Positions 1-64,000 of a stretch of DNA of 64,000 nucleotides are shown here, piece by piece; position 1 is the stretch's first letter; the number at the start of each line of letters is the position of its first letter. Source of the stretch: an uncultured Bacilli bacterium (GTDB lineage: Bacteria > Bacillota_I > Bacilli_A > RFN20 > CAG-826). The notes beneath the pieces are model-generated. The model saw only the letters and a list, made by a program, of their open reading frames with translations. It had not been told where the DNA came from and ran no database searches. The DNA lies in NCBI GenBank assembly GCA_934162685.1, contig CAKPJO010000001.1, positions 30,602 through 94,601 of the forward strand, in the 5' to 3' direction. Position numbers and translations under genes: made by a program.

Positions 1-225
1 AAAAAACTATTCCTCATATAATAGACGATCCATTACCAGATTTTGAAAATAGTAATAACAATCCAGTTATTCATAAAGATATAATAAAACAAGAAGAAGT
101 TGAAACACGAGATACTAATAATATTGAAGAAAAAGAAAATGAAGAAGAAAATTTTGAAGAAGAATTTCCGTCATTCAATGAACCTAACTCGGGTTTCGAT
201 TGGGACTTCTAGGGGGTTATAAAGT

Positions 226-1356
226 ATGTTAACAGCAGAACAAGTTAAAGAACAATTAACCACCGAAAATATTATTCAATTGTGTTGTGAACTTCAAGGA
301 GATGATGTGTATTACACAGATTCTCAAGGTAGGCCATTATTCTCCACATCTTTGGACCACGAAGGTGGAGACAGTTATAAATTATGTTACTTTCCAGACT
401 CTAAGCTATTTTATTGCTGGACTCGTGGAACAACGAAAGACATATTCGATATAGTTAAATTTATTAAAGGTTTTGAGTCATTTAATGAAGCTTTCTTCTT
501 TGTATGTAATTATTTCCACTTAAGTAGTAATAACTTTGAAGAAGCTAAGCCTGAATTAACCGATGATTGGGACATTTTCTATAAAATGGACAATTATAAA
601 AAACTCGAAATAAAAGAAGAAACTCATTTACCAAAATTACAAGAAAATTTATTATGTTATTTTGGTAACTTAGCCGCTCCTACTGAATGGTTAAAAAATG
701 GGATTAGCGCAGAGGTTATGAGATATTATGGCATTAGAGTAGACTCTGCATTAGATAAGATTATTATTCCTCATAGAGATATAGACGGGAATTTGATAGG
801 CATTAGAGGTAGAACTTACGATCCTATTGAATTAGCAAAAGGACAAAAATATATGCCTGTGTTCATTGAAAAGGACATATATAACCACCCTTTAGGTCAA
901 AATCTCTTTGGAATTTACGAAAATAAAGAAACAATCCAACGATTAAAAAAGGTATTGATTTGCGAAAGTGAAAAAGCTGTGTTACAAACAAGTACTTTTT
1001 ATGGAATAAGTAACTGCTTCTGTGTGGCAACATGCGGTTCTGCAGGATTAAGTCAAAAACAAATAGATTTATTATTAAGTCTAGGTGTTGAAGAAATTAT
1101 ATTAGGGTATGATAGAGAATATCAAGGTGGCAAAGATGCTCCTGATACCATAGAATATGAACAAAAATTATTAAAAATTGTTCAACCTTTAACTCCTTAT
1201 TTCGATGTATATGTTATTATGGATTATACAGGGAAATTAGGTTATAAAGATTCTCCTACAGACTCTACAAAAGAAGTGCTGGAGTATTTAATGAAACATA
1301 AGATTTATATTCCATCCATTTCAGCAAAAATCAAGAAGAAAAGAAGGGAGAGATAA
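226..1356 (+). CDS. DNA primase-like protein with a Toprim domain
   Basis: Toprim-like acidic core (LICESEKAV..., YDREYQGG) with an N-terminal Cys/His cluster (CYFPDSKLFYCW). RBS GGGGG...ATG. First gene of the replication module. Confidence 0.55.
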   Translation: MLTAEQVKEQLTTENIIQLCCELQGDDVYYTDSQGRPLFSTSLDHEGGDSYKLCYFPDSKLFYCWTRGTTKDIFDIVKFIKGFESFNEAFFFVCNYFHLSSNNFEEAKPELTDDWDIFYKMDNYKKLEIKEETHLPKLQENLLCYFGNLAAPTEWLKNGISAEVMRYYGIRVDSALDKIIIPHRDIDGNLIGIRGRTYDPIELAKGQKYMPVFIEKDIYNHPLGQNLFGIYENKETIQRLKKVLICESEKAVLQTSTFYGISNCFCVATCGSAGLSQKQIDLLLSLGVEEIILGYDREYQGGKDAPDTIEYEQKLLKIVQPLTPYFDVYVIMDYTGKLGYKDSPTDSTKEVLEYLMKHKIYIPSISAKIKKKRRER

Positions 1357-1361
1357 ATTAT

Positions 1362-2393
1362 ATGGGAAACATGATTAAGAAGCCAATTCTCTATTCGTAT
1401 TCAAGATTAAACACATACGATAGTTGTGGTTGGAAATATAAATTAAATTATGTTGATAAGAAGTATATTAGTATTAATAATATTGCTAATTTATTAGGAA
1501 CATTAATTCACTCCGTTGAAGAAAACATTGCAATATGTTTACAACGTGGTGAACCTATTAATTATGAATATTGGAAAGAATATTTTATGAATGTTAATAT
1601 TCCTAAAAAAAGTGTGTATGATACAGATGGTGATATCTATGGTATTAATATTTTAAAAGAAAAATATCACGATGATTTCTATGCAATTAATGAAAAGACA
1701 GGACAATCTTATTTCACTAAGTGTATGGATTATTTGAATACAGGAATGTATCGTTTAGAAAAATACATGCAAGCACATCCAGAATTAGAAATATATGACG
1801 TTGAACATTATTTCGAAATTAATTTTCACGGATTAATTATTAAAGGGTATATTGATAGAATTTTTAGAAACAAAGAAACGGGTGAATATATCATAGAAGA
1901 TATTAAAACAAAAGATCATCCGTTTGATCAAAAAGATTTAACTACACCATTACAATTTGTTATTTATTCTATTGCATTACAAAAGCAATTAACTTTAAAT
2001 GATTATCCTACACATTGTACTTACGATTTACCATTATGTGATATGAAACAAGAAGCTGGAACAAAAGGTTTTATCGCAAGAGGAATTAAAAAATTAGATA
2101 AAATTATTGCAGGCATTAACGCAAATGAATTTGTGCCAAAACCATCTGCACTATGTTATTGGTGTCCGTTCTCAAAAACAAATCCTAATCAACCTGAAGA
2201 AGGTAAAGGATATTGTCCATATTATTCCTTATGGACTCGTAACGGAACCGCTAAATCATGGGACGTAGCGTTTAAATGGGAAGGCATGGATAATCATTTA
2301 GAAATAATGAAAAAATTTGAAGAAGCTGAAGATACTTTAGGCGGCAATAATAGCGCTGGAGGATCTTCCGATCCCTTCGATTTTGATTTTTAG
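1362..2393 (+). CDS. PD-(D/E)XK nuclease, Cas4/RecB-like, with a C-terminal Fe-S type Cys cluster
   Basis: Motifs GYIDRI...IEDIKT (D, E-x-K) and QFVIYSIAL; C-terminal CYWCPF...CPYY four-Cys cluster typical of Cas4/AddB nuclease domains. Confidence 0.6.
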   Translation: MGNMIKKPILYSYSRLNTYDSCGWKYKLNYVDKKYISINNIANLLGTLIHSVEENIAICLQRGEPINYEYWKEYFMNVNIPKKSVYDTDGDIYGINILKEKYHDDFYAINEKTGQSYFTKCMDYLNTGMYRLEKYMQAHPELEIYDVEHYFEINFHGLIIKGYIDRIFRNKETGEYIIEDIKTKDHPFDQKDLTTPLQFVIYSIALQKQLTLNDYPTHCTYDLPLCDMKQEAGTKGFIARGIKKLDKIIAGINANEFVPKPSALCYWCPFSKTNPNQPEEGKGYCPYYSLWTRNGTAKSWDVAFKWEGMDNHLEIMKKFEEAEDTLGGNNSAGGSSDPFDFDF

Positions 2394-2405
2394 GGGGTTA
2401 AAAAA

Positions 2406-2897
2406 ATGAAAACAAATAGTATTGAACTTTGTAAACTAGGTCTTGATTTTGATGCTTTACAAAATTGGAGAGATGCAGAGCACGACAATATTCCTATTAG
2501 TGGCTATCTTGCTTTTTATAAAGCGTGCGGTCTTATGCCTTATATTAAAGAAAACTTTTCTGAAGATGAAGCAAATCAAGTATGTCCTGTAAATAACATT
2601 TTATGTAATTTTACAACAATTAAAAAAATTAAAAATTTTATTGTAAATAATTGGGAAACATTTAATATTGATTTATTAGGTGATGAACAAATTGTTTGGA
2701 TAAAAGGCGAACGCAAAGAGCAACGCAAACGTCCTAAAAAAAGAAAATCTGAAATTAGACATAGTATAGATTTAGACTTTGCTAATTATTGTCCTGGCCT
2801 TGATGATGAATTAGAAGATGATGTTATTACATTGGTTAAATATGAAAAATTTGATGAAGTTATTGAAGCTACATCATTAGAAAAAGAAGGCAAATAG
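2406..2897 (+). CDS. hypothetical protein with a basic KRPKKRK stretch
   Basis: ORF with RBS, tightly packed after the nuclease gene. Confidence 0.5.
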   Translation: MKTNSIELCKLGLDFDALQNWRDAEHDNIPISGYLAFYKACGLMPYIKENFSEDEANQVCPVNNILCNFTTIKKIKNFIVNNWETFNIDLLGDEQIVWIKGERKEQRKRPKKRKSEIRHSIDLDFANYCPGLDDELEDDVITLVKYEKFDEVIEATSLEKEGK

Positions 2898-2899
2898 TT

Positions 2900-3421
2900 A
2901 TGGTAGAAGTAAAACATTATAAACATAATAAAGTTGCTCAATTCTTATATAATTATTGTTTAAAAGGAAGTAAATTCTTATATAAATATCCTGTTATTTA
3001 TTGGATATTACAATTTACTTGGGGTATCATCTATACTATCATTGGTTCTATTATTGGTTTCTTTGCTTGGATGATAGGCGGCGAAGGATCTTCTTTCCAT
3101 CGTGGATATGTTATTATGATAGGTGATAACTGGGGAGGATTAGAATTAGGTCTGGGTTGTCTCGTTGCTTATAATATGGGCGACGAATGGACTGACCATT
3201 GTAAAAAACACGAAATGGGGCATTGTTATCAAAACGCTTTATTAGGACCATTTGCAATATTTCTTGTAACTATTCCTAGTGCTATCAGATATTGGTATCA
3301 AAGAATTAGAACTAAAAAAGGATTACCTAATAAAGATTATGAAAGTATTTGGTTTGAAGGATGTGCCACTGAAATTGGTGAAACCTTATATGGTTATTTA
3401 AAAGAAGAAAAAACAAAATAG
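2900..3421 (+). CDS. membrane protein with an HExxH (HEMGH) motif, putative metalloprotease-like
   Basis: Several hydrophobic helices and HEMGH at the end of a predicted helix. Start overlaps the previous stop. Confidence 0.45.
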   Translation: MVEVKHYKHNKVAQFLYNYCLKGSKFLYKYPVIYWILQFTWGIIYTIIGSIIGFFAWMIGGEGSSFHRGYVIMIGDNWGGLELGLGCLVAYNMGDEWTDHCKKHEMGHCYQNALLGPFAIFLVTIPSAIRYWYQRIRTKKGLPNKDYESIWFEGCATEIGETLYGYLKEEKTK

Positions 3422-3554
3422 GATAAATTCAAAGCTTCTGCTTTGTATTTATATATTAAGTTGATGCGCGATGTTATGAATGATAGCATTGACGACATCA
3501 GATTATCGAAAGATAAGCAAGGAGATTGGACTTAGTGTCCTATATCACACTTGG

Positions 3555-3590
3555 AAAATAGCAGCTCAGAAGGTTGCTATTTTTTATTTC
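3555..3590 (+). terminator. intrinsic terminator (AATAGCA...TGCTATT plus T5)
   Basis: 7-bp stem hairpin followed by TTTTTT, downstream of the 2900..3421 gene. Confidence 0.5.
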
Positions 3591-3633
3591 AGTTGTCTAC
3601 AAATTGAAGTCAACTGAAAATATGAAAAATTAC

Positions 3634-3680
3634 TTGACAATGGGGAATATTTCTATATAATAAATATGTAAAAAGTACCC
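3634..3680 (+). promoter_or_regulatory. sigma-A type promoter P1 (TTGACA-16-TATAAT followed by AAATATGTAA)
   Basis: Near-consensus -35/-10; member of the repeated promoter family. Confidence 0.55.
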
Positions 3681-3720
3681 CAAATTACTTTTTTTGGTAA
3701 AAACGTTTTAGAAAAATACT

Positions 3721-6700
3721 TTGACCCCTGTTGGGGTGTGTTATAGAAAGGTGGAGATTTTAATGTATTGTAGTTTACATAATCATACAATGTATTCAAA
3801 TTTAAAATTATTAGATAGTATCAATAGAATTCCAGATATGATAAATAAAGCTATAGAATACGGTTTTAACGGTTTAGCTATCACGGACCATGAAATATTA
3901 TCAGGCCATGTTGAAGCTTTAGAATATGCTGATAAGATTAAAAAAGATCATCCTGATTTTAAAGTAATACTAGGGAATGAAATTTATTTAATTAAAGAAA
4001 AAGAATATAAACAACCAGAAACAAAATTCTGGCATTTCTTATTAATTGCAAAAGATTTAACAGGATACATGCAAATTCGTAAATTAAGTTCTAAAGCCTG
4101 GGATCGTATGTATGTATCTAAAGGACAAAAAAGAACTCCCACTTTTTATGAAGACTTTGAAGCAATAATTGGTAATGATAAAGGTCATATTATAATGTCA
4201 ACAGCCTGTTTAGGTTCATATTTAAACGATTGTTTTATTAGACACGATTTAGAAGAAATTAAATTTTATATAAATTGGATGGTTAAAACTGTTGGAAAAG
4301 AAAATGCTTTTTTAGAAATACAAGATAGTGACTCTATTGAACAACAAAATTATAATAAATTTATTTTAAAATTAGGAAAACAATTAAACTTAAAAGTAAT
4401 TGTAACTCAAGATGCTCATTATCTGAATAAAGAAGATTTACAAATTGAAAAAACCTTTTTAAACAGTAAACAAGAAGGAGATCGAGAGGTTGACGCTTTC
4501 TATAAATATACTTATATGAAACCAGAAAGTGAAATCAAACAAATTCTTTCTTATCTTCCTGTAGAAGATGTTCAACAAGCTATTGATAATACTCAAATAA
4601 TTTATCGAATGATACAACCATATGATATAAGAAAAGATACAATTATTCCACAAAGAAAACTTCCTTCCTTTCAATTAAAACATTTATTAAAAGAATGGTA
4701 TGAACAAGAAGAAAACATAAAAGCATTTGCTGAAAGTTTGTGGGACCAAGATAGATTTTTATTGCATTTAATTGAGCAAGGAATAGAAGAAAAAAATTTT
4801 AAAGTAACTAAATTAGAAGCAGATAGAATTAATACTGAACTTGGTGTTTTAAAATATATTACTGAAAGAGTGCATCAACCTATGAGTGCGTACTTAAATT
4901 TGGTGCAAGAAATTATTAATTTAATGTGGGAAGTATCGTTTATCGGCGTCAGCAGAGGATGTTTTACAGAAGATGCCCAAATTTTAATGGGAGACGGAAG
5001 TTATAAATCAATTAAAGATGTACAAGAAGGAGACTTAGTTTATACTCATTTAGGAAGAATAAAGAAAGTTTTACAAACTCATCAATATAACGTAAATGAA
5101 CGATTATATACAATCAAAGTGCGCGGACGTCCTGCATTTACTTGTACTAATAATCATCAAATATTTGGTAGCCATCAAGGTTCTTGTAAAGCACCTGGTT
5201 CTAAAAATGTTTATTGTTCAGGAAAGTGTAAAAGGTTCAGTACTTGTCCTTATGCCACTGGAGAAGCAATTCAAGCTCATTGGATTGAGGCACAAAATTT
5301 AAAAAAGGGAGATTTTGTTACAACTCCAAAATTTAATTTTGCAAATCCTACAAGTAATTTAATAGATTTAATGAAATATATCCCTGAATCTAGTGCCGTA
5401 GGAGAAAACCAATTTTATTATAAGCGTAAAGATGATCGTTATTGTTCTGGAATAGTGAAAAAATTTATAGCCAATCGCTATTCACAATGGACACCTGGTC
5501 TTGCTCGTCTTGTTGGTTATTTTATTGGAAATGGATGGACAAGAAAAAAAGATGATAAGTCAAATTCAATAATTCAGTTTGGCCTTGCCTTTCATAGTGA
5601 GGCAACAGAAAAAATTAATGATTGTGTTAATTTAATTGAAAACGAATTACATTTATCTTATAAAATCAGACCTTCTTCTCGTCGAAAGGTAGTACAAATT
5701 ATAGTAGGAAACAAGCCTTGGGCTAACTTTTTTGCGGCAGAGTGCGGAATAGGAAGTCATAATAAAAAAATTCCTTATAAAATCTTCACAGATTTAACAT
5801 TAGCTAAAGAATGCATGAGAGGGTTAATTCTCACTGATGGTAGTACAGATTTAAAAAGACGTCGTTTTAAATATAGCACAATTTCTCCTATGCTTCAAAA
5901 ACAAGTTTTTTATTTGCTTAATTTATTAAAATATAATTCTTTTATGAATGAATTTGATAAGAGGCAAGAAAATTGGGAGCCAGAAAGAACAAATTGTTTA
6001 TCAGGAACTCAACTTTTGAAATTTTGCGAAGAATTTAATTTAGGAACACCTATGACTTCACAACTTGCATATACTCGTCAAGATTTTGAAGAAGATGAAC
6101 AATATTATTATAATAAAATTGAAAATATAGAGACAAAAAACTTTCAAGGAATAGTTTACGATTTAACAGTAGAAGATGACACTTCTTATATTGTGAATGG
6201 GTGTGCTGTACATAATAGCGCAATGTCATTCTTAATTAATTATTTAATTGGAATTGTGCAAGTTAATCCAATTCCTTACGATGTTCCTTATTGGAGATTT
6301 ATGAATACTGCAAGTATTCCAACGTTAACGCCAGAAGAAATTAAAGCAGGTAAAAAACTTTCAATAGCGGCAACGATGCCTGATGTTGATATAGATATTA
6401 GTCCTACAAAAGCAAATGAGGTTATGGATATTATGAGACAACATTATGGAGAAGATAATATTCTTAATACACTAACTTATAAAAAAGAATCTTTAAAAGC
6501 TGCTTTAAATAGTTGCGGTAGAGGATTAGGATTATTACCCGAAGAAACTCATTATTTATCAAGTTTGGTTCCTACTTCTAGAGGTCACGTTTATTCTTTA
6601 CAAGAATGTGAAGAAGGTGACGAAGAAAAGGGCTTTGAAGCTCATCCAGAGGTAATTCAAGCTATTCAAAAATATCCTGGTTTATATGAGGCCGTTAAAA

Positions 6701-7479
6701 AGATAGAAGGTTTAATTTCAGGTTCTGGAATTCACGCTTCTGCCGTTTACTTCTTTCCTGATGGTTATATTAATTGTTGTTCTATGATGCGAGCCCCAAA
6801 CGGTACCCGTATAACAGGATTTGATTATAGAGCGGTTGATGCTTGTTCGGGATTAAAAATGGACTTTTTATATACCGATTGTCAAACTAAATTAATGAAA
6901 ACAATGGACTTATTATTAAAATATAATCAAATTAAATGGCAAGGTTCTTTAAGGGCTACTTATAATAAATATTTACATCCAGATGTATTAGATTATAATA
7001 ATCCTGAAATGTGGAAAAGAATGCAAGAAGGACAAATATCTAATTTGTTCCAATTTGATAGTTTACAAGGGGCCATTTGTATTAAAAGAACTCGTCCTGA
7101 GAATGTAAAACAATTAGGAGCAGCAAATGCTGTTATGAGATTAATGAGTTCTGATGGTGGAGAAACTCCATTAGATAGATATGTACGTTTCAGAAATGAT
7201 ATAAGCGAATGGTATAAAGAAATGGATGAATATGGTTTAACAAAACACGAGCAGTCTCTTCTTGAAAGATATTTATTACCTAAGTTTGGCAATTCTGTAG
7301 AACAAGAAGATATGATGCAAATTGTTCAAGATCCTGAAATTTCTAACTTTACATTAGGAGAAAGCAACAAGTTTCGTAAGGTGGTGTCCAAAAAGAAACT
7401 TAAAGAAATTGAAAAATATAAGAAATTATTCTTTGAAAAAAATAAAGATCCAGAGGTTTCAGAAGAACTAGATTTTTAG
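3721..7479 (+). CDS. dnaE: DNA polymerase III alpha (DnaE-like) N-terminal cistron containing an intein; PHP domain plus palm/fingers
   Basis: PHP motifs (HNHTMYS, ITDHE). Catalytic MPDVDIDIS aligns with DnaE MPDFDVDF. LKMDFL, NLFQFDS and MMQIVQ blocks match DnaE. Ends at the position where DnaE continues with ...KFAGYGFNKSHS. Confidence 0.8.
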   Translation: MTPVGVCYRKVEILMYCSLHNHTMYSNLKLLDSINRIPDMINKAIEYGFNGLAITDHEILSGHVEALEYADKIKKDHPDFKVILGNEIYLIKEKEYKQPETKFWHFLLIAKDLTGYMQIRKLSSKAWDRMYVSKGQKRTPTFYEDFEAIIGNDKGHIIMSTACLGSYLNDCFIRHDLEEIKFYINWMVKTVGKENAFLEIQDSDSIEQQNYNKFILKLGKQLNLKVIVTQDAHYLNKEDLQIEKTFLNSKQEGDREVDAFYKYTYMKPESEIKQILSYLPVEDVQQAIDNTQIIYRMIQPYDIRKDTIIPQRKLPSFQLKHLLKEWYEQEENIKAFAESLWDQDRFLLHLIEQGIEEKNFKVTKLEADRINTELGVLKYITERVHQPMSAYLNLVQEIINLMWEVSFIGVSRGCFTEDAQILMGDGSYKSIKDVQEGDLVYTHLGRIKKVLQTHQYNVNERLYTIKVRGRPAFTCTNNHQIFGSHQGSCKAPGSKNVYCSGKCKRFSTCPYATGEAIQAHWIEAQNLKKGDFVTTPKFNFANPTSNLIDLMKYIPESSAVGENQFYYKRKDDRYCSGIVKKFIANRYSQWTPGLARLVGYFIGNGWTRKKDDKSNSIIQFGLAFHSEATEKINDCVNLIENELHLSYKIRPSSRRKVVQIIVGNKPWANFFAAECGIGSHNKKIPYKIFTDLTLAKECMRGLILTDGSTDLKRRRFKYSTISPMLQKQVFYLLNLLKYNSFMNEFDKRQENWEPERTNCLSGTQLLKFCEEFNLGTPMTSQLAYTRQDFEEDEQYYYNKIENIETKNFQGIVYDLTVEDDTSYIVNGCAVHNSAMSFLINYLIGIVQVNPIPYDVPYWRFMNTASIPTLTPEEIKAGKKLSIAATMPDVDIDISPTKANEVMDIMRQHYGEDNILNTLTYKKESLKAALNSCGRGLGLLPEETHYLSSLVPTSRGHVYSLQECEEGDEEKGFEAHPEVIQAIQKYPGLYEAVKKIEGLISGSGIHASAVYFFPDGYINCCSMMRAPNGTRITGFDYRAVDACSGLKMDFLYTDCQTKLMKTMDLLLKYNQIKWQGSLRATYNKYLHPDVLDYNNPEMWKRMQEGQISNLFQFDSLQGAICIKRTRPENVKQLGAANAVMRLMSSDGGETPLDRYVRFRNDISEWYKEMDEYGLTKHEQSLLERYLLPKFGNSVEQEDMMQIVQDPEISNFTLGESNKFRKVVSKKKLKEIEKYKKLFFEKNKDPEVSEELDF
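4960..6216 (+). mobile_element. intein (419 aa) with a LAGLIDADG homing endonuclease domain, inserted in the GRGS palm motif of DnaE
   Basis: Starts CFTEDAQILMGDGS (block A) and ends VHN followed by S (+1). LAGLIDADG blocks LVGYFIGNGW and GLILTDGS. Flanking VSRG|...|SAMSFLINYLIG matches DnaE GRGS-AAGSLVAY. Confidence 0.8.
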
Positions 7480-7508
7480 AAGGGAAAATATTTCCTTCTT
7501 TTTTTATT
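7477..7508 (+). terminator. intrinsic terminator after dnaE part 1
   Basis: AGAAGGGAAAatatTTTCCTTCT hairpin plus T8; the T-run runs into the -35 TTGACT. Confidence 0.6.
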
Positions 7509-7550
7509 GACTTTTAAAAACATTTGTGTATAATAAATAGTGTAAAAAGA
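7507..7550 (+). promoter_or_regulatory. sigma-A type promoter P2 (TTGACT-18-TATAAT-AAATAGTGTAA)
   Basis: Consensus hexamers plus the conserved downstream box AAATAGTGTAA. Confidence 0.6.
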
Positions 7551-7563
7551 AAGGAACCAAATT

Positions 7564-7731
7564 ATGAAAACTATTAGAATATTTGTTACACTTAAACAAA
7601 ATGATATAATTAATATTCCTGATGACGCATCAGATAGTGAAATTGATGCAATAGTTGATAATTATGCTAGTGAGTTAGCAGAAAACGCGGGAATTCAAAA
7701 GTATGAAGTTGAGTGGCAAGAAGATTATTAA
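7564..7731 (+). CDS. small acidic hypothetical protein (55 aa)
   Basis: ATG with AAAGGA RBS immediately after P2. Below the ORF-track cutoff. Confidence 0.4.
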   Translation: MKTIRIFVTLKQNDIINIPDDASDSEIDAIVDNYASELAENAGIQKYEVEWQEDY

Positions 7732-7744
7732 GGAGAGTTAAATT

Positions 7745-7927
7745 ATGAGTTCATCAAAAAAATATATTATAAAAATATATTCAGAACAACCTTTAAATGG
7801 AGTTTGGAAAGGTTATATTAAAGTTGATATTGATGTAAAATGTTCTGAAGGAATTGAAAGAAAAACAAGAATATTCTCAAAAAATGAATGGGAAGAAATT
7901 AAAAAATTTGGATATTATTTAGGATAA
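7745..7927 (+). CDS. hypothetical protein
   Basis: RBS GGAGAG, compact array of early ORFs. Confidence 0.5.
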   Translation: MSSSKKYIIKIYSEQPLNGVWKGYIKVDIDVKCSEGIERKTRIFSKNEWEEIKKFGYYLG

Positions 7928-7944
7928 AGAAAGGAAACAACATT

Positions 7945-8316
7945 ATGAAAAAAGAAGAATTATTTAAAGCGGAAACATTTGATTATATTTGTAAACTAAT
8001 TAAAGAAAAATTAACAAAATCTATGAAAGGTAATAAACAAGTAAGTATTTTAGAAATCAAAGCATATAATTTATCAACAAAATCCAATGATTTTGAAAAA
8101 GAATTACAAATTAAATTTTCTATAAATCTAAATCCAGAAATTTTTTGTTCAATGGTATATATTGATGCTGTTTGGTACTATGATTTATTTGATGCAAAAG
8201 AATTTGCTTCAATTGTTGCGAGCAATGTTTTAAAAAAATCAGTTAAAAATATAAGCATTGCTGAAAAAGACAACGATAGTAATATATTTAGTGTTTATAC
8301 ACGAAATGATAAATAA
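7945..8316 (+). CDS. hypothetical protein
   Basis: RBS AAGGAAAC 8 nt upstream. Confidence 0.5.
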   Translation: MKKEELFKAETFDYICKLIKEKLTKSMKGNKQVSILEIKAYNLSTKSNDFEKELQIKFSINLNPEIFCSMVYIDAVWYYDLFDAKEFASIVASNVLKKSVKNISIAEKDNDSNIFSVYTRNDK

Positions 8317-8339
8317 ATAGAAAAACGAGGTTACATATT

Positions 8340-8546
8340 ATGAATAGAAAAAGTATATTATTAATTAGCTTAACAATTATTGCTATGCTAGGTATAGTTG
8401 TAGGAATTGCATTTATTTGTAGTAAATTCATCATCCGTCCATACAATACCATTGTTACTATGATTTTAAGTTATTTAACAGGATCTTGCGGGAACGCGGT
8501 TATTAATTATATTCTTGAGAAAGAAGGTTGTCAAAATGAAGAATAA
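8340..8546 (+). CDS. small membrane protein (paralog A)
   Basis: Two TM helices. Paralogous to 8515..8736 (SILLIxLTI...GNxVxNxIxxKEG). Confidence 0.5.
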   Translation: MNRKSILLISLTIIAMLGIVVGIAFICSKFIIRPYNTIVTMILSYLTGSCGNAVINYILEKEGCQNEE

Positions 8547-8736
8547 AAGAAGTATTTTATTGATTATCTTAACAATTGTAGTTATGTTTCTATTAGGAGC
8601 ATTAATTGTATGGGGAAGTTGTTCTATTCTTCTTTACCCTTGGAATGTTATATCAACTATGTGTTTAAGTCTTGTTGTTGGTTTAGCAGGTAATAGAGTG
8701 CTAAATATTATTATTGATAAAGAAGGGAAAAACTAA
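8515..8736 (+). CDS. small membrane protein (paralog B, tandem duplicate)
   Basis: Same architecture as 8340..8546; start overlaps the previous gene. Confidence 0.5.
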   Translation: MRKKVVKMKNKRSILLIILTIVVMFLLGALIVWGSCSILLYPWNVISTMCLSLVVGLAGNRVLNIIIDKEGKN

Positions 8737-8737
8737 A

Positions 8738-9010
8738 ATGATACATAAAAAGGAAAAAGAAGAAATTGAAAATTTGTTAGAAGATACCTTTGTTGGCAGT
8801 TCTGACGCATTAGAATGGTTATCTGAAAAAGGATTTGTTGAAGCTGACAAATGTTATTATTATTGCTATTCTGATAAAAATGGTAATTACATTGGTAATG
8901 ATAGTGATGATGATCCTTATGACATATTAGAAATACTTTTAAAAGATATTGATTATGATGAATTTATGACAAAATTTAATGAAGAATTCGGAGATGAAGA
9001 TAATGGATAA
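8738..9010 (+). CDS. acidic hypothetical protein
   Basis: ATG at 8738 with AAGGGA RBS. The ORF-track start 8714 is less likely. Confidence 0.45.
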   Translation: MIHKKEKEEIENLLEDTFVGSSDALEWLSEKGFVEADKCYYYCYSDKNGNYIGNDSDDDPYDILEILLKDIDYDEFMTKFNEEFGDEDNG

Positions 9011-9245
9011 TATAAATTGGAAAGAAAAATATATGGATGAACATATTAAAGTTCAAGATTTAGAGTCTAAAGTTGATGTTTATGAAAATATTACAATTCC
9101 TAGATTGAAAAAAGAAAAAATAAAAGTATTAAAAAAAGTTGTAAAGCAATTAAAAGAATGTACATCATTCTTTATGACGGTTGATGAATCCGATGTAGAT
9201 GATGTGATTGAATATTGTGAGAGTATTATAGAAAAGGGAGAATAA
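8979..9245 (+). CDS. hypothetical protein
   Basis: Overlaps the previous stop; the start may be the internal ATG at 9003. Confidence 0.4.
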   Translation: MKNSEMKIMDNINWKEKYMDEHIKVQDLESKVDVYENITIPRLKKEKIKVLKKVVKQLKECTSFFMTVDESDVDDVIEYCESIIEKGE

Positions 9246-9248
9246 ATT

Positions 9249-9422
9249 ATGAAAAATATTATAGTATATACAACAGTATATCATAAAAACTTTATTAAAG
9301 TTGAAGATGATGTTTATGAAGACGAAGATAAACTTCAAGAAAAAGCTAGAGAAATTGCTAATAAAATTGCAGGCAATAATGATTATGATTATGAATATGA
9401 ATTAGATGAAGAAGAAGAATAA
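9249..9422 (+). CDS. small acidic hypothetical protein (57 aa)
   Basis: RBS GGGAGAATAAATT-ATG. Below the ORF-track cutoff. Confidence 0.4.
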   Translation: MKNIIVYTTVYHKNFIKVEDDVYEDEDKLQEKAREIANKIAGNNDYDYEYELDEEEE

Positions 9423-9425
9423 GAG

Positions 9426-9620
9426 GTGATAGAAATGAACAAATGTGATTTTTGTAATTACTATGACCCATTTCAAAATAAATGTGGCTGTGCTTATTCT
9501 CCTAAAAATTGTACAGAAGCTATTAAAGCTTACTCACAAGTATTAATGAGTCAAAACAAGAATACTAAAACTAAAAACGTTAATATTAATAAAAACAATA
9601 ATAAAACGAAAGGAAAATAG
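9426..9620 (+). CDS. small Cys-rich protein (CDFCNYY...CGC...C)
   Basis: RBS GAGGTG; Cys cluster suggests metal binding. Confidence 0.45.
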   Translation: MIEMNKCDFCNYYDPFQNKCGCAYSPKNCTEAIKAYSQVLMSQNKNTKTKNVNINKNNNKTKGK

Positions 9621-9622
9621 TC

Positions 9623-10183
9623 ATGAGTAAAATAAAAATTGATCAATATACAAAAATGTTATTAGATGACATCATTTTACAAAGTAAGAAAGATGACGAT
9701 CCTGTTAAAAGCTTTTGTTTAGAATTTGTGTTTTATAATCAAGAAGAATGCTGGATTACTACAACCTATCAAAGTGGAAAAATAGACGAGGAAAAATATT
9801 TGGACAAGACTATGAACCAATTGGCTCTAGATCAATGTCCACTCGAAGGAAATCATATTGTTCTTCCAGCTGATTATGAGAGTGTTATCGATCCAAACAT
9901 TGTTGAAAATTTTCCAGGCTGGTCGAAAACGTATACGTTAGATTTAAGTAATATAGGAATTTTAACTGATAAAGAAAAAGAATATTTAAAAGCTGTAATT
10001 GAACCATATAGATTACTGGTCTCAGATATAAGTAAAATAGTTGGTTGGAATCATGATCCAGAACAAATTTTTGTTTATTTAGATTGTGGAGATCCAATTA
10101 CCTTTCCAATCATTTTACCAGAATTAAAATTTTCAGGAATGGAATTAAATAAGAATTATACTTTAGAAGATTTAGGAATATAA
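9623..10183 (+). CDS. hypothetical protein
   Basis: Coupled start (ATAGTCATG). Confidence 0.5.
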   Translation: MSKIKIDQYTKMLLDDIILQSKKDDDPVKSFCLEFVFYNQEECWITTTYQSGKIDEEKYLDKTMNQLALDQCPLEGNHIVLPADYESVIDPNIVENFPGWSKTYTLDLSNIGILTDKEKEYLKAVIEPYRLLVSDISKIVGWNHDPEQIFVYLDCGDPITFPIILPELKFSGMELNKNYTLEDLGI

Positions 10184-10196
10184 AGGAGAAAAGAAA

Positions 10197-11081
10197 ATGA
10201 AAATTAGTAATAAAACTTATAATGTATGTAGTCACTTTATACATTTATTTGAATCATTTGATTATAAAATAGGAAGTATTATTCTACGTAGGAATGAAGA
10301 CAGAGAAACAAATTTTTATGAAATTAGTTTATCTTTTTCGGGCAAAGATAATTCTAATAAACAATTTCAAACATCTGTATCAATGATTGATGAGGAAATG
10401 CATACAATATTATGTAAAAGGAGCAGAGACTTTTTGATATGTGATGATGTAAAAAGTTTACGTTTTCATTTTAATAATGTCCCATCTTTGTCTGATATTG
10501 AGAAGTATCTTTTAACACAGCTCTTTAATTATTATCATATAACAGAGGGAACGATTATGAAAAAAAGTAATCATCTTATCATTAAAACTAAAAATCCTTT
10601 TGAAGGAATAGAAACTGACATTGAAATAAATTTGTCTTTAAAGCCATTAAAAGACAATAATTTTAAAGAGCTGGAAGAAGAATATGAATATTTTATTGAG
10701 GATTTAGATTTAGGAGAAGATACAAGAAAAGCAGCATTGTTAAATCAAACGTTGTCAGCGTGCGATTGTATTTATCAAAATGGAAGAGTTCTCTATAAAG
10801 GCAATTTTAAAATTTCATTTAGTGAATTTTTAGATAAAGATAATGTTTTTATTCATTGTAAAACAAGAGATGACTTTGATTTCCTTATGGATAAATTAAT
10901 GGAAGCAACTCCTGGTAATATATTCTATAATGTTAATAAAGGCATCGAGGGTGTTTGGTATGATTATGGTGAAGATAGCTGTGTTAAAAATGATGGAACA
11001 GGGATGAAATACGAATATTGCAAAGCTTCAAAAAACAATTATGCTATTTATGAATTTGACGAATTAGATTTTAGTAAATAA
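10197..11081 (+). CDS. hypothetical protein with a C-terminal (A)IHCxT...YEFDELDF domain (family member 1)
   Basis: RBS AAGGAG. C-terminal ~90 aa is similar to 11098, 11395 and the 25823 C-terminus. Confidence 0.55.
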   Translation: MKISNKTYNVCSHFIHLFESFDYKIGSIILRRNEDRETNFYEISLSFSGKDNSNKQFQTSVSMIDEEMHTILCKRSRDFLICDDVKSLRFHFNNVPSLSDIEKYLLTQLFNYYHITEGTIMKKSNHLIIKTKNPFEGIETDIEINLSLKPLKDNNFKELEEEYEYFIEDLDLGEDTRKAALLNQTLSACDCIYQNGRVLYKGNFKISFSEFLDKDNVFIHCKTRDDFDFLMDKLMEATPGNIFYNVNKGIEGVWYDYGEDSCVKNDGTGMKYEYCKASKNNYAIYEFDELDFSK

Positions 11082-11097
11082 TAAGGGCAATAAAAAT

Positions 11098-11379
11098 ATG
11101 AAAATTAAATTAACTGAATTTTGGAATAGTAAAGAAAATCTTGCTATTCATTGCAATACGAAAGAAAAAGCAAATGAATTATTAAAAGCTTTTGATAGGC
11201 TTGGTAAGAAATGGAGTAATGGTATGAGTTATTTGGATGTTGATTATTATACTCTTGATTATGGTCTTTACTATAGGAACACTTGTTATTCAAATCATAA
11301 TAAATTTCATGGATATTCAAATTATAAATCACATGACTATACAATTTATGAATTCGAAGATGTTGATTTAAAAAATTAA
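11098..11379 (+). CDS. small protein of the AIHC(D/N)T...YEF(D/E)DVDL family (member 2)
   Basis: LAIHCNTKEKANELL...LGKKWSNG...TCY...IYEFEDVDL. Confidence 0.55.
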   Translation: MKIKLTEFWNSKENLAIHCNTKEKANELLKAFDRLGKKWSNGMSYLDVDYYTLDYGLYYRNTCYSNHNKFHGYSNYKSHDYTIYEFEDVDLKN

Positions 11380-11394
11380 GAAGGAAAAATCAAA

Positions 11395-11691
11395 ATGGAA
11401 AAATTAAATTCTAAAAAGAAAATTACATTAACAAAATTTTTAGACGATTATGATAGAGATTTGGCTATTCACTGTGATACTGAAATACAGGCAAGAATAT
11501 TACAAAAAACAATTCGTAAATCGCTCAAAAAAAGATGGAATATTAAAATATCTGATCAAAAAGATACTTTTTGTAGATGTTATAAACGAGACACCTGCTA
11601 TGACAATGATAATTGCTGTGGATCTCGTGATTGGTACGAAACGATGGGTTATTTAATCTACGAATTTGATGAAGTTGATTTAGATAAATAA
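11395..11691 (+). CDS. small protein of the AIHCDT...YEFDEVDL family (member 3)
   Basis: LAIHCDTEIQARIL...KKRWN...TCY...IYEFDEVDL. Confidence 0.55.
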   Translation: MEKLNSKKKITLTKFLDDYDRDLAIHCDTEIQARILQKTIRKSLKKRWNIKISDQKDTFCRCYKRDTCYDNDNCCGSRDWYETMGYLIYEFDEVDLDK

Positions 11692-11747
11692 AAGACCTCT
11701 TTTATTTAGTGGAACTTGTGCGTAAAAAGCATAAGTTCTTTTTTTAC

Positions 11748-11790
11748 TTGACATTTACAAATATTTATATATAATTTAAGTAAGTAAGAA
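11748..11790 (+). promoter_or_regulatory. sigma-A type promoter P3 (TTGACA-16-TATAAT)
   Basis: Consensus hexamers upstream of the 11804 ORF, homing endonuclease and dnaE part 2 cassette. Confidence 0.55.
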
Positions 11791-11803
11791 AGGGTGATAT
11801 CAA

Positions 11804-12025
11804 ATGAAAAAGATTATTATTATTTGTAACGACAAAGTTATTTCAGAACACGAAACATCAGATGTATATTATGATGCAATGATGAAAGAATGTGAAAGAC
11901 AACTAAATGAAGGAACTCTAGATAGTAGAGTGTTTGAGTTCAATGAAAAAGAACAAGCTAAAATCACTAAATATATAGTGAACAATCTCATATATAAATT
12001 AATAGATAAGAAAGAAGTTGAATAG
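11804..12025 (+). CDS. hypothetical protein
   Basis: RBS AAAGGGTG. Confidence 0.45.
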   Translation: MKKIIIICNDKVISEHETSDVYYDAMMKECERQLNEGTLDSRVFEFNEKEQAKITKYIVNNLIYKLIDKKEVE

Positions 12026-13031
12026 AATGAATTTTGAAAATAGAGAATATAATAAACCTTCGCAAATTGAATATGAAGGTACTTTAACTAAAAATAGGAA
12101 TCAAAGGCCTACTTGTGACCAAAAGTTTTTAGACTGGTGTGTGGCTAATGCAGAACGTTTTAGCTCTTATTATACTATGGCTAAAGCATTAGGACTTGAT
12201 GGCAGGGCTTTTCAACGTTTAATAGAAGATTATAACATTACATTAACATTTGATAGTAAAGCTGCTCATACTCCTAAATTATATCAAGATTATGACTGGT
12301 TATATAATCAAATTGTTACTTTAAATAAGTCTCGTAAGCAAGTAGCTGAAGAAAATGGCTGGACAGTTAGAGTTTTAGAAAAATGGATGGGCATTTTAGG
12401 AATTAATAGAAGAACATACCAAGATTTAAAACAAATGTCTGATAAGCAAAGAGATTTAATTAAATTCTCATTATTAGGTGACGGATGTGTTTCTGATACA
12501 GGATTTTTTATTGTGTCTCATAGTGAAAAGCAAAAAGATTATTTATATTGGAAATATGAAATGTTGAAAGATCTTTGCTCGCATGAACCGACACGATATG
12601 ATGAGAGTGTTAAAATAATTAACGGAAAAGAAGTTAATTGCGAACCATATTATAGATTTAATACTAGAAAATTAAAGGAATTGTTTAATCTTAGAGAAAT
12701 GCCAATAGAACAAATTGTTAATGATTTAGATGAATTTGGTTTGTCAATTTGGATGTTGGACGATGCTAGCCGAGATGCTTCTTGGAAGTTATGTATAGCC
12801 GCTTATCCTGAAGAAACTAGAACATTTATTGTAAATTATTTTAAGGATAAAGGTTTTTTATCTGCTAAAGTAAGGCTATATGATACAAGATATGTGGAAT
12901 TTAATGCTGACGACAGTAGAAAAATAGATGCTATAATTTTGCGTAACATTCCTCACAATTTAGACATTATACAATATAAAATTATAAATAATAGTAGAAT
13001 TAAATCACCAAGGAGGGGAAATAATGGCTAG
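12018..13031 (+). CDS. free-standing LAGLIDADG homing endonuclease with an N-terminal DNA-binding region
   Basis: Two LAGLIDADG-type motifs (LLGDGCVSD, WMLDDASRD). Located exactly at the junction that splits dnaE; overlaps both neighbours. Confidence 0.7.
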   Translation: MNRMNFENREYNKPSQIEYEGTLTKNRNQRPTCDQKFLDWCVANAERFSSYYTMAKALGLDGRAFQRLIEDYNITLTFDSKAAHTPKLYQDYDWLYNQIVTLNKSRKQVAEENGWTVRVLEKWMGILGINRRTYQDLKQMSDKQRDLIKFSLLGDGCVSDTGFFIVSHSEKQKDYLYWKYEMLKDLCSHEPTRYDESVKIINGKEVNCEPYYRFNTRKLKELFNLREMPIEQIVNDLDEFGLSIWMLDDASRDASWKLCIAAYPEETRTFIVNYFKDKGFLSAKVRLYDTRYVEFNADDSRKIDAIILRNIPHNLDIIQYKIINNSRIKSPRRGNNG

Positions 13032-14583
13032 GCGTCTTTTCCTAGATTATGTCTGGGGAAAATGCATTCAACCACAAGTAGGATACGCCTTTTCTTTGCC
13101 GCACGATATTAGTTATTCTATAGAAGCCGTCCAAGAAGCTAATTTAGCAACAAGATATAACCCTCTTTTTTGGGAATGTGCTTGCCTTTGTATCAACGCA
13201 GGAAATACGGAAACAGGATTTGAAGAAGACGATGATGAAGAGCAAGACGAGGAAGAAAAGAAAACTAAATCAGGAGCACCATCATATGGTAAAATTTCAA
13301 AAGCTTTAACCGATTGTAGGCTTCACGGTGTAAATATTGAATTTCCAAACATTAATACATCTCAAGCAGATTTCGTTCCTGATATTGAAAATAATAGTAT
13401 TTTATATAGTTTAAAGACTGTTACAAATGTGAGCGATGATTTATATTCACAAATCATTCAGAATAGACCTTATTCATCAATAGAAGATTTCTGTTCTAAA
13501 GTATCTGTTACACCAGCACAAATGTCCAGTTTAATTAAAGCTGGTTGCTTCAATTCTTTATATAAGATGTCAAGACGAGCAATTCTCTATGCTTATTTCA
13601 ATTATTTAGCAAATCAAGAAATAATCCTTAAAAAAACATTGAACTTATCTCATTTAAAGAAAGCTTTGTCTCTTGGTGAGAAATTTCCAGGTTATGAAGA
13701 TAAAATTCAATTATTATATTTTAAAGTATACATTGATAAAAATCAAAAATTAGATCCTAGTAAAGAGGCATTCTCACTTAATGCTTTATTAAATAAGAAA
13801 TGTTATAAACTCACGGAAGAATCTTGCATCAGCTTTTTCAATATGAAAGTTGCGCCTTCATTAGATTTAAGAAAAGGTGATTATGATTATTTAGATGGAC
13901 ACACAATATTATTAAAAGCATCAAGCTTTACAAAATTCTATGATGCTCAAATGAAAGAATTAACTGATTATCTAAATTCTGAACAAGGTAAATTAGTATT
14001 TCAAAAAATGGAAAAAGATGCTTTTATAAAAGATCTTATTGAAAAATACGCAGAAGGAACCGAAGCTGACTGGGATATGCAAACAATGAATTTTTATCAA
14101 TCTGAACACGCACTTGCTAGAATGTCCGAAATAAAGTATAACATTAAGAATTTTAATAAATTACCAGAAACGCCTATAACACGTAAGTATATAGGTAAAG
14201 ACGGAGAAGAAAAAGAGACAGCTGAAACTTGTGCAATATGTGGTACAGTTGTAGATGCTAATAATGTTAAACACGTGGTAAGTTTATTAACTAAGTATGG
14301 AGTGGTTAATGTTAAATTATTCTCACAAGCATATTCTAATTTTAGTCAAAAGATAAGTATTGTTGAAGATGCCGCCAAAAAGAAGAAAACAGTTTTAGAC
14401 GACTCTTGGTTTAAAAGAGGAACGAAATTAATTATTCACGGGTTCAGAAGAGAAAATATGTTTGTTGCTAAAACTGAATATGTTAATAAAGTTCCTAAAA
14501 TGGTAGGATTAATAGAAAGTTTAGATACAAACGGAAATGCTTCTATTAGATACACAAGAAAGAAGAAAATTAGTCAAGAATAA
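13024..14583 (+). CDS. dnaE: DNA polymerase III alpha (DnaE-like) C-terminal cistron; fingers/HhH/beta-binding region
   Basis: [32 protein letters not shown] aligns with DnaE [46 protein letters not shown] aligns with GLKILPPDINSG. Continues the alignment where 3721..7479 stops. Confidence 0.75.
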   Translation: [519 protein letters not shown]

Positions 14584-14600
14584 CACTTGACTTTTTCTTT
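14572..14600 (+). terminator. intrinsic terminator whose 3' arm is the -35 of P4
   Basis: AGTCAAGaataacaCTTGACT plus T5. Confidence 0.6.
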
Positions 14601-14625
14601 TATTTATATATAATATGGAATGTAT
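14587..14625 (+). promoter_or_regulatory. sigma-A type promoter P4 (TTGACT-16-TATAAT)
   Basis: Consensus hexamers, followed by GAAAGAAGG RBS of the helicase gene. Confidence 0.6.
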
Positions 14626-14643
14626 AGAAAGAAGGTATTTTAA

Positions 14644-17064
14644 ATGGCAACAGAACCAAGTAAATTATTAGGTCAAGGAATTACAGCTAAAGTAACCCTT
14701 AACAACTATCGTTTTCCTCGTTATGGACACGAATCTGGCAAGTATGCTATTGTTTTATTAAGAGTTGAAAAATTATTGGAAGGAGAAATTCCTGATGATT
14801 TTAAAACCATTATGGGAGAATATGTTATTGTAGCAACAGGAAATATGCCTAAATTAAAAGAAGGCGTTGAGTACAATTTCATGGGAACTTTAACCAAGAA
14901 TAATAAATACGGGCTTCAATATGAAGTCGTCTCGATGCATTTAGATTATAATTTAGAAAATAAAGAAGATCAAAGAAAATTCTTCAGTTTCTTCATGACT
15001 GATAGACAAATAGATTTATTATTTGAACAAGTGGAAGATCCTATTGCTTGTTTAAGAAATAAAACAGTAGAAGAGCTTTTAAAAGTAAAAGGTATAGGAC
15101 CTGTAACAGCGCGCAGAATGTGTGAACGATATGAAGAATGTAAAGACAATAGTAGAGCATATGTTGAATTAAAACAATTTGATTTAACAAAACGTGCTAT
15201 TGATCGTTTAATTAGTCAATACGGTTCTGCTGATGTTGCGGTTGAAAAAGTAATCGGTAATCCTTACATTTTAATTAAAGAAGTTAGAGGTTATGGCTGG
15301 AAAAAAGCTGATGAAATCGCTAAAAGACAAGGATTTACAAATGATTGTAAAGAAAGAGTATTGGCATATGCACAATATTATTTAGAAACACAAGGAGATC
15401 AAAATGGTAATTCTTGGGTATCTATTAACGATTTATGTTCAAATGTGGCCGCTGAATGTGTACCTGTGTCAAATGAAAACTTAGTTAATTGGTTGAAAGA
15501 GGTTATGCTTCCAGATAGTTTATATACTGAATTTTATAATGAAAAATATTTTAATCATAATGATAAAGTAGAGGATCCAAAAGCTTGGTTATATTTTGAC
15601 CAAAAGACAAGAGAAGTTGGATTATTAAGCATTAAAATTCTAGAAGATGAAATTGCGCGTCATTTACAACGAATTAAAAACGCTGAACCTGTCTTTAAGT
15701 ATGATAAAGAAGAATGTCAAAAGATTATCGAAGAAGTTGAAGAAGAACAAGGTTTTAAATATACAAATGAACAAATTAAAGCCATTTGGATGATGCTAGA
15801 TAATAACATTGGTATCTTAACAGGTTCTGCTGGTACTGGTAAATCTAACACATTAACAGCTGTTGTGCGTATATTCGATCATTATGATATGAGTATTAAA
15901 CAATGTGCTTTATCTGGTCGTGCGTCAAGTAAATTAACTGAAATTACTGGTGTTGAAGGTAAAACTATCCATAGATTATTAGCTTATTCAACTGATGCAG
16001 ACCAATTCTCATTTAATGAAAGAAGACCTTTACACGACGATTGTATTATTCTTGATGAAGCTTCAATGGTTGGAGGGGAACTATTCTTATCATTAATTAG
16101 TGCGGTTAAAAACGGTGCTAAATTCATTATGGTAGGAGATATTCAACAATTAGAATGTATTGGATTATGTAATGTTTTAAAAGACTGTTTAACGTCAGGT
16201 TATATTCCTTCTGTGATGTTAAGTAAGATCCATCGTCAAGCGGCTAAATCTGGTATTATTTCTCAATCTTTAAGAGTATCCGCAGGAGAACCTTTAGTTC
16301 AAAATACATTTGAAGGAACCGAAACTCGTGGAGATTTGTTAGATTTTCATATCATTGCATCTAATGATAATAGAATGACACAAGAAAATATTATTAATAG
16401 ATTTAAAGAATTATATTTCAATCGTAGAATTTCAGCAGAAGATATTCAAGTATTAGTTCCTATGAGAGTTCGAGGAGATATTTCTTGTAGAGCTTTAAAT
16501 GAAGTTATTCAATCAATTGTAAATTCTACAATGACATTTAATGCTGTTACGGTTAAATATCTAGATAGTGGAACTAAATATGAGGTTACTTATAAACCAC
16601 GTGACCGTGTAATTGTAACACGTAATAACTATAAAGCATTGACACCTAATGGTAAAGAAGTTGCTATTTTTAATGGTAATGTTGGTTACATTAAAGATAT
16701 TGATATTAAAGAAAGATCTATGACTATTGTGCTTCCAGAACAAGGAGAAGTCATTCTTGGAGAAGAACAATGGGGTGATATTCAATTGGGATATGCTATT
16801 ACAATCCATAAAAAACAAGGTGACAGTATTCCTTATGCAATTATAGGTTTAGATACTAGTTGTTATGCTTTATATTCAAAAGAATTAGTATATACAGCAA
16901 TCACTCGTGCAAGGACAGATTGTACACTTGTAACACAAGCTAAAGCTATTAATCAAGCTGTTAAAATCAGTCGTATTAGAACAAAACAAACTTGGTTAAA
17001 AGAGTCTTTAAAGAAATTATATATGAATTCAATGGAAGCAATAACAGGTCACAATAATGATTAA
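14644..17064 (+). CDS. RecD-like SF1 DNA helicase with an N-terminal HhH region
   Basis: Walker A GSAGTGKS, Walker B ILDEASMV, VGDIQQL, TIHKKQGDS, YTAITRAR. HhH VKGIGPVTARRM. Confidence 0.8.
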   Translation: MATEPSKLLGQGITAKVTLNNYRFPRYGHESGKYAIVLLRVEKLLEGEIPDDFKTIMGEYVIVATGNMPKLKEGVEYNFMGTLTKNNKYGLQYEVVSMHLDYNLENKEDQRKFFSFFMTDRQIDLLFEQVEDPIACLRNKTVEELLKVKGIGPVTARRMCERYEECKDNSRAYVELKQFDLTKRAIDRLISQYGSADVAVEKVIGNPYILIKEVRGYGWKKADEIAKRQGFTNDCKERVLAYAQYYLETQGDQNGNSWVSINDLCSNVAAECVPVSNENLVNWLKEVMLPDSLYTEFYNEKYFNHNDKVEDPKAWLYFDQKTREVGLLSIKILEDEIARHLQRIKNAEPVFKYDKEECQKIIEEVEEEQGFKYTNEQIKAIWMMLDNNIGILTGSAGTGKSNTLTAVVRIFDHYDMSIKQCALSGRASSKLTEITGVEGKTIHRLLAYSTDADQFSFNERRPLHDDCIILDEASMVGGELFLSLISAVKNGAKFIMVGDIQQLECIGLCNVLKDCLTSGYIPSVMLSKIHRQAAKSGIISQSLRVSAGEPLVQNTFEGTETRGDLLDFHIIASNDNRMTQENIINRFKELYFNRRISAEDIQVLVPMRVRGDISCRALNEVIQSIVNSTMTFNAVTVKYLDSGTKYEVTYKPRDRVIVTRNNYKALTPNGKEVAIFNGNVGYIKDIDIKERSMTIVLPEQGEVILGEEQWGDIQLGYAITIHKKQGDSIPYAIIGLDTSCYALYSKELVYTAITRARTDCTLVTQAKAINQAVKISRIRTKQTWLKESLKKLYMNSMEAITGHNND

Positions 17065-17086
17065 GAAAGAGAGTTGTAGTTAAAAC

Positions 17087-17665
17087 ATGGATTATGTTAC
17101 ATCAGATTTACATTTTAGACACAATCGAATTATTATATTTGAAAGAACTCAATTTAAAACCGTTGAAGAACACGATCAATATATTATAGAACAATGGAAT
17201 TCAGTTATTCAAGATCACGATAGAGTATTTGTGTTAGGGGATCTTGGATTTAAGCCTTTTGCAGATTTAGGTAAACTTGTTAAGCAATTAAAAGGACATA
17301 AAATTTTAGTTAAAGGAAATCACGATCAAATGGTTGTGGGAGACGCAATTAATATGGGTTTTGAAATGATGTATGACCATCCTATTTATTATAATACACA
17401 CATAATATTATCTCACGAACCTGTAAAAGAAGCGTGGGATAATCCTTATGTTTATAATATTCACGGGCATTGTCATAACTTTCAAACTATTGACGCACCT
17501 AATTTTGTAAATGTTAATATTGCCACCACTGATTATAAGCCAATTCCTATGGCACAATTTGTATCTAAAGCTAATTTAAGATGTAAATCAAGAAAAGAAA
17601 AATGGGAAACCGAATGGTATTGTCCATATTTATTAAAAAAAGAGCAAGATAGTCGCAATAAGTGA
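17087..17665 (+). CDS. calcineurin-like metallophosphoesterase
   Basis: Motifs DLHF, VFVLGDLGF, VKGNHD, IHGHCH. Confidence 0.7.
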   Translation: MDYVTSDLHFRHNRIIIFERTQFKTVEEHDQYIIEQWNSVIQDHDRVFVLGDLGFKPFADLGKLVKQLKGHKILVKGNHDQMVVGDAINMGFEMMYDHPIYYNTHIILSHEPVKEAWDNPYVYNIHGHCHNFQTIDAPNFVNVNIATTDYKPIPMAQFVSKANLRCKSRKEKWETEWYCPYLLKKEQDSRNK

Positions 17666-17685
17666 AAAAATTGCGACTTTTTCTT
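17651..17685 (+). terminator. intrinsic terminator (AGTCGCAA...TTGCGACT plus T5)
   Basis: 8-bp stem hairpin then T-run, immediately followed by P5. Confidence 0.6.
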
Positions 17686-17693
17686 CTTTTTCT

Positions 17694-17740
17694 ATTGACT
17701 TTTAAATATATTCTAGTATTATTAATAATGTAAAAGGGAG
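17694..17740 (+). promoter_or_regulatory. sigma-A type promoter P5 (TTGACT; weaker -10; TAATAATGTAAAAGGGAGG)
   Basis: -35 consensus and downstream AATGTAA box. Confidence 0.45.
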
Positions 17741-17748
17741 GTATTATT

Positions 17749-18030
17749 ATGTTACCAATAACAGAAGTTAAACGCATTGTCAAAAAAGAAATTGAAAGGT
17801 TAGGTTACGGATGTAAAGAAATAGAATCTAAGTCAACAACATCAGTATATTATAAAATCTATTTTGGTGAAGCAAATATGATTTTTAGAATTGCTGACCA
17901 TAAAGGAAAACAAGATATTATTACTTTACGTATTGATAAAAAAACCACACCTGAAACGATTAAACAATTTGCTAAAAATCGTATTAAAGATTTAGCATGG
18001 CGTAAGACTAAAATGACACTTGGCTTGTAA
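17749..18030 (+). CDS. hypothetical basic protein
   Basis: RBS AAAGGGAGG. Confidence 0.5.
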   Translation: MLPITEVKRIVKKEIERLGYGCKEIESKSTTSVYYKIYFGEANMIFRIADHKGKQDIITLRIDKKTTPETIKQFAKNRIKDLAWRKTKMTLGL

Positions 18031-18045
18031 AGGAGGTATAGCAAA

Positions 18046-19296
18046 ATGGCAGAAGAAGAATACAAGCGTGCATTAGCACATGTCGAAAAAGTAGTAGATA
18101 TTCAACCTATTGAAGGAGCAGATCGAATTGTTCTTGCAACTATTTTAGGTTGGAAAGTAGTAGTTAAAAAAGATGAATTTAAGGTAGGAGATTTAGCAGT
18201 TTATGTGGAAATTGACTCTGTTTTACCTGCCGATGATGTGAGATTTGAGTTTTTAAAGAGCAAAGATTATCGCATCAAAACAATGAAACTAAACAAATTC
18301 AAAGTGTTTAGTCAAGGAATTGCGTTCCACGTTAACGAATTTCCAGAAATTAAAAATCCTGCTGAAGGAATGGATGTGACAGAGGTTCTAAAGATTACGA
18401 AATATGAACCATATGAACCACCAGTTAAATCTCTTTCTTACAAAGAAGCTAAAAATAAGAGAATGTTTGCTCGACATCCTAAATTTTTCCAAAGTAAATT
18501 TGGTAAATTTGTCAGAAAACATCCTACTTTATTAAAGATATTTGAACATTTCTGGGGCGGCAAAAATATTAAACCTAAGAAATTCCCTGATTGGATTAGA
18601 AGAACTGACGAAATCAGATGTGAAAATATTGCAAATATTTGTTCTTATAAAAAACCGCTTTTAGTAACGTGTAAAGTTGATGGTTCAAGTACAACTTTTG
18701 CATTAAGATTTAAGAATGAAAAACATAAGAAATATGAAATATTTGTATGTTCTCGTAATGTGCGTATGTTAACCGAAACACAATCTTGTTACTTTGAAAC
18801 AAACGTATATTATGAAATGTTTAAAAAATATGATGTTGAAGAATTCTTAAAGGCAACAGCAAATCTGTTACAAGCAGACTTTGTTATTTTACAAGGTGAA
18901 ACATATGGCGATAAATTACAAGGAAATCCTTATAAAATGGATTATGTTGATTTTAGAGGTTATAACTTAATTTATGGTTATATGGAAGGAACAAAGCAAT
19001 TTAAAGCAAATGTTAATAACCCACTATATCATAGAGTAGGAGACACTATTCAAACACGCATCAATAGTATTAAAGCTAAAGAAATGTGTGAAATTCATGA
19101 TATTAAATGGGTTCCAATTTTAGAAGAGAACTTCATTCTTCCTGATACAATGGAAGAATTAAAACAACAAGCTACTGGAGCATCAGTTATTAATCCTAAA
19201 GTATTAAGAGAAGGACTTGTTTATCGTTCAACGACTGATCCAGAGTTCTCATTTAAAAATGTTTCAAGAGAATATTTACTAAGCAAGGGGGAATAA
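18046..19296 (+). CDS. ATP-dependent RNA ligase-like protein (nucleotidyltransferase KxDG family)
   Basis: Motif I CKVDGSS, motif IV-like REGLVYR, C-terminal Lys motif; N-terminal nucleic-acid-binding-like domain. Confidence 0.55.
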   Translation: MAEEEYKRALAHVEKVVDIQPIEGADRIVLATILGWKVVVKKDEFKVGDLAVYVEIDSVLPADDVRFEFLKSKDYRIKTMKLNKFKVFSQGIAFHVNEFPEIKNPAEGMDVTEVLKITKYEPYEPPVKSLSYKEAKNKRMFARHPKFFQSKFGKFVRKHPTLLKIFEHFWGGKNIKPKKFPDWIRRTDEIRCENIANICSYKKPLLVTCKVDGSSTTFALRFKNEKHKKYEIFVCSRNVRMLTETQSCYFETNVYYEMFKKYDVEEFLKATANLLQADFVILQGETYGDKLQGNPYKMDYVDFRGYNLIYGYMEGTKQFKANVNNPLYHRVGDTIQTRINSIKAKEMCEIHDIKWVPILEENFILPDTMEELKQQATGASVINPKVLREGLVYRSTTDPEFSFKNVSREYLLSKGE

Positions 19297-19300
19297 AACT

Positions 19301-20485
19301 ATGTGGCATAGAAAGAATTCTGTCTATTTAGACGGAGCTTCTAATACCCCTGTTGATCCAAAAGTATTTAAAGCAATGCGTCCATATTTAACTGGGCGCT
19401 TTGTTGGTAATACCGCTTCAACACATGAATTTGGTGAAAAAGCATTTACAGTATTAGAGACTGGTAGAGATAAACTAAGTAAATTAATAGGATGCGAACC
19501 TGATGAAATTTATTTCACATCTGGAGCAACCGAAGGTAATAACTGGGTTATTCAAGGATTAGCGTTGCACGAAAAAATTTATAATAATATGAAAAAAAAC
19601 CATATCATTGTATCTTGTGTGGAACATTCTTCTATATTAAATACTTGCAAAGAACTTGAAAAATGGGGTTTTGAAGTTGATTATTTACCAATTAATAAAA
19701 AGCGTGGTGGAGTTGTCACCGCTGCAACTTTAAAACAACATTTGAGGCAAACAACTTTATTAGTATGTATTATGGCGGTCAATAACGAAATTGGTTCTAA
19801 TAATACCATTGCTGCTTTAGGAAGAGTGGTACAAAAGAGTAATGCTTTCTTCTTATGTGATTGTACTCAAGCATTGTCATATGGTGGCAAAGATATGAAA
19901 ATAGCAGAAAGATTTTATAACATTGATTATTTAACTTTCTCAGGACATAAGATATATGGTCCAACTGGGACAGGTTGTTTAATTGCTCGTAAAAGAGCTC
20001 CATTATATTGTATGATACACGGAGGATCTCAAGAAAGTGGTTTGCGGGGTGGAACAATTAACTTAGTAGGTGTTGTAGGTTTAATAGAAGCTTATTCGCA
20101 AATGTCTAAACATGATTATTTTGAACATTATGCGTCATTATATGAATATCTTTTAAAAAGAATTAAAGAAGAAAATTTGCCTATTGTTCTGAACGTGGAA
20201 CCAACAGTTTATTCAATTATTAGTATCAGATTAGAAACCGATAAAATAGCTTTTTCTGAAAATTACACATTTGCTGATGCGCTAGCGGTACAAGGAATTG
20301 CTTGTTCTTCCACCTCAGCTTGTGATGAAAAAGATCCTGATGAACATCATTTGTCTCATGTATTAAAAGCTTTAGGTTTGTCAAACTTGGATATTGCACG
20401 ATCTGCAAGATTATCTTTTACAAAATATAATACTACAAAAGACATAGATTTATTAATAAAAGCGGTCAAAAAAATCATTGCTTAA
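19301..20485 (+). CDS. cysteine desulfurase (class V aminotransferase, NifS/IscS/Csd-like)
   Basis: PLP-lysine motif SGHKIYGPTGTGCL, HSSILNTC, C-terminal active-site region SSTSACDE. Confidence 0.7.
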   Translation: MWHRKNSVYLDGASNTPVDPKVFKAMRPYLTGRFVGNTASTHEFGEKAFTVLETGRDKLSKLIGCEPDEIYFTSGATEGNNWVIQGLALHEKIYNNMKKNHIIVSCVEHSSILNTCKELEKWGFEVDYLPINKKRGGVVTAATLKQHLRQTTLLVCIMAVNNEIGSNNTIAALGRVVQKSNAFFLCDCTQALSYGGKDMKIAERFYNIDYLTFSGHKIYGPTGTGCLIARKRAPLYCMIHGGSQESGLRGGTINLVGVVGLIEAYSQMSKHDYFEHYASLYEYLLKRIKEENLPIVLNVEPTVYSIISIRLETDKIAFSENYTFADALAVQGIACSSTSACDEKDPDEHHLSHVLKALGLSNLDIARSARLSFTKYNTTKDIDLLIKAVKKIIA

Positions 20486-20497
20486 AAACAGTTAGAA

Positions 20498-20540
20498 AAT
20501 GCTAGAAAATTTTCAAAAATAAAAAAACTCTAGCATTTTC
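20498..20540 (+). terminator. hairpin terminator (AATGCTAGA...TCTAGCATT)
   Basis: 9-bp stem with a long loop and a short T-run. Confidence 0.4.
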
Positions 20541-20599
20541 ACATTATTTTAATAAAACTATGACAAAAATAATATATTTATTATTTTTATAAAAAACAC

Positions 20600-20645
20600 T
20601 TGATTTTAAAAATTATTTTGCTATAATAAATAGTGAAGAAAGGAG
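20600..20645 (+). promoter_or_regulatory. sigma-A type promoter P6 (TTGATT-17-TATAAT-AAATAGTGAAG)
   Basis: Family consensus. Confidence 0.55.
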
Positions 20646-20656
20646 ATTAAAATTTT

Positions 20657-21268
20657 ATGGGATTAGACATCGGTTTTAGAGTATGGGACAAAACTCCCGA
20701 AGGCAGATTAGTCGAGCATAAGTTATCGGAGGCTGACTACTGGAATTCTGGTTCTTGTGGTAGATGTGAAATGAACTATGCTTGGAATTATGGATGCAAG
20801 GATGATTATGAAAAAAAGATTTATTCTTCACCTGTGTTTTCTAAAGAGTTTGACGGATATTCACAAACAGAAGATGATTCTGTTGGAAACAGCTGGACCA
20901 ATAAATATGTATATGTTGACTTTGAAGATTTTAGAAAAGTTATTAATGCTAAAATTGAACAAGTTGAGAAAGAACATTCTGATTGGAGCCTTCGTTTATT
21001 AAGAGAGCAAGCTAATATGAAACACGAAATCAAAGAGTATCGTGACCTTCAATTAAAATGCACTGAAGCAAATGCTTATGCCTTCGATCGTTTCCAAGAA
21101 GAGATTAATAAACTTAAAGAAGCAATTGCATATAGTGAAGAAACATATCGTAATCTTGATGAAGAAGATTATGATTATTCAAAAGCTATGGCTTGCAAGC
21201 GTATGCTTGAATTAATGGACAAGTTTATTAAAGAAGGATATGTCGTTACAACATATTATTCTGATTAA
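20657..21268 (+). CDS. hypothetical protein with a coiled-coil C-terminal half
   Basis: RBS AAGGAG. Confidence 0.5.
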   Translation: MGLDIGFRVWDKTPEGRLVEHKLSEADYWNSGSCGRCEMNYAWNYGCKDDYEKKIYSSPVFSKEFDGYSQTEDDSVGNSWTNKYVYVDFEDFRKVINAKIEQVEKEHSDWSLRLLREQANMKHEIKEYRDLQLKCTEANAYAFDRFQEEINKLKEAIAYSEETYRNLDEEDYDYSKAMACKRMLELMDKFIKEGYVVTTYYSD

Positions 21269-21305
21269 TAAATAGTAAAAAACAAAAAAGGAGAATTGTA
21301 ATTTA

Positions 21306-21788
21306 ATGAGTCGTAAACGTTTTGATGATGATGAAGATTTCTATGAACCTCGTAACAAGAAAAAAACTAAAAAAGGTCGCACAGGACTAGGAGAGCAATT
21401 TGCTAGCATCAATGAGAATACCGAAGATGTATTTGAAAATACTAACACTGTAACATTTGGAAGATTTTGTTCTAACGATCAAAGAAAGAATAAAACTTTC
21501 GTACAACCTGCTCCTGCTCCTAAAAAGGTTGAAACTCCAAGATACTCCCCTCAACCTAATAAGACACCTATTCCTACTAACATCTTAAGAGTTAACAACA
21601 GAGACATAGATCTTACAACTGCTAAAGGCATCTTTAAACAACCTGACGAGTTATCATTATTAATTAAATATAATGATGGTTCAGAAGAAGTTATATCTTT
21701 CAAAGATAAGAACTTCACAACAAAGATGTTCTATAGAGCATTAGGTTTCATTAAAAATCAAAAAAGAATTAATAAAGAGAGAAAGTAA
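21306..21788 (+). CDS. basic hypothetical protein
   Basis: RBS AAGGAG; lysine-rich N-terminus. Confidence 0.5.
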   Translation: MSRKRFDDDEDFYEPRNKKKTKKGRTGLGEQFASINENTEDVFENTNTVTFGRFCSNDQRKNKTFVQPAPAPKKVETPRYSPQPNKTPIPTNILRVNNRDIDLTTAKGIFKQPDELSLLIKYNDGSEEVISFKDKNFTTKMFYRALGFIKNQKRINKERK

Positions 21789-21807
21789 AAATTCTCTCTT
21801 TTTTTTC
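21776..21807 (+). terminator. intrinsic terminator (AGAGAGAA...TTCTCTCT plus T8)
   Basis: Stem plus long T-run; runs into the P7 -35. Confidence 0.65.
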
Positions 21808-21850
21808 TTGACTTTTATAAATAATCCGCTATACTAGTATTGTAAATCAA
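21808..21850 (+). promoter_or_regulatory. sigma-A type promoter P7 (TTGACT-16-TATACT)
   Basis: Family consensus. Confidence 0.55.
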
Positions 21851-21904
21851 AAAAAGTGCTAAATAAAATTACCATTTTATTTTAGCGGAAAGGAAGGAAA
21901 ATTT

Positions 21905-22093
21905 ATGTTATTTATACTTTTATTAGATCTGTTAGTGGGACTTGCAATTATTTTATTGTTACCTGCTGTAGCAATCTTATGGATAGGAGCGTTCACAGCT
22001 ATACCTGCATGGCTTAATATTACTTGCTTGTCTGTTATCACTTTTATTTCATTAATAATTTTAATTGGCTTATTGGTGTCTGATCGCAACTAA
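21905..22093 (+). CDS. small hydrophobic membrane protein
   Basis: RBS GGAAAGGAAGG; two TM segments. Confidence 0.5.
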   Translation: MLFILLLDLLVGLAIILLLPAVAILWIGAFTAIPAWLNITCLSVITFISLIILIGLLVSDRN

Positions 22094-22112
22094 AGAAAAG
22101 AGGAAAACAAAA

Positions 22113-22430
22113 ATGAATGACAATATTATGAAAATTGATGATTTAACAAATACACTTGTGCTTGTGGCTTTTAAAGACAAGACAACAGCAAATGGCTGGT
22201 TAGTACGTGATGATAAGAAAAAAGGAAAATATCTTATTTTATCATGTTTTGATAATAAGATCACCTCTTTCTCTTTATCACACATCAAATATCTTGCTTA
22301 TATAAATGGAGCTTGCTTTTTTAAATACCAAGGGAAAAATATTTTTAAAGTGGTATATATGCCAAATGAATTATCTTACGAGTCATACGGAAAACTTCAA
22401 AGACTTGCAGAAACAGGAGAGTTAGATTAA
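22113..22430 (+). CDS. hypothetical protein
   Basis: ATG at 22113 with AAAGAGGAAA RBS. The ORF-track start 22065 overlaps the membrane ORF. Confidence 0.45.
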   Translation: MNDNIMKIDDLTNTLVLVAFKDKTTANGWLVRDDKKKGKYLILSCFDNKITSFSLSHIKYLAYINGACFFKYQGKNIFKVVYMPNELSYESYGKLQRLAETGELD

Positions 22431-22431
22431 T

Positions 22432-22758
22432 ATGTGGAAATATAATAATGAACGTTTTATAGTGTTAGACACAGGAGATATCATTGATACTTGTTCTTGG
22501 GGTTGCCAAGGCTGGGGAATGAATTATCAAACTAACATAGAAATTAAAGGTAACAAAGTATATGTCACTTACTGGACCGCAGGCGATTATGATTATAATG
22601 ACGAGTTTGATAAACTATTTCTTGGTAACATTGTTTATAGTTCTAATAAACCTTTCTTAGTCAAAGAGTCTGTTCTGTCAAGAACTCCGACAATTACCTA
22701 TGATGAATATAATTTAGACCTATCAGACTTCATAGGAGAGATACGAGGCAATGAGTAA
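22432..22758 (+). CDS. hypothetical protein
   Basis: Coupled (TAATATG). Confidence 0.5.
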   Translation: MWKYNNERFIVLDTGDIIDTCSWGCQGWGMNYQTNIEIKGNKVYVTYWTAGDYDYNDEFDKLFLGNIVYSSNKPFLVKESVLSRTPTITYDEYNLDLSDFIGEIRGNE

Positions 22759-22987
22759 CAAAAGTGTTATTAGCATTCAACCTTCTGAAAAAGAACTCTG
22801 GGATAAAGCTAACGCACAAGGTTATGTGTGGATTAAATCTGATACTGGGTTTATTACAAAAGATGAATTGGATACTTATAGTAGATTAGAAACCGTATGG
22901 TATAAAGTATGGCTACATCAAGAAGACTATGGCTCTAAATGGGCTCTAACAAGGGAGGAGTTAGAAAATGGATACAAACTTAATTAA
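22751..22987 (+). CDS. hypothetical protein with C-terminal W-ALTREELE motif
   Basis: Paralogous C-terminus to 23614..23985. Confidence 0.5.
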   Translation: MSNKSVISIQPSEKELWDKANAQGYVWIKSDTGFITKDELDTYSRLETVWYKVWLHQEDYGSKWALTREELENGYKLN

Positions 22988-23234
22988 AATTGAATTCACC
23001 TACAGGCAATGGGAAACAATATTAGACACTATACAACATGAATATTGGGAAAATAGGGAATTTTATGATGAATTAAAAGCTATTAGTTCCGAATTTTTAT
23101 CAAAGTTAGATGATCGAGGATTAGAAGCATATAAAAATCAATTAAATTATGTGAAAAACATTGTAGAGCAAAAGCAAGAAATCATATCTGTGATTAAAAA
23201 AGAATTAAAGAAAGAGGTATTAAAAAATGGTTGA
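22968..23234 (+). CDS. hypothetical protein
   Basis: Overlapping start. Confidence 0.45.
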   Translation: MDTNLIKIEFTYRQWETILDTIQHEYWENREFYDELKAISSEFLSKLDDRGLEAYKNQLNYVKNIVEQKQEIISVIKKELKKEVLKNG

Positions 23235-23595
23235 AATAATTACTAAAAATAATGAAGTTTTAGGATTTAATTATATAATTTATCCACTGGCATCTGATAA
23301 TTATAAATATGGAATTGCTTGTTTTGATTATGTTAATAGATATAACACATATTTTCTTTTAGAAGATGTTAAATCAGTAAAAAAAACAGTAAAAGATTTA
23401 ACTATTTATGAAATGCAAAAGCTTAACATTTACATGAACACTAATAATGAAATATTTCAATTTGATAAAGCTAAAAATATCTCCACTAAATTAAAAATGA
23501 CTGATTTTATAGATATTAAGCAATGTATTAAAGATTGCTTTAAAAGATTTGAAATGATTTTGACACAAACACAAGATGATTATTATATTGATTAA
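23227..23595 (+). CDS. hypothetical protein
   Basis: Overlapping start. Confidence 0.45.
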   Translation: MVEIITKNNEVLGFNYIIYPLASDNYKYGIACFDYVNRYNTYFLLEDVKSVKKTVKDLTIYEMQKLNIYMNTNNEIFQFDKAKNISTKLKMTDFIDIKQCIKDCFKRFEMILTQTQDDYYID

Positions 23596-23613
23596 TAAAG
23601 AAAGGTAAAAATT

Positions 23614-23985
23614 ATGAAAAGATTAATAAAAAGAACTTTATATGATAGAGAAAAGCATTATGGTTCAATAGAGATTCCTTATGATGATTTAAATTATTTG
23701 AAATTAGTATATGATAAATTAGGTAAAGTAGAAGATATAGAAGAAGAGATTGGTATTGATTTAGTTACTTTGTTCAAAGCACAAATGCAAGACAAAATTT
23801 ATTATAAGGATGTTTTATCAAATTGTAAAATTAAAGGATGTTATGTCGCTTATGGCACAAAAGGTCATATATTAGGAAAGCCTGTATATGCCCTTGTATT
23901 ACATAACAACAATGGCTTCAGTGCTATTGTATATGCAAGTGATTATGGTACAACTTGGGCGTTAACTAAGGAGGAATTAGAATAA
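23614..23985 (+). CDS. hypothetical protein with C-terminal WALTKEELE motif
   Basis: RBS AAAGGTAAAAATT; paralog of 22751. Confidence 0.5.
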   Translation: MKRLIKRTLYDREKHYGSIEIPYDDLNYLKLVYDKLGKVEDIEEEIGIDLVTLFKAQMQDKIYYKDVLSNCKIKGCYVAYGTKGHILGKPVYALVLHNNNGFSAIVYASDYGTTWALTKEELE

Positions 23986-24119
23986 TGTATTTAATAGATT
24001 GGGTTCAAAAATGGGCTGAGATAGAAACAATTGGCGCATATATTAGTTATGGAATATTAGGATTAGCATTAATATTATGTATAATATACATTATTATATG
24101 TTCAATTAATAAATATTAA
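23985..24119 (+). CDS. tiny membrane peptide (44 aa)
   Basis: TAATG overlap with the previous gene, GGAGG RBS, single TM helix. Confidence 0.35.
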   Translation: MYLIDWVQKWAEIETIGAYISYGILGLALILCIIYIIICSINKY

Positions 24120-24135
24120 AAGAGGAGTTAAAATA

Positions 24136-24351
24136 ATGGCTTATTTAAAAGTTTGGATGTTAGATAAAATAATAGTACAATCTGAAATCAGCGATGATTA
24201 CGCAGATCAAATGATAGCTAACTATAAAAAATGTTATGAAAATTATGAAATACATAAAGATAATACTGATGCTGGCGCTTTAATTGAAGACACAGTGTTC
24301 AGATTTAATAATATGCGTGTCATTATAACAAAGGAGGGACCAGAGCGATGA
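24136..24351 (+). CDS. hypothetical protein
   Basis: RBS AGAGGAG. Confidence 0.45.
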   Translation: MAYLKVWMLDKIIVQSEISDDYADQMIANYKKCYENYEIHKDNTDAGALIEDTVFRFNNMRVIITKEGPER

Positions 24352-24542
24352 ATATTCAATGGCAGAATTTATACAATACAATATACAATACGTTAAATAA
24401 GAGACAAGTGAAAGAATTAGCTCTAGCATTAGTAGTTTTACAAGACGGAATTGATAAACTTTCAGAATTAGATAAATTATCTGATATATATAATTTCAAA
24501 GATATGAAAGAATTAGAAAAATTATTGAAAGGAAGCAAATGA
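24348..24542 (+). CDS. hypothetical protein
   Basis: ATGA overlap. Confidence 0.45.
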   Translation: MNIQWQNLYNTIYNTLNKRQVKELALALVVLQDGIDKLSELDKLSDIYNFKDMKELEKLLKGSK

Positions 24543-24967
24543 AAATGAAAAATAAAAAAGAATTATTAAATGATATGCTGTTCTCTTTCAAATATGTGTT
24601 TGTCTATGAAGGATTATTACAGTTAGATGGAAACAGCGATCAACCTTTGCAAAATTGTTGGTTAGTGCTTTTCATCAACAGTCTAAGAGAAGCAAAAACA
24701 GAATATACGGATTATTATACTCTTACTGATTTAAAAAATTTTAATAAACAATTTGAGCAAATAAATGCAATGACAGATATATATGATACTTTCAAAGTGT
24801 TTGATAGACATACTATTATTTGGCAGATGCTAGTACAAATGTTTGGTAACTATGGCGAAAGTCCTAGAACAGGATGGATCGACCAAAAAACCGAATGTGC
24901 TGACTTTTTACAATCGTTGATAACTGAGGATGGAGACGCAAAATGGATAACAAAGAATTTGTTTTAG
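24539..24967 (+). CDS. hypothetical protein
   Basis: ATGA overlap. Confidence 0.5.
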   Translation: MKMKNKKELLNDMLFSFKYVFVYEGLLQLDGNSDQPLQNCWLVLFINSLREAKTEYTDYYTLTDLKNFNKQFEQINAMTDIYDTFKVFDRHTIIWQMLVQMFGNYGESPRTGWIDQKTECADFLQSLITEDGDAKWITKNLF

Positions 24968-25215
24968 AAGTATTAAAAAGAATTCTTCCTGATACCAGTT
25001 GGTGGGGAGAATCTAATCACGATGCAAAATCAATGGAGAATATAGAACTATTAGAGGATATGTTTGATATTATGTTAAACGAACTTTTACAAGATGCCTA
25101 TGTTCCAGAAGGAAATAAAGGAATGAGTAGTTTTGAGTCTATTGCAAAAGCAAAACAAGAAGTTATAGCTAATATCAGATATTGGTTACCAAGCAAAGAA
25201 GAGGATGAAGGCTAG
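24943..25215 (+). CDS. hypothetical protein
   Basis: Overlapping start. Confidence 0.45.
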   Translation: MDNKEFVLEVLKRILPDTSWWGESNHDAKSMENIELLEDMFDIMLNELLQDAYVPEGNKGMSSFESIAKAKQEVIANIRYWLPSKEEDEG

Positions 25216-25756
25216 TATGGAATTTAAAGTAGAAATATTAAAATACCCAAAAGAAGAAGATTTACTTTGGTGTAAACAATGTTGTTTAAATACAATAGGA
25301 AAATCAACAACAAAACAACCTACTGAAGAATGGTTGGTTAAACTTGTAGAGGCTGAGCATAGTCCAATGAGAGAACTTTGGTTTGGCATCAAAATGACTA
25401 TTCCTTACTATATTTCAAATCATTTCATACGCCATCATATAGGGGTTAATCATTATGTTCAATCTCAAAGAAATGATAGACAAACTAATTATGATCGAAC
25501 TAAGGCCCCTCAAGATGCAATGGTAAGTCATATTATGTCTATTAATGCTCAAGAATTGGTATTCATGGCACATAAGAGATTATGCAATCAAGCAAGTCCT
25601 GAAACGCATTTAATAATGCAAACAATCTGTGATGAGGTTATTAAAGTTGCACCTTATATGAAATCGGTTCTTGTACCATTATGTGTATATAGAAACAACA
25701 AATGTACTGAATTCTTCCCTTGTGCAAGAGCAAAAACTTTTAAAAATAATAACTAA
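25205..25756 (+). CDS. thyX: ThyX-like flavin-dependent thymidylate synthase (short form)
   Basis: RHHIGVNHYVQSQR aligns with the ThyX signature RHRxxxxxxQSQR. 183 aa, shorter than typical ThyX; the start may be ATG 25217. Confidence 0.45.
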   Translation: MKASMEFKVEILKYPKEEDLLWCKQCCLNTIGKSTTKQPTEEWLVKLVEAEHSPMRELWFGIKMTIPYYISNHFIRHHIGVNHYVQSQRNDRQTNYDRTKAPQDAMVSHIMSINAQELVFMAHKRLCNQASPETHLIMQTICDEVIKVAPYMKSVLVPLCVYRNNKCTEFFPCARAKTFKNNN

Positions 25757-25786
25757 AGTCAATCAAAACGGTTGACTTTTTTTTAT
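25757..25786 (+). terminator. intrinsic terminator sharing its 3' arm with the P8 -35
   Basis: AGTCAAtcaaaacggTTGACT plus T8. Confidence 0.6.
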
Positions 25787-25815
25787 AATCTTATATAATA
25801 GATATAGAAATGAGG
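25772..25815 (+). promoter_or_regulatory. sigma-A type promoter P8 (TTGACT-16-TATAAT)
   Basis: Family consensus. Confidence 0.55.
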
Positions 25816-25822
25816 TGGCAAA

Positions 25823-27187
25823 ATGCTAACAAAAGAAAAATTAGAAGAAATCGTAAGTAGACCTGAATATGATTTTCTAAGAACTAATCCTCGATTAAAG
25901 GATAAAATCTTATTCTTGACTGTCGGAGGCAGCTATGCTTACGGAACCAATGTTGAAGGTTCAGATATCGACATTAGAGGAGTTGCGATGAATAGCATCG
26001 AAGATATTTTAGGTGGTACAACATTTGAACAATTTCAAAATGATGAAACCGATACAGTTATTTATTCAGTCAATAAGTTTATTAAATTGGTAACTGATTG
26101 TAATCCTAATGTTATTGAAATGTTATTTTGTGAACCTGCTCAATACATTTGGGTATCTCCATTAGGACAATTATTATTAGATAACAAACATCTATTTTTA
26201 TCTCAAAAAGCTTATTATACCTTTGGTGGATATGCTAGAGCTCAATTAAATAGATTAGAAAATGCTTTATGTAGAGGCAATTACTTCACACAGGCACAAA
26301 AAGAAGAGCACATTGCAAGAAGTGTAGAAAATTCTATTGATAGCTTTAGTGAAAAATATTCAGCAATGATACAAGGCAAAGGAAGCATCAAACTTCATAC
26401 TGATAAAGTAGATGAAAATGGCGATAGGATCATCACAACTGATATGACAATGAAAGATGTTCCTTTAAGAGAAGTTCGTTCTATGTTAGAAGAAATGACT
26501 AATATTGTAAGAGATTATGACAAGTCTGGTGGCTGGAGAAATACTAAGAAAGATATTCCGCACTTAAACAAGCATATTATGCATCTAGTAAGACTATATT
26601 ACATGGGTATTGAAATTCTAGAAACTGGTGCTTTACATACTTATAGAAGTAAAGAACATCAATTATTAATGAGCATCAGAAGTGGATTATTCTTAGACGA
26701 AAAGAATAATTTAAAACCTGAATTTTACACCGTATTAAATGATTTAGAAAATAAGTTAAAAACAGCTTTAGATAATAGTAAATTACCTAAAAAAGCTAGA
26801 CGAGATGAAATCAAACAATTACAAATTAAAATTAATTTATTAATGATTAAAATGGGTGCCTATAAAGAATATATCTTGACTGAGTTTGATTTAGATGAAA
26901 AAGAAAAAGTTGTTAATAATAAAAACTATAAAATTACCTTATCTGAAATTTTAAGTATGAACCCAAGCTATACTGCAATTCATTGTGATACCGAAGAAAA
27001 AGCCAATAAATTATTAACAATTTTAAATAAATTAGGACAAAAATGGATTAGTGGAGAATCATATTTAATAAATAACAACTGGAGGTCATACAAAACCCAA
27101 ACTTGTTATGGCTTAGATGGATCATATGGAATTTCTAAATGGTACGATGATGTTTACGAATTCGATGATATTGATTTAAATAATTAA
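25823..27187 (+). CDS. Pol-beta-superfamily nucleotidyltransferase fused to a C-terminal AIHCDT...YEFDDIDL domain (family member 4)
   Basis: NTase signature GGSYAYGTNVEGSDIDI (GS...DxD). C-terminal 90 aa AIHCDTEEKANKLL...LGQKW...TCY...VYEFDDIDL. Confidence 0.6.
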   Translation: MLTKEKLEEIVSRPEYDFLRTNPRLKDKILFLTVGGSYAYGTNVEGSDIDIRGVAMNSIEDILGGTTFEQFQNDETDTVIYSVNKFIKLVTDCNPNVIEMLFCEPAQYIWVSPLGQLLLDNKHLFLSQKAYYTFGGYARAQLNRLENALCRGNYFTQAQKEEHIARSVENSIDSFSEKYSAMIQGKGSIKLHTDKVDENGDRIITTDMTMKDVPLREVRSMLEEMTNIVRDYDKSGGWRNTKKDIPHLNKHIMHLVRLYYMGIEILETGALHTYRSKEHQLLMSIRSGLFLDEKNNLKPEFYTVLNDLENKLKTALDNSKLPKKARRDEIKQLQIKINLLMIKMGAYKEYILTEFDLDEKEKVVNNKNYKITLSEILSMNPSYTAIHCDTEEKANKLLTILNKLGQKWISGESYLINNNWRSYKTQTCYGLDGSYGISKWYDDVYEFDDIDLNN

Positions 27188-27207
27188 TTAATAAAAGGAG
27201 AATAAAA

Positions 27208-27600
27208 ATGAGAAAAAAATTAGTAAAAATACTTACACCAAATACAAAAAGAGGAATTGACAATTTAATAGAATTAGCAAAAAAAGAAGGTCACGATAAA
27301 ATTAGTGATATAAGAATTTCTTTTAACGGGAATAGAGACATACTACATTGGAACGATGAAGATGTGACAGTTACTATCACATTAATAGGTAAATATAGAT
27401 TGAAAAGTCGTGGGACAGGATATCGTTTTGCAGCCACACTTACTGTTTTTAGTGATATAGAAGCTTATTATCTAGACTGTCTTAAATATGATTTTAATCA
27501 AGAAGAACGCGAAGTTGAATTAAGCATCAAAGAATATAATGATGAAAAATATGTTATTTGTGAAAATTATCGTGAAATAGATTTAGCGTTAGGAAAATAA
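27208..27600 (+). CDS. hypothetical protein
   Basis: RBS AAGGAG. Confidence 0.5.
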   Translation: MRKKLVKILTPNTKRGIDNLIELAKKEGHDKISDIRISFNGNRDILHWNDEDVTVTITLIGKYRLKSRGTGYRFAATLTVFSDIEAYYLDCLKYDFNQEEREVELSIKEYNDEKYVICENYREIDLALGK

Positions 27601-27606
27601 AATTTT

Positions 27607-29073
27607 ATGGAAAGAAAAGATATTGAACAACTTATAAAATACACTTTACCAACTGAGGTATTCACAATCTTTAACACTTTAGAAAATAAAGGTTTTGAAA
27701 CTTATTTAGTGGGCGGAAGTGTGAGAGACATGTGCTTCAATGCTATTTTTCACGACAATAAAGACGCTCGTTATCGTAACGTTCACGATTTTGATTTTGC
27801 AACCGCTGCTCTTCCTGAAGAAATTATAGAAGTTTTTAAAGATTATGAAGTAATTCCAACTGGGTTAAAACACGGCACTGTTACAGTCAGGATCAACCAT
27901 CAAAATTTTGAAATAACAACATTCAGAATAGATGGTAAATATGACGATTTTCGTCATCCTAACTCTGTATCATTCACCAGATCTATAGAAGAAGATTTGA
28001 GCCGTCGCGACTTCACAATGAACGCTATTGCTTATAGTCCAACAAGAGGTTTAGTCGATCCTTTTAATGGTATTGGAGATCTTGATAATATAAGATGTGT
28101 TGGAGACCCAACCCAAAGATTTCGAGAAGATCCTTTAAGAATTCTTAGAGCATCACGCTTTGCTCTTCAATTTATGATACCTATTGAAATCAATACATAT
28201 GAAGCTGCTCAACAAAACGTGAATTTAATTCATCATTTATCAAAAGAAAGAGTAACTGATGAATTCAAAAAAATGTTAAATATCGATCCTTTAAACATTA
28301 CTTATTCTATATTTAGAACTTATTATGGCTTTATTTTAGAAGAATACTTTCCAACATTAAAAGAATACGCAAATTTTCGTCCTACTTTGAATAAAGAACC
28401 TCAAATTTGGAATAAATATCTTCGTATACAAGACCATCAAGTTAATGTGTTTTTAAGAGTGAGATATTTATATCCAATGTTTGATTTTGCTCTTTATTTG
28501 GCTGCTTTATGTCACGACTTAGGAAAACAAAATGCAGAAACAGTAACTCTAACAGACGACAAAATTAAAATATATCATTATTATAGACATCCAGAAGAAA
28601 GTCTTAAAATTTTTGAACAAGAAGTATTGCCTCGTTTATCATTATCAAAAAGAGAAATTGACGAAGCCAGAACATTAATTTTATATCATGATATGCGTAT
28701 TGCCCCTACTAAAAAATCAGTAAAAAAAGCTTTACAAAAAATGTCCCCATTAATGTTATCTTTATTATTTAAATTGCAAGAAGCTGACCTTGATGACCAT
28801 GAATTTGCTAATTTATTAAGAAAGAAAAATACATATCGTGATTTATATGTGACACAATACATCGCCTCAGAAATTCATAAAGATATTCAAGAATGCTTCA
28901 CCATAAAACAACTTAAAATCAATGGTAGAGACCTTCTAAATTTAGGAATAGAACCAGGCCCCAAAATTGGTAAAATTCTTAAAGAATTATTAAAGAAAGT
29001 TATTGATGAAGAGATTCAAAATGATCCTAGGTCTCTCTTACAATATGCACAACATTTAGCCACAAAAGAATGA
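27607..29073 (+). CDS. cca: CCA-adding enzyme / tRNA nucleotidyltransferase (class II, with HD domain)
   Basis: Head motifs LVGGSVRDMCF and RRDFTMNAIAY. HD-like LCHDLGK in the C-terminal half. Confidence 0.7.
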   Translation: MERKDIEQLIKYTLPTEVFTIFNTLENKGFETYLVGGSVRDMCFNAIFHDNKDARYRNVHDFDFATAALPEEIIEVFKDYEVIPTGLKHGTVTVRINHQNFEITTFRIDGKYDDFRHPNSVSFTRSIEEDLSRRDFTMNAIAYSPTRGLVDPFNGIGDLDNIRCVGDPTQRFREDPLRILRASRFALQFMIPIEINTYEAAQQNVNLIHHLSKERVTDEFKKMLNIDPLNITYSIFRTYYGFILEEYFPTLKEYANFRPTLNKEPQIWNKYLRIQDHQVNVFLRVRYLYPMFDFALYLAALCHDLGKQNAETVTLTDDKIKIYHYYRHPEESLKIFEQEVLPRLSLSKREIDEARTLILYHDMRIAPTKKSVKKALQKMSPLMLSLLFKLQEADLDDHEFANLLRKKNTYRDLYVTQYIASEIHKDIQECFTIKQLKINGRDLLNLGIEPGPKIGKILKELLKKVIDEEIQNDPRSLLQYAQHLATKE

Positions 29074-29076
29074 AAA

Positions 29077-29107
29077 AGTTAAGATTAATATCTTGACTTT
29101 TTTTTAT
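29077..29107 (+). terminator. intrinsic terminator sharing its 3' arm with the P9 -35
   Basis: AAGTTAAGATtaatATCTTGACTT plus T8. Confidence 0.6.
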
Positions 29108-29135
29108 ATTTCTCTATAATAAATAGTGTAAGAAA
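29094..29135 (+). promoter_or_regulatory. sigma-A type promoter P9 (TTGACT-15-TATAAT-AAATAGTGTAAG)
   Basis: Family consensus. Confidence 0.6.
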
Positions 29136-29149
29136 AGGAGAATAAAAAA

Positions 29150-29686
29150 ATGGAAAAATTAGAACTTACAAACATTGATGAAAAGGTCGCCTCCTTGTTT
29201 ATCAAAGACGAAAACGGGGTCATCGTTCCTGATAAAACATTAGATTTTATTGTCGATGCTCTAAATACAAACATTGAAAAGGCACAAGAAGATGATAAAA
29301 AATTCAGAGAAGCTTTAAAGAAATTTATGGTAGACAACGGATTAATCAGTGCAACCACAGACAAATATAATGTTTCTCTTGTCGTTCCAAAAGACAAAGA
29401 GTCATTTAATGCAGAAGAATTTGTTAAAAATGAATCTCATGAAATTGTTGATGGTTTCGCTAAAATTTCAAAAACAAAAGAATTTAATGAAGAAATTTTA
29501 AAAGAAAAATATCCTGAAATTTATGATGCTTGTTGTGAAGAATTTCTTAACATTGAAGTTGATACAAAAGCTTTAAAGAAATACTATGAAAATATTTTTA
29601 ATAAGTATAACATCATCACACCAGCAACTGGTAAAACAACTTTGCGTATTGCAGAAAAGAATACAGGTAAAAAAAATAAAAAATAG
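29150..29686 (+). CDS. hypothetical protein
   Basis: RBS AAGGAG. Confidence 0.5.
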   Translation: MEKLELTNIDEKVASLFIKDENGVIVPDKTLDFIVDALNTNIEKAQEDDKKFREALKKFMVDNGLISATTDKYNVSLVVPKDKESFNAEEFVKNESHEIVDGFAKISKTKEFNEEILKEKYPEIYDACCEEFLNIEVDTKALKKYYENIFNKYNIITPATGKTTLRIAEKNTGKKNKK

Positions 29687-29703
29687 AAAGGAATATAGAC
29701 ATT

Positions 29704-30063
29704 ATGGAATTTAAAACTTGTGAAGAATACGTACTTGCTATGTTACATACTGCAGAAAAAAACAATGATTTCTTACGAGAAGAGTTAAATAAGACTGTTG
29801 AGATGTATAATAATTCTCAAAAAGAAAAAACTGAATTAGAAGCGGCAATGCAAATGAAGATCAATCAACTTGATAGAACACTTAAAGCTTTCCTTAAGAA
29901 AGCAAAATCAGGAAAAGAAGGATACATCGCTATAGAAACTACATATTCGTTCGAACACGATTTTGATGATGAATTAATTCGAGAAGCATTTAATAACTAT
30001 AGAGCAGAAATTAAAGAAAACGAAGATACTGAAGATGACGAAAATAACGAAGAAGCAGAGTAA
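29704..30063 (+). CDS. coiled-coil acidic protein
   Basis: RBS AAGGAA. Confidence 0.5.
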   Translation: MEFKTCEEYVLAMLHTAEKNNDFLREELNKTVEMYNNSQKEKTELEAAMQMKINQLDRTLKAFLKKAKSGKEGYIAIETTYSFEHDFDDELIREAFNNYRAEIKENEDTEDDENNEEAE

Positions 30064-30069
30064 AAGACT

Positions 30070-30336
30070 ATGACAGAACTTATTATTGCATTATTATTAG
30101 AGAGTCGTAAAACTGTTCGTACAGTATTTATTATCTGTACCATACTTCTCATTGCTTTATTAGGCGTTGTTTGTTCCAGTTGGTTTAATACAACAATGTC
30201 TTTAGAAGGAAGAATTACTATTATCATTCTACTAATTATTGATTTTTTGTTAGAATGTTTCTCTATTCTAGTACACACATTCTTAAACAAATGCATCAGA
30301 TTAGAATTAAAACAAGAACCACAAAAGGAAGAATAA
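30070..30336 (+). CDS. small membrane protein (2 TM)
   Basis: Hydrophobic segments. Confidence 0.45.
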   Translation: MTELIIALLLESRKTVRTVFIICTILLIALLGVVCSSWFNTTMSLEGRITIIILLIIDFLLECFSILVHTFLNKCIRLELKQEPQKEE

Positions 30337-30339
30337 ATT

Positions 30340-30705
30340 ATGGAAGATAAAGAAAAAATCAACAATGTTGATATTATACCAACATTTGAAGAACTACAAG
30401 CTTACTATGAAAAGCACGATATTCAACCCGATGAATTTTTTACAATAAAAATCAAAGAAGATGCTACCTATGATGAAGTGTTTGAGTTATATTTCGACAC
30501 AACTCTTTCAGATAGAAAGCCGCGTCTTACATATGGAATAATTTACGGAAACATAGATGAAGCAGAGAATTGGCAACCTCGTGACCGTGTCTACGACTTT
30601 ACTCCAGAAGGATATAAAGAATTAAAGAATGATTTATATGGCGAACTCTTAGATCGTTCAATCCAATTAGCATCTGCTATTCTTAGTATTAAAAGGTCAA
30701 TGTAA
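30340..30705 (+). CDS. hypothetical protein
   Basis: RBS AAGGAAGAA. Confidence 0.5.
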   Translation: MEDKEKINNVDIIPTFEELQAYYEKHDIQPDEFFTIKIKEDATYDEVFELYFDTTLSDRKPRLTYGIIYGNIDEAENWQPRDRVYDFTPEGYKELKNDLYGELLDRSIQLASAILSIKRSM

Positions 30706-30727
30706 AAAAACATTGACTTTTTTTTAT
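30696..30727 (+). terminator. intrinsic terminator sharing its 3' arm with the P10 -35
   Basis: GTCAATGtaaaaaaaCATTGAC plus T9. Confidence 0.6.
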
Positions 30728-30755
30728 ATTTAATTATAATAAATAATGTAAGGAG
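30714..30755 (+). promoter_or_regulatory. sigma-A type promoter P10 (TTGACT-15-TATAAT-AAATAATGTAAGGAGG)
   Basis: Family consensus. Confidence 0.6.
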
Positions 30756-30765
30756 GACACACCCT

Positions 30766-31188
30766 ATGATAAAAGAATTTTTCGAAAAGCGTAAAGCCAA
30801 ACGCTCAGCAAAAGATATTGCTAAAATCTGTGATAAGTTAGCATCTGAAATAACAAAACTTGCTCTTACTGTTTATACAGGCGATGTCTATTGTAGAATT
30901 GAGAAAGTAGAATTAGATCTAGACCCTGAAGAAGATCGTGCTACACCAATGTCTTATTCATTTGATGTACATCTTGAAATTCCATCTATCAGACCTACTA
31001 TTAAATGTGCTGATGTGTCTGTTTATTGGGACCACGCAACATCTATTTCTATTAAACAATTAGCAGCAATGGTATTTGAAGCAGCTGACTCGGAGTCGGA
31101 AGCAGGTAGCAACTACACACATAGCATTAAAATTAGTAGTTATACACCAGTTTCAGAAGACGAAATCGAAGAAGAGGATGACAAATAA
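30766..31188 (+). CDS. hypothetical acidic protein
   Basis: RBS AAGGAGG. Confidence 0.5.
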   Translation: MIKEFFEKRKAKRSAKDIAKICDKLASEITKLALTVYTGDVYCRIEKVELDLDPEEDRATPMSYSFDVHLEIPSIRPTIKCADVSVYWDHATSISIKQLAAMVFEAADSESEAGSNYTHSIKISSYTPVSEDEIEEEDDK

Positions 31189-31487
31189 TGAGTGACGAAC
31201 CTATATCAAAAAAGACAAAAGAACTAGAATTCTATTGTCCACATTGCATGAAAAAAGTTGATGTCACACACATCATTAAGCCAACCGAAATCTGGCCCTA
31301 CCACAATCACGAATTTACTTTAGAAAATGTTCCTGTTGTAATCTGTAAAGAATGTGGTGGAGAGATATGGTATGATGACTTTGACTTCGTCACGCTTCAA
31401 CGTGTTCAAACAATGTGTAAACAGCAATATCCTGAAGAATTCGAGGACGATCCAGAAGAAGAAAAGAACACTAAAGAAGAGGGCTAA
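31188..31487 (+). CDS. zinc-ribbon protein (CPHC...CKECG)
   Basis: ATGA overlap; two CxxC pairs. Confidence 0.5.
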   Translation: MSDEPISKKTKELEFYCPHCMKKVDVTHIIKPTEIWPYHNHEFTLENVPVVICKECGGEIWYDDFDFVTLQRVQTMCKQQYPEEFEDDPEEEKNTKEEG

Positions 31488-31553
31488 AAACTCTCTTTTT
31501 TAATGCTCTTCAAACGGTGACAAAATGTCACCCTTTCATAAAGGCATTTTCTT

Positions 31554-31595
31554 ATTGACAAATATTTATATTTATATATAATAAAATTGTGAAAA
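31554..31595 (+). promoter_or_regulatory. sigma-A type promoter P11 (TTGACA-17-TATAAT)
   Basis: Consensus hexamers preceding the GC-richer gene trio that ends with the sigma factor. Confidence 0.55.
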
Positions 31596-31626
31596 AACAT
31601 CAGTCACAAAAAAGGAGGGTCCAACC

Positions 31627-32062
31627 TATGTTAGAACCAATTAATAAAAAAAGTAAAGAATGGTTTTTCCTAGAAGTTCAAAGAGAAAGTAAACCAAATA
31701 CAATGTATCAACAAATTCCGTATCACGAAGTTTCTTTTGAAGAATATGTAAATAAATATCAAGCAGTCACGCAAGCACGCTCCAAAGCTCTTGCCTATTG
31801 TGCTGCTCATAACATTCCAGAGTCAGAATGTCCAATCAAATTAACCTATGAGATAGAAACATTTGATGGCTACGTTATATCTACCTGGCGCTATCACGAT
31901 GCCTACACAGATGTGCTCTTAGAACATCGTTACTTATCTAAAGAAACTCGCAGTATTCTTAAAGCACATCGCTCCAAAAAAGAGAAGCGTCAAACAGATA
32001 GTGACACTAACCAACTCGCCGCCGATCCAACAGCCATAGAAGCACAAGGAGGTCTATTCTAA
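31627..32062 (+). CDS. hypothetical protein
   Basis: ATG 31627 with AAAGGAGGG RBS. The ORF-track ATG 31589 lies at or upstream of the predicted transcription start of P11. Confidence 0.45.
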
Positions 32063-32063
32063 A

Positions 32064-32453
32064 ATGTTAATACCGAAAACCTCCCAATCCCTCAAAAACC
32101 CCGATGTCATCGGCATAAAATCGAATAAAAGTAATATTTTATTTAATCTCTGTGTTTCTGATGAGCTTTCAAGCTATATAATTTTAAAACCAGCTCCCCT
32201 AGGAACCATCGGATTATATGAATTTATGCCCATATCTACATTCCTCGTAGTTACGGATAATTCAAATATAACTCAAGTATCAATAGATATGGAGCACGTT
32301 CCTGACATACATACACAGTTATACGTATACCTATATACGTGTATAACATGCAACCCCGCATATGAAGAATTGCTCCCTCTAACGTTACAAGACAAAATTA
32401 TCTTATCTTGTATCAAAGCTATTGCTAGCACAAAAAGAAAGGAAATAAAATAA
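32064..32453 (+). CDS. hypothetical protein (C-rich codon usage)
   Basis: Shares atypical composition with the following sigma gene. Confidence 0.45.
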   Translation: MLIPKTSQSLKNPDVIGIKSNKSNILFNLCVSDELSSYIILKPAPLGTIGLYEFMPISTFLVVTDNSNITQVSIDMEHVPDIHTQLYVYLYTCITCNPAYEELLPLTLQDKIILSCIKAIASTKRKEIK

Positions 32454-32457
32454 GCTT

Positions 32458-33135
32458 ATGTCTAACTCAGCAATACATCAATCAAATAATAAACAACAAA
32501 CCAAACAAACCGCACGTCACCCAAAGCGCGGTCAATATAAAGACTACTCTCAACCGCTCAACGGTATGACCCTCGAACAGTCCAACAAACTTGTCACAGA
32601 TAATATGGCACTCGTCTTCTGGGTCTTAAAAGAGAAATTTCACTTTGATCCTTCCACGATGCAAGATTATGAAGATGTTGTATCTCTCGGAATGCAAGGG
32701 TTAGTCATCGCAGCACGCTGTTATGACTCTTCCACAGGTTATAGTTTTTCAACCTATGCAACACATTGCATCTCCTCTCAAATTCACTCAGAGTATTTCC
32801 GACGTAATCAAACACTCAAAGCAACACCCGAGATAGCCCCCGCTTACCTCGATGCTCCCCTCCCTCTTGAGACAGATCACGGAGCTAAGAAAACACTTCT
32901 TGATCTTCTCCCAGCATCACCTTCTTCAGATCCTTCCTTCACCCAGGACGCCCACACCATAATGGACTTCATAATTAATAATCCCGTCCCCAACAAATCC
33001 ACCCTCCTCTCCTATCTCCAAGGAACCCGCATCATAGACATTGCCAAACAAGAGTCCGTCTCCACCACCTCCATCCAGAACCGCCTTAAAGTTTCTATAT
33101 CTTATCTTCGTTCCATCTTCAACCCTTCTCACTAG
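32458..33135 (+). CDS. sigma-70 family sigma factor (regions 2 and 4)
   Basis: Region 2 LGMQGLVIAARCYD...YSFSTYATHCISSQI resembles sigma-70 region 2.1-2.3 (FSTYA). C-terminal HTH IIDIAKQESVSTTSIQNRLKVSISYLR resembles region 4.2. C-rich codon usage distinct from the surrounding genes. Confidence 0.6.
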   Translation: MSNSAIHQSNNKQQTKQTARHPKRGQYKDYSQPLNGMTLEQSNKLVTDNMALVFWVLKEKFHFDPSTMQDYEDVVSLGMQGLVIAARCYDSSTGYSFSTYATHCISSQIHSEYFRRNQTLKATPEIAPAYLDAPLPLETDHGAKKTLLDLLPASPSSDPSFTQDAHTIMDFIINNPVPNKSTLLSYLQGTRIIDIAKQESVSTTSIQNRLKVSISYLRSIFNPSH

Positions 33136-33165
33136 CCCCCTCCCCAGGGGTTTTTCTTTTTTTAT
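33136..33165 (+). terminator. intrinsic terminator (CCCCTccccAGGGG plus T-run)
   Basis: GC stem followed by TTTTTCTTTTTTT directly after the sigma gene stop. Confidence 0.6.
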
Positions 33166-33550
33166 CCTTCTTTTTACCTCTTTTTACCTTCTGGGGGAAA
33201 CGCGCAGTGAGCCATTGGGTATTGAACTTGTGCAATAGCCATTGGCGAACGATGAGCGCGTGGGGGCAAACGCGTGCCACTCCGAGATGACACACTCTGC
33301 AAGTCTTGAGAGAAAAAATGAAAATTTTTATACTCACACACTTGCGAGAGCTTTTCAACGAAAAGTCGAGGCAAAATTGCTTTACTTTCTTTAAGGGGGA
33401 ATATAAACCGAAGGTTTATATGAAATTCTTTTTACTCTTTTTAATCTTTTCTTTATTTATTTCTTTTCTTTTTAATCAACTTTTTTCTTTTCGTTTTTCT
33501 TTCTTTTCGGTTTTTTCTCATTTTTCTTGGGGGACGGTTCTTTAAAAGCA

Positions 33551-33625
33551 TGCGTGCGTGACGCACGTGTACGTGTATGCACGTATGTGTACATGTACAT
33601 ACATACACACATCACATACACAAAA
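33551..33625. repeat. 75-bp alternating purine-pyrimidine tract ((CA/TG)n and CACGTG-rich, Z-DNA-prone)
   Basis: gtgcgtgacgcacgtgtacgtgtatgcacgtatgtgtacatgtacatacatacacacatcacatacaca. Confidence 0.7.
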
Positions 33626-33642
33626 ACTAATGTGCCATTGTC

Positions 33643-33790
33643 CGCCAGCTTCAAAGCTAACTTCAAAGCTAACTTCAAAGCTTGTTTCAGAACTCTTTAT
33701 AACTCTTTAATGACCACTTACTCAAATTTTTTGATACACTTACTTCAATGTAACTTCAATGAAGCTTTGAACTAACTTCAATGTAACTTA
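33643..33790. repeat. tandem and dispersed short repeats (CTTCAAAGCTAA x3; ACTTCAATG(T/A)A x3)
   Basis: Direct reading of the sequence. Confidence 0.65.
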
Positions 33791-34027
33791 GTAATTTATA
33801 ATTTAACTTAAGTCAGGTTAAAAGTAAAAATATTAAGTTATAATCTTCCTTGAGTTCGCTTCGCTTATTTAATGGCGTAAGTGCTTATGCCCTTCCGCCA
33901 ATCTTCCATTTAAAAGTCTTGCTTCCGCAATCCTTTCAAATCCGCAAAGTGTATTTATTCTTTTTTTGTTTTCTTTTCTGTACTTTGAGTTTATGTAATA
34001 CCCAAAACTACTTAAAATGAAATATTC

Positions 34028-34332
34028 ACTATTTTTTCTCCATTTAATTCAAAGAATCTCAAGTAAAACAAGTTATAACAAGTATTTATTCGTTTTTATT
34101 GAGTTTGTTTTTTTATTCTTGATTTAATTCAAGAAAAAAATAGAAGGTTCTCGTGTACGCGTGTATACATGTATGCGTAACGTGTAAAACTCTTATTTTT
34201 TAGATTTATTAAATACTCTTTAATTTATTTTCCATTTAATTCAAGAAATTAGGTCTAAAGTGGTTTAAAACTAGTATTTATTAGTCTGGAGTGTGTTTGG
34301 TTAGTTTTTATCCATTCAATTCAAGAAAAAAA
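34028..34332. repeat. iteron-like TTCCATTTAATTCAAGAA boxes (4 copies here, a fifth at 36548)
   Basis: Copies at ~34028, 34115 (palindromic TTCTTGAtttaatTCAAGAA), 34229 and 34300. Confidence 0.55.
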
Positions 34333-34803
34333 TTAGTTAAAATTGATTCTGGAGTGTTTTGAGAGTTATACAGGGGCTTTGATTTATATGATTTAAGCGT
34401 TACACTTTGTAACGGTTTGGGTGTAACAGTTTGGTATGTTTTGTTTCACACTTTCGAGGATTACTCGTTTGTTCATTTGGGTATTTAGAGAAAATTTTTA
34501 AGTAGGATTTAAGCAAGATATTAAGTAGGATTTAAGTAGGATGATTGGTATGGTAAAATAAAGGATAAGTGGGAGAGAGGTGGGTCAAAGTGGGATAAAA
34601 TTAGGTGAAAGTGGGAGGTCACGTGTGCGGGCGCGTGCGCGATTTTCTAGGTGTGATATTTGTCACACTTTTGGCTGGGTCAAAGAAGAGAGAAGTCTTC
34701 TTTTTCTCCGATTCTAAGCCACTATTCTACAATTTTTTAGAATGATTCTAAAAATCAACAACTGTTAAAATATCAACAAAATAATTAAAAATGTTGAAAA
34801 AAG

Positions 34804-34854
34804 ATATCGAACACTTTGTTCGGAAACTCAGAAATATCGAACACTTTGTTCGAT
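34804..34854. promoter_or_regulatory. pair of palindromic operator-like sites ATCGAACACTTTGTTCGAT, 31 bp apart, upstream of P12
   Basis: Perfect 8-3-8 palindrome (second copy) and a near-perfect first copy. They lie 45-95 bp upstream of the -35. Confidence 0.55.
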
Positions 34855-34898
34855 TACTCAAAAGACGGTTGCACCAACTTAAAAAAACTCCAAAAAAA

Positions 34899-34940
34899 CT
34901 TGACATTTGATAAAAATCAATTATACTAAATAATGTAAAG
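34899..34940 (+). promoter_or_regulatory. sigma-A type promoter P12 (TTGACA-17-TATACT-AAATAATGTAAAGGAG)
   Basis: Family consensus. Confidence 0.55.
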
Positions 34941-34952
34941 GAGTGTGATAAT

Positions 34953-35273
34953 ATGAAACTACCAGAGACACTAACAGTACCAATGGAAGAGCAAGAGACT
35001 CTGATCAGTTGGAGTAGAAATGATGAAAAGGTAAAGATCTATACATCAGATAATACAGTACTAACAAAACTCAAGAAACTATCAGAAACAGCACCTGATA
35101 AATATAAACTAGTAAGTGTTGTTAATAATCAAGATGGCAGTGCATATTCTGTAACATTTGAAGTGAATAAAAAATGTGTAAGCTTAAGACAAGGAAAAGA
35201 AAGAGAATACACAGAAGAGCAAAAACAAGAAATGTTAGAGAGAATGTCAGCATTAAGAAATAGGAAAGGATAA
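34953..35273 (+). CDS. hypothetical protein
   Basis: RBS AAGGAG. Confidence 0.5.
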   Translation: MKLPETLTVPMEEQETLISWSRNDEKVKIYTSDNTVLTKLKKLSETAPDKYKLVSVVNNQDGSAYSVTFEVNKKCVSLRQGKEREYTEEQKQEMLERMSALRNRKG

Positions 35274-35279
35274 AGACAT

Positions 35280-36125
35280 ATGGGATACGATAAACTATTT
35301 GATGACTGGGATAAAATTAAACATCGAACAGATCATTTTCTAACGTATAATAAAGTAGAGAAAAAATATATAGAAGCATATAAAAAGGAAACGCAGGCAT
35401 GTGACGCACATGTGCCTACACATACACACGTAAATATAAATAAGGATAATATATCCGATATCCAAGAAAATCAGAAGTTCTTAAGTGAGCCATTTGTAAG
35501 ATTCAGAGGCATCGCGAAGAATGACGATGATAAGGGCTGGGTATATGGATATTACTATAAGCAATTATATAGTATAGATGAGAACGGCGCACCTATATAT
35601 AGACATTACATTGTGATGGACTGTGAGAATAAGATGACAGCGTGGATGAAAGGACTGGTAAAAGAACCGTTAAGAAGTCCAGTCTTTGTTGAAGTCATCG
35701 GAGAGACAGTCACGCAATGGACGAAGTGTACAGACATTGAAGGTAATGATATATACGAAGGTGATATCGTCGAGGTGTATGAGTTTGTTAATAATGGCGA
35801 AGGAGAGAATCATAGGCCTGTAAAAAAGAAAGTGTTTGATGGAGTAGCTGCTGTGGGTGAGATAGGTAGAGGCGAAAAGAACGGAGGACCTTGCTTGTTT
35901 GTTGGATGCATTAACGATGCAGCTAGACTGGTCGCTAAGAACTTTAGAGAAGCTGTATATGGATATAAGATCGTGGGTAACTTCTATGAGAATCCAGAGT
36001 GGTATAAAGAAAGAAAAACAGTCATAGATATAGCTGATGAAACGGACGATCGTGACGATGATGATGGCTTTGATGACATCTGGGATAGGGTTGATCCTGA
36101 AGACTGTGGAGATGATGAAGCATAA
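35280..36125 (+). CDS. hypothetical protein with a poly-Asp C-terminal tail
   Basis: GC-richer ORF. Contains a Pu-Py alternating tract in codons ~35393-35425. C-terminus DDRDDDDGFDD. Confidence 0.45.
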   Translation: MGYDKLFDDWDKIKHRTDHFLTYNKVEKKYIEAYKKETQACDAHVPTHTHVNINKDNISDIQENQKFLSEPFVRFRGIAKNDDDKGWVYGYYYKQLYSIDENGAPIYRHYIVMDCENKMTAWMKGLVKEPLRSPVFVEVIGETVTQWTKCTDIEGNDIYEGDIVEVYEFVNNGEGENHRPVKKKVFDGVAAVGEIGRGEKNGGPCLFVGCINDAARLVAKNFREAVYGYKIVGNFYENPEWYKERKTVIDIADETDDRDDDDGFDDIWDRVDPEDCGDDEA

Positions 36126-36343
36126 TGTATTGGTATGATGATGATAACTTCTGGGAGGACAAGAAACCTCCTAAGACATATGATTACCTGCATGATGATA
36201 TAGAGGATCCTGCGGAATATGATGATTGGCTAAGATATATGGCAAGAGGAATCGGATTAAGGTATCCAGATGATGATGATGCGTATAAAGATCATGATGA
36301 ATACGGTGATATAATAATGCCATGGAATGATGATGACGATTAG
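36125..36343 (+). CDS. small highly acidic D/E/Y/W-rich protein (72 aa), DNA-mimic candidate
   Basis: ATGA overlap. About 40% Asp/Glu with interspersed aromatic residues. Confidence 0.45.
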   Translation: MYWYDDDNFWEDKKPPKTYDYLHDDIEDPAEYDDWLRYMARGIGLRYPDDDDAYKDHDEYGDIIMPWNDDDD

Positions 36344-36766
36344 AGAGCGTAAGCCCTCTTTTTGTTTTGTTCTGTGGAATGTTGCAATAGAGTATGATGA
36401 TTCATTTTGCAATTAGATAAATTAAGAATCCAGATGAACTAAATGATCTAGATGCATCTGATGAAGCATCAAGAAAAAGATCTGGCCCTCTGGTAAAAAA
36501 GATCCCCGCCACGCTATAAAAACGTCGCCCCATCAAACATTCAATTTATTTTCCATTTATTTCAAAGAATCTCAAACAGAATCCTTCTCAGGTATAATTT
36601 AAAGGAGCTCACCGTTCTTGTCTGCTATTTAAAGAACTACCTTTAAATAAATCACGTAAAATTAAAAATAACTATATATAAACTCTTAGAAATTCTCAGA
36701 ATCGTTAATTTAATTACTTAATAATTCAAAACAATTAAAAAAAATAAAAAAAGTTTTTAAAACCTA

Positions 36767-36810
36767 TTGACTTATTTTTATATTCCTGTATACTTATTAG
36801 TGTAAAGGGG
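36767..36810 (+). promoter_or_regulatory. sigma-A type promoter P13 (TTGACT-16-TATACT-TATTAGTGTAAAGGGGG) inside the ORF-free island
   Basis: Family consensus; followed by an RBS and a 30-codon ORF. Confidence 0.5.
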
Positions 36811-36828
36811 GAAAGGAAATGAACCTCC

Positions 36829-36924
36829 AAAGTACCCCTTGCAGTTCTTTGAAAAATCAATATCGGTCCATTATCATTTTGGATAAAAAAGAATTCATCA
36901 CAGTGACGACGTCATAAAAAGAAC
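36829..36924 (+). CDS. 30-aa ORF (MNLQSTPCSSLKNQYRSIIILDKKEFITVTTS) with a strong RBS
   Basis: GGGGGAAAGGAAATG. The only credible ORF in 36.35-38.66 kb; may be a leader peptide. Confidence 0.3.
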
Positions 36925-38664
36925 TTAACCCGTCCACTCGTGAAAGATAGTCTGACGATATAAAGTGGGAAAATTGTGGTGGGGATAAAGTAGCGCTCTT
37001 GTCTGGAAATGACATACCTCCATAATTATGCAGTTCGGTATACTCTGGAGCTCTGTGCGAAGCGAGGCGTCGGTACCGTGATGAACTCTTTTAAAAGCTA
37101 GTACGGAACTTAGCCAAATCTCGCTGATACTATTAAAATAACATTTATCATGTTTTCTCCAACCTATATTTAAATGTATCTTATCGGTTAATTTATCATC
37201 ACAGGGAAATTGATGATGCAATGCAATACGCTATTAATTTTAACCAACATAGCACAACTTAGTGAATCCCCAATTCACTTCCCGCACTACTTTCCAAAAG
37301 ATTCATTCAAACCATCCCCTTAACAGGGATGCTACGAGGGCTCTGTTTAGAAGATCCTATAGGAACAGTTATTTATATTAATTTATAAACACCTGAACTT
37401 ATTATGGTCCCTATTTAAATGTGCAAATTTATTAACCCCTTCTTCAGAGCTTTCATAGGATCTTTGTTAGATCCAATTTTAGTTTTCATAAATAGATAAA
37501 GAGGACGCCTGCCTTGAACACACAGGTTTCCTTGAAGAGCAGAGATGGAATCAATCACCACCTTCCTATCGTGTTATAGTTACAGTTATAGTTGTTATGA
37601 TTTCATATTGATCAGTACCCTTTCTATCTCTGCTCCTTAAGGCAACTTGTTTACCTTAGCTCACACCGTATTCACCACTTTTCCTCCTGGTAGTACGGTG
37701 TTTTCGTCGTTATGCTTTTATCTTCGTTTAATAGATTCTTTTTTTATTGACACTGTGTCAGTAATATTCTGTGTCCTTATGTATCCAGATGATTACAAAA
37801 TGCAAGCACCTGATATTCTCTTATTTCTTACTTCTATCTATTTGCTCCAGTAAGTACAATTTTTTAATACTTTGCGGAGCAAAAATTGCACTTCAAATTC
37901 TTTTTTCCTCTGTTCAAGTGCAAAAAAATATCCGCCTCTCGTTGAAAAAAGGTCTGGCCTTATAGCTAATATATGAGCGATTAAGGTTAAAAAAGAGGTT
38001 TATCGCTAATATTTGAGCAGTTTCTCGTCATCGCATAGTATCCCCTGCGGGAGCGCCCTTTAGATCATTTTAATATTACTTTCTGGATCGTTTCTGGTTG
38101 TTATCTACCTCTTTTCTGGATGATGCATCAATGACATAATTCTGGTATAATTATGTAATAATTATATGCTCCGTAACTATATCATTGTAATGATACACTT
38201 TACACTATTCTACTCCATATGCTACACTACCTCCTCTCGTCCATTTCTTTTTTCGCTTATAGACATACACCAGATTTTTCGTGCCTATAAGGCCGAAAAA
38301 AATAGCGGCGCCGCAAAAAAAGTGGCCCTCCAGTAAAAAAAGTGGGGCGCCCGTGTAAAAAGTGCCCGCTCGCATAGTTTCCCCTGGCTGCGTAGTTTTA
38401 CGTCGGTTCATTTCCCTTCGACGGTTATTGCTTGCTTGGGGCTAGTTATAGGATCGCTTGGATTACGGATTTACTTTGCTTGAATAAAAATCAACTACTT
38501 AGACGGCGAGGAATAAAGGAGTGAACCTTTACTTTCGGCCCACTCCAGTCATGCAGCAAAATAAATATACTGCACAGACAATGAAACTTAACATAAGTCC
38601 ATTCATTGTTCACTCACCTCCTTTCCAATATATATTGTAACACATAAACTGTGTAATACAATCA

Positions 38665-39390
38665 TTAGTTTTTACCCACAACTGATAATCTTACCGTTGG
38701 AAAGATAGGACACATCATATCAAAATAATTTGCTGTGTATTCAGAAGATTCTTTTTCTTCATCAGTTAGTCCTATAGCAACTCTTTTTAACATAGAATCT
38801 GGTTTAAAGTCATCTGTGAGAACATCTATATCCACAGGAGTGCCATAGATTTTATTAATTGCATCATAGATTTTATCTTCTCCAAATCGTTCTAAATGTT
38901 CGTAATTAATAGCTAAGTTGCCAAATACTTGTAGCTGAGACACCCAGTTTTCTCTTGCTATAATTTCTTCTAATGGAAGTAAGACGTTGCTAATTGGAAA
39001 TATAGGAAACACTTTCTTACGCTTATCAATACGAGTTAAATCAATTAATAATTGTTGTGCTTCTAAAAGAGCTGATATAATAGATGAATCTTTTAACAAA
39101 GAATTATGACATCCTTCTAATCGATGACTATCTTTTCTTTTTAATGCTCTTATATAAGATCTGGTAATTTGATTTAAATCTCCTTGAATACCTAAAGAAT
39201 GTACACGTTCTAATAAAGCTCCGACGTGAAGGTCTCCATGACCTTGTAAAAAATCATATTCAACTGCAACAAGTTGTTGATCCCAAGTCATGGTATTAAC
39301 ATAATCTTCTGTGATTTCATCATTTAATTTAATGGAGTTATAGACTCTGACAATGTGTGTAATAATTTTGTATCTTAATTCGTTTTTCAT
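38665..39390 (-). CDS. hypothetical protein
   Basis: RBS GGAGGAA. Last gene of the minus block. Confidence 0.55.
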   Translation of the reverse strand: MKNELRYKIITHIVRVYNSIKLNDEITEDYVNTMTWDQQLVAVEYDFLQGHGDLHVGALLERVHSLGIQGDLNQITRSYIRALKRKDSHRLEGCHNSLLKDSSIISALLEAQQLLIDLTRIDKRKKVFPIFPISNVLLPLEEIIARENWVSQLQVFGNLAINYEHLERFGEDKIYDAINKIYGTPVDIDVLTDDFKPDSMLKRVAIGLTDEEKESSEYTANYFDMMCPIFPTVRLSVVGKN

Positions 39391-39410
39391 AATTTTTCCT
39401 CCTAATACTT

Positions 39411-39428
39411 GTTCCTATTTAATTAATA
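39411..39428 (-). promoter_or_regulatory. conserved AAAATTAAATAGGAAC box (minus sense) upstream of 38665..39390
   Basis: Minus-sense reading TGGTATAATgttattaattAAATAGGAACAAG, then RBS. Member of a 9-copy motif family. Confidence 0.5.
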
Positions 39429-39491
39429 ACATTATACCACAAGCGTTATTGAAACACAAGTGGTATAATAATTTTGGTTAATTAATATGAA

Positions 39492-39764
39492 CTACCATTC
39501 ACGATAATATTTTGTGTATGAAGTATTAGGATAAAGCTTAGAATCTTCTGCTTCTTCACATTCGGTAACAGTAATTTCAACGTGATGAGTATGACATCTT
39601 GTTTCATCAGCCATTACTTCATCTACTTTCTGTTTAAGAGCGTTGGATACTTTTGAGAAGTTATCCATAGGTTCTGTTACTCTGAACTCAAGAGTGGGTT
39701 CATTCATTTCATCACAACTAACAATTTTACAACTTCCAATATAAACAATTTTTCTCATTTTCAT
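39492..39764 (-). CDS. hypothetical protein
   Basis: RBS AGGAGGAAA. Confidence 0.5.
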   Translation of the reverse strand: MKMRKIVYIGSCKIVSCDEMNEPTLEFRVTEPMDNFSKVSNALKQKVDEVMADETRCHTHHVEITVTECEEAEDSKLYPNTSYTKYYREW

Positions 39765-39779
39765 TTTCCTCCTTATTGT

Positions 39780-40058
39780 TTATTTATTAAGATATACTTT
39801 TTTGTCATTATAGCCTAGATCTTTAATAATCTCTGGTAAATGTTCTGTTCCGAATCCTAATGATTCATAATTATTGAATCCAAAAACTTCGTCCATTTGT
39901 ATTTGTTCGTGCCATACATTAAATATGTGAGCGTGATTACCTTTCTCGCAAACACAACAACACCAACCTTCTTCTCTTCCTATATATTGTCCTGTCCAAA
40001 CATCTCCAAATGCGTCTTTTACTTTGTACCAATGACCTTTAATGAATTTACTTTTCAT
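39780..40058 (-). CDS. hypothetical protein
   Basis: RBS AAGGAGGAAC. Confidence 0.5.
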   Translation of the reverse strand: MKSKFIKGHWYKVKDAFGDVWTGQYIGREEGWCCCVCEKGNHAHIFNVWHEQIQMDEVFGFNNYESLGFGTEHLPEIIKDLGYNDKKVYLNK

Positions 40059-40094
40059 AACGTAGTTCCTCCTTTATTTTAGTTATGATAGAAT

Positions 40095-40112
40095 GTTCCT
40101 ATTGAATTTTAA
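40095..40112 (-). promoter_or_regulatory. conserved box (AAAATTCAATAGGAAC, minus sense)
   Basis: 37 nt upstream of the ATG of 39780..40058. Confidence 0.5.
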
Positions 40113-40119
40113 TTTTTAA

Positions 40120-40893
40120 TTATTTAATAATACGAATCTTAAGTTGTTCTGGATATGATATACCTGCTACACTTAATACATCATAACAAATTTCTATGAA
40201 TGATAAATCTTTATATTCTTCATCAAACATACAAGCCCCACCATCATCTTCTTTCAATTTGTTTTTCCATATTTCTATGTTCTCTTCTGTTATTTTATCT
40301 TGTATTTCGGGATTATTTTCATACACCTCATAATAAGCGTATGATTCATATCCTTCTTCATCATCTTCTTCACTTAAATCTGAAGTTCCTTCGCAAATAT
40401 GAAAAATCCAATGTTCATGTTCATAATCATTAGAATCTCCTACGGCTACCCAGAAATCTGTTTTAGTATCTGGACGTCCTTCAATTTTCATCTGAGATAA
40501 TTTTCTCATATTTTCTTGCCCTTTATAGACATCATTTATATCTACATTAAATGCTTGATGAGCAATTAATTCAAGCCAATCAATATAATATGGTTGAATA
40601 TTTTGATTGTTTTTACATTCTTCTAAAAGTTCTGCGAATGATTTACTATAAACATCTTGTAAACCATAAATTTCATTTAAGTCATCAAGAATATAATTAT
40701 CATAATATATGTCTAATCTATCTAATACAGCTGCTGTATTATCAAAACGATCCTTTTCGATTTTACCAAGATTAGCACCTTGTAAATCTTCTAAGCTATA
40801 ATATTGTATTCCTTCTACTTCTTCCTGTTTGATTAATTTGAAGTCCAAGTCCGATAACAACATAGCACAAATTTTTGCATAATTCTTTTTCAT
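40120..40893 (-). CDS. acidic hypothetical protein
   Basis: RBS AAAGGAGGAAAT. Confidence 0.55.
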   Translation of the reverse strand: MKKNYAKICAMLLSDLDFKLIKQEEVEGIQYYSLEDLQGANLGKIEKDRFDNTAAVLDRLDIYYDNYILDDLNEIYGLQDVYSKSFAELLEECKNNQNIQPYYIDWLELIAHQAFNVDINDVYKGQENMRKLSQMKIEGRPDTKTDFWVAVGDSNDYEHEHWIFHICEGTSDLSEEDDEEGYESYAYYEVYENNPEIQDKITEENIEIWKNKLKEDDGGACMFDEEYKDLSFIEICYDVLSVAGISYPEQLKIRIIK

Positions 40894-40930
40894 ACATTAT
40901 TTCCTCCTTTGTATGATTTAATAAACAACT

Positions 40931-40950
40931 GTTCCTATTTAATTTTTAAA
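40931..40950 (-). promoter_or_regulatory. conserved box (AAAAATTAAATAGGAAC, minus sense)
   Basis: 38 nt upstream of the ATG at 40893. Confidence 0.5.
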
Positions 40951-40963
40951 CTCTTGTTTAGCT

Positions 40964-41146
40964 TTAGTCTAATAATAAACAAAGCAATAATAATAAAATA
41001 AAAGGCCAAATTGGATAACCTTCTCTTTTAACTTGTTTGAACAAGAAATATAAAACCGCTCCTACAAACACCAATAAGAAAATTGCAACTTCCATATTGC
41101 ACATTCCTCCTTTCTTTTTAATTATTGAGGTGATAATCCACACCAA
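40964..41146 (-). CDS. small membrane protein
   Basis: Hydrophobic; RBS AAGGAGGAATG. Confidence 0.45.
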   Translation of the reverse strand: MVWIITSIIKKKGGMCNMEVAIFLLVFVGAVLYFLFKQVKREGYPIWPFILLLLLCLLLD

Positions 41147-41229
41147 AGTACGAAAAACAAAAGTAATAATAAAGCTAAAACTAAATAAGTATAATCTTCA
41201 TTACTCATAATATTTTCTCCTTTCTTTTA

Positions 41230-41859
41230 TTAGTGTTGATGGAAGAAAGTCATTTGACCTAACATCATCTTCCAACAATTTTTACAAGTTTTACAACTTC
41301 CTGGACATTGATATCCGCCAGCTGGTACACTTGCTTTGAATTCGGATGATTCCTTGAATTCCACATATGTAACAGGAAGCAGATATTTATTCTTAACTGT
41401 TTTATTGTATTCTTCGTCCCACATACTTAAAACAATTTTAAGATTTATAGGAAGTTTTTCAATACCGTGTTTGTCAATCCATTCATTGATTAACTCCCAT
41501 TTCTTAGTAAATGCTAAGAACATTGTTTGAGGACAAGCTAACGCAACTCTAACCATACCATCTAAATATTGTTCATCAACGATATCTCCTGATGAATGCC
41601 ATCTAAAATATTTATATGTGACATCGTCATTGTTTAAATATTTAATGACTTCATCAAAGAACGCTACGCTATCTTCATTATATGAATTATAATTATCCAT
41701 ATGAGACTTTTTAACGTTTGGATATAAATGAGTTCCTCTACGAGCGTAGCAAAGTTTTGCACAAGGTGCATTTCTTCTACAAGTGATGATTGGTGGGAGA
41801 TTTAAAGTTGGAATCTTATCTCCTAATTTACTATTTTGCAAACTGATGTGTACTAACAT
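41230..41859 (-). CDS. Cys-rich hypothetical protein (CRRNAPCAKLCY...CPGSCKTCKNC)
   Basis: RBS AGGAGGAAAAATG; probable metal-binding clusters. Confidence 0.55.
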   Translation of the reverse strand: MLVHISLQNSKLGDKIPTLNLPPIITCRRNAPCAKLCYARRGTHLYPNVKKSHMDNYNSYNEDSVAFFDEVIKYLNNDDVTYKYFRWHSSGDIVDEQYLDGMVRVALACPQTMFLAFTKKWELINEWIDKHGIEKLPINLKIVLSMWDEEYNKTVKNKYLLPVTYVEFKESSEFKASVPAGGYQCPGSCKTCKNCWKMMLGQMTFFHQH

Positions 41860-41905
41860 AACATTTTTCCTCCTTATATATAATTTGTTATGAATCGACT
41901 CGACT

Positions 41906-41925
41906 GTTCCTATTTAATTTTTAAT
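41906..41925 (-). promoter_or_regulatory. conserved box (AAAAATTAAATAGGAAC, minus sense)
   Basis: 47 nt upstream of the ATG at 41859. Confidence 0.5.
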
Positions 41926-41933
41926 TTATATGT

Positions 41934-42740
41934 TTATTCTATTAAAGAATAACACTCTATATGACCTTCTTTGTCAATAAACTTAATATTATATTTCCTA
42001 ATATTATTTAATTTGTCAACTTCTTCTGTAAATGTTCTAAATTCATCTTCTGAATAAGCATAATTTTCAGGCATAAAGACATCTCGATAATATTGATATG
42101 ATTTTTGATCTTTAGATTCATCAGCTTCTATTTCTTGTTTATCCTCATCATCAAGGTCACCAAAATTTTCTTCATATTCAAATTGATCATAAACTGCATT
42201 GACTCCAAAATAAGAAACATAAGCTTCGTGATGTTCTGTGTCAATAGTAATTTCAACATCACCTTCTGACCATGCTTGGGTGTCATCCATATCTTTGTCA
42301 AAGATACCAATTAAACCATAGTTTCTATTATAAGTAAATGCTCCATCTTCAGCCATTCTATCTTCAATAAGCTTTAATGCTTCGTCAGATAAACCAATAT
42401 CATGTTTAAGATAGTAATAGAAATTTTTACAAATAGGTCCTCGTAAATTTTCTGGAATATTGTTTCCATTATGTAAATTATTGTCTTCACAGAATTTTTG
42501 CCAATATCCTTCGTAAGTGATATTAATTCTCTTATTAGATCTCAACATAGCTTCTAAAGCGATTTGTTTAGCATTTGCTTCTGGAAATTGTTTCATCATC
42601 TCATTCATTAATTCTAACATAACAAGAGTATTAGCTGCTGCGCTATCTGTATAAGCTGACCAGTGTTGATAAACATTTGCAACTCTTTCTTCTGTTTTTC
42701 CATCATAAACTGTAATAACTAATCTTTGTCCCATAATCAT
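41934..42740 (-). CDS. acidic hypothetical protein
   Basis: RBS AAGAGGAAAATG. Confidence 0.55.
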   Translation of the reverse strand: MIMGQRLVITVYDGKTEERVANVYQHWSAYTDSAAANTLVMLELMNEMMKQFPEANAKQIALEAMLRSNKRINITYEGYWQKFCEDNNLHNGNNIPENLRGPICKNFYYYLKHDIGLSDEALKLIEDRMAEDGAFTYNRNYGLIGIFDKDMDDTQAWSEGDVEITIDTEHHEAYVSYFGVNAVYDQFEYEENFGDLDDEDKQEIEADESKDQKSYQYYRDVFMPENYAYSEDEFRTFTEEVDKLNNIRKYNIKFIDKEGHIECYSLIE

Positions 42741-42783
42741 TTTCCTCTTTTCTTTTAAATTTTTGGGAAGCCTATATGGCTTT

Positions 42784-42801
42784 GTTCCTATTTAATTTTA
42801 A
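42784..42801 (-). promoter_or_regulatory. conserved box (AAAATTAAATAGGAAC, minus sense)
   Basis: 44 nt upstream of the ATG at 42740. Confidence 0.5.
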
Positions 42802-42806
42802 CATCT

Positions 42807-43106
42807 TTACTTCAATAGTTCAAGAATTTTTTGTTTGTATTCAGATTCTTTGCACCATTGATTTGGTCCACCACGAAAATCTGTTAATGATTCTGCTGTT
42901 CTATACATTGCTAAACCATTTACTAGTTCTGTTGTGATGTAAACAATCTTTTCATTGTCTGTGTTTTGAATAAAACCAATACATCCAACTTTGTGGTAGC
43001 AAGTAACATCATCTCGTAAATAAAACTTTAGATTTTTACAATCTCTAAACATATATTTAATAGCGCGTACAGATTTTCCTTTGCTTGGTAATAAATAATT
43101 TCTCAT
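42807..43106 (-). CDS. hypothetical protein
   Basis: Coupled to 43109..43387. Confidence 0.5.
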   Translation of the reverse strand: MRNYLLPSKGKSVRAIKYMFRDCKNLKFYLRDDVTCYHKVGCIGFIQNTDNEKIVYITTELVNGLAMYRTAESLTDFRGGPNQWCKESEYKQKILELLK

Positions 43107-43108
43107 TT

Positions 43109-43387
43109 TTATTTTCCTCCTATTGGTTTAATAAGAATAACTTCAACATCATTATCAGGGTCATCTGTTCCTGATTCAATATAAATGGTAATGCGAACAT
43201 CTTCATCTTCTTGTGGAGTAACATCAGCTTCTTCGTTACGAATGATTTGTACATTAGGAATTGTTTGAATAGCCGATATATATTCTTTTACCATATTTTT
43301 TGCTTCTTTTAAAGAATTAAAATAATGAATAGAAGAAGAATGATGGTCACAAATTTCTGCATATACTCTTCTTTTTTGTTTTTTCAT
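43109..43387 (-). CDS. hypothetical protein
   Basis: RBS AGGAGGAATC. Confidence 0.5.
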   Translation of the reverse strand: MKKQKRRVYAEICDHHSSSIHYFNSLKEAKNMVKEYISAIQTIPNVQIIRNEEADVTPQEDEDVRITIYIESGTDDPDNDVEVILIKPIGGK

Positions 43388-43410
43388 CTTGATTCCTCCT
43401 TTCTTTAGAA

Positions 43411-43698
43411 CTAGTCAGCATAACCTGCCGCTAGTTCTAATAAATCCCATTTATCCATTTGATCAATTTCTGCCCAAGATTTTTCTCTTCTTAAAGCATG
43501 TAACATTTCAACATAGCAATCAGGATTAAGATTATTAGGATCTTTTAATCCTAAATAACTTGCGTGACCGCATAATTGTTCAAATTCTTCATCATCAATG
43601 TTTACATCATATAAACATTGTACCGCATTCGCAATATTTACATCCCATACACTAATATTCTTTTCATTTAAGACTTCTAATTTTTGTTTGTAATTCAT
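43411..43698 (-). CDS. hypothetical protein
   Basis: RBS AGGAGGAAAATAATTATG. Confidence 0.5.
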   Translation of the reverse strand: MNYKQKLEVLNEKNISVWDVNIANAVQCLYDVNIDDEEFEQLCGHASYLGLKDPNNLNPDCYVEMLHALRREKSWAEIDQMDKWDLLELAAGYAD

Positions 43699-43732
43699 AA
43701 TTATTTTCCTCCTATATATGAATTTAACGACT

Positions 43733-43750
43733 GTTCCTATTGATTTATGT
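43733..43750 (-). promoter_or_regulatory. conserved box (variant ATAAATCAATAGGAAC, minus sense)
   Basis: 35 nt upstream of the ATG at 43698. Confidence 0.45.
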
Positions 43751-43769
43751 ATTAAAATGAATAATAAAA

Positions 43770-44231
43770 TTATTTACTTAATAAGCGACGTATTCTTTCT
43801 ATTACTTGCGGTATCAATCTATCATTGATATATGCAGCAGAATATTTATTTTGAACATCATCTATTTTTGCTTTTTCTGTAATGTCAGAATATCCTTGTT
43901 CAAAAAGAAGCGAAACTTGTCTTAATTTATTGTACGTTGATATGTAGTCATATAATTCATCAAGTTCTTCTTCTGTTAAAGGTGTTGCTTCCATTGTTTT
44001 TCTAAATTCTGTTTGTGTCAATAATCCTTGAGAATAATAATCAGGATATCCTTCAGGACGACCTAATATGACCATATTGAGATAGTCCCAATGTGGAGAT
44101 TTTTCATCTCGTTCTTTAACAAATTGAGGTTCTCTTAACCAATATCTGCGTCCAATTTTATTACGACCTAATAAATAATGATTGACTCCTAAATAAACTT
44201 TTGTTTGTTTTAACATTTTTCTTTTACGCAT
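43770..44231 (-). CDS. hypothetical protein (paralog of 45851..46339)
   Basis: Shared YWL(Q/R)xP(E/Q)(W/F) N-terminal and GYSxxT(D/E)xAKID...ERI(D/R)xLL C-terminal blocks. Confidence 0.55.
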   Translation of the reverse strand: MRKRKMLKQTKVYLGVNHYLLGRNKIGRRYWLREPQFVKERDEKSPHWDYLNMVILGRPEGYPDYYSQGLLTQTEFRKTMEATPLTEEELDELYDYISTYNKLRQVSLLFEQGYSDITEKAKIDDVQNKYSAAYINDRLIPQVIERIRRLLSK

Positions 44232-44271
44232 ATTTTTCTTCCTCCTATTTAACTAATAAGTAAAAGAGAGA

Positions 44272-44745
44272 TTATCCGAAGACAATCTCTCCAAATAAAG
44301 CCCATTGGATAATTAAATCTCCACTTACAGCATCAGCATAATCACCAAGATAATCTTCAACATCATCATATCCTGCGTGAGCCATTTCTTTTCCAAGACC
44401 TTCTAATACTCGATCAAGTGTTAACTTCCAAGGGTCACCTTCTACTCCTTTTTCGTGATTTAAATCATCTTCGCCTTCTCCCTCAGCATCTTCAAATCCA
44501 ACATAGCCTCCATTCCATAAGATATAAGCTGCTACATCTGAACAGAAAACATCTTCATCTTCAGGATGTTCCTTTTTATATTTTTCTTCCCAGTTTTTCC
44601 AATTTTTTGAAGCGTTATCAAGCATTGCCCAATAACCAATTCCACCTTCAAGTGCAATAGCCATAACATCACATAAATTATCTTGTATAATTTCAACTGT
44701 CTTTGTAATAGTGATTTTTTTAGTTTCTACGTTTTTCATAATCAT
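44272..44745 (-). CDS. acidic hypothetical protein
   Basis: RBS GAGGAAAAATG. Confidence 0.5.
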   Translation of the reverse strand: MIMKNVETKKITITKTVEIIQDNLCDVMAIALEGGIGYWAMLDNASKNWKNWEEKYKKEHPEDEDVFCSDVAAYILWNGGYVGFEDAEGEGEDDLNHEKGVEGDPWKLTLDRVLEGLGKEMAHAGYDDVEDYLGDYADAVSGDLIIQWALFGEIVFG

Positions 44746-44768
44746 TTTTCCTCGATTCTTTGAATTTT

Positions 44769-44803
44769 GTTCCTATTTAGTTTTAATGTTCCTATTTGAT
44801 TTG
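44769..44803 (-). promoter_or_regulatory. two tandem conserved boxes (AAACTAAATAGGAAC; AAATCAAATAGGAAC, minus sense)
   Basis: 24 and 43 nt upstream of the ATG at 44745. Confidence 0.5.
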
Positions 44804-45067
44804 TTCTTTTAGTTTTTTGATTTCTCTTTGCATACGATCCATATTGTCAACTACATCGTTTGTGTATTCAACAATTTTTCTTTCATTATATTCTTCTAAA
44901 TTTTCATTACGACAATAAGGACAAACTCCTCTTGTACCATAATGATAAGCGTGATATGGATCATAAAGACCATATTCATCTTCATAACAGAATCGTTCTT
45001 CTTCAAGATCATCTTCTGTCATAAAATGTTCACAATTTGGACAAAAATATATCATTTTGTTCACCAC
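44792..45067 (-). CDS. zinc-ribbon protein (CPNC...CPYC)
   Basis: RBS AAAGGTGGTG. Confidence 0.5.
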   Translation of the reverse strand: MVNKMIYFCPNCEHFMTEDDLEEERFCYEDEYGLYDPYHAYHYGTRGVCPYCRNENLEEYNERKIVEYTNDVVDNMDRMQREIKKLKEQIK

Positions 45068-45073
45068 CTTTCT

Positions 45074-45532
45074 TTATTTAACAGCAAGAATATCTTTAAT
45101 ATTTTTATTAAAGACTTCTGGAGTTTCTTTCTTAACCCATTGAGAAGGTTGAGTAACTCCCATAGCTTCTTCTTTTGTTATTGAATTACCATCAAAATAA
45201 TAACCAATAACTTTTGGACGATGAAGGAATATTTTAGATGTTGTCATTCGGATGTATGTTTCACCTTTATTTTCAATCATCCATCTATTTTTCCATTCTC
45301 CCCAAGGCAAGACTTCTTTAATTTCACCTACCATTCCAATAGCTTGTCTTTTTTCAATAACAGATTTAATATTAGAATATCTAACACCAAATCTTACTAC
45401 AGATTGTACTACTTTTGTAATAATGTGTCCTTTAAAATTTTTGTTTGGAGTAATGTTTGTTTGATATGTTACTTGAACATAAGCTCCTTGATGTTTATTT
45501 GAAATAATATTTAATAATTCTTGTTTTTCCAT
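45074..45532 (-). CDS. hypothetical protein
   Basis: RBS AGAGAGGAAAAATTATCATG. Confidence 0.5.
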   Translation of the reverse strand: MEKQELLNIISNKHQGAYVQVTYQTNITPNKNFKGHIITKVVQSVVRFGVRYSNIKSVIEKRQAIGMVGEIKEVLPWGEWKNRWMIENKGETYIRMTTSKIFLHRPKVIGYYFDGNSITKEEAMGVTQPSQWVKKETPEVFNKNIKDILAVK

Positions 45533-45596
45533 GATAATTTTTCCTCTCTTTCTATATATATTATATCATGTTTAATAATGTTTGTAAAGACAAAGA

Positions 45597-45854
45597 CTAT
45601 CCTAAATAGATAGCTTTGTCTTTGTCGTCTAAAATCATTAAGTCGTGGTTTATAGATTCATAATATTCTCTAGTAGATGAACCTTCTGCTTTTTCAATAC
45701 TTTTAATTGTTTCTCCTGAATAATATAAAGCATGATATCCGTTAGCCTCTTCATCATCTGTGACAAATATCACATAATCGCCGTGACCTTTTCGAATTTC
45801 TTCTCTAAGATATTTATATAAATCTTCGACTGTTAACGCTCCACATTTTGTCAT
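45597..45854 (-). CDS. hypothetical protein
   Basis: RBS AGGAGGTGAAAG; overlaps the upstream stop. Confidence 0.5.
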   Translation of the reverse strand: MTKCGALTVEDLYKYLREEIRKGHGDYVIFVTDDEEANGYHALYYSGETIKSIEKAEGSSTREYYESINHDLMILDDKDKAIYLG

Positions 45855-46339
45855 TTTCTTTCACCTCCTAACAAATTGTCAATACGTTCGAATATTGCTG
45901 GTAACAAAGTTTTATTAATGCAATTCTCAAAATCTTCGTTTTTTAATACATCAATTTTTGCTTCATCTGTTTGATAACTATAACCTCGATGTAATATTTC
46001 TGCTGTTGTTATTAAATTATAACACGACATCATATAATCAATTAATTGATATTTTTCATTTTCATTTAAAGTAGTTTCTACAAAAAACTTATCAAATGCG
46101 TATATGGCGAAGCCTGTCGTATTATTTAAAAATAAATAATTAAAATGAGTATCAAAATCAATATTTCTGCTTAATTCAGAATTACGATTGTTAGATAAAA
46201 TATCTACACAGCCAAAATTCCAATACTCATGCCAACCGCACGCCCATTCGGGTGCTTGTAGCCAATATTTTTTGCCTTCTTTATCCTTTCCTAATAAATA
46301 AAACTTTTTTCCATGCCAATAAATTACTTTCTTTTTCAT
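45851..46339 (-). CDS. hypothetical protein (paralog of 43770..44231)
   Basis: Start reset to ATG 46339 (GGAGGTGAAAATTATG). The ORF-track start at 46462 would overlap the upstream gene. Confidence 0.5.
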   Translation of the reverse strand: MKKKVIYWHGKKFYLLGKDKEGKKYWLQAPEWACGWHEYWNFGCVDILSNNRNSELSRNIDFDTHFNYLFLNNTTGFAIYAFDKFFVETTLNENEKYQLIDYMMSCYNLITTAEILHRGYSYQTDEAKIDVLKNEDFENCINKTLLPAIFERIDNLLGGERK

Positions 46340-46358
46340 AATTTTCACCTCCTTCTTT

Positions 46359-48833
46359 TTATCCTCTACAACAAAGAGCCCCATATTGAGAATGAATTGA
46401 TGTTTCATCAACATTCCCTGTTTCTTGTGCCCATTGTAATAAAGCTTGCACAATTTCAGCACTAGGGTTACTATTGCATGATCCGTGGACTTGTCTTATA
46501 GAAAACTTATTATTGATAGAACCATTTTGAGCAAGTTCTATTGTAAAATACGGTTCTGATAGATTATTATTTCTTCTGAAAAATAATATTGTAGTATGTT
46601 TGCTTGCAAACGCTTCTTGATAAGAACTTACGCAATGATGTAAAACTTTTCCTTCTGTGGATAAATCTTCTACTTTTTCAGGAACTAAAATAGTAAACTT
46701 ATCATTACTCCAAGCAAATTTCTTTTGTAATGTTTTTTTCCAAGACTTATATGATTCATTTAATAGTTTGGATTTTTCAACACTGATCATTTGTTTAAAA
46801 GTATCATAATTTTCTGACATAAAATCATGAAGACAATGAATTTTCATTTTAATATCTGTTGTTAATATGGCTGCTTTTAACCAACGAACAGAAAGTTGTG
46901 GCAAATGTTTTGTAACACATTCACAAACATATGACAAATTATTATTTTTAAAATCTTCTTTGGCTGTTGGAAAATCAATCGGAATTAATTTGATTTTTTC
47001 CTTCATTTGATAATAATCATATAATTCATAAGATTTAATTATATCTGTTGTACTAATTTTGTTTAATATACGAATAATTTCAGAATCTGAAAGTCCTTGT
47101 TCTGGAATTGTAAAGTTATAAAATCTCATAATATTAACAATTAATTGTTGTGTACTTAAACGACCATTATTGTTTTGATAAAAAATAAATGCTTTAAACA
47201 TTTCTAAAGTTATATATTTGCCATATTTTTTAGCAACTTGTTTTTTAGATAATGTTTTTACATTTGAATCAAACCTATAATATCCATAATTACACCAAGA
47301 AGAATAATATGTCATGGTCATTTTTCCTTTTAAAATATTAATTAAATAATATAATATATCATTATAAAAATCAATACCAACATAAGATTTATCAAAAATT
47401 GTTGCATCTTTTATAAAATCTTCGTAATTTTTCTTGCTTAAATAACATTGTTCATACATTTTAGTTTTTTGTATATCACAATCTGTGTCAAATAATAATT
47501 GTGTCACTCGTGACGCTGTACGAGCGTTAGTAATATTTGTTGAACAAAACAATTTTCTTGTCTCTATAAATTCATTAACATATGTAGAACCATAATGCTT
47601 AATAAAACTTTCATATGTCATATCTTTATAGTATAAAGGATTAAACAAGGGCTCTAATATTTCTTGATATATTAAGCCTCCAATAGTTATATTTCTATCA
47701 TAATAAGCATAAGAATAATTACTATTTTTACTATATTTATCATTAATGTTGTACGAAGATAAAATTTCTGCAAAACTATTATTTGGAAACATTGAATTAA
47801 AAATGTAATTTAAACCATGAATCTCTTGAATCTCAGAAATATGTTCTTGAATACAATTTATAATTTGTTGAAAACTCTGTACATCTGAATAATTAACACT
47901 ATTGAAAGTTTGATATTTATTAGTTGTTTTATCAGTTGTTAATTCTCCTTGTGATGAAGATAGAAAACATTCACAGTTTCCTGTCTTTTTGTCATATACG
48001 TGTAATATTATATTTCTCCAATAGTTTTTATTATACATTAAAAGATACACATTATCTTGATCAGATTCAATATGCAATATATTGTTTGATTTAATCAATT
48101 CTTTTATTTTGTTTTGAAACATGTCTTGGTATGTTAACAATTTTGATTTTTGAATTGTTTTATGTGCAAATTTTGTTTTGTTTGGATGTTTAATACATTC
48201 AATAAATGTTGCAATAGGAAACATCTCGTTATAATCTATAGAGTGTGTTATTTGCCACCAATTTTTTAACACAGTTAAATCAAAACCTTGTTCCTTCAAT
48301 ATTTTTGTTGAAAAAGGTGATAAACGTCCAAATGGATACCCATTATCTGGATAAGTCTCTATTGTGTTTATATTTACAAATCTAATATCTTGGAGATTGG
48401 ATACATTACTAATTTTCCAAGATCTTTCTTTTGGTTCAATAAATTTCTTATCTTGGTCGTACACTTCCCAATCATTTGTAATGTAATACATAGGTTCATT
48501 ACGATATAAATAAGGAAATGCCTTTCTATTTGCAACATAGGAATTAAACAAATATATGCCAACACCCTTTTTATTATTAATAGTACATTTTTCAATGAAA
48601 ATATAGTTTTTAGAAGCATTTTTAATAGGAAATAATAAAGCATAATCTTTAACATCTTCTAATACTAGTTGTCCTTGTTTATCATAAATTTTTCCTGCTG
48701 GTGTTACTATATACATTGGTAATTGGCATAATTGTTTGTGTGTCTCTACCTCAACTTCTCTTAAAGGTGATTTTAATGTGTTTACTTTAATTTTGTTATT
48801 CATAATTTTTTCCTCCAATTTTTCCTTTTTCAA
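46359..48833 (-). CDS. large hypothetical protein (824 aa) with a C-terminal His/Cys-rich conserved module
   Basis: RBS GGAGGAAAAAATTATG. C-terminus LHHCVSSYQEA...YFTIEL...IRQVHGSCNSNP. Confidence 0.6.
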   Translation of the reverse strand: MKKEKLEEKIMNNKIKVNTLKSPLREVEVETHKQLCQLPMYIVTPAGKIYDKQGQLVLEDVKDYALLFPIKNASKNYIFIEKCTINNKKGVGIYLFNSYVANRKAFPYLYRNEPMYYITNDWEVYDQDKKFIEPKERSWKISNVSNLQDIRFVNINTIETYPDNGYPFGRLSPFSTKILKEQGFDLTVLKNWWQITHSIDYNEMFPIATFIECIKHPNKTKFAHKTIQKSKLLTYQDMFQNKIKELIKSNNILHIESDQDNVYLLMYNKNYWRNIILHVYDKKTGNCECFLSSSQGELTTDKTTNKYQTFNSVNYSDVQSFQQIINCIQEHISEIQEIHGLNYIFNSMFPNNSFAEILSSYNINDKYSKNSNYSYAYYDRNITIGGLIYQEILEPLFNPLYYKDMTYESFIKHYGSTYVNEFIETRKLFCSTNITNARTASRVTQLLFDTDCDIQKTKMYEQCYLSKKNYEDFIKDATIFDKSYVGIDFYNDILYYLINILKGKMTMTYYSSWCNYGYYRFDSNVKTLSKKQVAKKYGKYITLEMFKAFIFYQNNNGRLSTQQLIVNIMRFYNFTIPEQGLSDSEIIRILNKISTTDIIKSYELYDYYQMKEKIKLIPIDFPTAKEDFKNNNLSYVCECVTKHLPQLSVRWLKAAILTTDIKMKIHCLHDFMSENYDTFKQMISVEKSKLLNESYKSWKKTLQKKFAWSNDKFTILVPEKVEDLSTEGKVLHHCVSSYQEAFASKHTTILFFRRNNNLSEPYFTIELAQNGSINNKFSIRQVHGSCNSNPSAEIVQALLQWAQETGNVDETSIHSQYGALCCRG

Positions 48834-48873
48834 GGGATAAGAATATTTTTAAGGAGAAAATATTCAAAACCTT

Positions 48874-48892
48874 GTTCCTATTTTATTTTAAA
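48874..48892 (-). promoter_or_regulatory. conserved box (AAAATAAAATAGGAAC, minus sense)
   Basis: 41 nt upstream of the ATG at 48833. Confidence 0.5.
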
Positions 48893-48900
48893 CTTAAAGA

Positions 48901-49461
48901 TTAATAATCACAATCTTCGTCTTCGCCGTCATAATTATCTTCATCATAATCTTCACAACATTCCATTCTTTCCTCCTGAAGAGCTTTTTCAACTCTTTCT
49001 TTTAATATGACGTCTAAATCTTCTTGAGATAATTTAGATTTCAAATCATTGCAATTTGCAATTTCTTTACCTTCGTGGTCATAAGCAATTTTGCCTTTGA
49101 CTAGAATTTCAATTCCATTATCTAATTTAAAGCTATGATCTGGAATCATTTCTGCTTCCACAAATTGTTGTGCAATATTACATTGTGTATAGACTTGAGA
49201 AATATTCATTCCCATTGAAGCATAAAGATTTAACATCTTTTCTTTATCTTCTGCAGAGCTTGCAAATCCAATTAACATTTCTGTTCTAGGATCATAAACT
49301 GGAATTAATTTACCTGCATCAATCATTTTGATAGTATCTAAAATACCTTTTTGAGGCATTTCTTGATATTTTTTTATTAATGCTTCTTTAGCTGCTTTCT
49401 TTTTTGCTTCTTTTCTTTCTTCTGCTGCTCTTTTTAAATTTTCTAATACTGTGTTTTTCAT
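48901..49461 (-). CDS. hypothetical protein with an acidic Cys-containing tail
   Basis: RBS AGGAGGAAAACAG. Confidence 0.5.
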   Translation of the reverse strand: MKNTVLENLKRAAEERKEAKKKAAKEALIKKYQEMPQKGILDTIKMIDAGKLIPVYDPRTEMLIGFASSAEDKEKMLNLYASMGMNISQVYTQCNIAQQFVEAEMIPDHSFKLDNGIEILVKGKIAYDHEGKEIANCNDLKSKLSQEDLDVILKERVEKALQEERMECCEDYDEDNYDGEDEDCDY

Positions 49462-49494
49462 AACTGTTTTCCTCCTATAATATAAATGTTATGA

Positions 49495-49532
49495 TGTTCC
49501 TATTGAGTTATTGTTCCTATTTAATTTTTATA
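49495..49532 (-). promoter_or_regulatory. two tandem conserved boxes (AAAAATTAAATAGGAAC; ACTCAATAGGAAC, minus sense)
   Basis: 34 and 52 nt upstream of the ATG at 49461. Confidence 0.5.
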
Positions 49533-49544
49533 TAATAAAATGTA

Positions 49545-49988
49545 TTAAAAATCAATTTTAATTGCTATTAATACATCATTATTATTAAAATAACCAGATA
49601 CTGAATACATACCGTCACCAAATCCAGTATGAGCCAAGAAAATGTTTTCTTTTTGCCATAACATAGCAGATGAATTTATTTCATCCATGAATTTGAGATT
49701 ATCATTTATAGAAGAATTATCCCATTTGTCTCTGATACTCATCATTCCAGAATCTACTGTTACAATGTTTAATGGGGCATTAATGCTCATTTCACTGATT
49801 TCAGTATCTTTTGGCATAATCATCATTCTAATAACACGATTAGTTGATTCATTAACTTTAACGTAACAATCGTAATTGCCTTTTTTAATTTCTAATTTTA
49901 ATGATTCATAATTATAACAAGGATCGCCTATATAGACGATTCCTTTTGTTAAATCTAATGTGTTGTGCAATTTAATAAGTTTATTCAT
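49545..49988 (-). CDS. hypothetical protein
   Basis: RBS AGGAGGAAAAC. Confidence 0.5.
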   Translation of the reverse strand: MNKLIKLHNTLDLTKGIVYIGDPCYNYESLKLEIKKGNYDCYVKVNESTNRVIRMMIMPKDTEISEMSINAPLNIVTVDSGMMSIRDKWDNSSINDNLKFMDEINSSAMLWQKENIFLAHTGFGDGMYSVSGYFNNNDVLIAIKIDF

Positions 49989-50002
49989 TTTTGTTTTCCT
50001 CC

Positions 50003-50209
50003 TTAAGCTACTGTTTCATATAACTTAATATCAAAATTCTCTTCATCTTTTCCTTCTGCTACCATTATAGCCATATGATAACATTCGAGCATAAAATATG
50101 AAATTTGTCTAATAAATTCACGACATTCTTCAACAGAGTTATAATATTTAGTTTGTAATAAATACGCATCTGTTTTTTCTTCATAAATTTCTACAAAATA
50201 TCTTTTCAT
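50003..50209 (-). CDS. hypothetical protein
   Basis: RBS AAGGAGGTG. Confidence 0.5.
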   Translation of the reverse strand: MKRYFVEIYEEKTDAYLLQTKYYNSVEECREFIRQISYFMLECYHMAIMVAEGKDEENFDIKLYETVA

Positions 50210-50210
50210 C

Positions 50211-50654
50211 TTATTTCACCTCCTTTATTTTTGATTTAGTAACAACTGATTTTAAACATCCAGATGTGTTTAATAATAATTGATGTAATTCTCTTTTACT
50301 GAGCTCATCTTCCATTTCATTAATAAGTTGTTTACCTTTATTAGTTATTACTCTAATTTCATAATGACTTGGTACAACAGGAGAATCGTGATGTGTTTCT
50401 TCTATAATGATAATTCCATCATCTCTAATGAATACTCTTGGACCATCTTCTGTTTCGAATAGACACATACGATTTATCATTCCCCATAATGATGTGTTAT
50501 AAACAATTATACCTCCTTCTTGTTTTCCGCTCCAAGCCATAAAATATCCTGTGCCTAAGAAGGACATTTCACCTTTTGTTTCTTCTAATTCATCTGATAA
50601 ATCTTTAGCCTCTTCTAATGTAATTTCTGTTAAGTTTAATTCTTTGTTATCCAT
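50211..50654 (-). CDS. hypothetical protein
   Basis: RBS AGAGGAAAATTAATTATG. Confidence 0.5.
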   Translation of the reverse strand: MDNKELNLTEITLEEAKDLSDELEETKGEMSFLGTGYFMAWSGKQEGGIIVYNTSLWGMINRMCLFETEDGPRVFIRDDGIIIIEETHHDSPVVPSHYEIRVITNKGKQLINEMEDELSKRELHQLLLNTSGCLKSVVTKSKIKEVK

Positions 50655-50656
50655 AA

Positions 50657-50932
50657 TTAATTTTCCTCTTTCTTTAGATAAATAATGTTTGTCACTTGTC
50701 TATCAGGTAAGCTGTTCCTATATTGTCCGTATATATAATATTTTTTCATTTTTTCAGCAAGTTGAATTTGATTCATATTTCTATCGAAGAAATAATAATC
50801 ATCTTTTGGTTTATTATATTTATCCTTTTTTGTATGTATTCGGACCACATACTGGACATTCATATAATTAAGATATTGCTGAAAGGATCTGATTACAACA
50901 GATCCTCTTTTCATCTCCATTCCATTAATCAC
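50657..50932 (-). CDS. hypothetical protein
   Basis: Coupled to neighbours; contains an internal copy of the GTTCCTAT box near its 3' end. Confidence 0.4.
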   Translation of the reverse strand: MINGMEMKRGSVVIRSFQQYLNYMNVQYVVRIHTKKDKYNKPKDDYYFFDRNMNQIQLAEKMKKYYIYGQYRNSLPDRQVTNIIYLKKEEN

Positions 50933-50935
50933 CTC

Positions 50936-51448
50936 CTATCTTAATTTTGTAAAGACAAGTTTACCTTTTTCAGAGCCACATTCTGAACAGTAATAACCTT
51001 TTCCTTCTGTTTTATAGATTTTACCTTTTCTATAATAAATCCATTTTTTGTGACAGCAAGGACATTCTAGCGTTGCGACTGCTTTAGGACTTAATGCTTC
51101 ATCATATGTATAAAAATTACATCTTGAAATATCTACACCGAAATGATTTCCTACAGCTGCTGCAAGAGTCTTCCATACAGGACCATGATGAGTACCAGGT
51201 CCTGCATAAGCGTGGCATAATTCGTGAAGAATAACTGTTTTGATATCTTCTTCTTTTATTATAGCCTGATTTATACATATCGTTTTTGTATTATATATAT
51301 ATCTGCCATTAGCCCTCGCGGATTTAAAATATGGATCTACTTTTATATCAATTTTTGTGTTGTCAGCATAAGGGTTTCTTTCATTCAAATATTCAACCAC
51401 TTCATCATTTAATTGATTTGCTAATTTAATAACTGCTTCTGGTGTCAT
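50936..51448 (-). CDS. SprT-like zinc metalloprotease with a C-terminal zinc ribbon
   Basis: HExxH in ILHELCHAY. C-terminal CPCC...CSECG. Confidence 0.6.
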   Translation of the reverse strand: MTPEAVIKLANQLNDEVVEYLNERNPYADNTKIDIKVDPYFKSARANGRYIYNTKTICINQAIIKEEDIKTVILHELCHAYAGPGTHHGPVWKTLAAAVGNHFGVDISRCNFYTYDEALSPKAVATLECPCCHKKWIYYRKGKIYKTEGKGYYCSECGSEKGKLVFTKLR

Positions 51449-51449
51449 T

Positions 51450-51926
51450 TTACATCACCTCCTTTCCAAATACGCCACTAAGCATTATGTCAACTTTTTG
51501 ACCAATTTGTTTTTCACAAGTTGGAGAAAGTTGAATATTTAAATCATCTTTTTCTTTTTGAAGATTTTCAATAATCTTAGTAGTTTCTATTCTTTTTATT
51601 TTAAGTCTAGACTCTCTAAGTTCATTGGCTGACGGCAAAAAGTCAGGTCTACTATTATTTTTAAACTCCTCTAAATAAGCTGGAGCTAAATAAGTGGTAT
51701 CAACAAGATTTGCTGCCATCCATCTGCCTTCTCGATCTTTCTTCAAATTAAAAGCAACTTGGACTCCCACCTTTGCATAGCAACGATGAGACATTAATTG
51801 TTTAAAATGAAAGAAAAGATTTTCGTCAAATTTGCCATTACCCCATTGTGGAGTAATATAGCCATAACCTCCTTTCGTATTAACTGAAATAATTGTTCCG
51901 ATAAACATTTGATTTTGATGTAACAT
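51450..51926 (-). CDS. cold-shock-domain (OB-fold) protein
   Basis: N-terminal GTIISVNTKGGYGYI resembles the CspA motif GxVKWFNxxKGFGFI. Confidence 0.5.
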   Translation of the reverse strand: MLHQNQMFIGTIISVNTKGGYGYITPQWGNGKFDENLFFHFKQLMSHRCYAKVGVQVAFNLKKDREGRWMAANLVDTTYLAPAYLEEFKNNSRPDFLPSANELRESRLKIKRIETTKIIENLQKEKDDLNIQLSPTCEKQIGQKVDIMLSGVFGKEVM

Positions 51927-51927
51927 A

Positions 51928-52482
51928 TTATTTACCTCCTTTATCTGTTTTTAATATAACATCAATAATTCCATATTTCAAAGCTTGTTCAGCTGTAAAA
52001 TATTTATCTCTTTGTAAATCTGTTTTAATTTGTTTAACAGATTTTCCTGTTCTTTCAGAGCAGAATTCAAACATCTTTTCTCTGATAAACTTCAATTGTT
52101 CAACAGCAATTTCAACATCCATTGAGGAGCCTTCAGCTCCACCAATTGGTTGGTGTAACATTGTTGTTGCATTTGGAGTTGCATATCTATGCCCTTTTTC
52201 TCCATTTAATAGGATAATACCAGCTGCGCTTGCTGCTAAGCCAATATTATATGTATGCACTGGAGATTTGATTAAATTCATTGTATCTACAATAGAATTC
52301 ATTGCATAAACGCTTCCTCCACAAGAATTAATATATAAGTGAATAGGCGCAACGGCTTGTGCATCTAAATAGAGCAAAGCCATTGTTACCACTTCTGCGC
52401 TAACATCATTAATTTCTCCTGTTAGCATGATTGTTCTGTTGTCTAATAAAGCATTAAACATTTGTTCATTTACGTGATTCAT
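51928..52482 (-). CDS. clpP: ClpP-like serine protease
   Basis: INSCGGSV, GLAASAAG (catalytic Ser context), TMLHQPIGG (His) motifs typical of ClpP. Confidence 0.7.
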   Translation of the reverse strand: MNHVNEQMFNALLDNRTIMLTGEINDVSAEVVTMALLYLDAQAVAPIHLYINSCGGSVYAMNSIVDTMNLIKSPVHTYNIGLAASAAGIILLNGEKGHRYATPNATTMLHQPIGGAEGSSMDVEIAVEQLKFIREKMFEFCSERTGKSVKQIKTDLQRDKYFTAEQALKYGIIDVILKTDKGGK

Positions 52483-52499
52483 TTTTCTTTTTCCTCCTA

Positions 52500-52820
52500 T
52501 TAATCAGTAACTTTAATGAAATAATGTAATTCTTCACCTTTAAGGTGATTATAAGCATAATCATCTGCTTTTTGCCATAGCTCATTATAAACTTTTGCAA
52601 AATCTGAATGACCTGCATTGTAATGTTGCCATAATTTCCAATTTAGTACCATTACGAATTCTGTTAAATACTTATAATTACTTTTAATATTTTTAAAAGA
52701 TTCTTTATAAGTATCTTTAACTGCTTTTATTCCGAATGCATCAGCAATGCTGAAATCATCCCAGAAGGTTGTCATTGGCTTATAGCCTGTTTCTTCTTCG
52801 ATTGTCCAATGTGTTCTCAT
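52500..52820 (-). CDS. hypothetical protein
   Basis: RBS AGGAGGAATAAAAAATG. Confidence 0.5.
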   Translation of the reverse strand: MRTHWTIEEETGYKPMTTFWDDFSIADAFGIKAVKDTYKESFKNIKSNYKYLTEFVMVLNWKLWQHYNAGHSDFAKVYNELWQKADDYAYNHLKGEELHYFIKVTD

Positions 52821-52823
52821 TTT

Positions 52824-53534
52824 TTATTCCTCCTTATTTTTTACTTGTACTAATCTTTTGTTTTTTAATTTGTAAAAAGTGTTTTCTTTAATTTTTTCAC
52901 CATCAACTTTAAACGACCTTATGCATATTGGAAGATATTCTCTTGTTTCTCGATCATATCCGTATTCAGCTAAAGTAATCCAAGTTCCTTTAATTCCTTT
53001 TGCTATTCCATCCATACCAATATTAACAATAATAGAATGTTTGTTATTTGCTGCAACTTGACTATCGCTACCAATCATTGCTATTTTACAAAATTCTCCA
53101 TTAATTGTAACTTTACTAAAAGAACCGCTAGTGACTATGTCATTTTTATTTCCTATAGTTGCTATATGATTTCCTGAACCATTAGTTGCTATTCTATGAC
53201 AATGTCCTCGTGCTATAATTTCGTTGAAATCTCCATTGGTTGTCAGGCGATTTGAAGAATTACTAATTATTATTCTATTATTTTTTCCATTAGTTCCTAG
53301 TTTTTCTTCACCTCTATCACATAATAATTTACTTGAATCTCTGTCAATTAATATTTGATTGCAGTTCATTTCAATATATAATTTATTCATTGGTTTTATA
53401 TTATCTAAATTATCTTTAATAAATGAATCAATGTTACAATTGTCATCTAATAATGAACACTCATTTAACCGATTAAATAAATCTTCATAATTGCCGTATA
53501 TCATTTTAAAAACCTCCTTCCTATAGCATTTCAT
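52824..53534 (-). CDS. beta-helix repeat protein ((T/I)xGxxNxI repeats)
   Basis: About 9 tandem approximate repeats (LTTNGDFNEII, IATNGSGNHIA, TIGNKNDIV, ...). Confidence 0.5.
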   Translation of the reverse strand: MKCYRKEVFKMIYGNYEDLFNRLNECSLLDDNCNIDSFIKDNLDNIKPMNKLYIEMNCNQILIDRDSSKLLCDRGEEKLGTNGKNNRIIISNSSNRLTTNGDFNEIIARGHCHRIATNGSGNHIATIGNKNDIVTSGSFSKVTINGEFCKIAMIGSDSQVAANNKHSIIVNIGMDGIAKGIKGTWITLAEYGYDRETREYLPICIRSFKVDGEKIKENTFYKLKNKRLVQVKNKEE

Positions 53535-53808
53535 TATCTAGTAATACTGAACCATTTTCAAGTTCAAATATTGCTTTGTTACTTTTAGCAGCTACATATT
53601 CATATTCTGTAAGACCTGCTATATATTTACATTCGTCTTTTGAATCATATTCTTCAAAACGATCTCTAAAATATTGTAAATCAAAATCTACTTCATCATC
53701 TTCTAAAATATCATAGATTTTATCTACTACCTCTCTTGAGAACCCACTTTCGTTCATATGGTCCTCAAATTCACATTTACATAATTCATATTTTATCATA
53801 ACACTCAT
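53521..53808 (-). CDS. hypothetical protein
   Basis: RBS AAGGGAGGAATG. Confidence 0.5.
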   Translation of the reverse strand: MSVMIKYELCKCEFEDHMNESGFSREVVDKIYDILEDDEVDFDLQYFRDRFEEYDSKDECKYIAGLTEYEYVAAKSNKAIFELENGSVLLDNEML

Positions 53809-53819
53809 TCCTCCCTTTG

Positions 53820-55136
53820 TTATTTTGATAAAACGAAGCCAAAACCTTTTTTGATTTCGTAAATACGCATAATATTATCAACGACTTCTTTTGTAACTGG
53901 AACATTTGTTCTTTTGCTACGTGCCATACATCTATCTAATAATTCAATAGATGCATCTGGTTGACCAGCATTATCAATTGTGTTTGATTTATCATAAATA
54001 TATTCAATTACATCTGATTCTACTGTATTTTCAGCAAAATCATTTAATATATCTAATACTATCTTTTTATCTAAAGGTTTTATATTAATTGGACACAAAC
54101 GACGTGACATCGCTTGATCTTTCTTAATAGTTTCTTCATATTCATTATTAGTTGTTGCACCAATAATGGTAACTTCACCTCTTGATAAATAAGGCTTTAA
54201 GATATTGCTTGCGTCAACTGCTCCTTCTGCTCCACCAGCACCCATTAATGTATGAATTTCATCAATAAATAATATAATAGGATATTGTGGAAATTCTTTA
54301 TTATATTTAATTATTGCATTTAATACAGTAGTAAGTTTTTCTTCAAACATACCTCTATATTTTGTTCCTGCAACAGTGTTTGCTATAACTAATTCAAGAA
54401 TACAATATTTATCTTTGATTCTTTGATTTAGTTCTTCAATAATTACTGTCTTTCCTGAACCAGCTGGAGCAATAAGAATAGAATTTCTCATTCTTTTCTT
54501 TAACAAGCTTTCTTCAAGAAGATTTAATTCATCTTCTCTACCTTTCACTTGTGTGGCTGGTTTATTCATAGGAAACAATATATTTTGAGATTTTTTAATT
54601 ATTTCATTAATAACTTGTCTTTCCTTGAAATTGTGTTCTATTGCGTTAGCCCAGTGATTTGGATCTGCATACACTGGGGTTGTATAGAAATAATCAAGAA
54701 CTTCTTGAAGAACTTCATGATCTTCTATTGTTAAAAACAAATCTTTAAAGATTTCATCAAGAGTAATTAATGTATTTTCTTTATGATTCATATCAACTCT
54801 TAATAAAAAATTTTCATCATTATACCATTTAAGTTTTCTTTTATTGCTAATTTGTTCTTCTGGATGATTATTTCTATCCTTTAGTTTTAATGCATTAATT
54901 AGATTTAATCTAAAACTACCGACGTAGCTTTCACCTCCTATCTCAGGAATCAAAACTTCTTCAATTAAGCCACATCTATATTGTGGTTCGTTGTTTCTAA
55001 CCAATAAATAGTTAATTAACAACATTTCTGGATATACTTCAAAGAAATATTTTTCTTTTGCATATCTTTCTGTTGCATTAATAAAATTTAATGCATTATA
55101 ATCAAAATTGTGTACGTTGTAGTCCATATTTAACAC
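53820..55136 (-). CDS. Clp/Hsp100-family AAA+ ATPase (single ClpA/B/C D1-type module)
   Basis: Walker A IAPAGSGKT. Walker B plus sensor ILFIDEIHTLMGAGGAEGAVDASNILKP, the D1 signature of ClpA/B/C. Confidence 0.65.
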   Translation of the reverse strand: MLNMDYNVHNFDYNALNFINATERYAKEKYFFEVYPEMLLINYLLVRNNEPQYRCGLIEEVLIPEIGGESYVGSFRLNLINALKLKDRNNHPEEQISNKRKLKWYNDENFLLRVDMNHKENTLITLDEIFKDLFLTIEDHEVLQEVLDYFYTTPVYADPNHWANAIEHNFKERQVINEIIKKSQNILFPMNKPATQVKGREDELNLLEESLLKKRMRNSILIAPAGSGKTVIIEELNQRIKDKYCILELVIANTVAGTKYRGMFEEKLTTVLNAIIKYNKEFPQYPIILFIDEIHTLMGAGGAEGAVDASNILKPYLSRGEVTIIGATTNNEYEETIKKDQAMSRRLCPINIKPLDKKIVLDILNDFAENTVESDVIEYIYDKSNTIDNAGQPDASIELLDRCMARSKRTNVPVTKEVVDNIMRIYEIKKGFGFVLSK

Positions 55137-55402
55137 TCTCCTTTTATGTCATCAACATCTTCTGAATCTTTGTTAATCCAAATTGCAATAGGTGGATTTA
55201 ACATCGTTTTGCATTTGTTTGGATAATCATCATCGATTATCGTAACTAATTTTTGGAAATCTGTTTCAAGAATTTCTTGATCAATTCTATCATAGTCTTC
55301 TGGATTTAATCTTTCTTTGTTTTTTAACGCTTGAAAGATTTTAACGTTGTCTCCCTTAAACTTAAAGTACATAGCTAATAATACGTTTCTTGGATTAAGC
55401 AT
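55130..55402 (-). CDS. hypothetical protein
   Basis: RBS AGGAGGAAACAAAAATG. Confidence 0.5.
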   Translation of the reverse strand: MLNPRNVLLAMYFKFKGDNVKIFQALKNKERLNPEDYDRIDQEILETDFQKLVTIIDDDYPNKCKTMLNPPIAIWINKDSEDVDDIKGEC

Positions 55403-55415
55403 TTTTGTTTCCTCC

Positions 55416-55679
55416 TTATAAAATATCTATTAAATCTTGTGTTGTTGATAAAGCACGAGGTGTATCTAATGTACCTGCACTATAATTATAACAATAATAA
55501 TCTGCTTGCTCTTCATTGATAGCTTTTAAAATGTGAATTGCAACAAATAAATTATCATCATTAATTTTACTTATTGCAAAATCTTTAAGGATATCATATG
55601 ATGTTATATAATATCCTTCTTCTTCCATTTCTCTGACAGCATCGTCAAATCCTAATTTGTTGATTTTATTTTTAGTCAT
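55416..55679 (-). CDS. hypothetical protein
   Basis: RBS GGGAGGAAACAAATATG; preceded by repeated palindromic element A. Confidence 0.5.
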   Translation of the reverse strand: MTKNKINKLGFDDAVREMEEEGYYITSYDILKDFAISKINDDNLFVAIHILKAINEEQADYYCYNYSAGTLDTPRALSTTQDLIDIL

Positions 55680-55696
55680 ATTTGTTTCCTCCCGTG

Positions 55697-55775
55697 TTTT
55701 ACCGACTTTTCTGTCCAGCTATATCTTTTTATACTAATTAAATGTTTGCCAAACATTTAATGTTAGTAAGCCTTT
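55697..55775 (-). promoter_or_regulatory. repeated regulatory element copy A (TAGTATAAAAAGATATAGCTGGACAG plus palindrome AAATGTTTGgCAAACATTT)
   Basis: Conserved with 57785..57870; the perfect 9-bp inverted repeat suggests a dimeric DNA-binding protein site next to a promoter-like box. Confidence 0.45.
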
Positions 55776-55800
55776 TAATGTCTTGCTTAGGACCAATAAT

Positions 55801-56148
55801 TTACCTAATATAGCCTTTTGAACAAATATTAAGATTATTATCATCTTTGAGTTGTACTAATGTACCTCCGTAAATACCTGTAACATATCTAAAGATACAG
55901 ATATTTTTTTGAAAGAAAAATCCTTCTTTGTCTTTTTCAATTACAGAAATATAATATCTTCCGCCATTAAGACTGTCAGCTGGTATTTCTATCAATTTTA
56001 ATCCTTGAGCAGTTATATCAGCCTTAAATTGTGAAATTTGTTTTAAATAGTCGTTATTATTATAACAAGCTCTATTTAAAACTTGCTCAGTAAAATCTTT
56101 CATAAAAATTGGATAGACTACACTATATAACCATTGATTTTGATTCAT
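55801..56148 (-). CDS. hypothetical protein
   Basis: RBS AGGAGGAAGAAAACATG. Confidence 0.5.
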   Translation of the reverse strand: MNQNQWLYSVVYPIFMKDFTEQVLNRACYNNNDYLKQISQFKADITAQGLKLIEIPADSLNGGRYYISVIEKDKEGFFFQKNICIFRYVTGIYGGTLVQLKDDNNLNICSKGYIR

Positions 56149-56162
56149 GTTTTCTTCCTCCT

Positions 56163-56393
56163 TTAAATCTTAGCAGAAACGATTTCTGGATTTTTATAAC
56201 TTCTCCAGAAATCAACTGCTTCATCATTATGATACATTACGATGACAACTTTGTCAACGCTTTTGTATCTTTTTTTATTGGTGTTAAAGTTCCACCATTT
56301 TTGAGCATCTTGCTCGTTTTTAAAACAAACTTCACAACTCCATCTGTTCATAGAGTGTGCATCGTATGTTACGACAGCGTGAAATTCTGTCAT
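56163..56393 (-). CDS. hypothetical protein
   Basis: Coupled. Confidence 0.5.
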   Translation of the reverse strand: MTEFHAVVTYDAHSMNRWSCEVCFKNEQDAQKWWNFNTNKKRYKSVDKVVIVMYHNDEAVDFWRSYKNPEIVSAKI

Positions 56394-56395
56394 AA

Positions 56396-56758
56396 TTAAG
56401 CACCTACCTTTCTAGCAGCTGCTTTGTTGCTTTTGTTTTTGAGAGCAATTTGTTTTCTTACTCTCATAATGCATTGACGTGTGATACGTTCAATGTCGAT
56501 CGTTCCAAGACGATGCATCTTGGAGTGAAGTTTGATAAAACCAGCATCATGTCTTAATGCTTCAACTTCCTCTTCTGTTAATTTAAAGAGGTTATAAACC
56601 TTTTTAGGTTCTGGGACTCTTAATCCCTTTGTTTCTGCTTTAGCAGTATTTGTTCTTGAGTTATTCATATGTAACTCCTTTCTGTCCTTTATTGTATAAT
56701 ATCTTATATACCGACTTATTGTGCCACAGTGGCAAGTGATATATCCCTTCTTATACAA
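56396..56758 (-). CDS. basic hypothetical protein
   Basis: C-terminus KNKSNKAAARKVGA. Confidence 0.5.
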   Translation of the reverse strand: MYKKGYITCHCGTISRYIRYYTIKDRKELHMNNSRTNTAKAETKGLRVPEPKKVYNLFKLTEEEVEALRHDAGFIKLHSKMHRLGTIDIERITRQCIMRVRKQIALKNKSNKAAARKVGA

Positions 56759-56818
56759 GGAACTTGAAGCTTAATTAGCTTCCAAATGACTTCTATTTTT
56801 ATAGAAGCCATCAAGAAA

Positions 56819-57121
56819 TTAATTAATCTCTTGATATTTAATCAATAAATTAATTTTTTTCAAAGAATCATTTATAAATGAAGCGTAATCTTCATATAAA
56901 GACTCATCTTCATATTCTTGCACATTTTTAAAGTATGTACTAAGAAGTTTATGATTTTTATATTCAGATGAAACTTGAATAAAGTTTCTATCTTCTTTGA
57001 TAAAAATTCTTAGTCCTGAAAGTTTTTCACTTTCAAAGACTGTTGTATATTCATCATTAAAACAAAAAGTTTTAACGTGAATAAATTTGATTTTATCTAA
57101 GAATAATATGAAATTCATCAT
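56819..57121 (-). CDS. hypothetical protein
   Basis: RBS AAGGAGGTGAATAATAATG. Confidence 0.5.
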   Translation of the reverse strand: MMNFILFLDKIKFIHVKTFCFNDEYTTVFESEKLSGLRIFIKEDRNFIQVSSEYKNHKLLSTYFKNVQEYEDESLYEDYASFINDSLKKINLLIKYQEIN

Positions 57122-57135
57122 TATTATTCACCTCC

Positions 57136-57747
57136 TTATTCTTCATCAAAGATATCATCCATCGAATGGAAGCATTCATCATCAATACCTGTGATGAATA
57201 TCTCCCTTTCCTTTGCTGATAATTCTGGAAGAACATCTTGAATATGCTCGTAACCAGGTTCTGCAAAATACCAACGAAGCCAATTTTCAAATTGGTCTTT
57301 GTTAATATTAACCGTGTGATATTCTTCACACATAGGACACATTCTCCCTATTGTGAGAATACCTTTTTTGTAATTTTGGAGATGAATTTGGAAATCTCCA
57401 ATAACTAATGGATCGAATCTATAATAAAAGACTCGCCCAATGTATTCAATTACATTGATATTGTTTTCAAATCTTTGAATATCATCAATGCAAATCATTG
57501 GAGTAAACTTATAATTAACTCCAACAAACATTTTGAATGAAGTTGCCTTTCCTTCTTCGTCATAGCCAAGTTCAATTTCAACAGGATATAAATCTGTTGT
57601 TAGAACATAAGCATTTTTCTTTTGTGATTTAATACTCATATTGCCAAATTTAACAATATCAGTATCATCGTCTACATCTTCAACTGTAAATTCTTTGGTT
57701 GCTAATAAAGCTTTAACCAAACTTTCAATCATAATAATGTTTTTCAT
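57136..57747 (-). CDS. hypothetical protein with a CxxC...CxxC zinc-binding segment
   Basis: RBS CGGAGGAACAAAATATG; CPMCEEYH. Confidence 0.5.
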   Translation of the reverse strand: MKNIIMIESLVKALLATKEFTVEDVDDDTDIVKFGNMSIKSQKKNAYVLTTDLYPVEIELGYDEEGKATSFKMFVGVNYKFTPMICIDDIQRFENNINVIEYIGRVFYYRFDPLVIGDFQIHLQNYKKGILTIGRMCPMCEEYHTVNINKDQFENWLRWYFAEPGYEHIQDVLPELSAKEREIFITGIDDECFHSMDDIFDEE

Positions 57748-57784
57748 ATTTTGTTCCTCCGAGTTTTATAGACTTCACTGTCTA

Positions 57785-57870
57785 GTTATATCTTTTTATA
57801 CTAGTCAAATGTTTACCAGACATTTAATTCTAGTTCTCTGTTTCGCTCGAAAGCTCATCAGCGTTGGACT
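57785..57870 (-). promoter_or_regulatory. repeated regulatory element copy B (TTGACTAGTATAAAAAGATATAACTAGACAG plus AAATGT...ACATTT)
   Basis: About 45-nt block conserved with copy A; also shares TTTTACCGAC. Confidence 0.45.
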
Positions 57871-57919
57871 TTTACCGACGGACAGAGAGCAAGTTTATAG
57901 TCTTGCTCTGTATATGAAA

Positions 57920-58774
57920 TTATTCCTCAAGAATTTTTTGTAGTTGAGAAATAATTTCTTTTATATTTTCTGGAACTTTTGCTTCAGGCTTGTGGTAAAC
58001 ATCCCAACATTTTTCATTCCTTAAACGAGGAGCTTTTTCTTTTAACTCTTTAATAAATGCCAAGACAGCTGGCATTTGAGATATTTCGATTTCTACTTCT
58101 GAAAAATAGAAAGTTTTGTCCTCTTCGACAGAAGAATCTATTTCAAATGAATATCTATTTCCTCCATAACTACGTTGGCTGTATTCGTTAGTCAATGTAA
58201 TTTCTAAAAGTTCGTCATAGTGGAGTTCATCTTTATAGATTGTGGCGGTTAATGATAATTCACCATCACGATCGTGCACTCCAAGTTCACAATATTTTAA
58301 TAAATTGAGTTTCGTGAATGTTTTACAAAATTTATTTAATTTTTTTGTTTTTTCAATACTTTCTTCATATCTTTTTTTGATTATAGAATTAAAGAAATTT
58401 AATATCTCTTTAATTGGAAGGAATTCTGTTTCCCATTCTTTTTGAGAAACTTTCCAGCTTGGTGCTGGGTGTTCTTCTGATCTTTCGTCGAAAATAGTGA
58501 CAGAGTCACTATCAACTTCTTCGAAGTCACATTCCTTTCCGTCTGGATATTTTGTTTCAATGGAAGGACCAATTAATAGACCGTTCATTGAGAATAAGTC
58601 TACTTGTCGTTTCCACATATGCATTGTTGTTAGGACATAATTACCATGCGATAAAAAGATAAAGAAGACTTCTCCGTTATCTTCTTTAATATTTGCGTAC
58701 CCATCTATTTCAACTAATTGCCATTTTTTCAAATGTTTTAATTGAAATAATTGTGTTAATAATGTTTTGTCCAT
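57920..58774 (-). CDS. hypothetical protein
   Basis: RBS TGGAGGTAACATTATG. Confidence 0.55.
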   Translation of the reverse strand: MDKTLLTQLFQLKHLKKWQLVEIDGYANIKEDNGEVFFIFLSHGNYVLTTMHMWKRQVDLFSMNGLLIGPSIETKYPDGKECDFEEVDSDSVTIFDERSEEHPAPSWKVSQKEWETEFLPIKEILNFFNSIIKKRYEESIEKTKKLNKFCKTFTKLNLLKYCELGVHDRDGELSLTATIYKDELHYDELLEITLTNEYSQRSYGGNRYSFEIDSSVEEDKTFYFSEVEIEISQMPAVLAFIKELKEKAPRLRNEKCWDVYHKPEAKVPENIKEIISQLQKILEE

Positions 58775-59904
58775 AATGTTACCTCCAGTAACCGATTCTT
58801 GATATTATCTCCATCGCTTGTGTGGCTTTTTATATTTCACAAGATTTTACGTTTTGAGTTTCAAGGATTACGTTAAACCTAAAGCGCTCATCAGCACGGA
58901 GTCTCGCTCACCTCCGTGGACACAGAGAATTAACTCTGTGTTTCGAAAATAAATAAAAGCTCTTTCTGCGTCGAAGGTACGTAATCCCCTTTCCCGCTCT
59001 CCTGAAAGAAATCTTTATAGTTTATTATAAAACTAATTAGTGTATTAATTGTTTCCGATTAATTGTTTACAACATAACGGCGTCTGAAGTACGCGCTTCT
59101 GCCTGTTCCTATGCTGTTCACTGCGTCCAACTCTGCGTCAACGTCACATTGTTGCCTAGCACTGTCACGTTATATTCTACTAGGACTTTAGGTTTTTTCT
59201 TGAAATGGGTGACCTTAAACCAATACCATAACTAATGTGACTCCGCTCTCCTGAGTTTTCCGCTCTCCTGCTACTATAGCGAGGTAGTTGTAAACTAAGT
59301 GACTATTGAATCCTTCAACAATCACCGTTGTTAATCGGATAATTAACAACTAATAGTTTATACTAGAGCTTAACAAGCTTCCTTGATTGAAGCTTGTTCT
59401 AAGCTCTTAGGAAGATAAAAATCTTCCATACCCTAGAAAACTAATTTAAACTAGAGTTCTCTTAGCCGAGCAAGTGCCTTACTATGTCTTGAATATCTCC
59501 TAATGGAGCCCTAGTCCTTTCATCTAGGGGTTTACTACCGAATTCAGCTATATCTCCATTCCTCAGCCGTTGTGACATGACTTTGTTGTGCCCTCTTACA
59601 ACAAAGCAAGAATCTTGTGATTCTCAACGCTGGTGGGAATGTACCAGTTGCTGTTGATTCACGGTTTAAGTAGGCTCAAACCGTACCTATCCTGCCGCCA
59701 TGCTTCCAAGGTGGGAAGTTTGCATTCTGGCCAGTCGGGAATTGCACCCTAACGCAGGTTTTATATTGAGAGTATTGGAATCATTACTGATTCATGCTCC
59801 GCGAAGGCTCTAGTGCCTTTCGCTAAGGAATATTTGCATCACTGCAAATCCACCTTTTATAAAACACCCTATTGAATAAGGTGTTTTACAAAAAGAGGAT
59901 AGCG

Positions 59905-60144
59905 TTAAGCTATCACCTTTTTTGATATTTTGTGAATTTTCACATTTGTGTGACCACAAGATTCCAATTCACGTTTAACTTTCTCAGCTTGAGCTTTGGA
60001 AGTCAAAACTTCATAAGAAGTTTGTTCAACTCCAGTGCCAAAGGTGTTGAAAGTTATGAAATATAAATATTTCATGAACGAATCCTCCTTTCTATATATT
60101 TCACTTACACACATATTATTATATGTATAAGTCGTAATATACAT
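59905..60144 (-). CDS. hypothetical small protein
   Basis: RBS AAGGAGGATTCGTTCATG. Confidence 0.5.
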   Translation of the reverse strand: MYITTYTYNNMCVSEIYRKEDSFMKYLYFITFNTFGTGVEQTSYEVLTSKAQAEKVKRELESCGHTNVKIHKISKKVIA

Positions 60145-60249
60145 TTTTTAATATATATTACACTTACCATATCTTTATATCCGATCAGTGAGCCAACACG
60201 ACATAAAAACCCAATATAAAGCGTACTTCTGCTTTTTTCATAAAACACC

Positions 60250-60286
60250 CCCCAACAAAAAAAAAGAGCCCTACCAGGCTCTCTCC
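60250..60286 (-). terminator. strong intrinsic terminator on the minus strand (GAGAGCCtggtagGGCTCT plus T9)
   Basis: Directly downstream of the stop of 60300..60815. Confidence 0.65.
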
Positions 60287-60299
60287 TTTTCTCTTTTCC

Positions 60300-60815
60300 C
60301 TACTCTTCTTCTTCCAAATCAAACGGTTCTTCACTAACCGCATCTTTAAAAGTATGAAGACGAGGTAACGTCAAATAATTTTTCAAGATATACGCCACAT
60401 CCTCAGGCTTATACGAAATTGCGATAATAACGAAATTGTTAAACGATGGATCATCCTCAATAACGGTATTAAAATAAGTCATCCAAGCTTTAGAATAAGA
60501 TAAAGGGATATAACCTTTAATATCAGAAATTGGAATATCAGGTTGAATGCCCCTAAAAGAACACCAGGCCTCAAAATGGTCCTTACGAATTTCGTAAAGG
60601 TAGTGAGAAAGGGTGTCAACGATATCTTCTACAGAAGAGCAGATACCGATTACTTGTTCGCTGCTAGCATCTGTAATCCAATATAACTCAATGCGAACAT
60701 TACGTTTGTTTTTAGGAAGTGAATGAAGACGACGTTTAGAAACTTGATATGGAGCATAGACAATATTATCCTCATCTGGAATAAGAGAACTTTCGATTTT
60801 TTTCAATTTTTTCAT
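60300..60815 (-). CDS. hypothetical protein (GC-richer codon usage)
   Basis: RBS AAAGGAGATTTTAAAAATG. Confidence 0.55.
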   Translation of the reverse strand: MKKLKKIESSLIPDEDNIVYAPYQVSKRRLHSLPKNKRNVRIELYWITDASSEQVIGICSSVEDIVDTLSHYLYEIRKDHFEAWCSFRGIQPDIPISDIKGYIPLSYSKAWMTYFNTVIEDDPSFNNFVIIAISYKPEDVAYILKNYLTLPRLHTFKDAVSEEPFDLEEEE

Positions 60816-60961
60816 TTTTAAAATCTCCTTTTTTTATTATATAAATAATAATACATATATATAATCACTCTAGAATCAATTTTAGCCGATTTTTTTGAAG
60901 TTAAATCTAATAAATTAGGAAGTGAACTTAAAACTTTAATAAAATATACCTTAGCCGACGA

Positions 60962-61654
60962 TTAAAGTGTAATTTCTGTTTGAACGAATGAAGAAAGGAC
61001 GGCGGGGTTACAATCACCGATAATAATATTTTCGGAAGGGACGATAAGATGTCCTTCGTGCCAAGGAAGGCGGAAACAAGCGATGGGGTTATTTGAACCA
61101 ACGACTTGGAAATCTAAGTGATAGGTATCGTGAAGTGTTTTAACTAAGCTTTCTTGAACGGAAGGTTTTTTTGTATCAAGCCCTGCTATGTAAAAGATGA
61201 ACTTGCGGTCATACTTAATCCAATGTGAATGATGTGGATTCATCGCGGCATAGACGGCGAAAGCGGTAAGAAGACGTCGAATGTCTGGAGAGGTTTCGTG
61301 GTGCTCATAAAATGTGTTGTTTAGGTTTTTAATGTCGATAGGATTAATAAGAAGAACGCGTGAACGCGACTCTGCTACTTCGGCGCGTTGAAAGGCGGGG
61401 AAATAGAGAGTGGCGATACGTGAAGCCGCTTGACGTGAAAAACCCAACGAGGAGGATAGGGCATCTTGAATTGCAAAGAGCGACTCTGAGGGAGATACGG
61501 AACCTCCTTTGCTTTTATAAATGTCATAGAGGAAGCGCCAGGTGTAGGGCTCAAGAGGTCCTACGAAAGTGACGCTTTCTTGTTTTTGGGATGGTGTGTT
61601 GTTTATATTTGTGCTGTTATTATTATTGTTAGTACTATTATTATCTGTTGTCAT
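60962..61654 (-). CDS. hypothetical protein (Asn-rich N-terminus)
   Basis: Start reset to ATG 61654 (AAGGAGG plus 9 nt). The ORF-track start 61708 lies inside the upstream gene. Confidence 0.5.
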   Translation of the reverse strand: MTTDNNSTNNNNNSTNINNTPSQKQESVTFVGPLEPYTWRFLYDIYKSKGGSVSPSESLFAIQDALSSSLGFSRQAASRIATLYFPAFQRAEVAESRSRVLLINPIDIKNLNNTFYEHHETSPDIRRLLTAFAVYAAMNPHHSHWIKYDRKFIFYIAGLDTKKPSVQESLVKTLHDTYHLDFQVVGSNNPIACFRLPWHEGHLIVPSENIIIGDCNPAVLSSFVQTEITL

Positions 61655-62936
61655 TTTGAAAAGAACCTCCTTGTTTAAATTCATTATTAATAACATTATT
61701 AATAACATTATTAATATCTTGTTCTATGGCATCGTGAGGGGCAAGATAGTCATCATCATAACCGAAGAGGCCATTAAGCATACGTTGAATGGAAATCTCA
61801 AGTTGAGGAGTGACTTTTTTAAGGGAATATTTGACACCAAGATATTCGGTGCCGTTTGGATCTCTTATCGGGCAATAGGAATCGCCGTATGGAATAAGAG
61901 AAACAATTTGGTCTTCTAAGACGTCCCAAGCGAATGCCCAATTAAATGTTGAATAAAGAGGTGCTAAACGAGAGCAATAGAAGAGGAATTCATCACCAGA
62001 CATGTTATGATCAACGAGTTGATTTTGAAGGTCGCCGATAAGTGATTCTATGAGAGAAGAGCGAAGCTCGGAATAGGTGTCTGGGGAGAGGTCGGAGAAT
62101 TGAGAAGAAGAGAGGGACTCAAGATGTTTGATTTGTTTACGGGCAATATAAATTTTATAAAGCGAACGTACGAAGTCTAATTTTTCTTGGGAGAAGAGGG
62201 GGGCGTAATGCGCTTCGAAAGTTGGAAGCATTGATACGTTTTTCTTCTTAGCGTCGCCATTTTTGGCAAACTTGATGTCGAAATCAACATTCTCGAATTC
62301 GCGACATAATTTATTCATTGTACAATTTGAGGTGATAAGGGGCGAATACTTTTGATATTTACGCACAAGATTTGTTTCTTCTGGAGTTTTGTTTTCTTTA
62401 CGAAGCAGTTTCTTAAACTTAATGCCGAACATATCGCGACTTACCTCGTTATAGGCGGACTCAAACTGTTTAAAGCGTTGATTAAGCTCTGGATAGAGAT
62501 AGCGGAAGAAGTAAGGTTTTTTAGAAATAACCATGGCATTATGTTTAAACTTTGCGAGGCGTTCTTCTGGAGTATCATCTTCTGTTATTTGTTCAAAATG
62601 TTTCCAAGAATGAGGGAGAGACGGTTTGTCGGCTCCTTTAATACGGTCAATTTCTTGACCAACGATTTCACGTAAGAGCTTAATACGTGTCATAATTTCG
62701 TTATATTGATCTTGTTGTGCTGGATTATCGAAGATTGCTGCCATTGCATAGAAAATAGTGGCGCAATTCGAGAAGCCTCCAACGCCTGTTCCGAAACCTT
62801 TGGAAACGGTTTTAGTTATGTTTGCGACCGTCATTTTTTGGACGGGGGCAATGCCTTTTTCGTATGTTATAATATTTTGTTCTTTATGAGATCCTTTTAA
62901 GAAGTAAGGGTTGTCTGTGGATAGGACTATATCTCC
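61641..62936 (-). CDS. 3' exon of an intron-split gene; candidate large-subunit (beta-prime-like) fragment of a phage multisubunit RNA polymerase (speculative)
   Basis: The reading frame stays open upstream of the first ATG (62834) to ~62936. If spliced to exon 1, the junction reads ...RLSDADYD|GDIVLSTDNPY..., resembling the beta-prime catalytic NADFDGDQMAV motif. The exon boundary is approximate. Confidence 0.4.
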   Translation of the reverse strand, partial: GDIVLSTDNPYFLKGSHKEQNIITYEKGIAPVQKMTVANITKTVSKGFGTGVGGFSNCATIFYAMAAIFDNPAQQDQYNEIMTRIKLLREIVGQEIDRIKGADKPSLPHSWKHFEQITEDDTPEERLAKFKHNAMVISKKPYFFRYLYPELNQRFKQFESAYNEVSRDMFGIKFKKLLRKENKTPEETNLVRKYQKYSPLITSNCTMNKLCREFENVDFDIKFAKNGDAKKKNVSMLPTFEAHYAPLFSQEKLDFVRSLYKIYIARKQIKHLESLSSSQFSDLSPDTYSELRSSLIESLIGDLQNQLVDHNMSGDEFLFYCSRLAPLYSTFNWAFAWDVLEDQIVSLIPYGDSYCPIRDPNGTEYLGVKYSLKKVTPQLEISIQRMLNGLFGYDDDYLAPHDAIEQDINNVINNVINNEFKQGGSFQNDNR

Positions 62937-63346
62937 CGATGATACCCTCGGTTTCCCGATATTTATAGGAGAAGGGGACTAGACTATATCTTAGCTAATT
63001 AATAACTGTTTGGGGGTCATTAATCAGATGTTGGCACTTCGATTTAATGGATTTTATAATCAAGCTAATATCACCTGATAGCCAACCTTGTTTAAGGGCT
63101 CTACTCTACTCATTTATTTTTAACAGATTTTCTCTATTAATATACTTTCGATAGTCGTTTGAGTTTTTAAACCTTTTATGTAATTTGATTTAACTTACCA
63201 CAGGATTGTCGTCTCCTTTACGAGTTACGAGTTCCCTGTTAGCAATGCTATTATTCGCCATTATCCTGCGAAACACTTCACGTTAGCATTACACCCAGAT
63301 TTACTAATCTGGTTCACCAACTTTTACTATGACTAGTAATATGTCA
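62937..63346 (-). mobile_element. group I intron (ORF-less, ~410 nt; boundaries approximate)
   Basis: In gene sense: the 5' exon ends with U (gaT|TGAcat, in-frame stop at the intron start). R-like element CAAACGACTATCG (plus 63149-63161). S element AAGATATAGTCT (plus 62981-62992) about 45 nt before the proposed terminal G. GACUA/UAGUC can form P7. Confidence 0.6.
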
Positions 63347-64000
63347 ATCATAGTCAGCATCGCTTAAGCGAGCTGTAGCAGCATCATATGTGCTGAATAC
63401 TATTCCAGAATATAGGTGGCTTAACCACCGCTTCGCCTCGTCAGAGTTTAATACGTCTGATGGGTCATGTTCGTGCATATCAATTTGAGGACTTCGACAG
63501 AGATCAACTCTCGGTACATTCCTATCGCTCCAGAATTTAGAATATATTTGATCTCTTCCAACTACCCCTATTGGCTCTAAACCTAGTGCAGATTGACATT
63601 GGGCAACAGGATCTGACAACATAAACTGATAATTTCCATGAACCCAGATTTTGCCTATTTTGGCGCGATTAATGGTTTCAGTGATATTTTTATAAATCTT
63701 ATGTTGAATATAACTATCTTTAAGGAAGTTGTTGTTTTTAACCAATGCTTTCATATAATTTGTTTGAGCAGTTCCATAAAGAGTATTAAACATAGAGTCT
63801 TCGTTTTTGGGCCCAAATGTAAATAGAAGTGTTGAAAGAGTCTCACCTGTACAAATTTGTTGTATCCAATCTACAGTCGGTTTAATAAGACTCTTAATGT
63901 CATCATTCGATAAAGTTAATGATTGAATGTATTGATAGTTTGCAAGAATATATTCTTCATCTTGTTTCTTTGGATAACGGGCAACTCCCCAAGGAATATC
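63347..64000 (-). CDS. 5' exon (partial, continues beyond the window) of the intron-split gene
   Basis: Open frame on the minus strand through the window end. C-terminal ...RSPQIDMHEHDPSD...RLSDADYD precedes the intron. Confidence 0.5.

Follow-up and report, generated by a model that had tools for sequence, protein, structure and literature searches.

An apparent mosaic of conserved and fast-changing modules in a gene-free, repeat-dense island of an uncultured phage

To our knowledge, large gene-free and repeat-dense regions are few in phages, and the ones examined so far turned out to have important roles in cis, as for the injection stop of T5 and the origin of c2. In phage T5, the iss region is part of the terminal repeat, and its defining feature is a set of eight DnaA boxes in a precise arrangement (10.1101/866236). 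The origin of the Ceduovirus c2 is non-coding, spans about 0.5 kb between the divergent early and late gene blocks, has early promoters on either side and gives a structured non-coding transcript, PE1-T (PMC7150918). The island described here (positions 33136-34952 of the window, i.e. of the whole 64-kb stretch of DNA that was analysed) resembles the T5 region in being large, untranslated and rich in repeats and palindromes. However, it has none of the DnaA boxes of which T5 has eight, and the two phages are unrelated (Gram-negative T5-like, and large siphovirus-type of Firmicutes, respectively). Like the c2 origin, it is non-coding and flanked by sigma-70-type promoters; its active element would presumably also be a transcript that is structured and not translated, and in both cases the sequence types differ between close relatives. 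In contrast to c2, it measures 1.8 kb and is found between co-directional genes near a point of convergence, not between divergent early and late blocks.

The molecule carrying the island is a rare, uncultured phage of about 140 kb, known only from metagenomes, and is of the large siphovirus type infecting Firmicutes. The island is bordered by a phage sigma-factor gene on its 5' side and by a strong sigma-70-type promoter on its 3' side, both flanking genes being on the + strand; the neighbouring genes code for the sigma factor, a protein of PHROG 1709 (function unknown) and a YopX-like protein. An earlier sequence-only reading had described the island as free of ORFs, and this holds in the present phage and in all its relatives, none of which carries the region as ordinary coding sequence. 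The longest mechanical ORF has 82 aa and a TTG start, and gene callers placed no gene in the island, either in the source contig or in any relative. None of the seven ORF-lets (52-82 aa) has a Pfam or PHROG match better than E = 0.006, which is also the case for three ORF-lets of a second gap (37647-38411), and no small ORF of the island combines a Shine-Dalgarno site, an ATG and conservation. A 27-codon ORF with a GTG start at 33207 was rejected as a gene; a stop codon has been gained in it in L001. Rfam 15 gave no match at gathering thresholds across the whole 64-kb window, the tRNA and tmRNA search found none, and a DNA similarity search of 50,697 phage records gave no match to the island nor to the 24 kb around it. 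Apart from one AT-rich box at about 36551-36552, no paralogues of its elements were found elsewhere in the window. The repeat families that had been listed are all present at their positions (Tandem Repeats Finder, sequence reading), and palindromes that match perfectly over arms of 8 bp or more reach 2.2 per kb, compared with 0.64 per kb window-wide. The GC content, which had been called clearly higher than in coding DNA, is raised in 33136-33650 (0.396) but not in the remainder (0.301, with 0.307 for the window), giving 0.328 for the whole island. On the + strand of the 64 kb, 4 of the 12 GGGGG runs lie within 33193-33533.

Relatives were found by protein searches (two clusters for the sigma factor, four for the 106-aa protein), in IMG/VR (one related contig) and by a metagenome pattern scan (one true relative plus 14 chance 20-mers). 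Two scans of GTDB genomes returned nothing, or chance matches in high-GC bacteria, and identified no prophage copy or host. Conservation was compared over 3-6 related lineages (including L001, L007, L008 and L009), with 3-4 for most parts. From these comparisons the island appears as a mosaic of conserved and fast-changing modules, and the pattern points clearly to purifying selection on about 0.6 kb of sequence without a known RNA family. Synonymous divergence in the neighbouring genes ranges from 6% to 30%, indicating that the genome is itself a mosaic, and some of the local identity between lineages could come from recent recombination, phages being mosaic.

The explanation that we tentatively prefer is that of a non-coding RNA and transcription-control region built from independent modules, and not a proven replication origin; a transcription-primed origin or a packaging or injection site is a possible function. 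According to this explanation, the sigma-factor gene would stop at its own terminator, and a near-invariant module of about 430 bp (the five hairpins, the tract with 87% pyrimidine and 65 nt of alternating purines and pyrimidines) would act as a folded RNA or, alternatively, as DNA leaving the normal double helix. The repeats and AT-rich boxes that come next would drift at about the neutral rate. A weak promoter (P2) would then drive a small RNA of about 270 nt (34380-34648), with a three-hairpin 5' domain, single-stranded AGGA/GGGA (Shine-Dalgarno-like) repeats and a G·U-rich terminator, serving either as a platform that sponges up an RNA-binding protein or as a terminator whose action before the next operon is regulated. 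Finally, a repressor bound to lineage-specific operator palindromes would gate P3, the promoter of three downstream early genes. Transcription of the island, the identity of the binding partners and the regulatory logic are parts of this scheme that we infer.

The intrinsic terminator of the sigma-factor gene (33134-33164, + strand) is a CCCC/GGGG hairpin with a T-run, recovered by both terminator scan and folding. At this place the alignment shows a different C-run...GGGG sequence in L007, followed again by TTTTTCT; by eye this could be a replacement hairpin, although the fold window for L007 did not recover one. Three pyrimidine repeats of TTTTTACCTC (33159-33189, + strand; Tandem Repeats Finder) vary between lineages, and the divergence of 33136-33191 amounts to 16-50%. 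Directly downstream lies block A, a module of five consecutive hairpins or palindromes on the + strand (33192-33425): H1 (33200-33261), which contains the two copies of GCCATTGG, H2 (33262-33282), H3 (33294-33352), H4 (33363-33390) and H5 (33401-33421). The pair GGGGGAAACGCGC / GGGGGCAAACGCGTGCC and the GCCATTGG duplicate, both reported earlier, are indeed found in the sequence, and block A holds three of the four clustered GGGGG runs. Its predicted fold has an MFE of -78 kcal/mol and a z-score of -5.3 on the + strand (-4.2 on the - strand), and all 77 pairs of the consensus structure are retained in three lineages. Neither block A nor the conserved core discussed below offers covariation, the near-invariant sequences giving no power, so both structures are unproven. 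Since the majority of the helices in block A correspond to palindromes that are perfect in the DNA as well, a function at the DNA level fits equally well. The stretch 33192-33545 diverges by 1.7-2.8%, whereas the third codon positions of the sigma gene next to it reach 10-34% (three lineages). The difference is 10-fold in two lineage pairs and about 4.5-fold in the remaining one, and the boundaries of conservation are identical in each pair. H3 includes the promoter-like sequence TTGAGA-17-TATACT (P1, 33306-33334), possibly a weak candidate promoter; it was rejected as a firm one, its hexamers lying on opposite arms of H3 and its spacer and -10 varying between lineages.

Block A runs into a T-rich polypyrimidine tract (33421-33545, + strand), in which 104 nt are 87% pyrimidine; no other 100-nt stretch of the window is as strand-asymmetric. 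The tract contains a 41-codon Phe/Leu/Ser ORF which we judge to be non-coding. It could be argued that this ORF codes for the hydrophobic 41-aa peptide of a type I toxin-antitoxin system with its start codon buried in H5, in which case the - strand would give an antisense RNA that shares the alternating tract with the 3' end of the peptide mRNA. The peptide (MKFFLLFLIFSLFISFLFNQLFSFRFSFFSVFSHFSWGTVL) is membrane-like, a GAAGG and the ATG fall inside a perfect 9-bp hairpin, a terminator-like hairpin is present on the - strand (33567-33553), and a genuine gene for a 25-aa hydrophobic product is located 3.6 kb away in the next gap. Yet both substitutions in the ORF alter the amino acid and none is synonymous, so that selection at the protein level was not seen, and a T-rich tract of any kind yields Phe, Leu and Ser on translation. 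Moreover, the Shine-Dalgarno site is weak, gene callers do not call the ORF, the -10 of the promoter is degraded in L007 and the putative antisense promoter falls within a non-conserved zone, which leaves the toxin-antitoxin interpretation very improbable.

Downstream of the polypyrimidine tract, alternating purine-pyrimidine tract 1 (33548-33625) consists of two perfect runs (33548-33560, 13 nt, and 33561-33612, 52 nt), and a second tract of 28 nt in perfect alternation (34152-34179) lies between the two units of the box array. In 20 simulations of the window by a first-order Markov model, such runs reached 17 nt at most. The alternating tracts listed earlier are confirmed for these two, but not for 34619-34645, which has only two runs of 10-11 nt and is more aptly seen as an intrinsic terminator stem (T2). 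Tract 1 could also form an imperfect long hairpin, for which the fold z-scores are not significant; between lineages it shows substitutions and one 2-nt deletion (in L007), with a divergence of 5-10%. Permissive Rfam matches on tract 1 (mir-466, mir-297 and mir-1277; 24-37 bits against thresholds of 81-90) were rejected because they are composition artefacts of (TG/CA)n. Taken together, about 450 nearly invariant bp would hold five cruciform-capable palindromes, a triplex-prone tract of about 100 nt and a Z-DNA-prone tract of 65 nt. Block A and the adjacent tracts might hence be a new control element of non-B DNA, sensing or absorbing supercoiling and timing a transcription or replication switch after infection, with the neighbouring 270-nt RNA as a decoy that would soak up a host RNA-binding protein or ribosomal subunits; we consider this combination rather unlikely.

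The fast-evolving repeat zone (33649-33850) comprises three copies of CTTCAAAGCTAA (2.8 units at 33649-33682 with 100% matches, the copy number differing between lineages; Tandem Repeats Finder and alignment), four copies of ACTTCAATGTA (4.4 units at 33742-33789; Tandem Repeats Finder) and a 50-bp segment (33793-33842) which is inverted relative to L001, where it matches the reverse strand. Over 33650-33850 the relatives diverge from the window by 26-29%, about the neutral rate. Next to it is a structured insert of 106 nt (33855-33960, - strand), present in the window and in L001 (98% identical) and absent from L008, with a predicted fold of z = -5.0 and MFE -32.1 on the - strand (z = -4.2 and MFE -25.4 on the + strand).

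The AT-rich box array (34031-34333, + strand, within a wider zone at 33961-34340) is made of a duplicated 192-bp unit (34031-34141 and 34223-34333), each copy carrying two TTCCATTTAATTCAAGAA-like boxes, so that boxes 1-4 represent one tandem duplication. Four boxes and a fifth near 36548 had been proposed; at no more than three mismatches, five matches are found in the window (34038, 34118, 34230, 34310 and 36551, all on the + strand), compared with 0.71 in shuffled sequences. The 18-bp boxes are spaced by 80/112/80 bp because of the 192-bp duplication, a layout that does not agree with the 28-37-nt repeats and the period of about 60-70 nt of CRISPR arrays or solitary repeats. The divergence of the array (5-14%) is comparable only to that of synonymous sites, and L009, the most distant lineage, no longer has the boxes (44% divergence there, with third codon positions diverging by 32%). 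A boxA-like antitermination motif, TTCTTTGAA on the - strand of boxes 1 and 5, was dropped since its enrichment is not significant: the 10-mer TTCTTTGAAA, like TTCTTTGAA based on what we take to be the boxA consensus, has 4 matches where 1.4 would be expected, a level reached by 9 of 100 shuffles.

The small-RNA-like unit at 34343-34648 begins with the candidate promoter P2 (34343-34372, + strand), read from the sequence as TTGATT, an 18-nt spacer and TATACA. The TTGATT is the same in four lineages, whose -10-like hexamers are TATACA, TATACA, TATATT and TGTAAT; P2 is a weak candidate because its score is below the promoter-scan threshold of 9/12 matches. It is followed by a conserved core with three predicted hairpins (34390-34482, + strand), formed by GCGTTACACTTTGTAACGG, GGTGTAACAG...GTTTCACAC and CGAGgattaCTCG, respectively. 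The core is nearly invariant in four lineages, its sole variable patch (5 nt) sitting in a hairpin loop, and it diverges from L009 by 8.6%, compared with 32% at third positions of the neighbouring gene. By itself it folds no better than shuffled sequences (z = -0.37). Downstream, C-poor, purine-rich repeats (34490-34620, + strand) consist of TTAAGTAGGAT units and then AAGTGGGA units; Tandem Repeats Finder gives 4.1 copies of TTTAAGTAGGA at 34497-34542 and 2.4 copies of a 21-nt unit containing AAGTGGGA at 34567-34617. Their copy number is different in every lineage of the alignment, and they diverge from L009 by 32%. This segment is 71% purine, with 3 C in 131 nt. According to the prediction it has no structure, the fold of 34520-34660 being less structured than shuffles (z = +0.84), and it lies directly 5' of T2, overlapping its 5' arm. 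Its seven GGA motifs exceed the window average of 1.4 per 131 nt because of its base composition, with 5.3 expected from shuffles.

In the terminator T2 (34613-34648, + strand), seven of the 15 stem pairs are G·U, and a U-run follows the stem. The fold is recovered for the window, L001 and L009, and T2, which four lineages conserve, diverges by 7.9% from L009. As with the three G·U pairs of core hairpin 2, those of T2 can form in the + strand RNA only and become C·A mismatches on the - strand. Since the best-conserved parts use pairs specific to the + strand RNA, a function at the RNA level is indicated, and T2 is a strand-specific intrinsic terminator of the kind that ends small RNAs. In the sponge RNAs CsrB and RsmZ, GGA motifs are placed in hairpin loops. 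The candidate RNA at 34380-34648 may be compared with them, having a variable number of AGGA/GGGA motifs and an intrinsic terminator at its end, but its GGA motifs lie in an unstructured C-poor stretch, their count is within the expectation from composition, and it has no Rfam match.

The amount of turnover raises the question of whether the island could be mostly non-functional, i.e. decayed genes and slippage repeats whose conserved blocks come from recent recombination and not from selection. Over large parts (33650-33850, 34491-34620 and 34761-34895) the rate of change equals or exceeds the neutral one, the indels, the 50-bp inversion and the 106-nt presence/absence segment amount to rapid turnover, the genome is mosaic in its synonymous divergence, and the neighbouring gap holds a promoter and then a frameshifted ORF. 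This reading nevertheless seems improbable: block A is 10-fold or about 4.5-fold below the sigma-gene third positions with constant boundaries, conservation of the core and of T2 extends to a lineage with only 72% identity in the flanking protein, the folds of block A and of the 106-nt insert have z = -4 to -5, and no ORF-let has a family match that would mark a decayed gene.

Between T2 and the next operon, the palindrome GTGTGA-N6-TCACAC (34651-34668) is replaced by GTTTCACGTGAAAC in L001. Hairpin T3 (AAAGAAGA/TCTTCTTT, followed by a T-run; 34682-34710, + strand), taken from the palindrome listing, has at its position in L009 an 8-bp hairpin of different sequence (AAAAAGAA/TTCTTTTT), so that the shape is kept. 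The palindrome TTTTTAGAATGATTCTAAAAA (34734-34754) has a core, AGAATGATTCTAAA, that is identical in all four lineages. In the zone at 34760-34952, whose operator-like palindromes differ between lineages, two 30-bp repeats carrying the palindrome CGAACACTTTGTTCG (34804-34863) were detected by Tandem Repeats Finder as 1.9 units at 34804-34860, a family that had not been listed before; exact ACACTTTGT occurs three times in the 64 kb, always within the island. At the same place L008 has GACAACTGTC and GACACGTGTC, and L009 has three copies of CAAAACTTTTG. Promoter P3 (34900-34952, + strand; TTGACA-16-TATACT with the ribosome-binding site AAAGGAG) precedes a three-gene operon beginning at 34953. With 11 of 12 consensus positions it is the best promoter-like site of the promoter scan in 32000-39500, and its core is invariant in six lineages, the 15-21-bp palindromes upstream of it being exchanged between lineages. 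This supports the suggestion made from the sequence that the island is a hub for several DNA-binding proteins. In heteroimmune phages, operators differ between lineages. The combination of an invariant strong promoter and repeated palindromes swapped in close relatives is reminiscent of their immunity regions, with the difference that no repressor gene is adjacent to the island or was identified for it.

The sequence-only reading had also proposed a replication origin, partition or packaging site, for which the tests run here (DnaA boxes, neighbouring genes, skew and box conservation) gave no support. An origin could be iteron-type, with initiator-bound phased repeats and AT-rich unwinding, or transcription-primed as in c2. 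Several repeat families with a phasing of about 10-12 bp, the AT-rich box array, the promoter-like sites at 33306 and 34900 with stable hairpins, and four G5 runs on the non-template strand that could favour R-loops are compatible with such a function, and the origins of Ceduovirus are likewise non-coding, flanked by early promoters and dependent on a structured transcript (PMC7150918). On the other hand, TTATCCACA has no match in the island at up to one mismatch, so that DnaA boxes are absent, and no initiator, ParA/ParB-type protein, partition gene or terminase is found among the adjoining genes. The replication genes are 16-33 kb upstream (primase, polymerase and helicase at 0.2-17 kb in the window), and no initiator gene adjoins or overlaps the repeats as in iteron-type origins. 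The island has 8-12-bp repeats at 10-12-bp spacing and 18-bp boxes, but the copy number varies, the boxes are lost in L009, and repeats and boxes are its least conserved parts. The cumulative GC skew, which had been suggested as a check, has its window-wide maximum, not a minimum, at 36-37 kb. This is the point of convergence of the gene arms, some 2 kb beyond the island, and is terminus-like; the skew is weak evidence because in phages it also follows gene orientation. The nearest change of orientation is this convergence (36.3-38.7 kb), the island itself lying between co-directional genes and not, as in c2, between divergent early and late blocks. Finally, the nearest cultured relative with the same gene order in the replication arm has no such island. 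We therefore regard an origin as unlikely.

A cis-acting site for DNA handling, such as a pac or cos site, a terminal-repeat boundary or an injection stop comparable to the T5 iss, would account for GC-rich motifs in an AT-rich genome as cleavage or recognition sites, and one 142-kb assembly does end inside the island, with breaks at tandem repeats in a second sample. These contig ends need not be genome termini: the breaks are at low-complexity or repeated sequence, at differing positions and in low-coverage or short-k assemblies, other assemblies run through, and in the metagenome collection a locus boundary cannot be relied on as the end of a contig. The surroundings hold no terminase gene, the island lacks the DnaA boxes characteristic of the T5 iss, and such a site would leave the strand-specific G·U structures unexplained, so we hold it to be hardly probable.

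If the conserved blocks are RNAs, they would add new regulatory RNAs to those of phages; should they instead function as DNA, they would form an unusually explicit selected cluster of Z-DNA-, triplex- and cruciform-prone motifs. In either case, and within the practical limits set by an uncultured phage, 33192-33625 and 34390-34648 are precise and short targets for transcript mapping and deletion.

Two observations concern the surroundings of the island. The neighbouring gap contains a promoter followed by a frameshifted ORF. In the next gap, 3.6 kb away, a 25-aa hydrophobic ORF at 38606 (- strand) was judged to be a genuine gene; it shows two changes between lineages, both of them synonymous.

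The gene-free island (33136-34952) extends from the stop codon of a gene for a 225-aa sigma-70-family protein on the + strand (Pfam Sigma70_r2, PHROG 351) to the start codon of a gene for a 106-aa protein (PHROG 1709, function not assigned); 3' of the latter lie genes for a YopX-like and an acidic 72-aa protein. The window is part of a phage contig of about 140 kb (ena:ERZ27287164:k141_2689782, 139,469 bp). The + strand carries the genes between 226 and 36343 and the - strand those beyond 38665; the two arms thus converge at 36.3-38.7 kb. The + arm encodes a primase, a split DNA polymerase with a LAGLIDADG endonuclease ORF, a RecD/exonuclease V helicase, an RNA ligase, ThyX and a CCA-adding enzyme. 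The N-terminal (3721-7479) and C-terminal (13024-14583) parts of the polymerase gene are separated by the LAGLIDADG-type ORF (12018-13031) together with some 4.5 kb of small ORFs, and a search at Rfam thresholds revealed neither a group I nor a group II intron; the polymerase of the cultured phage TR-TP1 is similarly split, but with an HNH endonuclease. The 72-aa protein, third in its operon (36125-36343), is very acidic, with Asp-rich runs and a C-terminal DDDD; no family match was found for it, and it could be a DNA mimic or anti-defence protein.

The nearest cultured relatives are large Firmicutes phages (Brevibacillus Sundance, Thomasclavelia TR-TP1/TP2 and SPbeta-like staphylococcal phages) and are remote, with about 26-33% amino-acid identity for the helicase. 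The lineage itself is rare: among 5.8 billion proteins, only two clusters are related to the sigma factor; the 106-aa protein has four. No copy of the island was found in 185,579 GTDB genomes or in 50,697 phage records. In TR-TP1, whose corresponding region was inspected, the gene order of the replication arm is common to both phages but there is no comparable gap, which indicates that the island is specific to this phage lineage. It was matched to no known family, and we class it among the gene-free regulatory or cis-acting regions of phages.

All the features listed by the sequence-only reading were found where it had placed them, although not all kept their interpretation. Alternating tracts 1 (33548-33625) and 2 are strongly non-random, with perfect alternation over 13+52 nt and 28 nt, respectively, while the longest run in 20 Markov simulations was 17 nt; the supposed third Z-DNA tract (34619-34645) is actually the stem of an intrinsic terminator. 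The 18-bp boxes occur five times (0.71 expected), and long perfect palindromes are enriched approximately 3.4-fold in the island. The absence of ORFs was borne out, as no gene was called in the island in any assembly of any lineage, its ORF-lets gave no family matches, and no small ORF combining a credible ribosome-binding site with conservation was found in it. The high GC content holds for the left 515 bp (0.396) but not for the remainder (0.301; window 0.307). GC is 0.34-0.40 in the sigma gene, the left part of the island and a second gap (32000-34000 and 36000-39000), compared with about 0.30 in the rest of the phage, and the GC skew of the sigma gene is atypically negative (-0.31); this composition suggests that the module may not share its origin with the remainder of the genome. 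Purine-pyrimidine alternation also occurs in shorter runs of 12-16 nt at 32305-32345 and 35404-35432, within the two fast-evolving genes flanking the module, and the one in the YopX-like gene adjoins a 45-nt in-frame indel relative to L001, a related phage locus. Of the window's 14 runs that reach 12 nt or more, seven are clustered within 32.3-35.4 kb.

Conservation was compared across the L001 group (L001, L003, L004, L005, L010 and L022, at about 90% nucleotide identity), sample SRR29133758 (L007 plus L008) and L009, whose 106-aa homologue is 72% identical; two short contigs (L027 and L028) span only the promoter P3. Third codon positions of the flanking genes served as the neutral yardstick: the sigma gene diverges from L001 by 0.34, the YopX-like gene by 0.22 and the 106-aa gene by 0.085, and the divergence of the 106-aa gene from L009 is 0.32. 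The terminator and TC repeats following the sigma gene (33136-33191) are free to vary (16-50%). Divergence then falls sharply, exactly at the gene boundary, and block A (33192-33545) is strongly constrained, at 1.7-2.8% in all three lineage pairs. Alternating tract 1 differs by 5-10%, through substitutions and one 2-nt deletion in L007. The repeat zone (33650-33850) is neutral at 26-29%, with shifting repeat copy number and an inverted 50-bp segment, and is followed by a 106-nt insert (33855-33960) that is 98% identical between the window and L001 and missing from L008. The AT-rich box array (34031-34333) is conserved no better than synonymous sites (5-14%; 44% against L009). The core (34390-34482) and the terminator T2 (34613-34648) are constrained, diverging from L009 by 8.6% and 7.9%, respectively, while the purine repeats between them differ by 20-36% and have a different copy number in every lineage. 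Finally, 34761-34895 is effectively replaced (40-51%), and the core of promoter P3 (34900-34952) is constrained, being invariant in six lineages. The island is real, unusual and partly under strong selection. That it should be largely neutral mosaic DNA would fit the repeat zone and the replaced segment, but not block A, the core or T2, and is very improbable.

The inverted segment (33793-33842, a reverse-strand match to L001 11331-11380) is bordered by the short inverted repeats TAACTTA and TAAGTTA, and L008 aligns with L001 there. Template switching between such repeats, a described mechanism (PMC8604942), would produce this pattern.

The predicted fold of block A (33185-33430) has an energy of -78 kcal/mol; its z-score is -5.3 for the + strand, compared with -4.2 for the - strand. 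Its five predicted hairpins are all retained in three lineages, where the sequences are nearly identical and hence offer no covariation. Most of the helices are also perfect DNA palindromes, and the block could therefore function at either the RNA or the DNA level. We regard a type I toxin-antitoxin system in block A as highly improbable. The tract 3' of block A is 87% pyrimidine, making it the most strand-asymmetric 100 nt of the window, and precedes the 65-nt alternating tract. The 106-nt insert has a predicted fold with z = -5.0 on the - strand. The core is predicted to form three hairpins, and its sole variable patch lies in a loop. The repeat segment behind it (34490-34620) has a purine content of 71%, with only three C residues in its 131 nt, and overlaps the 5' arm of T2. 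Prediction gives it less structure than shuffled sequence, and it would present AGGA/GGGAGG motifs on a single-stranded platform immediately 5' of T2. The predicted T2 stem has 15 pairs, seven of them G·U, followed by a U-run. On the opposite strand these would be C·A mismatches, and they are meaningless in duplex DNA; pairing that is possible only in + strand RNA is the best evidence that this strand is read as RNA. The hairpin T3 (34682-34710), of 8 bp plus a U-run, is retained in L009 despite a different sequence.

The reading that suits the evidence best, to which we give somewhat less than even weight, is that of a modular non-coding control region. It would comprise a structured module under constraint (33192-33625), a unit resembling a small RNA or an attenuator (34343-34648, possibly reaching 34710) and an operator-gated early promoter, with drifting repeat DNA separating these parts. 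Its conserved blocks are clearly delimited and open to testing.

No other promoter-like site in 32-39.5 kb ranks as high as the putative early promoter, P3 (TTGACA-16-TATACT, followed by AAAGGAG). On the 5' side of P3, CGAACACTTTGTTCG is present twice in the window and in L001, L008 has GACAACTGTC and GACACGTGTC instead, and L009 has CAAAACTTTTG in three copies; the palindrome at 34651-34668 is likewise swapped in L001. Over the 64 kb, ACACTTTGT has three exact matches, all of them within the island: in the two operator-like palindromes and in the first core hairpin. In heteroimmune phages, operator specificity co-evolves with the repressor, and swapped palindromes are what one would expect of operators co-evolving in this way with a putative repressor.

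The sequence-only reading had proposed a replication origin, a partition or packaging site, or a hub for DNA-binding proteins. Formal analogues under such readings are the injection-stop region of T5 (10.1101/866236) and the transcription-primed origin of c2 (PMC7150918). The island contains no DnaA boxes, and no initiator, partition or terminase gene adjoins it. The iteron-like repeats and boxes are its least conserved parts. The cumulative GC skew of the window is maximal rather than minimal at the locus, which is weak evidence since skew here mostly follows gene orientation. One 142-kb assembly terminates in the T-rich tract and that of another sample breaks at 12-bp tandem repeats, but both are sequence types of a kind that breaks assemblies in any case, they lie at different positions, and other assemblies pass straight through. 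The proposals of an origin, packaging or partition site are therefore unsupported; we consider a replication origin unlikely, and a packaging, terminus or injection site very unlikely.

Other gene-poor gaps occur in the window. The second (36344-38664; 2.3 kb, GC 0.358), directly after the three-gene operon, carries the fifth box (36552-36573, 22 nt, identical to box 1 at 21/22) and a strong promoter (TTGACT-16-TATACT, 36767-36794) with a leader resembling that of P3. Since the 32-codon ORF behind this promoter carries a frameshift in L001, the transcript is probably non-coding. An unannotated gene for a 25-aa hydrophobic peptide (MNGLMLSFIVCAVYLFCCMTGVGRK; 38529-38606, - strand) has an AGGAGG ribosome-binding site and a promoter-like TACACA-17-TATATT at 38655-38627. 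Across three lineages it shows two substitutions, both synonymous third-position changes, which makes the product look like a genuine small membrane peptide, perhaps similar to type I toxins. A third, ORF-poor gap (58775-60300, GC about 0.40) has the appearance of a large structured RNA encoded by the - strand, with no Rfam family reaching threshold. It adjoins a hammerhead type II-like ribozyme candidate (58879-58948, - strand; 25.7 bits, below the threshold of 37; E = 0.0015 for the 151-nt stretch searched and 0.018 in a 1.8-kb search) with CUGAUGA, GAAAC and GUC core motifs, two well-formed hairpin stems and a weak or open stem II.

Follow-up and report, generated by a model that had tools for sequence, protein, structure and literature searches.

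A conserved gene-free gap in a narrow phage clade as a candidate locus of convergent RNA genes

In a window of 64,000 nucleotides (the whole stretch of DNA that was analyzed, numbered from its first nucleotide), positions 36344-38664 contain no open reading frame (ORF) of at least 100 aa between a plus-strand gene ending at 36343 and a minus-strand gene ending at 38665. We propose, with a probability of roughly one half, that convergent RNA genes make up this gap, that selection keeps it as a non-coding locus specific to the clade, and that it is not a site of DNA replication or packaging. From the left, a plus-strand promoter (P13) would launch a transcript of approximately 0.7-0.9 kb without a conserved protein, running to a weak terminator (T1) or a strong one (T2); this transcript, RNA-1, might act as RNA, be it as regulator, decoy, or scaffold, in line with proposals made for the early long non-coding RNAs (lncRNAs) of Kayvirus phages. 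From the right, an invariant TG-extended promoter would produce the mRNA of a small peptide that occludes its own ribosome-binding site (RBS), constituting a translational lock. The peptide gene could be type I toxin-like or specify a small membrane peptide, and an antisense transcript from a further plus-strand promoter, P_mid, could control it. Finally, arrays of A-runs and GC-rich boxes would boost or insulate plus-strand promoters as phased A-tract modules.

To our knowledge, lncRNAs of phages are known from few systems, none of which has an established function. The present locus is a further, conserved candidate, carried by a clade found repeatedly across many human-gut metagenomes. It can be recognized by two convergent promoters that are invariant, a well-defined terminator, and compensatory changes within a variable domain.

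Setting, Conservation, and Coding Content

A gene-free gap of 2.1-2.4 kb occupies the same syntenic position in all nine related phage lineages. Identity within the gap is 84-96% among these lineages. Aligned columns of the gap are 84-94% identical, against 71-86% at four-fold degenerate sites, a comparison for which the neutral reference rate is uncertain because mosaic recombination makes four-fold identity vary from 58 to 93% from one neighboring gene to the next. The gap holds seven invariant runs of at least 30 nt (30-60 nt), where column permutation leads one to expect 0.16; the four flanking genes have no invariant run as long. It opens with a putative intrinsic terminator of the upstream plus-strand operon (36344-36368, plus strand), in which TTTTTGTTTTG follows a short stem capped by a GNRA-type loop (GTAA/GAAA/GCAA); the fold has a z-score of -2.5, and a terminator-like site is kept in at least seven lineages.

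Collection scans confine the locus to one narrow phage clade. When invariant 18-19-mers were sought among collections of viral, metagenome, and genome sequences, they retrieved same-clade members only, all other matches, one of 23 nt to a Tannerella MAG included, being due to chance, and megablast and blastn searches against 50,697 phage records returned only a 40-nt promoter match. A protein adjacent to the gap is present in 52 blocks of the collection, and a look-up of further lineages via P0002 returned only a lineage that was already known.

The earlier description of the region as ORF-free holds for reading frames of at least 100 aa but passes over a 25-codon minus-strand ORF (38606->38529) with a strong RBS, which is present in all lineages and is the only conserved ORF found in the gap across the nine. 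Each of the six frames contains 41-62 stop codons, or one every 13-19 codons, and a six-frame scan of the gap for protein-family remnants gave no PHROG match, on which basis a pseudogene was rejected. It could still be asked whether the gap is decayed coding DNA, that is, one or more gene remnants in which P13 is an orphaned promoter, RBS, and start codon, and which look conserved through recent divergence or recombination. P13, its leader, RBS, and start codon are built exactly like real gene starts; in seven of the nine lineages, P13 is followed by an ORF of 22-37 codons in one common frame; the very uneven divergence of neighboring genes is a sign of mosaic exchange; and TR-TP2, a distant relative that is nevertheless the closest cultured one, has no comparable gap. 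We nonetheless regard decay as very improbable, given the density of stops in six frames and the lack of similarity to phage protein families in that scan, the seven invariant runs that stand among replaced segments and exceed those of adjacent genes, which is unexpected for neutral remnants, the compensatory changes in the insert domain of RNA-1 described below, and a gap size that is kept in all lineages despite frequent indels.

A Candidate Non-Coding RNA From P13

P13 (36736-36794, plus strand) is present as originally described. An A-rich UP element precedes a -35 element TTGACT (36767-36772), a 16-nt spacer, and a -10 element TATACT (36789-36794), the core being invariant in 9/9 lineages and covered by a 60-nt invariant run (36759-36818); together with the promoter, the first ~120 nt of the predicted transcript are invariant. 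Real genes have promoters of the same design at 29093, 30712, and 34900, and early-gene promoters of Staphylococcus Herelleviridae match P13 in its UP/-35 part. P13 is a predicted strong host sigma-A promoter of the early type with an A-rich UP element. Further upstream (36544-36598, plus strand), a box ATTTATTTTCCATTTATTTCAAAGAATCTCAA is followed by the invariant CAGGTATAATTTAAAGG, which includes a -10-like TATAAT (36593-36598), and this segment is possibly a regulated or alternative promoter. The box had been listed as the fifth of its kind, TTCCATTTATTTCAAAGAA; it does lie at 36551-36569, but there are three copies in all, not five, the two others (up to three mismatches, 0.21 expected by chance) being at 34038 and 34230 in the window's other gap (33136-34952).

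The 30-aa ORF that had been placed behind P13 exists as an ORF of 32 codons (36819-36917) but is not conserved as a protein: its ATG is TTG in four of nine lineages, and a 1-nt indel splits the lineages between two frames. Since P13, RBS, and start codon together resemble an ordinary gene start, the region may have lost an ancestral gene. The most probable product of P13 is a non-coding transcript of about 0.9 kb that ends at a canonical terminator, T2. Support for this reading comes from the invariant leader, the loss of the ORF, a long-range helix with compensatory changes, and a plus-strand terminator. Thus the long structured RNA suggested among the original candidates survives in a reduced form, with a likely end at about 37706 instead of an extent of more than 1.7 kb.

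As modeled, RNA-1 (36801-37706, plus strand; ~0.69 kb if it stops at T1) would begin with a 5' hairpin that holds a pseudo-RBS and the non-conserved ORF. A 24-bp long-range helix (36887-36911/37068-37092) closes a variable, modular insert domain (36921-37063) whose length ranges from 30 to 155 nt across lineages. The weak terminator T1 (hairpin 37458-37474, U-rich tail to 37488) and a hairpin of approximately 30 bp with a variable loop (37522-37550/37622-37650) precede T2 (37663-37706), which has a 14-bp stem, a 10-nt C/U-rich loop, and a U4 tail that is U8 in three lineages. T2 has a predicted dG of -16.6 kcal/mol (z -4.1) and contains a 31-nt invariant run (37674-37704), and its C-G to U-G changes are compatible with pairing on the plus strand only.

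The insert domain shows covariation, with five double-compensated base pairs against 0-1 in slid controls, four wobble-type changes that are valid on the plus strand only, and a covariation score of 0.164, compared with 0.02-0.06 in slid controls and reached by 1 of 500 shuffles. Over the whole of RNA-1, double changes affect only 2 of 145 pairs, and the power of covariation is low because all lineages are close. Tests based on single-sequence folds gave no consistent signal or strand preference, and global covariation and strand calls for RNA-1 were set aside as weak or mixed at so little divergence. The label "hairpin-rich" is likewise too broad: in a scan with 120-nt sliding windows, only 37580-37779, 37820-37939, and 38460-38619 fold better than shuffles, and the rest, including most of the RNA-1 body, shows no excess of local folding. 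No antisense targets were found elsewhere in the window, and trans-pairing of the T2 loop (37674-37704) with the peptide RBS was no outlier among 1,996 windows.

The closest analogue appears to be the abundant lncRNAs of Staphylococcus Kayvirus phages, which are 0.5-1.15 kb long, lie in gene-free regions, in one case with their own typical early promoter, and account for 2-9% of phage reads (PMC7698491, PMC9241854). Like lncRNA1/lncRNA2 (lnc001/lnc002) of phage K / vB_SauM-515A1, the present candidate belongs to a large virulent-type Firmicutes phage and to a gene-free intergenic region of at least 0.5 kb that carries a sigma-A promoter of the early type, and P13 shares with early promoters of Staphylococcus Herelleviridae the part noted above. 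Unlike them, it is a predicted RNA, it has no homology to lncRNA1/2 in blastn beyond the 40-nt promoter match, and it is accompanied by A-run/GC-box arrays and a convergent peptide gene. Kayvirus lncRNAs adjoin tRNA genes, whereas the present window has none by ARAGORN, a search for tRNA and tmRNA being negative.

The large structured RNAs GOLLD, ROOL, OLE, raiA, and HEARO share with RNA-1 a size class of 0.6-0.9 kb, long-range helices, and variable insert domains, and GOLLD and ROOL also occur in phages of Firmicutes. They differ in that RNA-1 matches no covariance model, shows much weaker covariation, and is restricted to one narrow clade. In the Rfam scan of the 64-kb window, which comprised these five families and 4227 further models, there were no matches at gathering score, and permissive filters gave only sub-threshold, chance-level matches. 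A bolder and rather unlikely reading would unite the P13 RNA and the arrays in a new class, a large early modular regulatory RNA of ~0.9 kb (up to ~1.8 kb on read-through) in a widespread human-gut phage clade, which recruits some factor of host or phage through conserved blocks left unpaired and through C-rich/A-run platforms, and which is wired by convergent transcription to a locked toxin-like gene so as to form an RNA-only switch for a membrane peptide.

The Convergent Peptide Gene and P_mid

At the right end of the gap lie two elements that the earlier reading had missed, the minus-strand peptide gene and a second plus-strand promoter. The peptide, MNGLMLSFIVCA(V/A)YLFCCMTGVGRK, comprises 25 aa and is hydrophobic with a basic C-terminus. 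Its promoter (38634-38661, minus strand) has a -35 element TTGTAT, a 16-nt spacer, and a TG-extended -10 element TGTTACAAT, and is invariant in 9/9 lineages, in all of which the RBS GGAGGTGA is conserved as well. The structured mRNA (38495-38625, minus strand; ~130 nt predicted) folds with a z-score of -5.2, and with scores of -5.4 to -7.8 across the nine lineages; in the consensus fold, the Shine-Dalgarno sequence GGAGGUGA (38621->38614) pairs with a downstream CCUCGCC, the anti-Shine-Dalgarno segment being placed at 38500-38508. Of 414 cells, 409 (98.8%) are paired on the minus strand versus 334 (80.7%) on the plus strand. Substitutions in the ORF are nearly all synonymous, with one V/A change, and preserve pairing, and positions 38513-38561 are invariant at the nucleotide level, synonymous sites included. 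The mRNA is thus predicted to have one of the clearest RBS-locking folds that could be expected from sequence alone. Type I toxin mRNAs hide their own RBS. The gene is unannotated, no prior annotation of the exact peptide having been found, and small genes of this kind are systematically missed by gene callers. The peptide had no Pfam match at E<=10 and was not placed in a known toxin family (Fst, TxpA/BsrG, etc.).

Between T2 and the second promoter, a poorly conserved, indel-rich spacer (37715-37830), with a palindrome TGACACTGTGTCA that some lineages lack through deletion, gives way to two adjacent conserved hairpins (37838-37917, plus strand), TTTGCTCC...GGAGCAAA and TTGCACTT...AAGTGCAA. 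Their fold scores z = -5.0 on the plus strand versus -2.5 on the minus strand, and U-G wobbles also favor the plus strand. The two direct 18-mers reported previously, TATAGCTAATATATGAGC (37961-37978) and TATCGCTAATATTTGAGC (38001-38018), are present and conserved, and are possible operator sites. They form one segment (37961-38041, plus strand) with P_mid, TTGAGC-17-TAGTAT (38013-38041), which is found in 9/9 lineages and, as it faces the peptide gene, qualifies as a candidate promoter of an antisense or regulatory RNA. A 17-mer, TCGCATAGTWTCCCCTG, that overlaps the -10 element of P_mid recurs at 38370-38386. This second site falls in a block (38356-38430) that is better conserved than any other non-coding part of the right half. 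The block contains a 51-53-nt invariant run, the second TCGCATAGTTTCCCCTG copy, and a small hairpin, and is unstructured overall (z +1.5 on the plus strand).

These features raise the tentative alternative, possible although less probable than our preferred reading, that a type I toxin-antitoxin module takes up the whole right half of the gap (about 38013-38661), consisting of a 25-aa membrane toxin, its locked mRNA, and a P_mid antisense RNA, with the remainder as regulatory padding; its role might lie in phage or prophage maintenance, lysis timing, or competition of the abortive-infection type. Type I systems are common on Firmicutes prophages, examples being bsrG/SR4 and yonT/SR6 of SPbeta and those of C. 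difficile phiCD630-1 (PMC6562991, PMC7699646, PMC5848175). Systems such as fst/RNAII, txpA/RatA, bsrG/SR4, yonT/SR6, and CD0977.1/RCd11 of Firmicutes mobile elements resemble the present locus in that a small hydrophobic peptide has a promoter to itself, the Shine-Dalgarno sequence is sequestered within a compact, very stable mRNA, another promoter converges from the opposite strand, and the location is a phage or prophage (PMC6562991, PMC7699646). The present gene offers a hydrophobic peptide of fewer than 60 aa with a basic C-terminus and expression signals that include a strong promoter of its own, a very stable mRNA predicted to pair its Shine-Dalgarno sequence with a downstream anti-Shine-Dalgarno in a fold kept through wobble changes, the conserved convergent P_mid, and invariance at 38513-38561 that would fit constraint on both strands. 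Against this, the candidate antisense promoter is unusually distant, P_mid being separated by ~450 nt from the structured core at its 3' end, no conserved plus-strand promoter was found at a shorter distance, and no terminator was found that would delimit the putative antitoxin RNA. In addition, the plus strand opposite the 3' region is the unstructured block just described, no trans-pairing site stands out, the peptide lacks a Pfam toxin family and, with its 25 aa, is among the shortest to be expected, and RNA-1 would be left unexplained. The locus of convergent RNA genes that we favor accommodates the peptide gene as one of its two arms.

A-Run/GC-Box Arrays and the Question of a DNA Element

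The arrays that first drew attention to the region are real. Array 1 (36474-36535) has three units with a period of 21-23 bp and boxes that are C-rich on the plus strand; array 2 (37922-37960) has two units with the same period and lies 55-95 bp upstream of P_mid; array 3 (38296-38373) has four units with conserved A-runs, in which boxes 1-2 drift and boxes 3-4 are invariant. The ~20-bp periodicity also stands, with spacings of 18-23 bp and a mean of about 20.3, and the three periods of array 3 total 60-62 bp in 9/9 lineages. All eight plus-strand sites in the 64 kb at which A5+ is followed by a GC-rich 10-mer fall in the three arrays, such that the motif is unique to the gap within the window. 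Position and phasing of the A-runs are conserved between lineages, and the sequence of the GC boxes drifts. Array 1 is absent (replaced) in L004, L013, and L014, and L008 has an extra array cluster that is continuous with the UP element of P13; therefore, no single array is essential.

Neither strand of the arrays folds beyond shuffles (z -1.0 to +1.1), and they were thus rejected as hairpins or terminators. By inspection, lambda-like dyad iterons were dismissed for want of consistent dyad symmetry in the units, and Rho-loading (C>G) sites because only cluster 1 is C-rich. The arrays had also been called a signature of bent DNA, a claim that fares weakly under a wedge model, in which array 3 reaches the 99th percentile of the AT-rich window but arrays 1-2 only the 91st-93rd (array 1, 93rd), and ~30 sites elsewhere in the window are more curved; strongly bent DNA appears unlikely, the curvature being no outlier.

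The original prediction had further offered an origin, terminus, pac site, or centromere-like site. In this vein, the gap could be a DNA-level cis element, in which bending and protein-binding arrays mark an origin or terminus, a pac/cos site, a centromere, or a barrier to transcription or replication at the point of convergence. Several observations would suit it: arrays unique to the region, with phasing conserved while boxes drift and without RNA hairpins, as fits a structural property of DNA; the curvature of cluster 3; a stretch with a GC content of 14% (36700-36799) adjoining cluster 1 and the promoter; and a change of GC-skew sign near the gap. We consider it quite unlikely all the same. 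TRF found no identical iterons in the gap and no tandem repeats other than A-rich tracts, and DnaA boxes are at chance level (29 vs 23 expected across the window) without a cluster in 36344-38664; since the boxes differ mutually and between lineages, an iteron-type or DnaA-dependent origin was rejected. The many iteron-like repeats detected by TRF lie in the other gap, where short metagenome contigs mostly break; the physical ends of the genome are predicted to be in that gap or close to it. Contigs of 136-143 kb carry the present gap internally and their ends do not cluster there, and no terminase was found among the ORFs scanned, which led to the rejection of a pac/cos site or genome terminus. 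The neighbors include no terminase, partition, or initiator gene, and Pfam and PHROGs returned nothing for them. Moreover, the curvature of clusters 1-2 is ordinary, cluster 1 is missing from three lineages and L008 has one cluster more, as noted above, the skew switch simply tracks the direction of transcription, and the arrays, at ~180 of 2321 bp, cannot account for invariant blocks elsewhere.

The simplest interpretation of the arrays, and one that belongs to the favored locus of convergent RNA genes, is that of phased upstream A-tract modules: clusters 1 and 2 and the additional one of L008, though not clearly cluster 3, sit 45-120 bp upstream of plus-strand promoter-like elements. On this positional basis, they may boost or insulate promoters and, if true promoter or insulator modules, could serve as components in the engineering of low-GC hosts. 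Curved-DNA/UP-element promoter activators are known in the form of phased A-tracts that precede promoters of Bacillus phages, for example SP82 Alu156. The present arrays differ from these in their ~20-bp period with GC-rich spacers of 12-15 bp, as opposed to ~10.5 bp, in their moderate predicted curvature, and in that cluster 3 has no convincing promoter downstream, whereas they share with them A-tracts that are phased, here at approximately two helical turns, and placed upstream of promoter-like elements.

Genomic setting

The window belongs to a novel phage known from human-gut metagenomes, with a genome of about 140 kb and a low GC content (~30%). None of 50,697 deposited phage records is related to it at the DNA level, and its replication proteins share ~30-33% identity with their counterparts in Brevibacillus phage Sundance and in Thomasclavelia phages. 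The gene-free gap at 36344-38664 is flanked by a forward-strand block reaching 36343 (DNA polymerase, RecD-like helicase, RNA ligase, CCA-adding enzymes and sigma factor, then three small genes) and by a minus-strand block ending at 38665. On the preferred reading, the locus combines a new phage long non-coding RNA (lncRNA) candidate with a type I toxin-like peptide gene and an array motif.

DNA polymerase is seemingly carried in two ORFs (3721-7479, 1252 aa; 13024-14583, 519 aa) that both match DNA polymerase PHROGs and are separated by 5.5 kb containing several other ORFs. A similar split occurs around an HNH endonuclease in TR-TP2, the nearest cultured relative, and group I and group II intron models found no match across the window. 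An RNA-repair-like set of RNA ligase, RlaP-type nucleotidyltransferase and CCA-adding enzyme (18046-19296, 25823-27187 and 27607-29073) is present despite the absence of tRNA genes from the 64 kb. The last gene before the gap (36125-36343, forward strand) encodes an extremely acidic 72-aa protein with D runs and a DDDD end (MYWYDDDNFWEDKK...); it matches no family, and a DNA-mimic or anti-restriction-type role is possible.

Conservation of the gap

Contigs from many gut samples were retrieved through the flanking proteins and define nine distinct lineages. In each of them 2.1-2.4 kb at this location is free of genes. Invariant 18-19-mers searched against viral, metagenome and genome collections turned up this clade alone, and the convergent junction of the nearest cultured relative measures only 58 nt; the gap is therefore clade-specific. 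Between lineages, identity over aligned gap columns is 84-94%; for four-fold degenerate sites in four genes beside the gap it is 71-86%. Because those genes diverge unevenly (mosaicism), invariant runs served as a second test of constraint: the gap holds seven of at least 30 nt (60, 53, 49, 39, 35, 31 and 31) against 0.16 expected by column permutation, while the longest run per flanking gene is only 14-35 nt. The invariant blocks are interleaved with replaced and indel-rich segments.

The description of the gap as ORF-free holds insofar as coding potential is kept in no frame (41-62 stop codons per 773 codons per frame) and its frames have no match in a PHROG search; it does, however, contain one ORF conserved with expression signals, of 25 codons on the minus strand. 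The gap is a genuine conserved non-coding locus. A scan with Rfam covariance models, as originally proposed, matched no family. An exact 23-nt match to the RNA-1 core (window 37317-37339, CCCTTAACAGGGATGCTACGAGG) occurs at 4372-4394 of a Tannerella sp. MAG contig (JAITPL010000194.1), which shows no other similarity; the match is probably chance but may stem from a spacer-like sequence or a fragment.

P13 and the candidate RNA

The predicted forward-strand promoter P13 (TTGACT-16-TATACT, 36767-36794) was confirmed, and the longest invariant run (36759-36818) covers the promoter together with its UP element and the initial ~18 bases of the transcript. Its layout (UP element, TTGAC(T/A), TATA(A/C)T, AWATARTGTAA leader, RBS and start codon) is shared with the promoters of real genes at 29093, 30712 and 34900. 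Together they form a family of near-identical promoters (29093-29131, 30712-30730, 34900-34927 and 36767-36805), and the conserved initial transcribed AWATARTGTAA ahead of the RBS may mark a regulatory leader shared within a temporal class of genes. The UP/-35 portion matches early-gene promoters of Staphylococcus Herelleviridae. The ORF that follows spans 32 codons rather than the 30 first reported and is not maintained: four lineages have TTG in place of ATG, and an indel of 1 nt divides the lineages between two reading frames, with ORF lengths of 22, 32 and 37 codons.

Downstream, an invariant 24-bp helix (36887-36911/37068-37092) encloses a segment of ~30 to ~155 nt that varies modularly and is the one truly diverged place among lineages (~65% identity). 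In its consensus fold five base pairs are changed on both sides, compared with 0-1 in six slid controls, and its covariation score of 0.164 (0.02-0.06 in slid controls) was reached by 1 of 500 shuffles; four more changes (C-G/U-G or A-U/G-U) are tolerated only with the forward strand as RNA. Such compensatory changes, together with the invariant runs, contradict a reading of the gap as a pseudogene, which fails. The lncRNA candidate, RNA-1, has two putative terminators: weak T1 (hairpin 37458-37474 with a U-rich tail and A-T to G-C swaps) and, beyond a ~30-bp hairpin with a variable loop (37522-37550/37622-37650), canonical T2, a 14-bp stem (37663-37701; dG -16.6 kcal/mol, z -4.1) with one-sided changes specific to the forward strand and a U-tract (U4 in the window, U8 in three lineages). 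The P13 transcript therefore most likely extends from 36801 to ~37706.

Across the whole of RNA-1, only 2 of 145 predicted pairs carry double changes, tests on single-sequence folds gave an inconsistent outcome, and a sliding 120-nt scan found no excess local folding in 36800-37500. The predicted long structured RNA survives in shortened form, and the evidence for its structure comes from its modeled long helices and terminators and from the insert domain. The nearest functional counterpart is found in Kayvirus phages, which make two abundant lncRNAs of 0.5-1.15 kb; one is transcribed from a typical early promoter of its own, and no function is known for either (PMC7698491, PMC9241854). Those adjoin tRNA genes, whereas this locus does not.

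The peptide gene

At the right end, directly after the stop of a 241-aa gene, an invariant minus-strand promoter (TTGTAT-16-TGTTACAAT, 38634-38661) and RBS GGAGGTGA precede the 25-codon peptide ORF MNGLMLSFIVCA(V/A)YLFCCMTGVGRK (38606->38529), which has no Pfam match and no prior annotation. The ~130-nt minus-strand RNA folds at -48 kcal/mol, compared with -29 in shuffles (z -5.2), and z is -5.4 to -7.8 across all nine lineages. In the consensus fold the molecule is closed by an 18-bp helix in which the Shine-Dalgarno region is bound by CCUCGCC from farther downstream; all variable paired positions change via wobble intermediates. Of 414 pair cells, 409 hold standard pairs when the minus strand is taken as the RNA (78 of them G-U) and 334 when the plus strand is. 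Type I toxin mRNAs share this build of a predicted stable fold with a paired Shine-Dalgarno region, and by this analogy the gene is best read as type I toxin-like.

The only candidate antisense promoter near the gene is P_mid (TTGAGC-17-TAGTAT, 38013-38041, forward strand), conserved 9/9 and convergent with it ~450 nt from the structured core; no terminator was found for P_mid. The T2 loop, considered as a trans-pairing site, was not an outlier. A type I toxin-antitoxin system would account well for this end of the gap but leaves RNA-1 unexplained.

A-run/GC-box arrays

All motifs flagged in the original prediction were located as described and its two 18-mers confirmed, although the shared box at 36551 has three copies (0.21 expected) rather than five. 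The 64 kb contain eight forward-strand sites where an A-run of at least 5 nt precedes a GC-rich 10-mer, and all fall in three clusters (36474-36535, 37922-37960 and 38296-38373). On neither strand do these show a folding advantage over shuffled sequence (z -1.0 to +1.1). Bent DNA had been proposed here; under a Bolshoy-Trifonov wedge model, cluster 3 reaches the 99th percentile of curvature, but clusters 1-2 only the 91st-93rd, and about 30 sites elsewhere are more curved.

Across lineages the A-runs and their spacing persist, GC boxes drift and cluster 1 is missing in three. One lineage (L008/L003/L024) has an extra cluster: a ~48-nt insertion between 36734 and 36735 adds two A-run/C-rich-box units that run on without a break into the UP element of P13, which shows that array units come and go as modules. 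An invariant TATAAT at 36593 is found 60-120 bp downstream of cluster 1, and P_mid follows cluster 2 at a distance of 55-95 bp; cluster 3 has just a weak -10-like element downstream. By position, the arrays look like upstream promoter modules.

A second gene-free gap

The proposal that the gap at 36344-38664 is an origin, pac, cos or centromere fails, with iterons, DnaA boxes, neighboring genes and contig ends all against it; a second gap at 33136-34952 is the better candidate for a replication origin, genome terminus or hypervariable repeat region. This gap (1.8-1.9 kb) is likewise kept in relatives, and many independent metagenome contigs terminate within it. It is dense in tandem repeats with periods of 11, 12, 21, 30 and 40 bp and in T-rich tracts, and Z-DNA-prone stretches in which purines and pyrimidines alternate occupy 33553-33626, 34150-34185 and 34622-34641.

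Follow-up and report, generated by a model that had tools for sequence, protein, structure and literature searches.

The window, by which we mean the whole 64,000-nt stretch of DNA analyzed, belongs to a human-gut phage of about 140 kb and contains a 10-kb array of accessory genes, in which a short box lies at the head of nearly every small transcription unit (Table 1). The box has the consensus tAAAAtT(A/C)AATAGGAACA, is 17–20 nt long, and carries about 21 bits over 19 positions, with conservation strongest in ATAGGAACA and not in the A-rich, −10-like part. The strand bearing the boxes is headed by a gene for a YonO-type RNA polymerase, which has its own sigma-A promoter and is interrupted by a gap that is probably a group I intron. 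The N-terminal open reading frame ends at the catalytic DADYD motif and matches positions 69–552 of the YonO family profile phrog_8308; the polymerase matches this profile with E = 1.5e-84 and shares 27.9% identity with SPBc2 yonO (tblastn, E = 1e-25). The product of 32458–33135, named as a sigma factor in the initial annotation, was confirmed as a sigma-70 family protein.

Table 1. Boxes, promoters, terminator and candidate reader genes, in coordinates of the window
Feature	Coordinates	Strand	Remarks
Sigma-70-family protein, 225 aa	32458–33135	+	Regions 2 and 4; closest to SigK/SigE/SigH models; candidate reader
Orphan core ATAGGAACA	37359–37367	+	Non-coding 36.4–38.6 kb region; strand opposite to boxes
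Box 1 (TTAATTAAATAGGAACA)	39410–39426	-	19 nt upstream of ATG 39390; just downstream of sigma-A-type promoter
Sigma-A-type promoter TTGTGT-17-(TG)gTATAAT	39431–39459	-	Read from sequence; conserved in relatives
Box 2 (AAAATTCAATAGGAACA)	40094–40110	-	35 nt upstream of ATG 40058
Box 3 (AAAATTAAATAGGAACA)	40930–40946	-	36 nt upstream of ATG 40893
Box 4	41905–41921	-	45 nt upstream of ATG 41859 (GP88-family gene)
Box 5	42783–42799	-	42 nt upstream of ATG 42740
Box 6 (CATAAATCAATAGGAACA)	43732–43748	-	33 nt upstream of ATG 43698
Degenerate box TTAGTTAAATAGGAGG	44241–44256	-	Fused to Shine-Dalgarno sequence of gene 43770–44231
Intrinsic-terminator-like hairpin	44265–44292	-	12-bp stem, TTCG loop, −16.6 kcal/mol; directly upstream of degenerate box
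Box 7, proximal of tandem pair	44768–44784	-	22 nt upstream of ATG 44745
Box 8, distal of tandem pair	44787–44803	-	TAG of box is stop codon of ORF 44792–45067
Near-consensus sigma-A promoter TTTACA-17-TGnTATAAT	45560–45588	-	11/12 matches; in the sole long box-less gap of the array
Box 9	48873–48889	-	69 nt upstream of probable ATG 48803; gene encodes 814-aa PcfJ-domain protein
Box 10, proximal of tandem pair	49495–49511	-	33 nt upstream of ATG 49461
Box 11, distal of tandem pair	49512–49528	-	
Orphan core ATAGGAACA	59104–59112	-	1.1-kb non-coding stretch downstream of YonO-type polymerase genes
YonO-type RNA polymerase, C-terminal part	61641–62834	-	Positions 604–728 of phrog_8308
Gap splitting YonO-type gene, 509 nt	62835–63343	-	Probable group I intron
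YonO-type RNA polymerase gene, N-terminal part, 3′ end	63344–64000	-	Runs off window; 556 aa in identical contigs

A sequence scan recovered every box copy that the initial annotation had placed upstream of minus-strand genes, together with its degenerate copy before 44231 and its intragenic copy inside 50657–50932 (ATATAGGAACA at 50713–50723). One of the genes concerned, listed with a TTG start at 48833, probably begins at the ATG at 48803. The motif was also more frequent than expected by chance: the invariant core AATAGGAACA had 11 exact matches in the window, where 0.25 would be expected and no shuffle gave more than 2, and AAATTAAATAGGAAC, allowing up to two mismatches, had 9 against 1.15 expected, a count reached in none of 100 shuffles. 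The box 10-mer was the most over-represented in the entire window, ranking above the Shine-Dalgarno sequence. All 11 cores, which begin at the first coordinates given for boxes 1–11 in Table 1, lie on the minus strand, in intergenic DNA and in sense orientation, spanning 39410–49521; intergenic DNA makes up 7.8% of 38665–49988 (P about 6e-13). The distance from core end to start codon ranges from 19 to 69 nt, and within the tandem pairs the copies are 19 nt (44768/44787) and 17 nt (49495/49512) apart. Beyond ±10 nt, the flanks of paralogous boxes showed an identity of 0.33–0.34 against 0.29 expected at random, indicating that the copies represent a discrete element of about 20 nt rather than pieces of larger duplications. 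The two orphan cores, which the initial annotation had not listed, lack the A-rich half. The one at 59104–59112 lies about 330 nt upstream of gene 58774 and is kept in relatives, and the one at 37359–37367 reads AATAGGAACA in relatives.

The core was unchanged at every site in four related lineages (L021, L037, L038 and L039; protein identity 75–97%), while box position −3 and the upstream flanks varied among them. At the site of box 11, only one box is present in L039; L021 carries unrelated DNA in place of the upstream half, where an indel boundary falls. The contigs resemble free phage genomes of about 135–142 kb, in which no integrase was seen.

When we examined the gaps between genes, boxes were found to occupy the promoter slot of each unit of one to three genes, and all but three of the array gaps of at least 40 nt contain a box. 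Of these three, one holds the promoter at 45560–45588, another holds the terminator and the degenerate box, and the third vanishes if gene 40964–41146 starts at its upstream ATG. The terminator at 44265–44292 is the only one inside the array. In L037, box 6 directly follows a terminator hairpin; this order of terminator, box and gene, seen in the window with the degenerate box, points to initiation at the box rather than to processing of a read-through RNA. As a further point in favor of promoters at the heads of such units, homologues of the GP88-family gene in unrelated phages lie in arrays in which each small gene has its own promoter.

The initial annotation had noted that most box loci lack TTGACA-17-TATAAT, and our promoter scan bore this out. 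A good sigma-A promoter was found only at box 1, upstream of the box, and no conserved −35 element or downstream element emerged from the box alignment. We rejected a sigma-A (sigma-70) housekeeping promoter as the identity of the box, since nothing is conserved upstream of the −10 position and promoter-like matches in the array region were no commoner than in shuffled sequence (100 vs. 92.9 ± 11.4). Promoters of ECF sigma factors consist of a GGAAC-type −35 element followed, after 16–17 bp, by a conserved CGTC-like −10 element. The box contains GGAAC, but its positions +11 to +24 carry no information, and if GGAAC were the −35 element, transcription of the genes starting at 39390 and 44745 would begin within or beyond their start codons; this candidate was also rejected. 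The sigma-A promoters of the phage precede replication and packaging genes alike, so that, apart from them, the box is the sole repeated class of promoter-like element in a survey of the window and about 20 kb of flanks, the latter taken from contigs with a window protein in common.

A milder version, in which the boxes are weak −10-only promoters (TAAAAT/AAAAAT at −7 to −2) for the host sigma-A holoenzyme and the invariant GGAACA is a conserved initial transcribed sequence, appears very unlikely to us. The plus-strand promoters read TTGACt-17-TATAAT-AAATAGTGTAA and, as previously noted, have AAATAG in common with the box. The register fits as well (TATAAT-AAATAG vs. (T)AAAAT-T-AAATAG), the A-rich 5′ half of the box aligning with the −10 element and AAATAG with the start region, and weak −35-like hexamers with the right spacing occur at three loci (42784, TTGAAC-17-TAAAAT; 48913–48885, TTGTGA-17-TAAAAT; and 49561–49532). 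However, conservation peaks in ATAGGAACA and not in the −10-like part, a 5/6 hexamer is present in only 3 of the 11 boxes and a TG extension in none, and the orphan cores wholly lack the A-rich part. The comparison with shuffled sequence given above weighs against it too, and the real sigma-A promoters of the phage come close to consensus and have a strong −35 element.

We also considered that the box acts at the RNA level. Lying in 5′ leaders along one long polycistronic mRNA, it would set mRNA stability or translation, either by being cut by an endoribonuclease of the host or the phage or by recruiting an RNA-binding protein, such as a CsrA-like binder of GGA or the cold-shock-domain protein that the phage encodes at 51450–51926. 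This corresponds to the alternative of a 5′ processing or translation-control element raised in the initial annotation, and we regard it as unlikely. Because the array holds almost no terminator, read-through RNA is likely, and all copies, including both orphan cores, are sense to local transcription, the plus-strand one with a sigma-A promoter upstream of it at about 36760. Purine-rich and Shine-Dalgarno-like, the core AUAGGAAC merges in one unit with a real Shine-Dalgarno sequence, and a hammerhead-like core in another leader of the cluster hints at RNA processing. On the other hand, the spacing to the Shine-Dalgarno sequence or start codon varies over the range given above, no conserved secondary structure or covarying helix surrounds the box, and the downstream flanks are unrelated. 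No Rfam match was found, with gathering-score hits absent from the whole window and the E-value scans confined to sequence beyond the box array. Known short sites for RNases or CsrA carry less information than the box, and the box that directly follows a terminator hairpin in L037 likewise counts against an RNA element.

An operator was not among the possibilities raised in the initial annotation, yet it fits the anatomy of the box fairly well. Here the box would be bound by a phage-encoded DNA-binding regulator that could repress by roadblock or occlusion, or perhaps activate, with the whole array forming one regulon. The model is SPBRE of SPbeta, the target of the master repressor MrpR; like the box, it has an orientation and is not palindromic, and it occurs in about 10 promoter regions (Kohm et al. 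2023, PMC10516654). We re-derived SPBRE from SPBc2 as ACAAATACAAAWAATATGTATAWAA, located 2–60 nt upstream of Shine-Dalgarno sequences and with two copies before yonX. It further resembles the box in being AT-rich, about 15–25 bp long, present in about 10 gene-upstream copies, sometimes tandem and sometimes touching the Shine-Dalgarno sequence, and its carrier is a YonO-encoding relative; YonO, YorF, a YopX domain and a RecD-like helicase mark the present phage as related to SPbeta. The predicted start of the promoter at 39431–39459 coincides with the 5′ edge of box 1, so that the box covers about +1 to +17, a typical operator position. This placement speaks against a promoter function, as does the lack of the A-rich half in the orphan cores. 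The orphan cores, which lie in non-coding DNA on both strands, favor an operator, and the tandem spacing of 17–19 nt suits a DNA-binding protein at least equally well. In contrast to SPBRE, which accompanies recognizable sigma-A promoters, most boxes do not, and eight of the nine box loci have no such promoter to repress. The box sequence is unrelated to ACAAATACAAAWAATATGTATAWAA, and tblastn of YopR (MrpR) against the window and the contigs L028, L031, L032 and L037, which represent part of the genome, returned only matches with E > 1. The free-phage appearance of the contigs, with no integrase seen, also counts against an operator of this kind. We hold this reading to be doubtful.

The best-supported part of the initial proposal is that of a distinct promoter class, other than sigma-A, for which the occupied promoter slot, the order of terminator and box, the missing −35 element and the invariant core all argue. 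We give an even chance to the box being a single-element, phage-specific promoter that starts at the GG of ATAGGAACA. The compact box would drive each unit of one to three genes, with transcription beginning at or just after this GG (39414/39415 for box 1, for example) and leaders of about 20–75 nt; as the array contains only one terminator, transcripts would run to the cluster end near 38.6 kb. The reader would be a phage-encoded device made early from sigma-A promoters, not the plain host sigma-A holoenzyme. The initial annotation had suggested either the phage sigma factor or a phage RNA polymerase, and we infer that the balance has shifted toward the latter, with the YonO-type gene on the same strand, so that the YonO-type single-chain polymerase becomes the first candidate and the sigma factor the second. 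The sigma factor aligns over regions 2 and 4 with the sigma-70/ECF superfamily model, and with region 4 it would be expected to require a two-part promoter with a −35 element, unlike the box. No T7-like (Pol I family) polymerase was found among the window proteins scanned, which took in part of the small ORFs, or among the Pfam labels of genes in the flanking contigs, which cover part of the genome.

T7-class promoters (T7, T3, SP6 and K11) have the form ...TATA|GGGAGA. Like them, the box is one contiguous conserved element of about 20 bp without a −35 element, repeated before many same-strand genes with few terminators, carrying more information than site finding needs, and passing from an AT-rich stretch to a purine-rich start (TATA|GGGAGA vs. 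AATA|GGAACA). The T7-class element spans the start site, as the box would if it starts at GG. The sequences are unrelated, as are the polymerases, since the candidate in this phage belongs to the two-barrel YonO/QDE-1 type. Late promoters of T4 (TATAAATA), which gp55 reads together with gp33 and the sliding clamp, have only a −10-type element, and the box has TTAAATA in a comparable position. The best-conserved stretch of the box, GGAACA, comes downstream of this element, and gp55 lacks region 4, whereas the phage sigma factor here has it.

That the box is the promoter of the phage's YonO-type (two-barrel, QDE-1-like) single-chain RNA polymerase is a possibility that we advance tentatively. 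SPbeta YonO transcribes the late-gene cluster, and its promoter sequence was left undefined (Forrest et al. 2017, PMC5467207); the later literature examined adds no consensus. In SPbeta and TR-TP1 alike, yonO is followed immediately by this cluster, in the same orientation, and the start site mapped in SPbeta falls downstream of yonO and yonN, within a long stretch of non-coding DNA (PMC5467207). In the present phage, the boxes and the orphan core at 59104–59112 also lie downstream of the YonO-type gene on the same strand. In SPbeta a single start site has been mapped, serving one long late operon, whereas here 11–13 copies precede accessory genes and sigma-A promoters serve the packaging genes; the packaging and structural genes examined had no box in front of them, although YonO transcribes late genes in SPbeta. 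The SPbeta region with the YonO start site gave no convincing match to the box, and a search of two further YonO-encoding phages, MT835481 and TR-TP1, turned up no comparable repeated box.

If the box is indeed read by the YonO-type polymerase, this polymerase family would gain its first promoter consensus, tAAAAtT(A/C)AATAGGAACA with the core ATAGGAACA, backed by 11–13 natural copies. The YonO-type polymerase would then drive a regulon of accessory genes, not a structural late operon.

The repeated conserved box that the initial annotation described upstream of minus-strand genes proved real. In a motif scan of the window, the 15-mer AAATTAAATAGGAAC was found nine times with at most two mismatches (1.15 expected), and the invariant 10-mer AATAGGAACA 11 times (0.25 expected; never more than two in shuffled sequences), so that motif frequency far exceeds expectation. 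All 11 copies of the 10-mer are minus-strand copies, found from 39410 to 49521 inside the intergenic 7.8 % of the array stretch (P about 6e-13), and each ends 19-69 nt upstream of a start codon. The degenerate copy reported before the gene at 44231 is present, as is the intragenic copy, which reads ATATAGGAACA. Alignment of the copies gave the consensus tAAAAtT(A/C)AATAGGAACA (~21 bits), with no information upstream at the place of a -35 element and none downstream of the box. Beyond 10 nt on either side, paralogous flanks show an identity of 0.33-0.34 against 0.29 expected, which is random, so the box stands as a discrete element rather than as a piece of some larger duplication. No other 10-mer of the window is as over-represented, and the Shine-Dalgarno sequence ranks behind it. 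Readings as nick sites, Chi sites, iterons or parS were set aside, given that the copies keep strictly to intergenic DNA, follow the orientation of the genes and are scattered over 10 kb.

The array genes form tightly packed units of one to three, each headed by a gap, and a box occupies every array gap of at least 40 nt, bar the three listed in the table below. In the related lineage L037, which lacks the gene following the terminator of the second box-less gap, the hairpin runs straight into a full box and then the next gene. A good sigma-A promoter adjoins box 1 only, with its predicted start at the box edge. The interpretation given in the initial annotation is partly supported. Its distinct promoter class is the best-fitting reading, and we infer promoter function from this arrangement: the box fits best as a phage-specific promoter-like element because it fills the promoter slot of each unit, because the terminator is succeeded by a box, because leader lengths vary as those of 5′ UTRs do and because a second conserved element is absent. 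In addition, the overall form, one long box and few terminators, is reminiscent of T7-class promoters, and in unrelated phages the GP88-family genes stand in arrays with a strong promoter for each small gene, which shows that, as a rule, the units of such arrays have promoters of their own.

When the box is set against the phage's own sigma-A promoters, its 5′ half falls in register with their -10 element and start region, which also favours the promoter reading; the AAATAG noted earlier as common to the box and the near-consensus plus-strand promoters was borne out. About a dozen of these sigma-A promoters have their start region in common, often follow terminators and precede replication and packaging genes alike. 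No box was found before packaging or replication genes in the flanks, where sigma-A promoters stand instead. That the boxes are weak host promoters with a -10 element only is very improbable, the least likely of the rivals, because the best-conserved part is GGAACA, not the -10-like one. A reading of the box as a -35 element (ECF, SigH or gp28 type) was rejected, as no conserved element follows it and the start codon comes too soon after two of the boxes; TCATAAC/TCATACA, which recurs downstream of some boxes, was treated as noise because its spacings range from 0 to 17 nt.

The strongest rival is an operator like SPBRE, the site bound by the MrpR repressor of SPbeta (PMC10516654). When re-derived from SPbeta, SPBRE is an oriented element of ~25 bp found upstream of genes in about ten regions, where it can occur in tandem or adjoin the Shine-Dalgarno sequence, an anatomy very like that of the box. 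However, a repressor would find no promoter to act on at most boxes, and the searched part of the genome yielded no MrpR homologue; we regard an operator as rather unlikely. Less probable still is an RNA-level element, serving for cleavage or for protein binding: the sense orientation of all copies to transcription would suit it, but structure is absent, spacing is variable and a terminator can directly precede a box.

The core ATAGGAACA is unchanged at every orthologous site in L021, L037, L038 and L039, related lineages with 75-97 % identity in their large PcfJ-domain protein. Among these relatives there is variation at position -3 and in the upstream flanks, and one tandem pair of the window is a single box in L039. 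The 824-aa PcfJ-domain protein itself was dismissed as a polymerase, since it has homologues for its C-terminal PcfJ domain alone. Two orphan cores are also conserved in relatives, one in each of two long non-coding stretches with GC above their surroundings. Structured RNAs may be encoded in these stretches, in which no Rfam match was found; downstream of yonO, SPbeta likewise has a long stretch of non-coding DNA, with an RNA that is not annotated. The box was also considered as a recombination junction and rejected: one indel boundary abuts box 11, yet the insert has no flanking box repeats, and a second cassette swap joins at Shine-Dalgarno sequences.

Positions of features in and around the box array and the polymerase and sigma factor genes
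Feature	Position (strand)	Remark
PolIII-alpha-type DNA polymerase, two ORFs	3721-7479, 13024-14583 (+)	~5.5 kb apart, small genes between
LAGLIDADG/HNH ORF	12018-13031	between the polymerase ORFs
Sigma-A promoters	3680-34950 (+); 2718-2843 in related contig L028	TTGACt-17-TATAAT-AAATAGTGTAA
Sigma-70-family gene	32458-33135 (+)	
Non-coding region after sigma gene	33136-36000	unusual, GC-richer; four copies of about CCATTTAATTCAAGAA, two of ATATCGAACACTTTGTTCG
Long non-coding stretch	36400-38600	2.2 kb
Orphan core	37359-37367 (opposite strand)	downstream of sigma-A promoter
ORF directly after last array gene	38491-38613 (-)	40 codons, strong Shine-Dalgarno sequence
Swapped cassette	43121-43393	92-aa gene; 0.9-kb gene in L021
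Sigma-A promoter in box-less gap 1	45560-45588	11/12 matches
Box-less gap 2		strong terminator hairpin, then degenerate TTAGTTAAATAGGAGG
Box-less gap 3		vanishes if upstream ATG is taken as gene start
147-aa gene	49545-49988 (region 49525-50002)	missing from L021
~80-nt repeat, before genes 55679 and 57747	about 55680-55800, 57748-57830 (-)	palindrome TTAAATGTTTGGCAAACATTTAA, then AGTATAAAAAGATATA
Hammerhead core, leader of gene 57136-57747	about 57836-57887 (-)	readable by hand
Long non-coding stretch	58775-59900 (-)	1.1 kb
Second hammerhead core	about 58850-58945 (-)	imperfect; CUGAUGAG...GAAAC
Orphan core	59104-59112 (-)	in 1.1-kb stretch downstream of polymerase genes
YonO-type gene	61641-64000 (-)	
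ORF of 397 aa	61641-62834	
Insert	62835-63343	509 nt, ORF-less

Both candidate readers named in the initial annotation, a sigma factor and a phage RNA polymerase, are encoded, and the former is disfavoured. The candidate sigma factor does belong to the sigma-70 family, and its alignment to the sigma-70/ECF superfamily model takes in both region 2 and region 4 (matches in the PDB are confined to region 2), so that a two-part promoter would be expected, which counts against this protein as the reader of the box.

The polymerase candidate is a split gene. In contigs sharing the window's 397-aa protein, a 556-aa gene with a Pfam RdRP label lies directly upstream of the 397-aa gene. By sequence comparison the 556-aa protein is a YonO homologue, with 27.9 % identity to SPBc2 yonO (E 1e-25) and a match to phrog_8308, the profile of the YonO family, at positions 69-552 (E 1.5e-84); the 397-aa protein covers a later part of that profile, positions 604-728. 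The first ORF has its stop codon right at the catalytic DADYD motif, the equivalent of DNDGD in YonO and DFDGD in gp3 of TR-TP1, another YonO-encoding phage. The insert that splits the gene contains two AGATATAGTC-type motifs, of a kind typical for group I introns. Rfam also gives a weak match to this intron class in the insert, with the strand being the correct one (15.8 bits, E 0.26). From the stop codon, the motifs and the Rfam match together, we read the locus as one YonO-type gene, the insert probably being a self-splicing group I intron at the active site of the polymerase. A sigma-A promoter precedes the gene.

Synteny favours the YonO-type enzyme as the candidate reader of the box. The late genes of SPbeta and TR-TP1 follow yonO directly on its own strand, and those of SPbeta are transcribed by YonO, the late-gene polymerase of that phage; the paper that showed this mapped one start site and describes the promoter sequence as still to be determined (PMC5467207). 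Our literature search found no later paper defining the YonO promoter. Unlike in these phages, accessory genes and not late genes lie downstream of the YonO-type gene here. YonO-bearing relatives infect Thomasclavelia and Enterocloster. Neither the YonO-encoding phage MT835481 nor TR-TP1, searched over its first 45 kb, showed a box-like repeat, and the SPbeta region between the published primer-extension primers has no similar box, only a weak AATAG resemblance. A possible link between the box and YonO-type polymerases is the lead worth following.

The window (GC ~30 %) has no DNA match among deposited phages, and its box region matched nothing in the INPHARED phage collection in near or distant DNA search modes. 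An exact 16-mer scan of a viral collection found multiple copies only in the same lineage, a second viral contig with two matches being rejected as duplicated sequence; in genome and metagenome collections, only single matches, which look like chance, occurred among the matches listed. A literature search for the box string returned nothing relevant. Contigs carrying proteins identical or near-identical to those of the window are 135-142 kb long and from human gut metagenomes, where the lineage is common, Hadza samples included.

The plus strand from 1 to 36 kb encodes replication and nucleotide-metabolism proteins, including a primase, an exonuclease, the PolIII-alpha-type polymerase, an RNA ligase, CCA-type nucleotidyltransferases and a RecD-like helicase nearest to those of SPbeta-like, Thomasclavelia and Brevibacillus phages (~30 % identity). 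In relatives, the first polymerase ORF also bears intein and LAGLIDADG domains. The minus strand from 38.6 to 62.8 kb holds chiefly small genes of unassigned function, together with genes for ClpP, an AAA ATPase, a SprT-like protein and a cold-shock-domain protein. The window has no tRNA genes and no Rfam matches at gathering score. One relative's 142-kb contig stops 334 nt past the sigma gene, and the non-coding 33.1-38.6 kb may therefore hold a genome end or repeats; the GC-richer region there may be a genome terminus, a replication origin or an assembly-breaking repeat. The ORF behind the last array gene would give a very hydrophobic peptide (MNGLMLSFIVCAVYLFCCMTGVGRK), and the ~80-nt repeat looks like an operator and promoter of another class. 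In the leader of the gene at 57747, the complete hammerhead-ribozyme core reads CUCUG-UC / stem I hairpin / CUGAUGA / GCU-UUCG-AGC / GAAA-CAGAG; Rfam at E <= 1 did not report it, and this stretch is missing from more diverged relatives.

Phage-specific promoters are of a familiar kind, so the box alone would be ordinary, and it is the context that lifts its interest: the lineage is common in human gut metagenomes, lacks a DNA match among INPHARED phages and encodes a sigma factor as well as a YonO-type RNA polymerase. The consensus from 11-13 conserved natural copies offers a ready-made template set, which makes the question of the reader directly testable. If the box were instead an operator, it would define a co-controlled regulon of ~20 accessory genes whose functions are unassigned.
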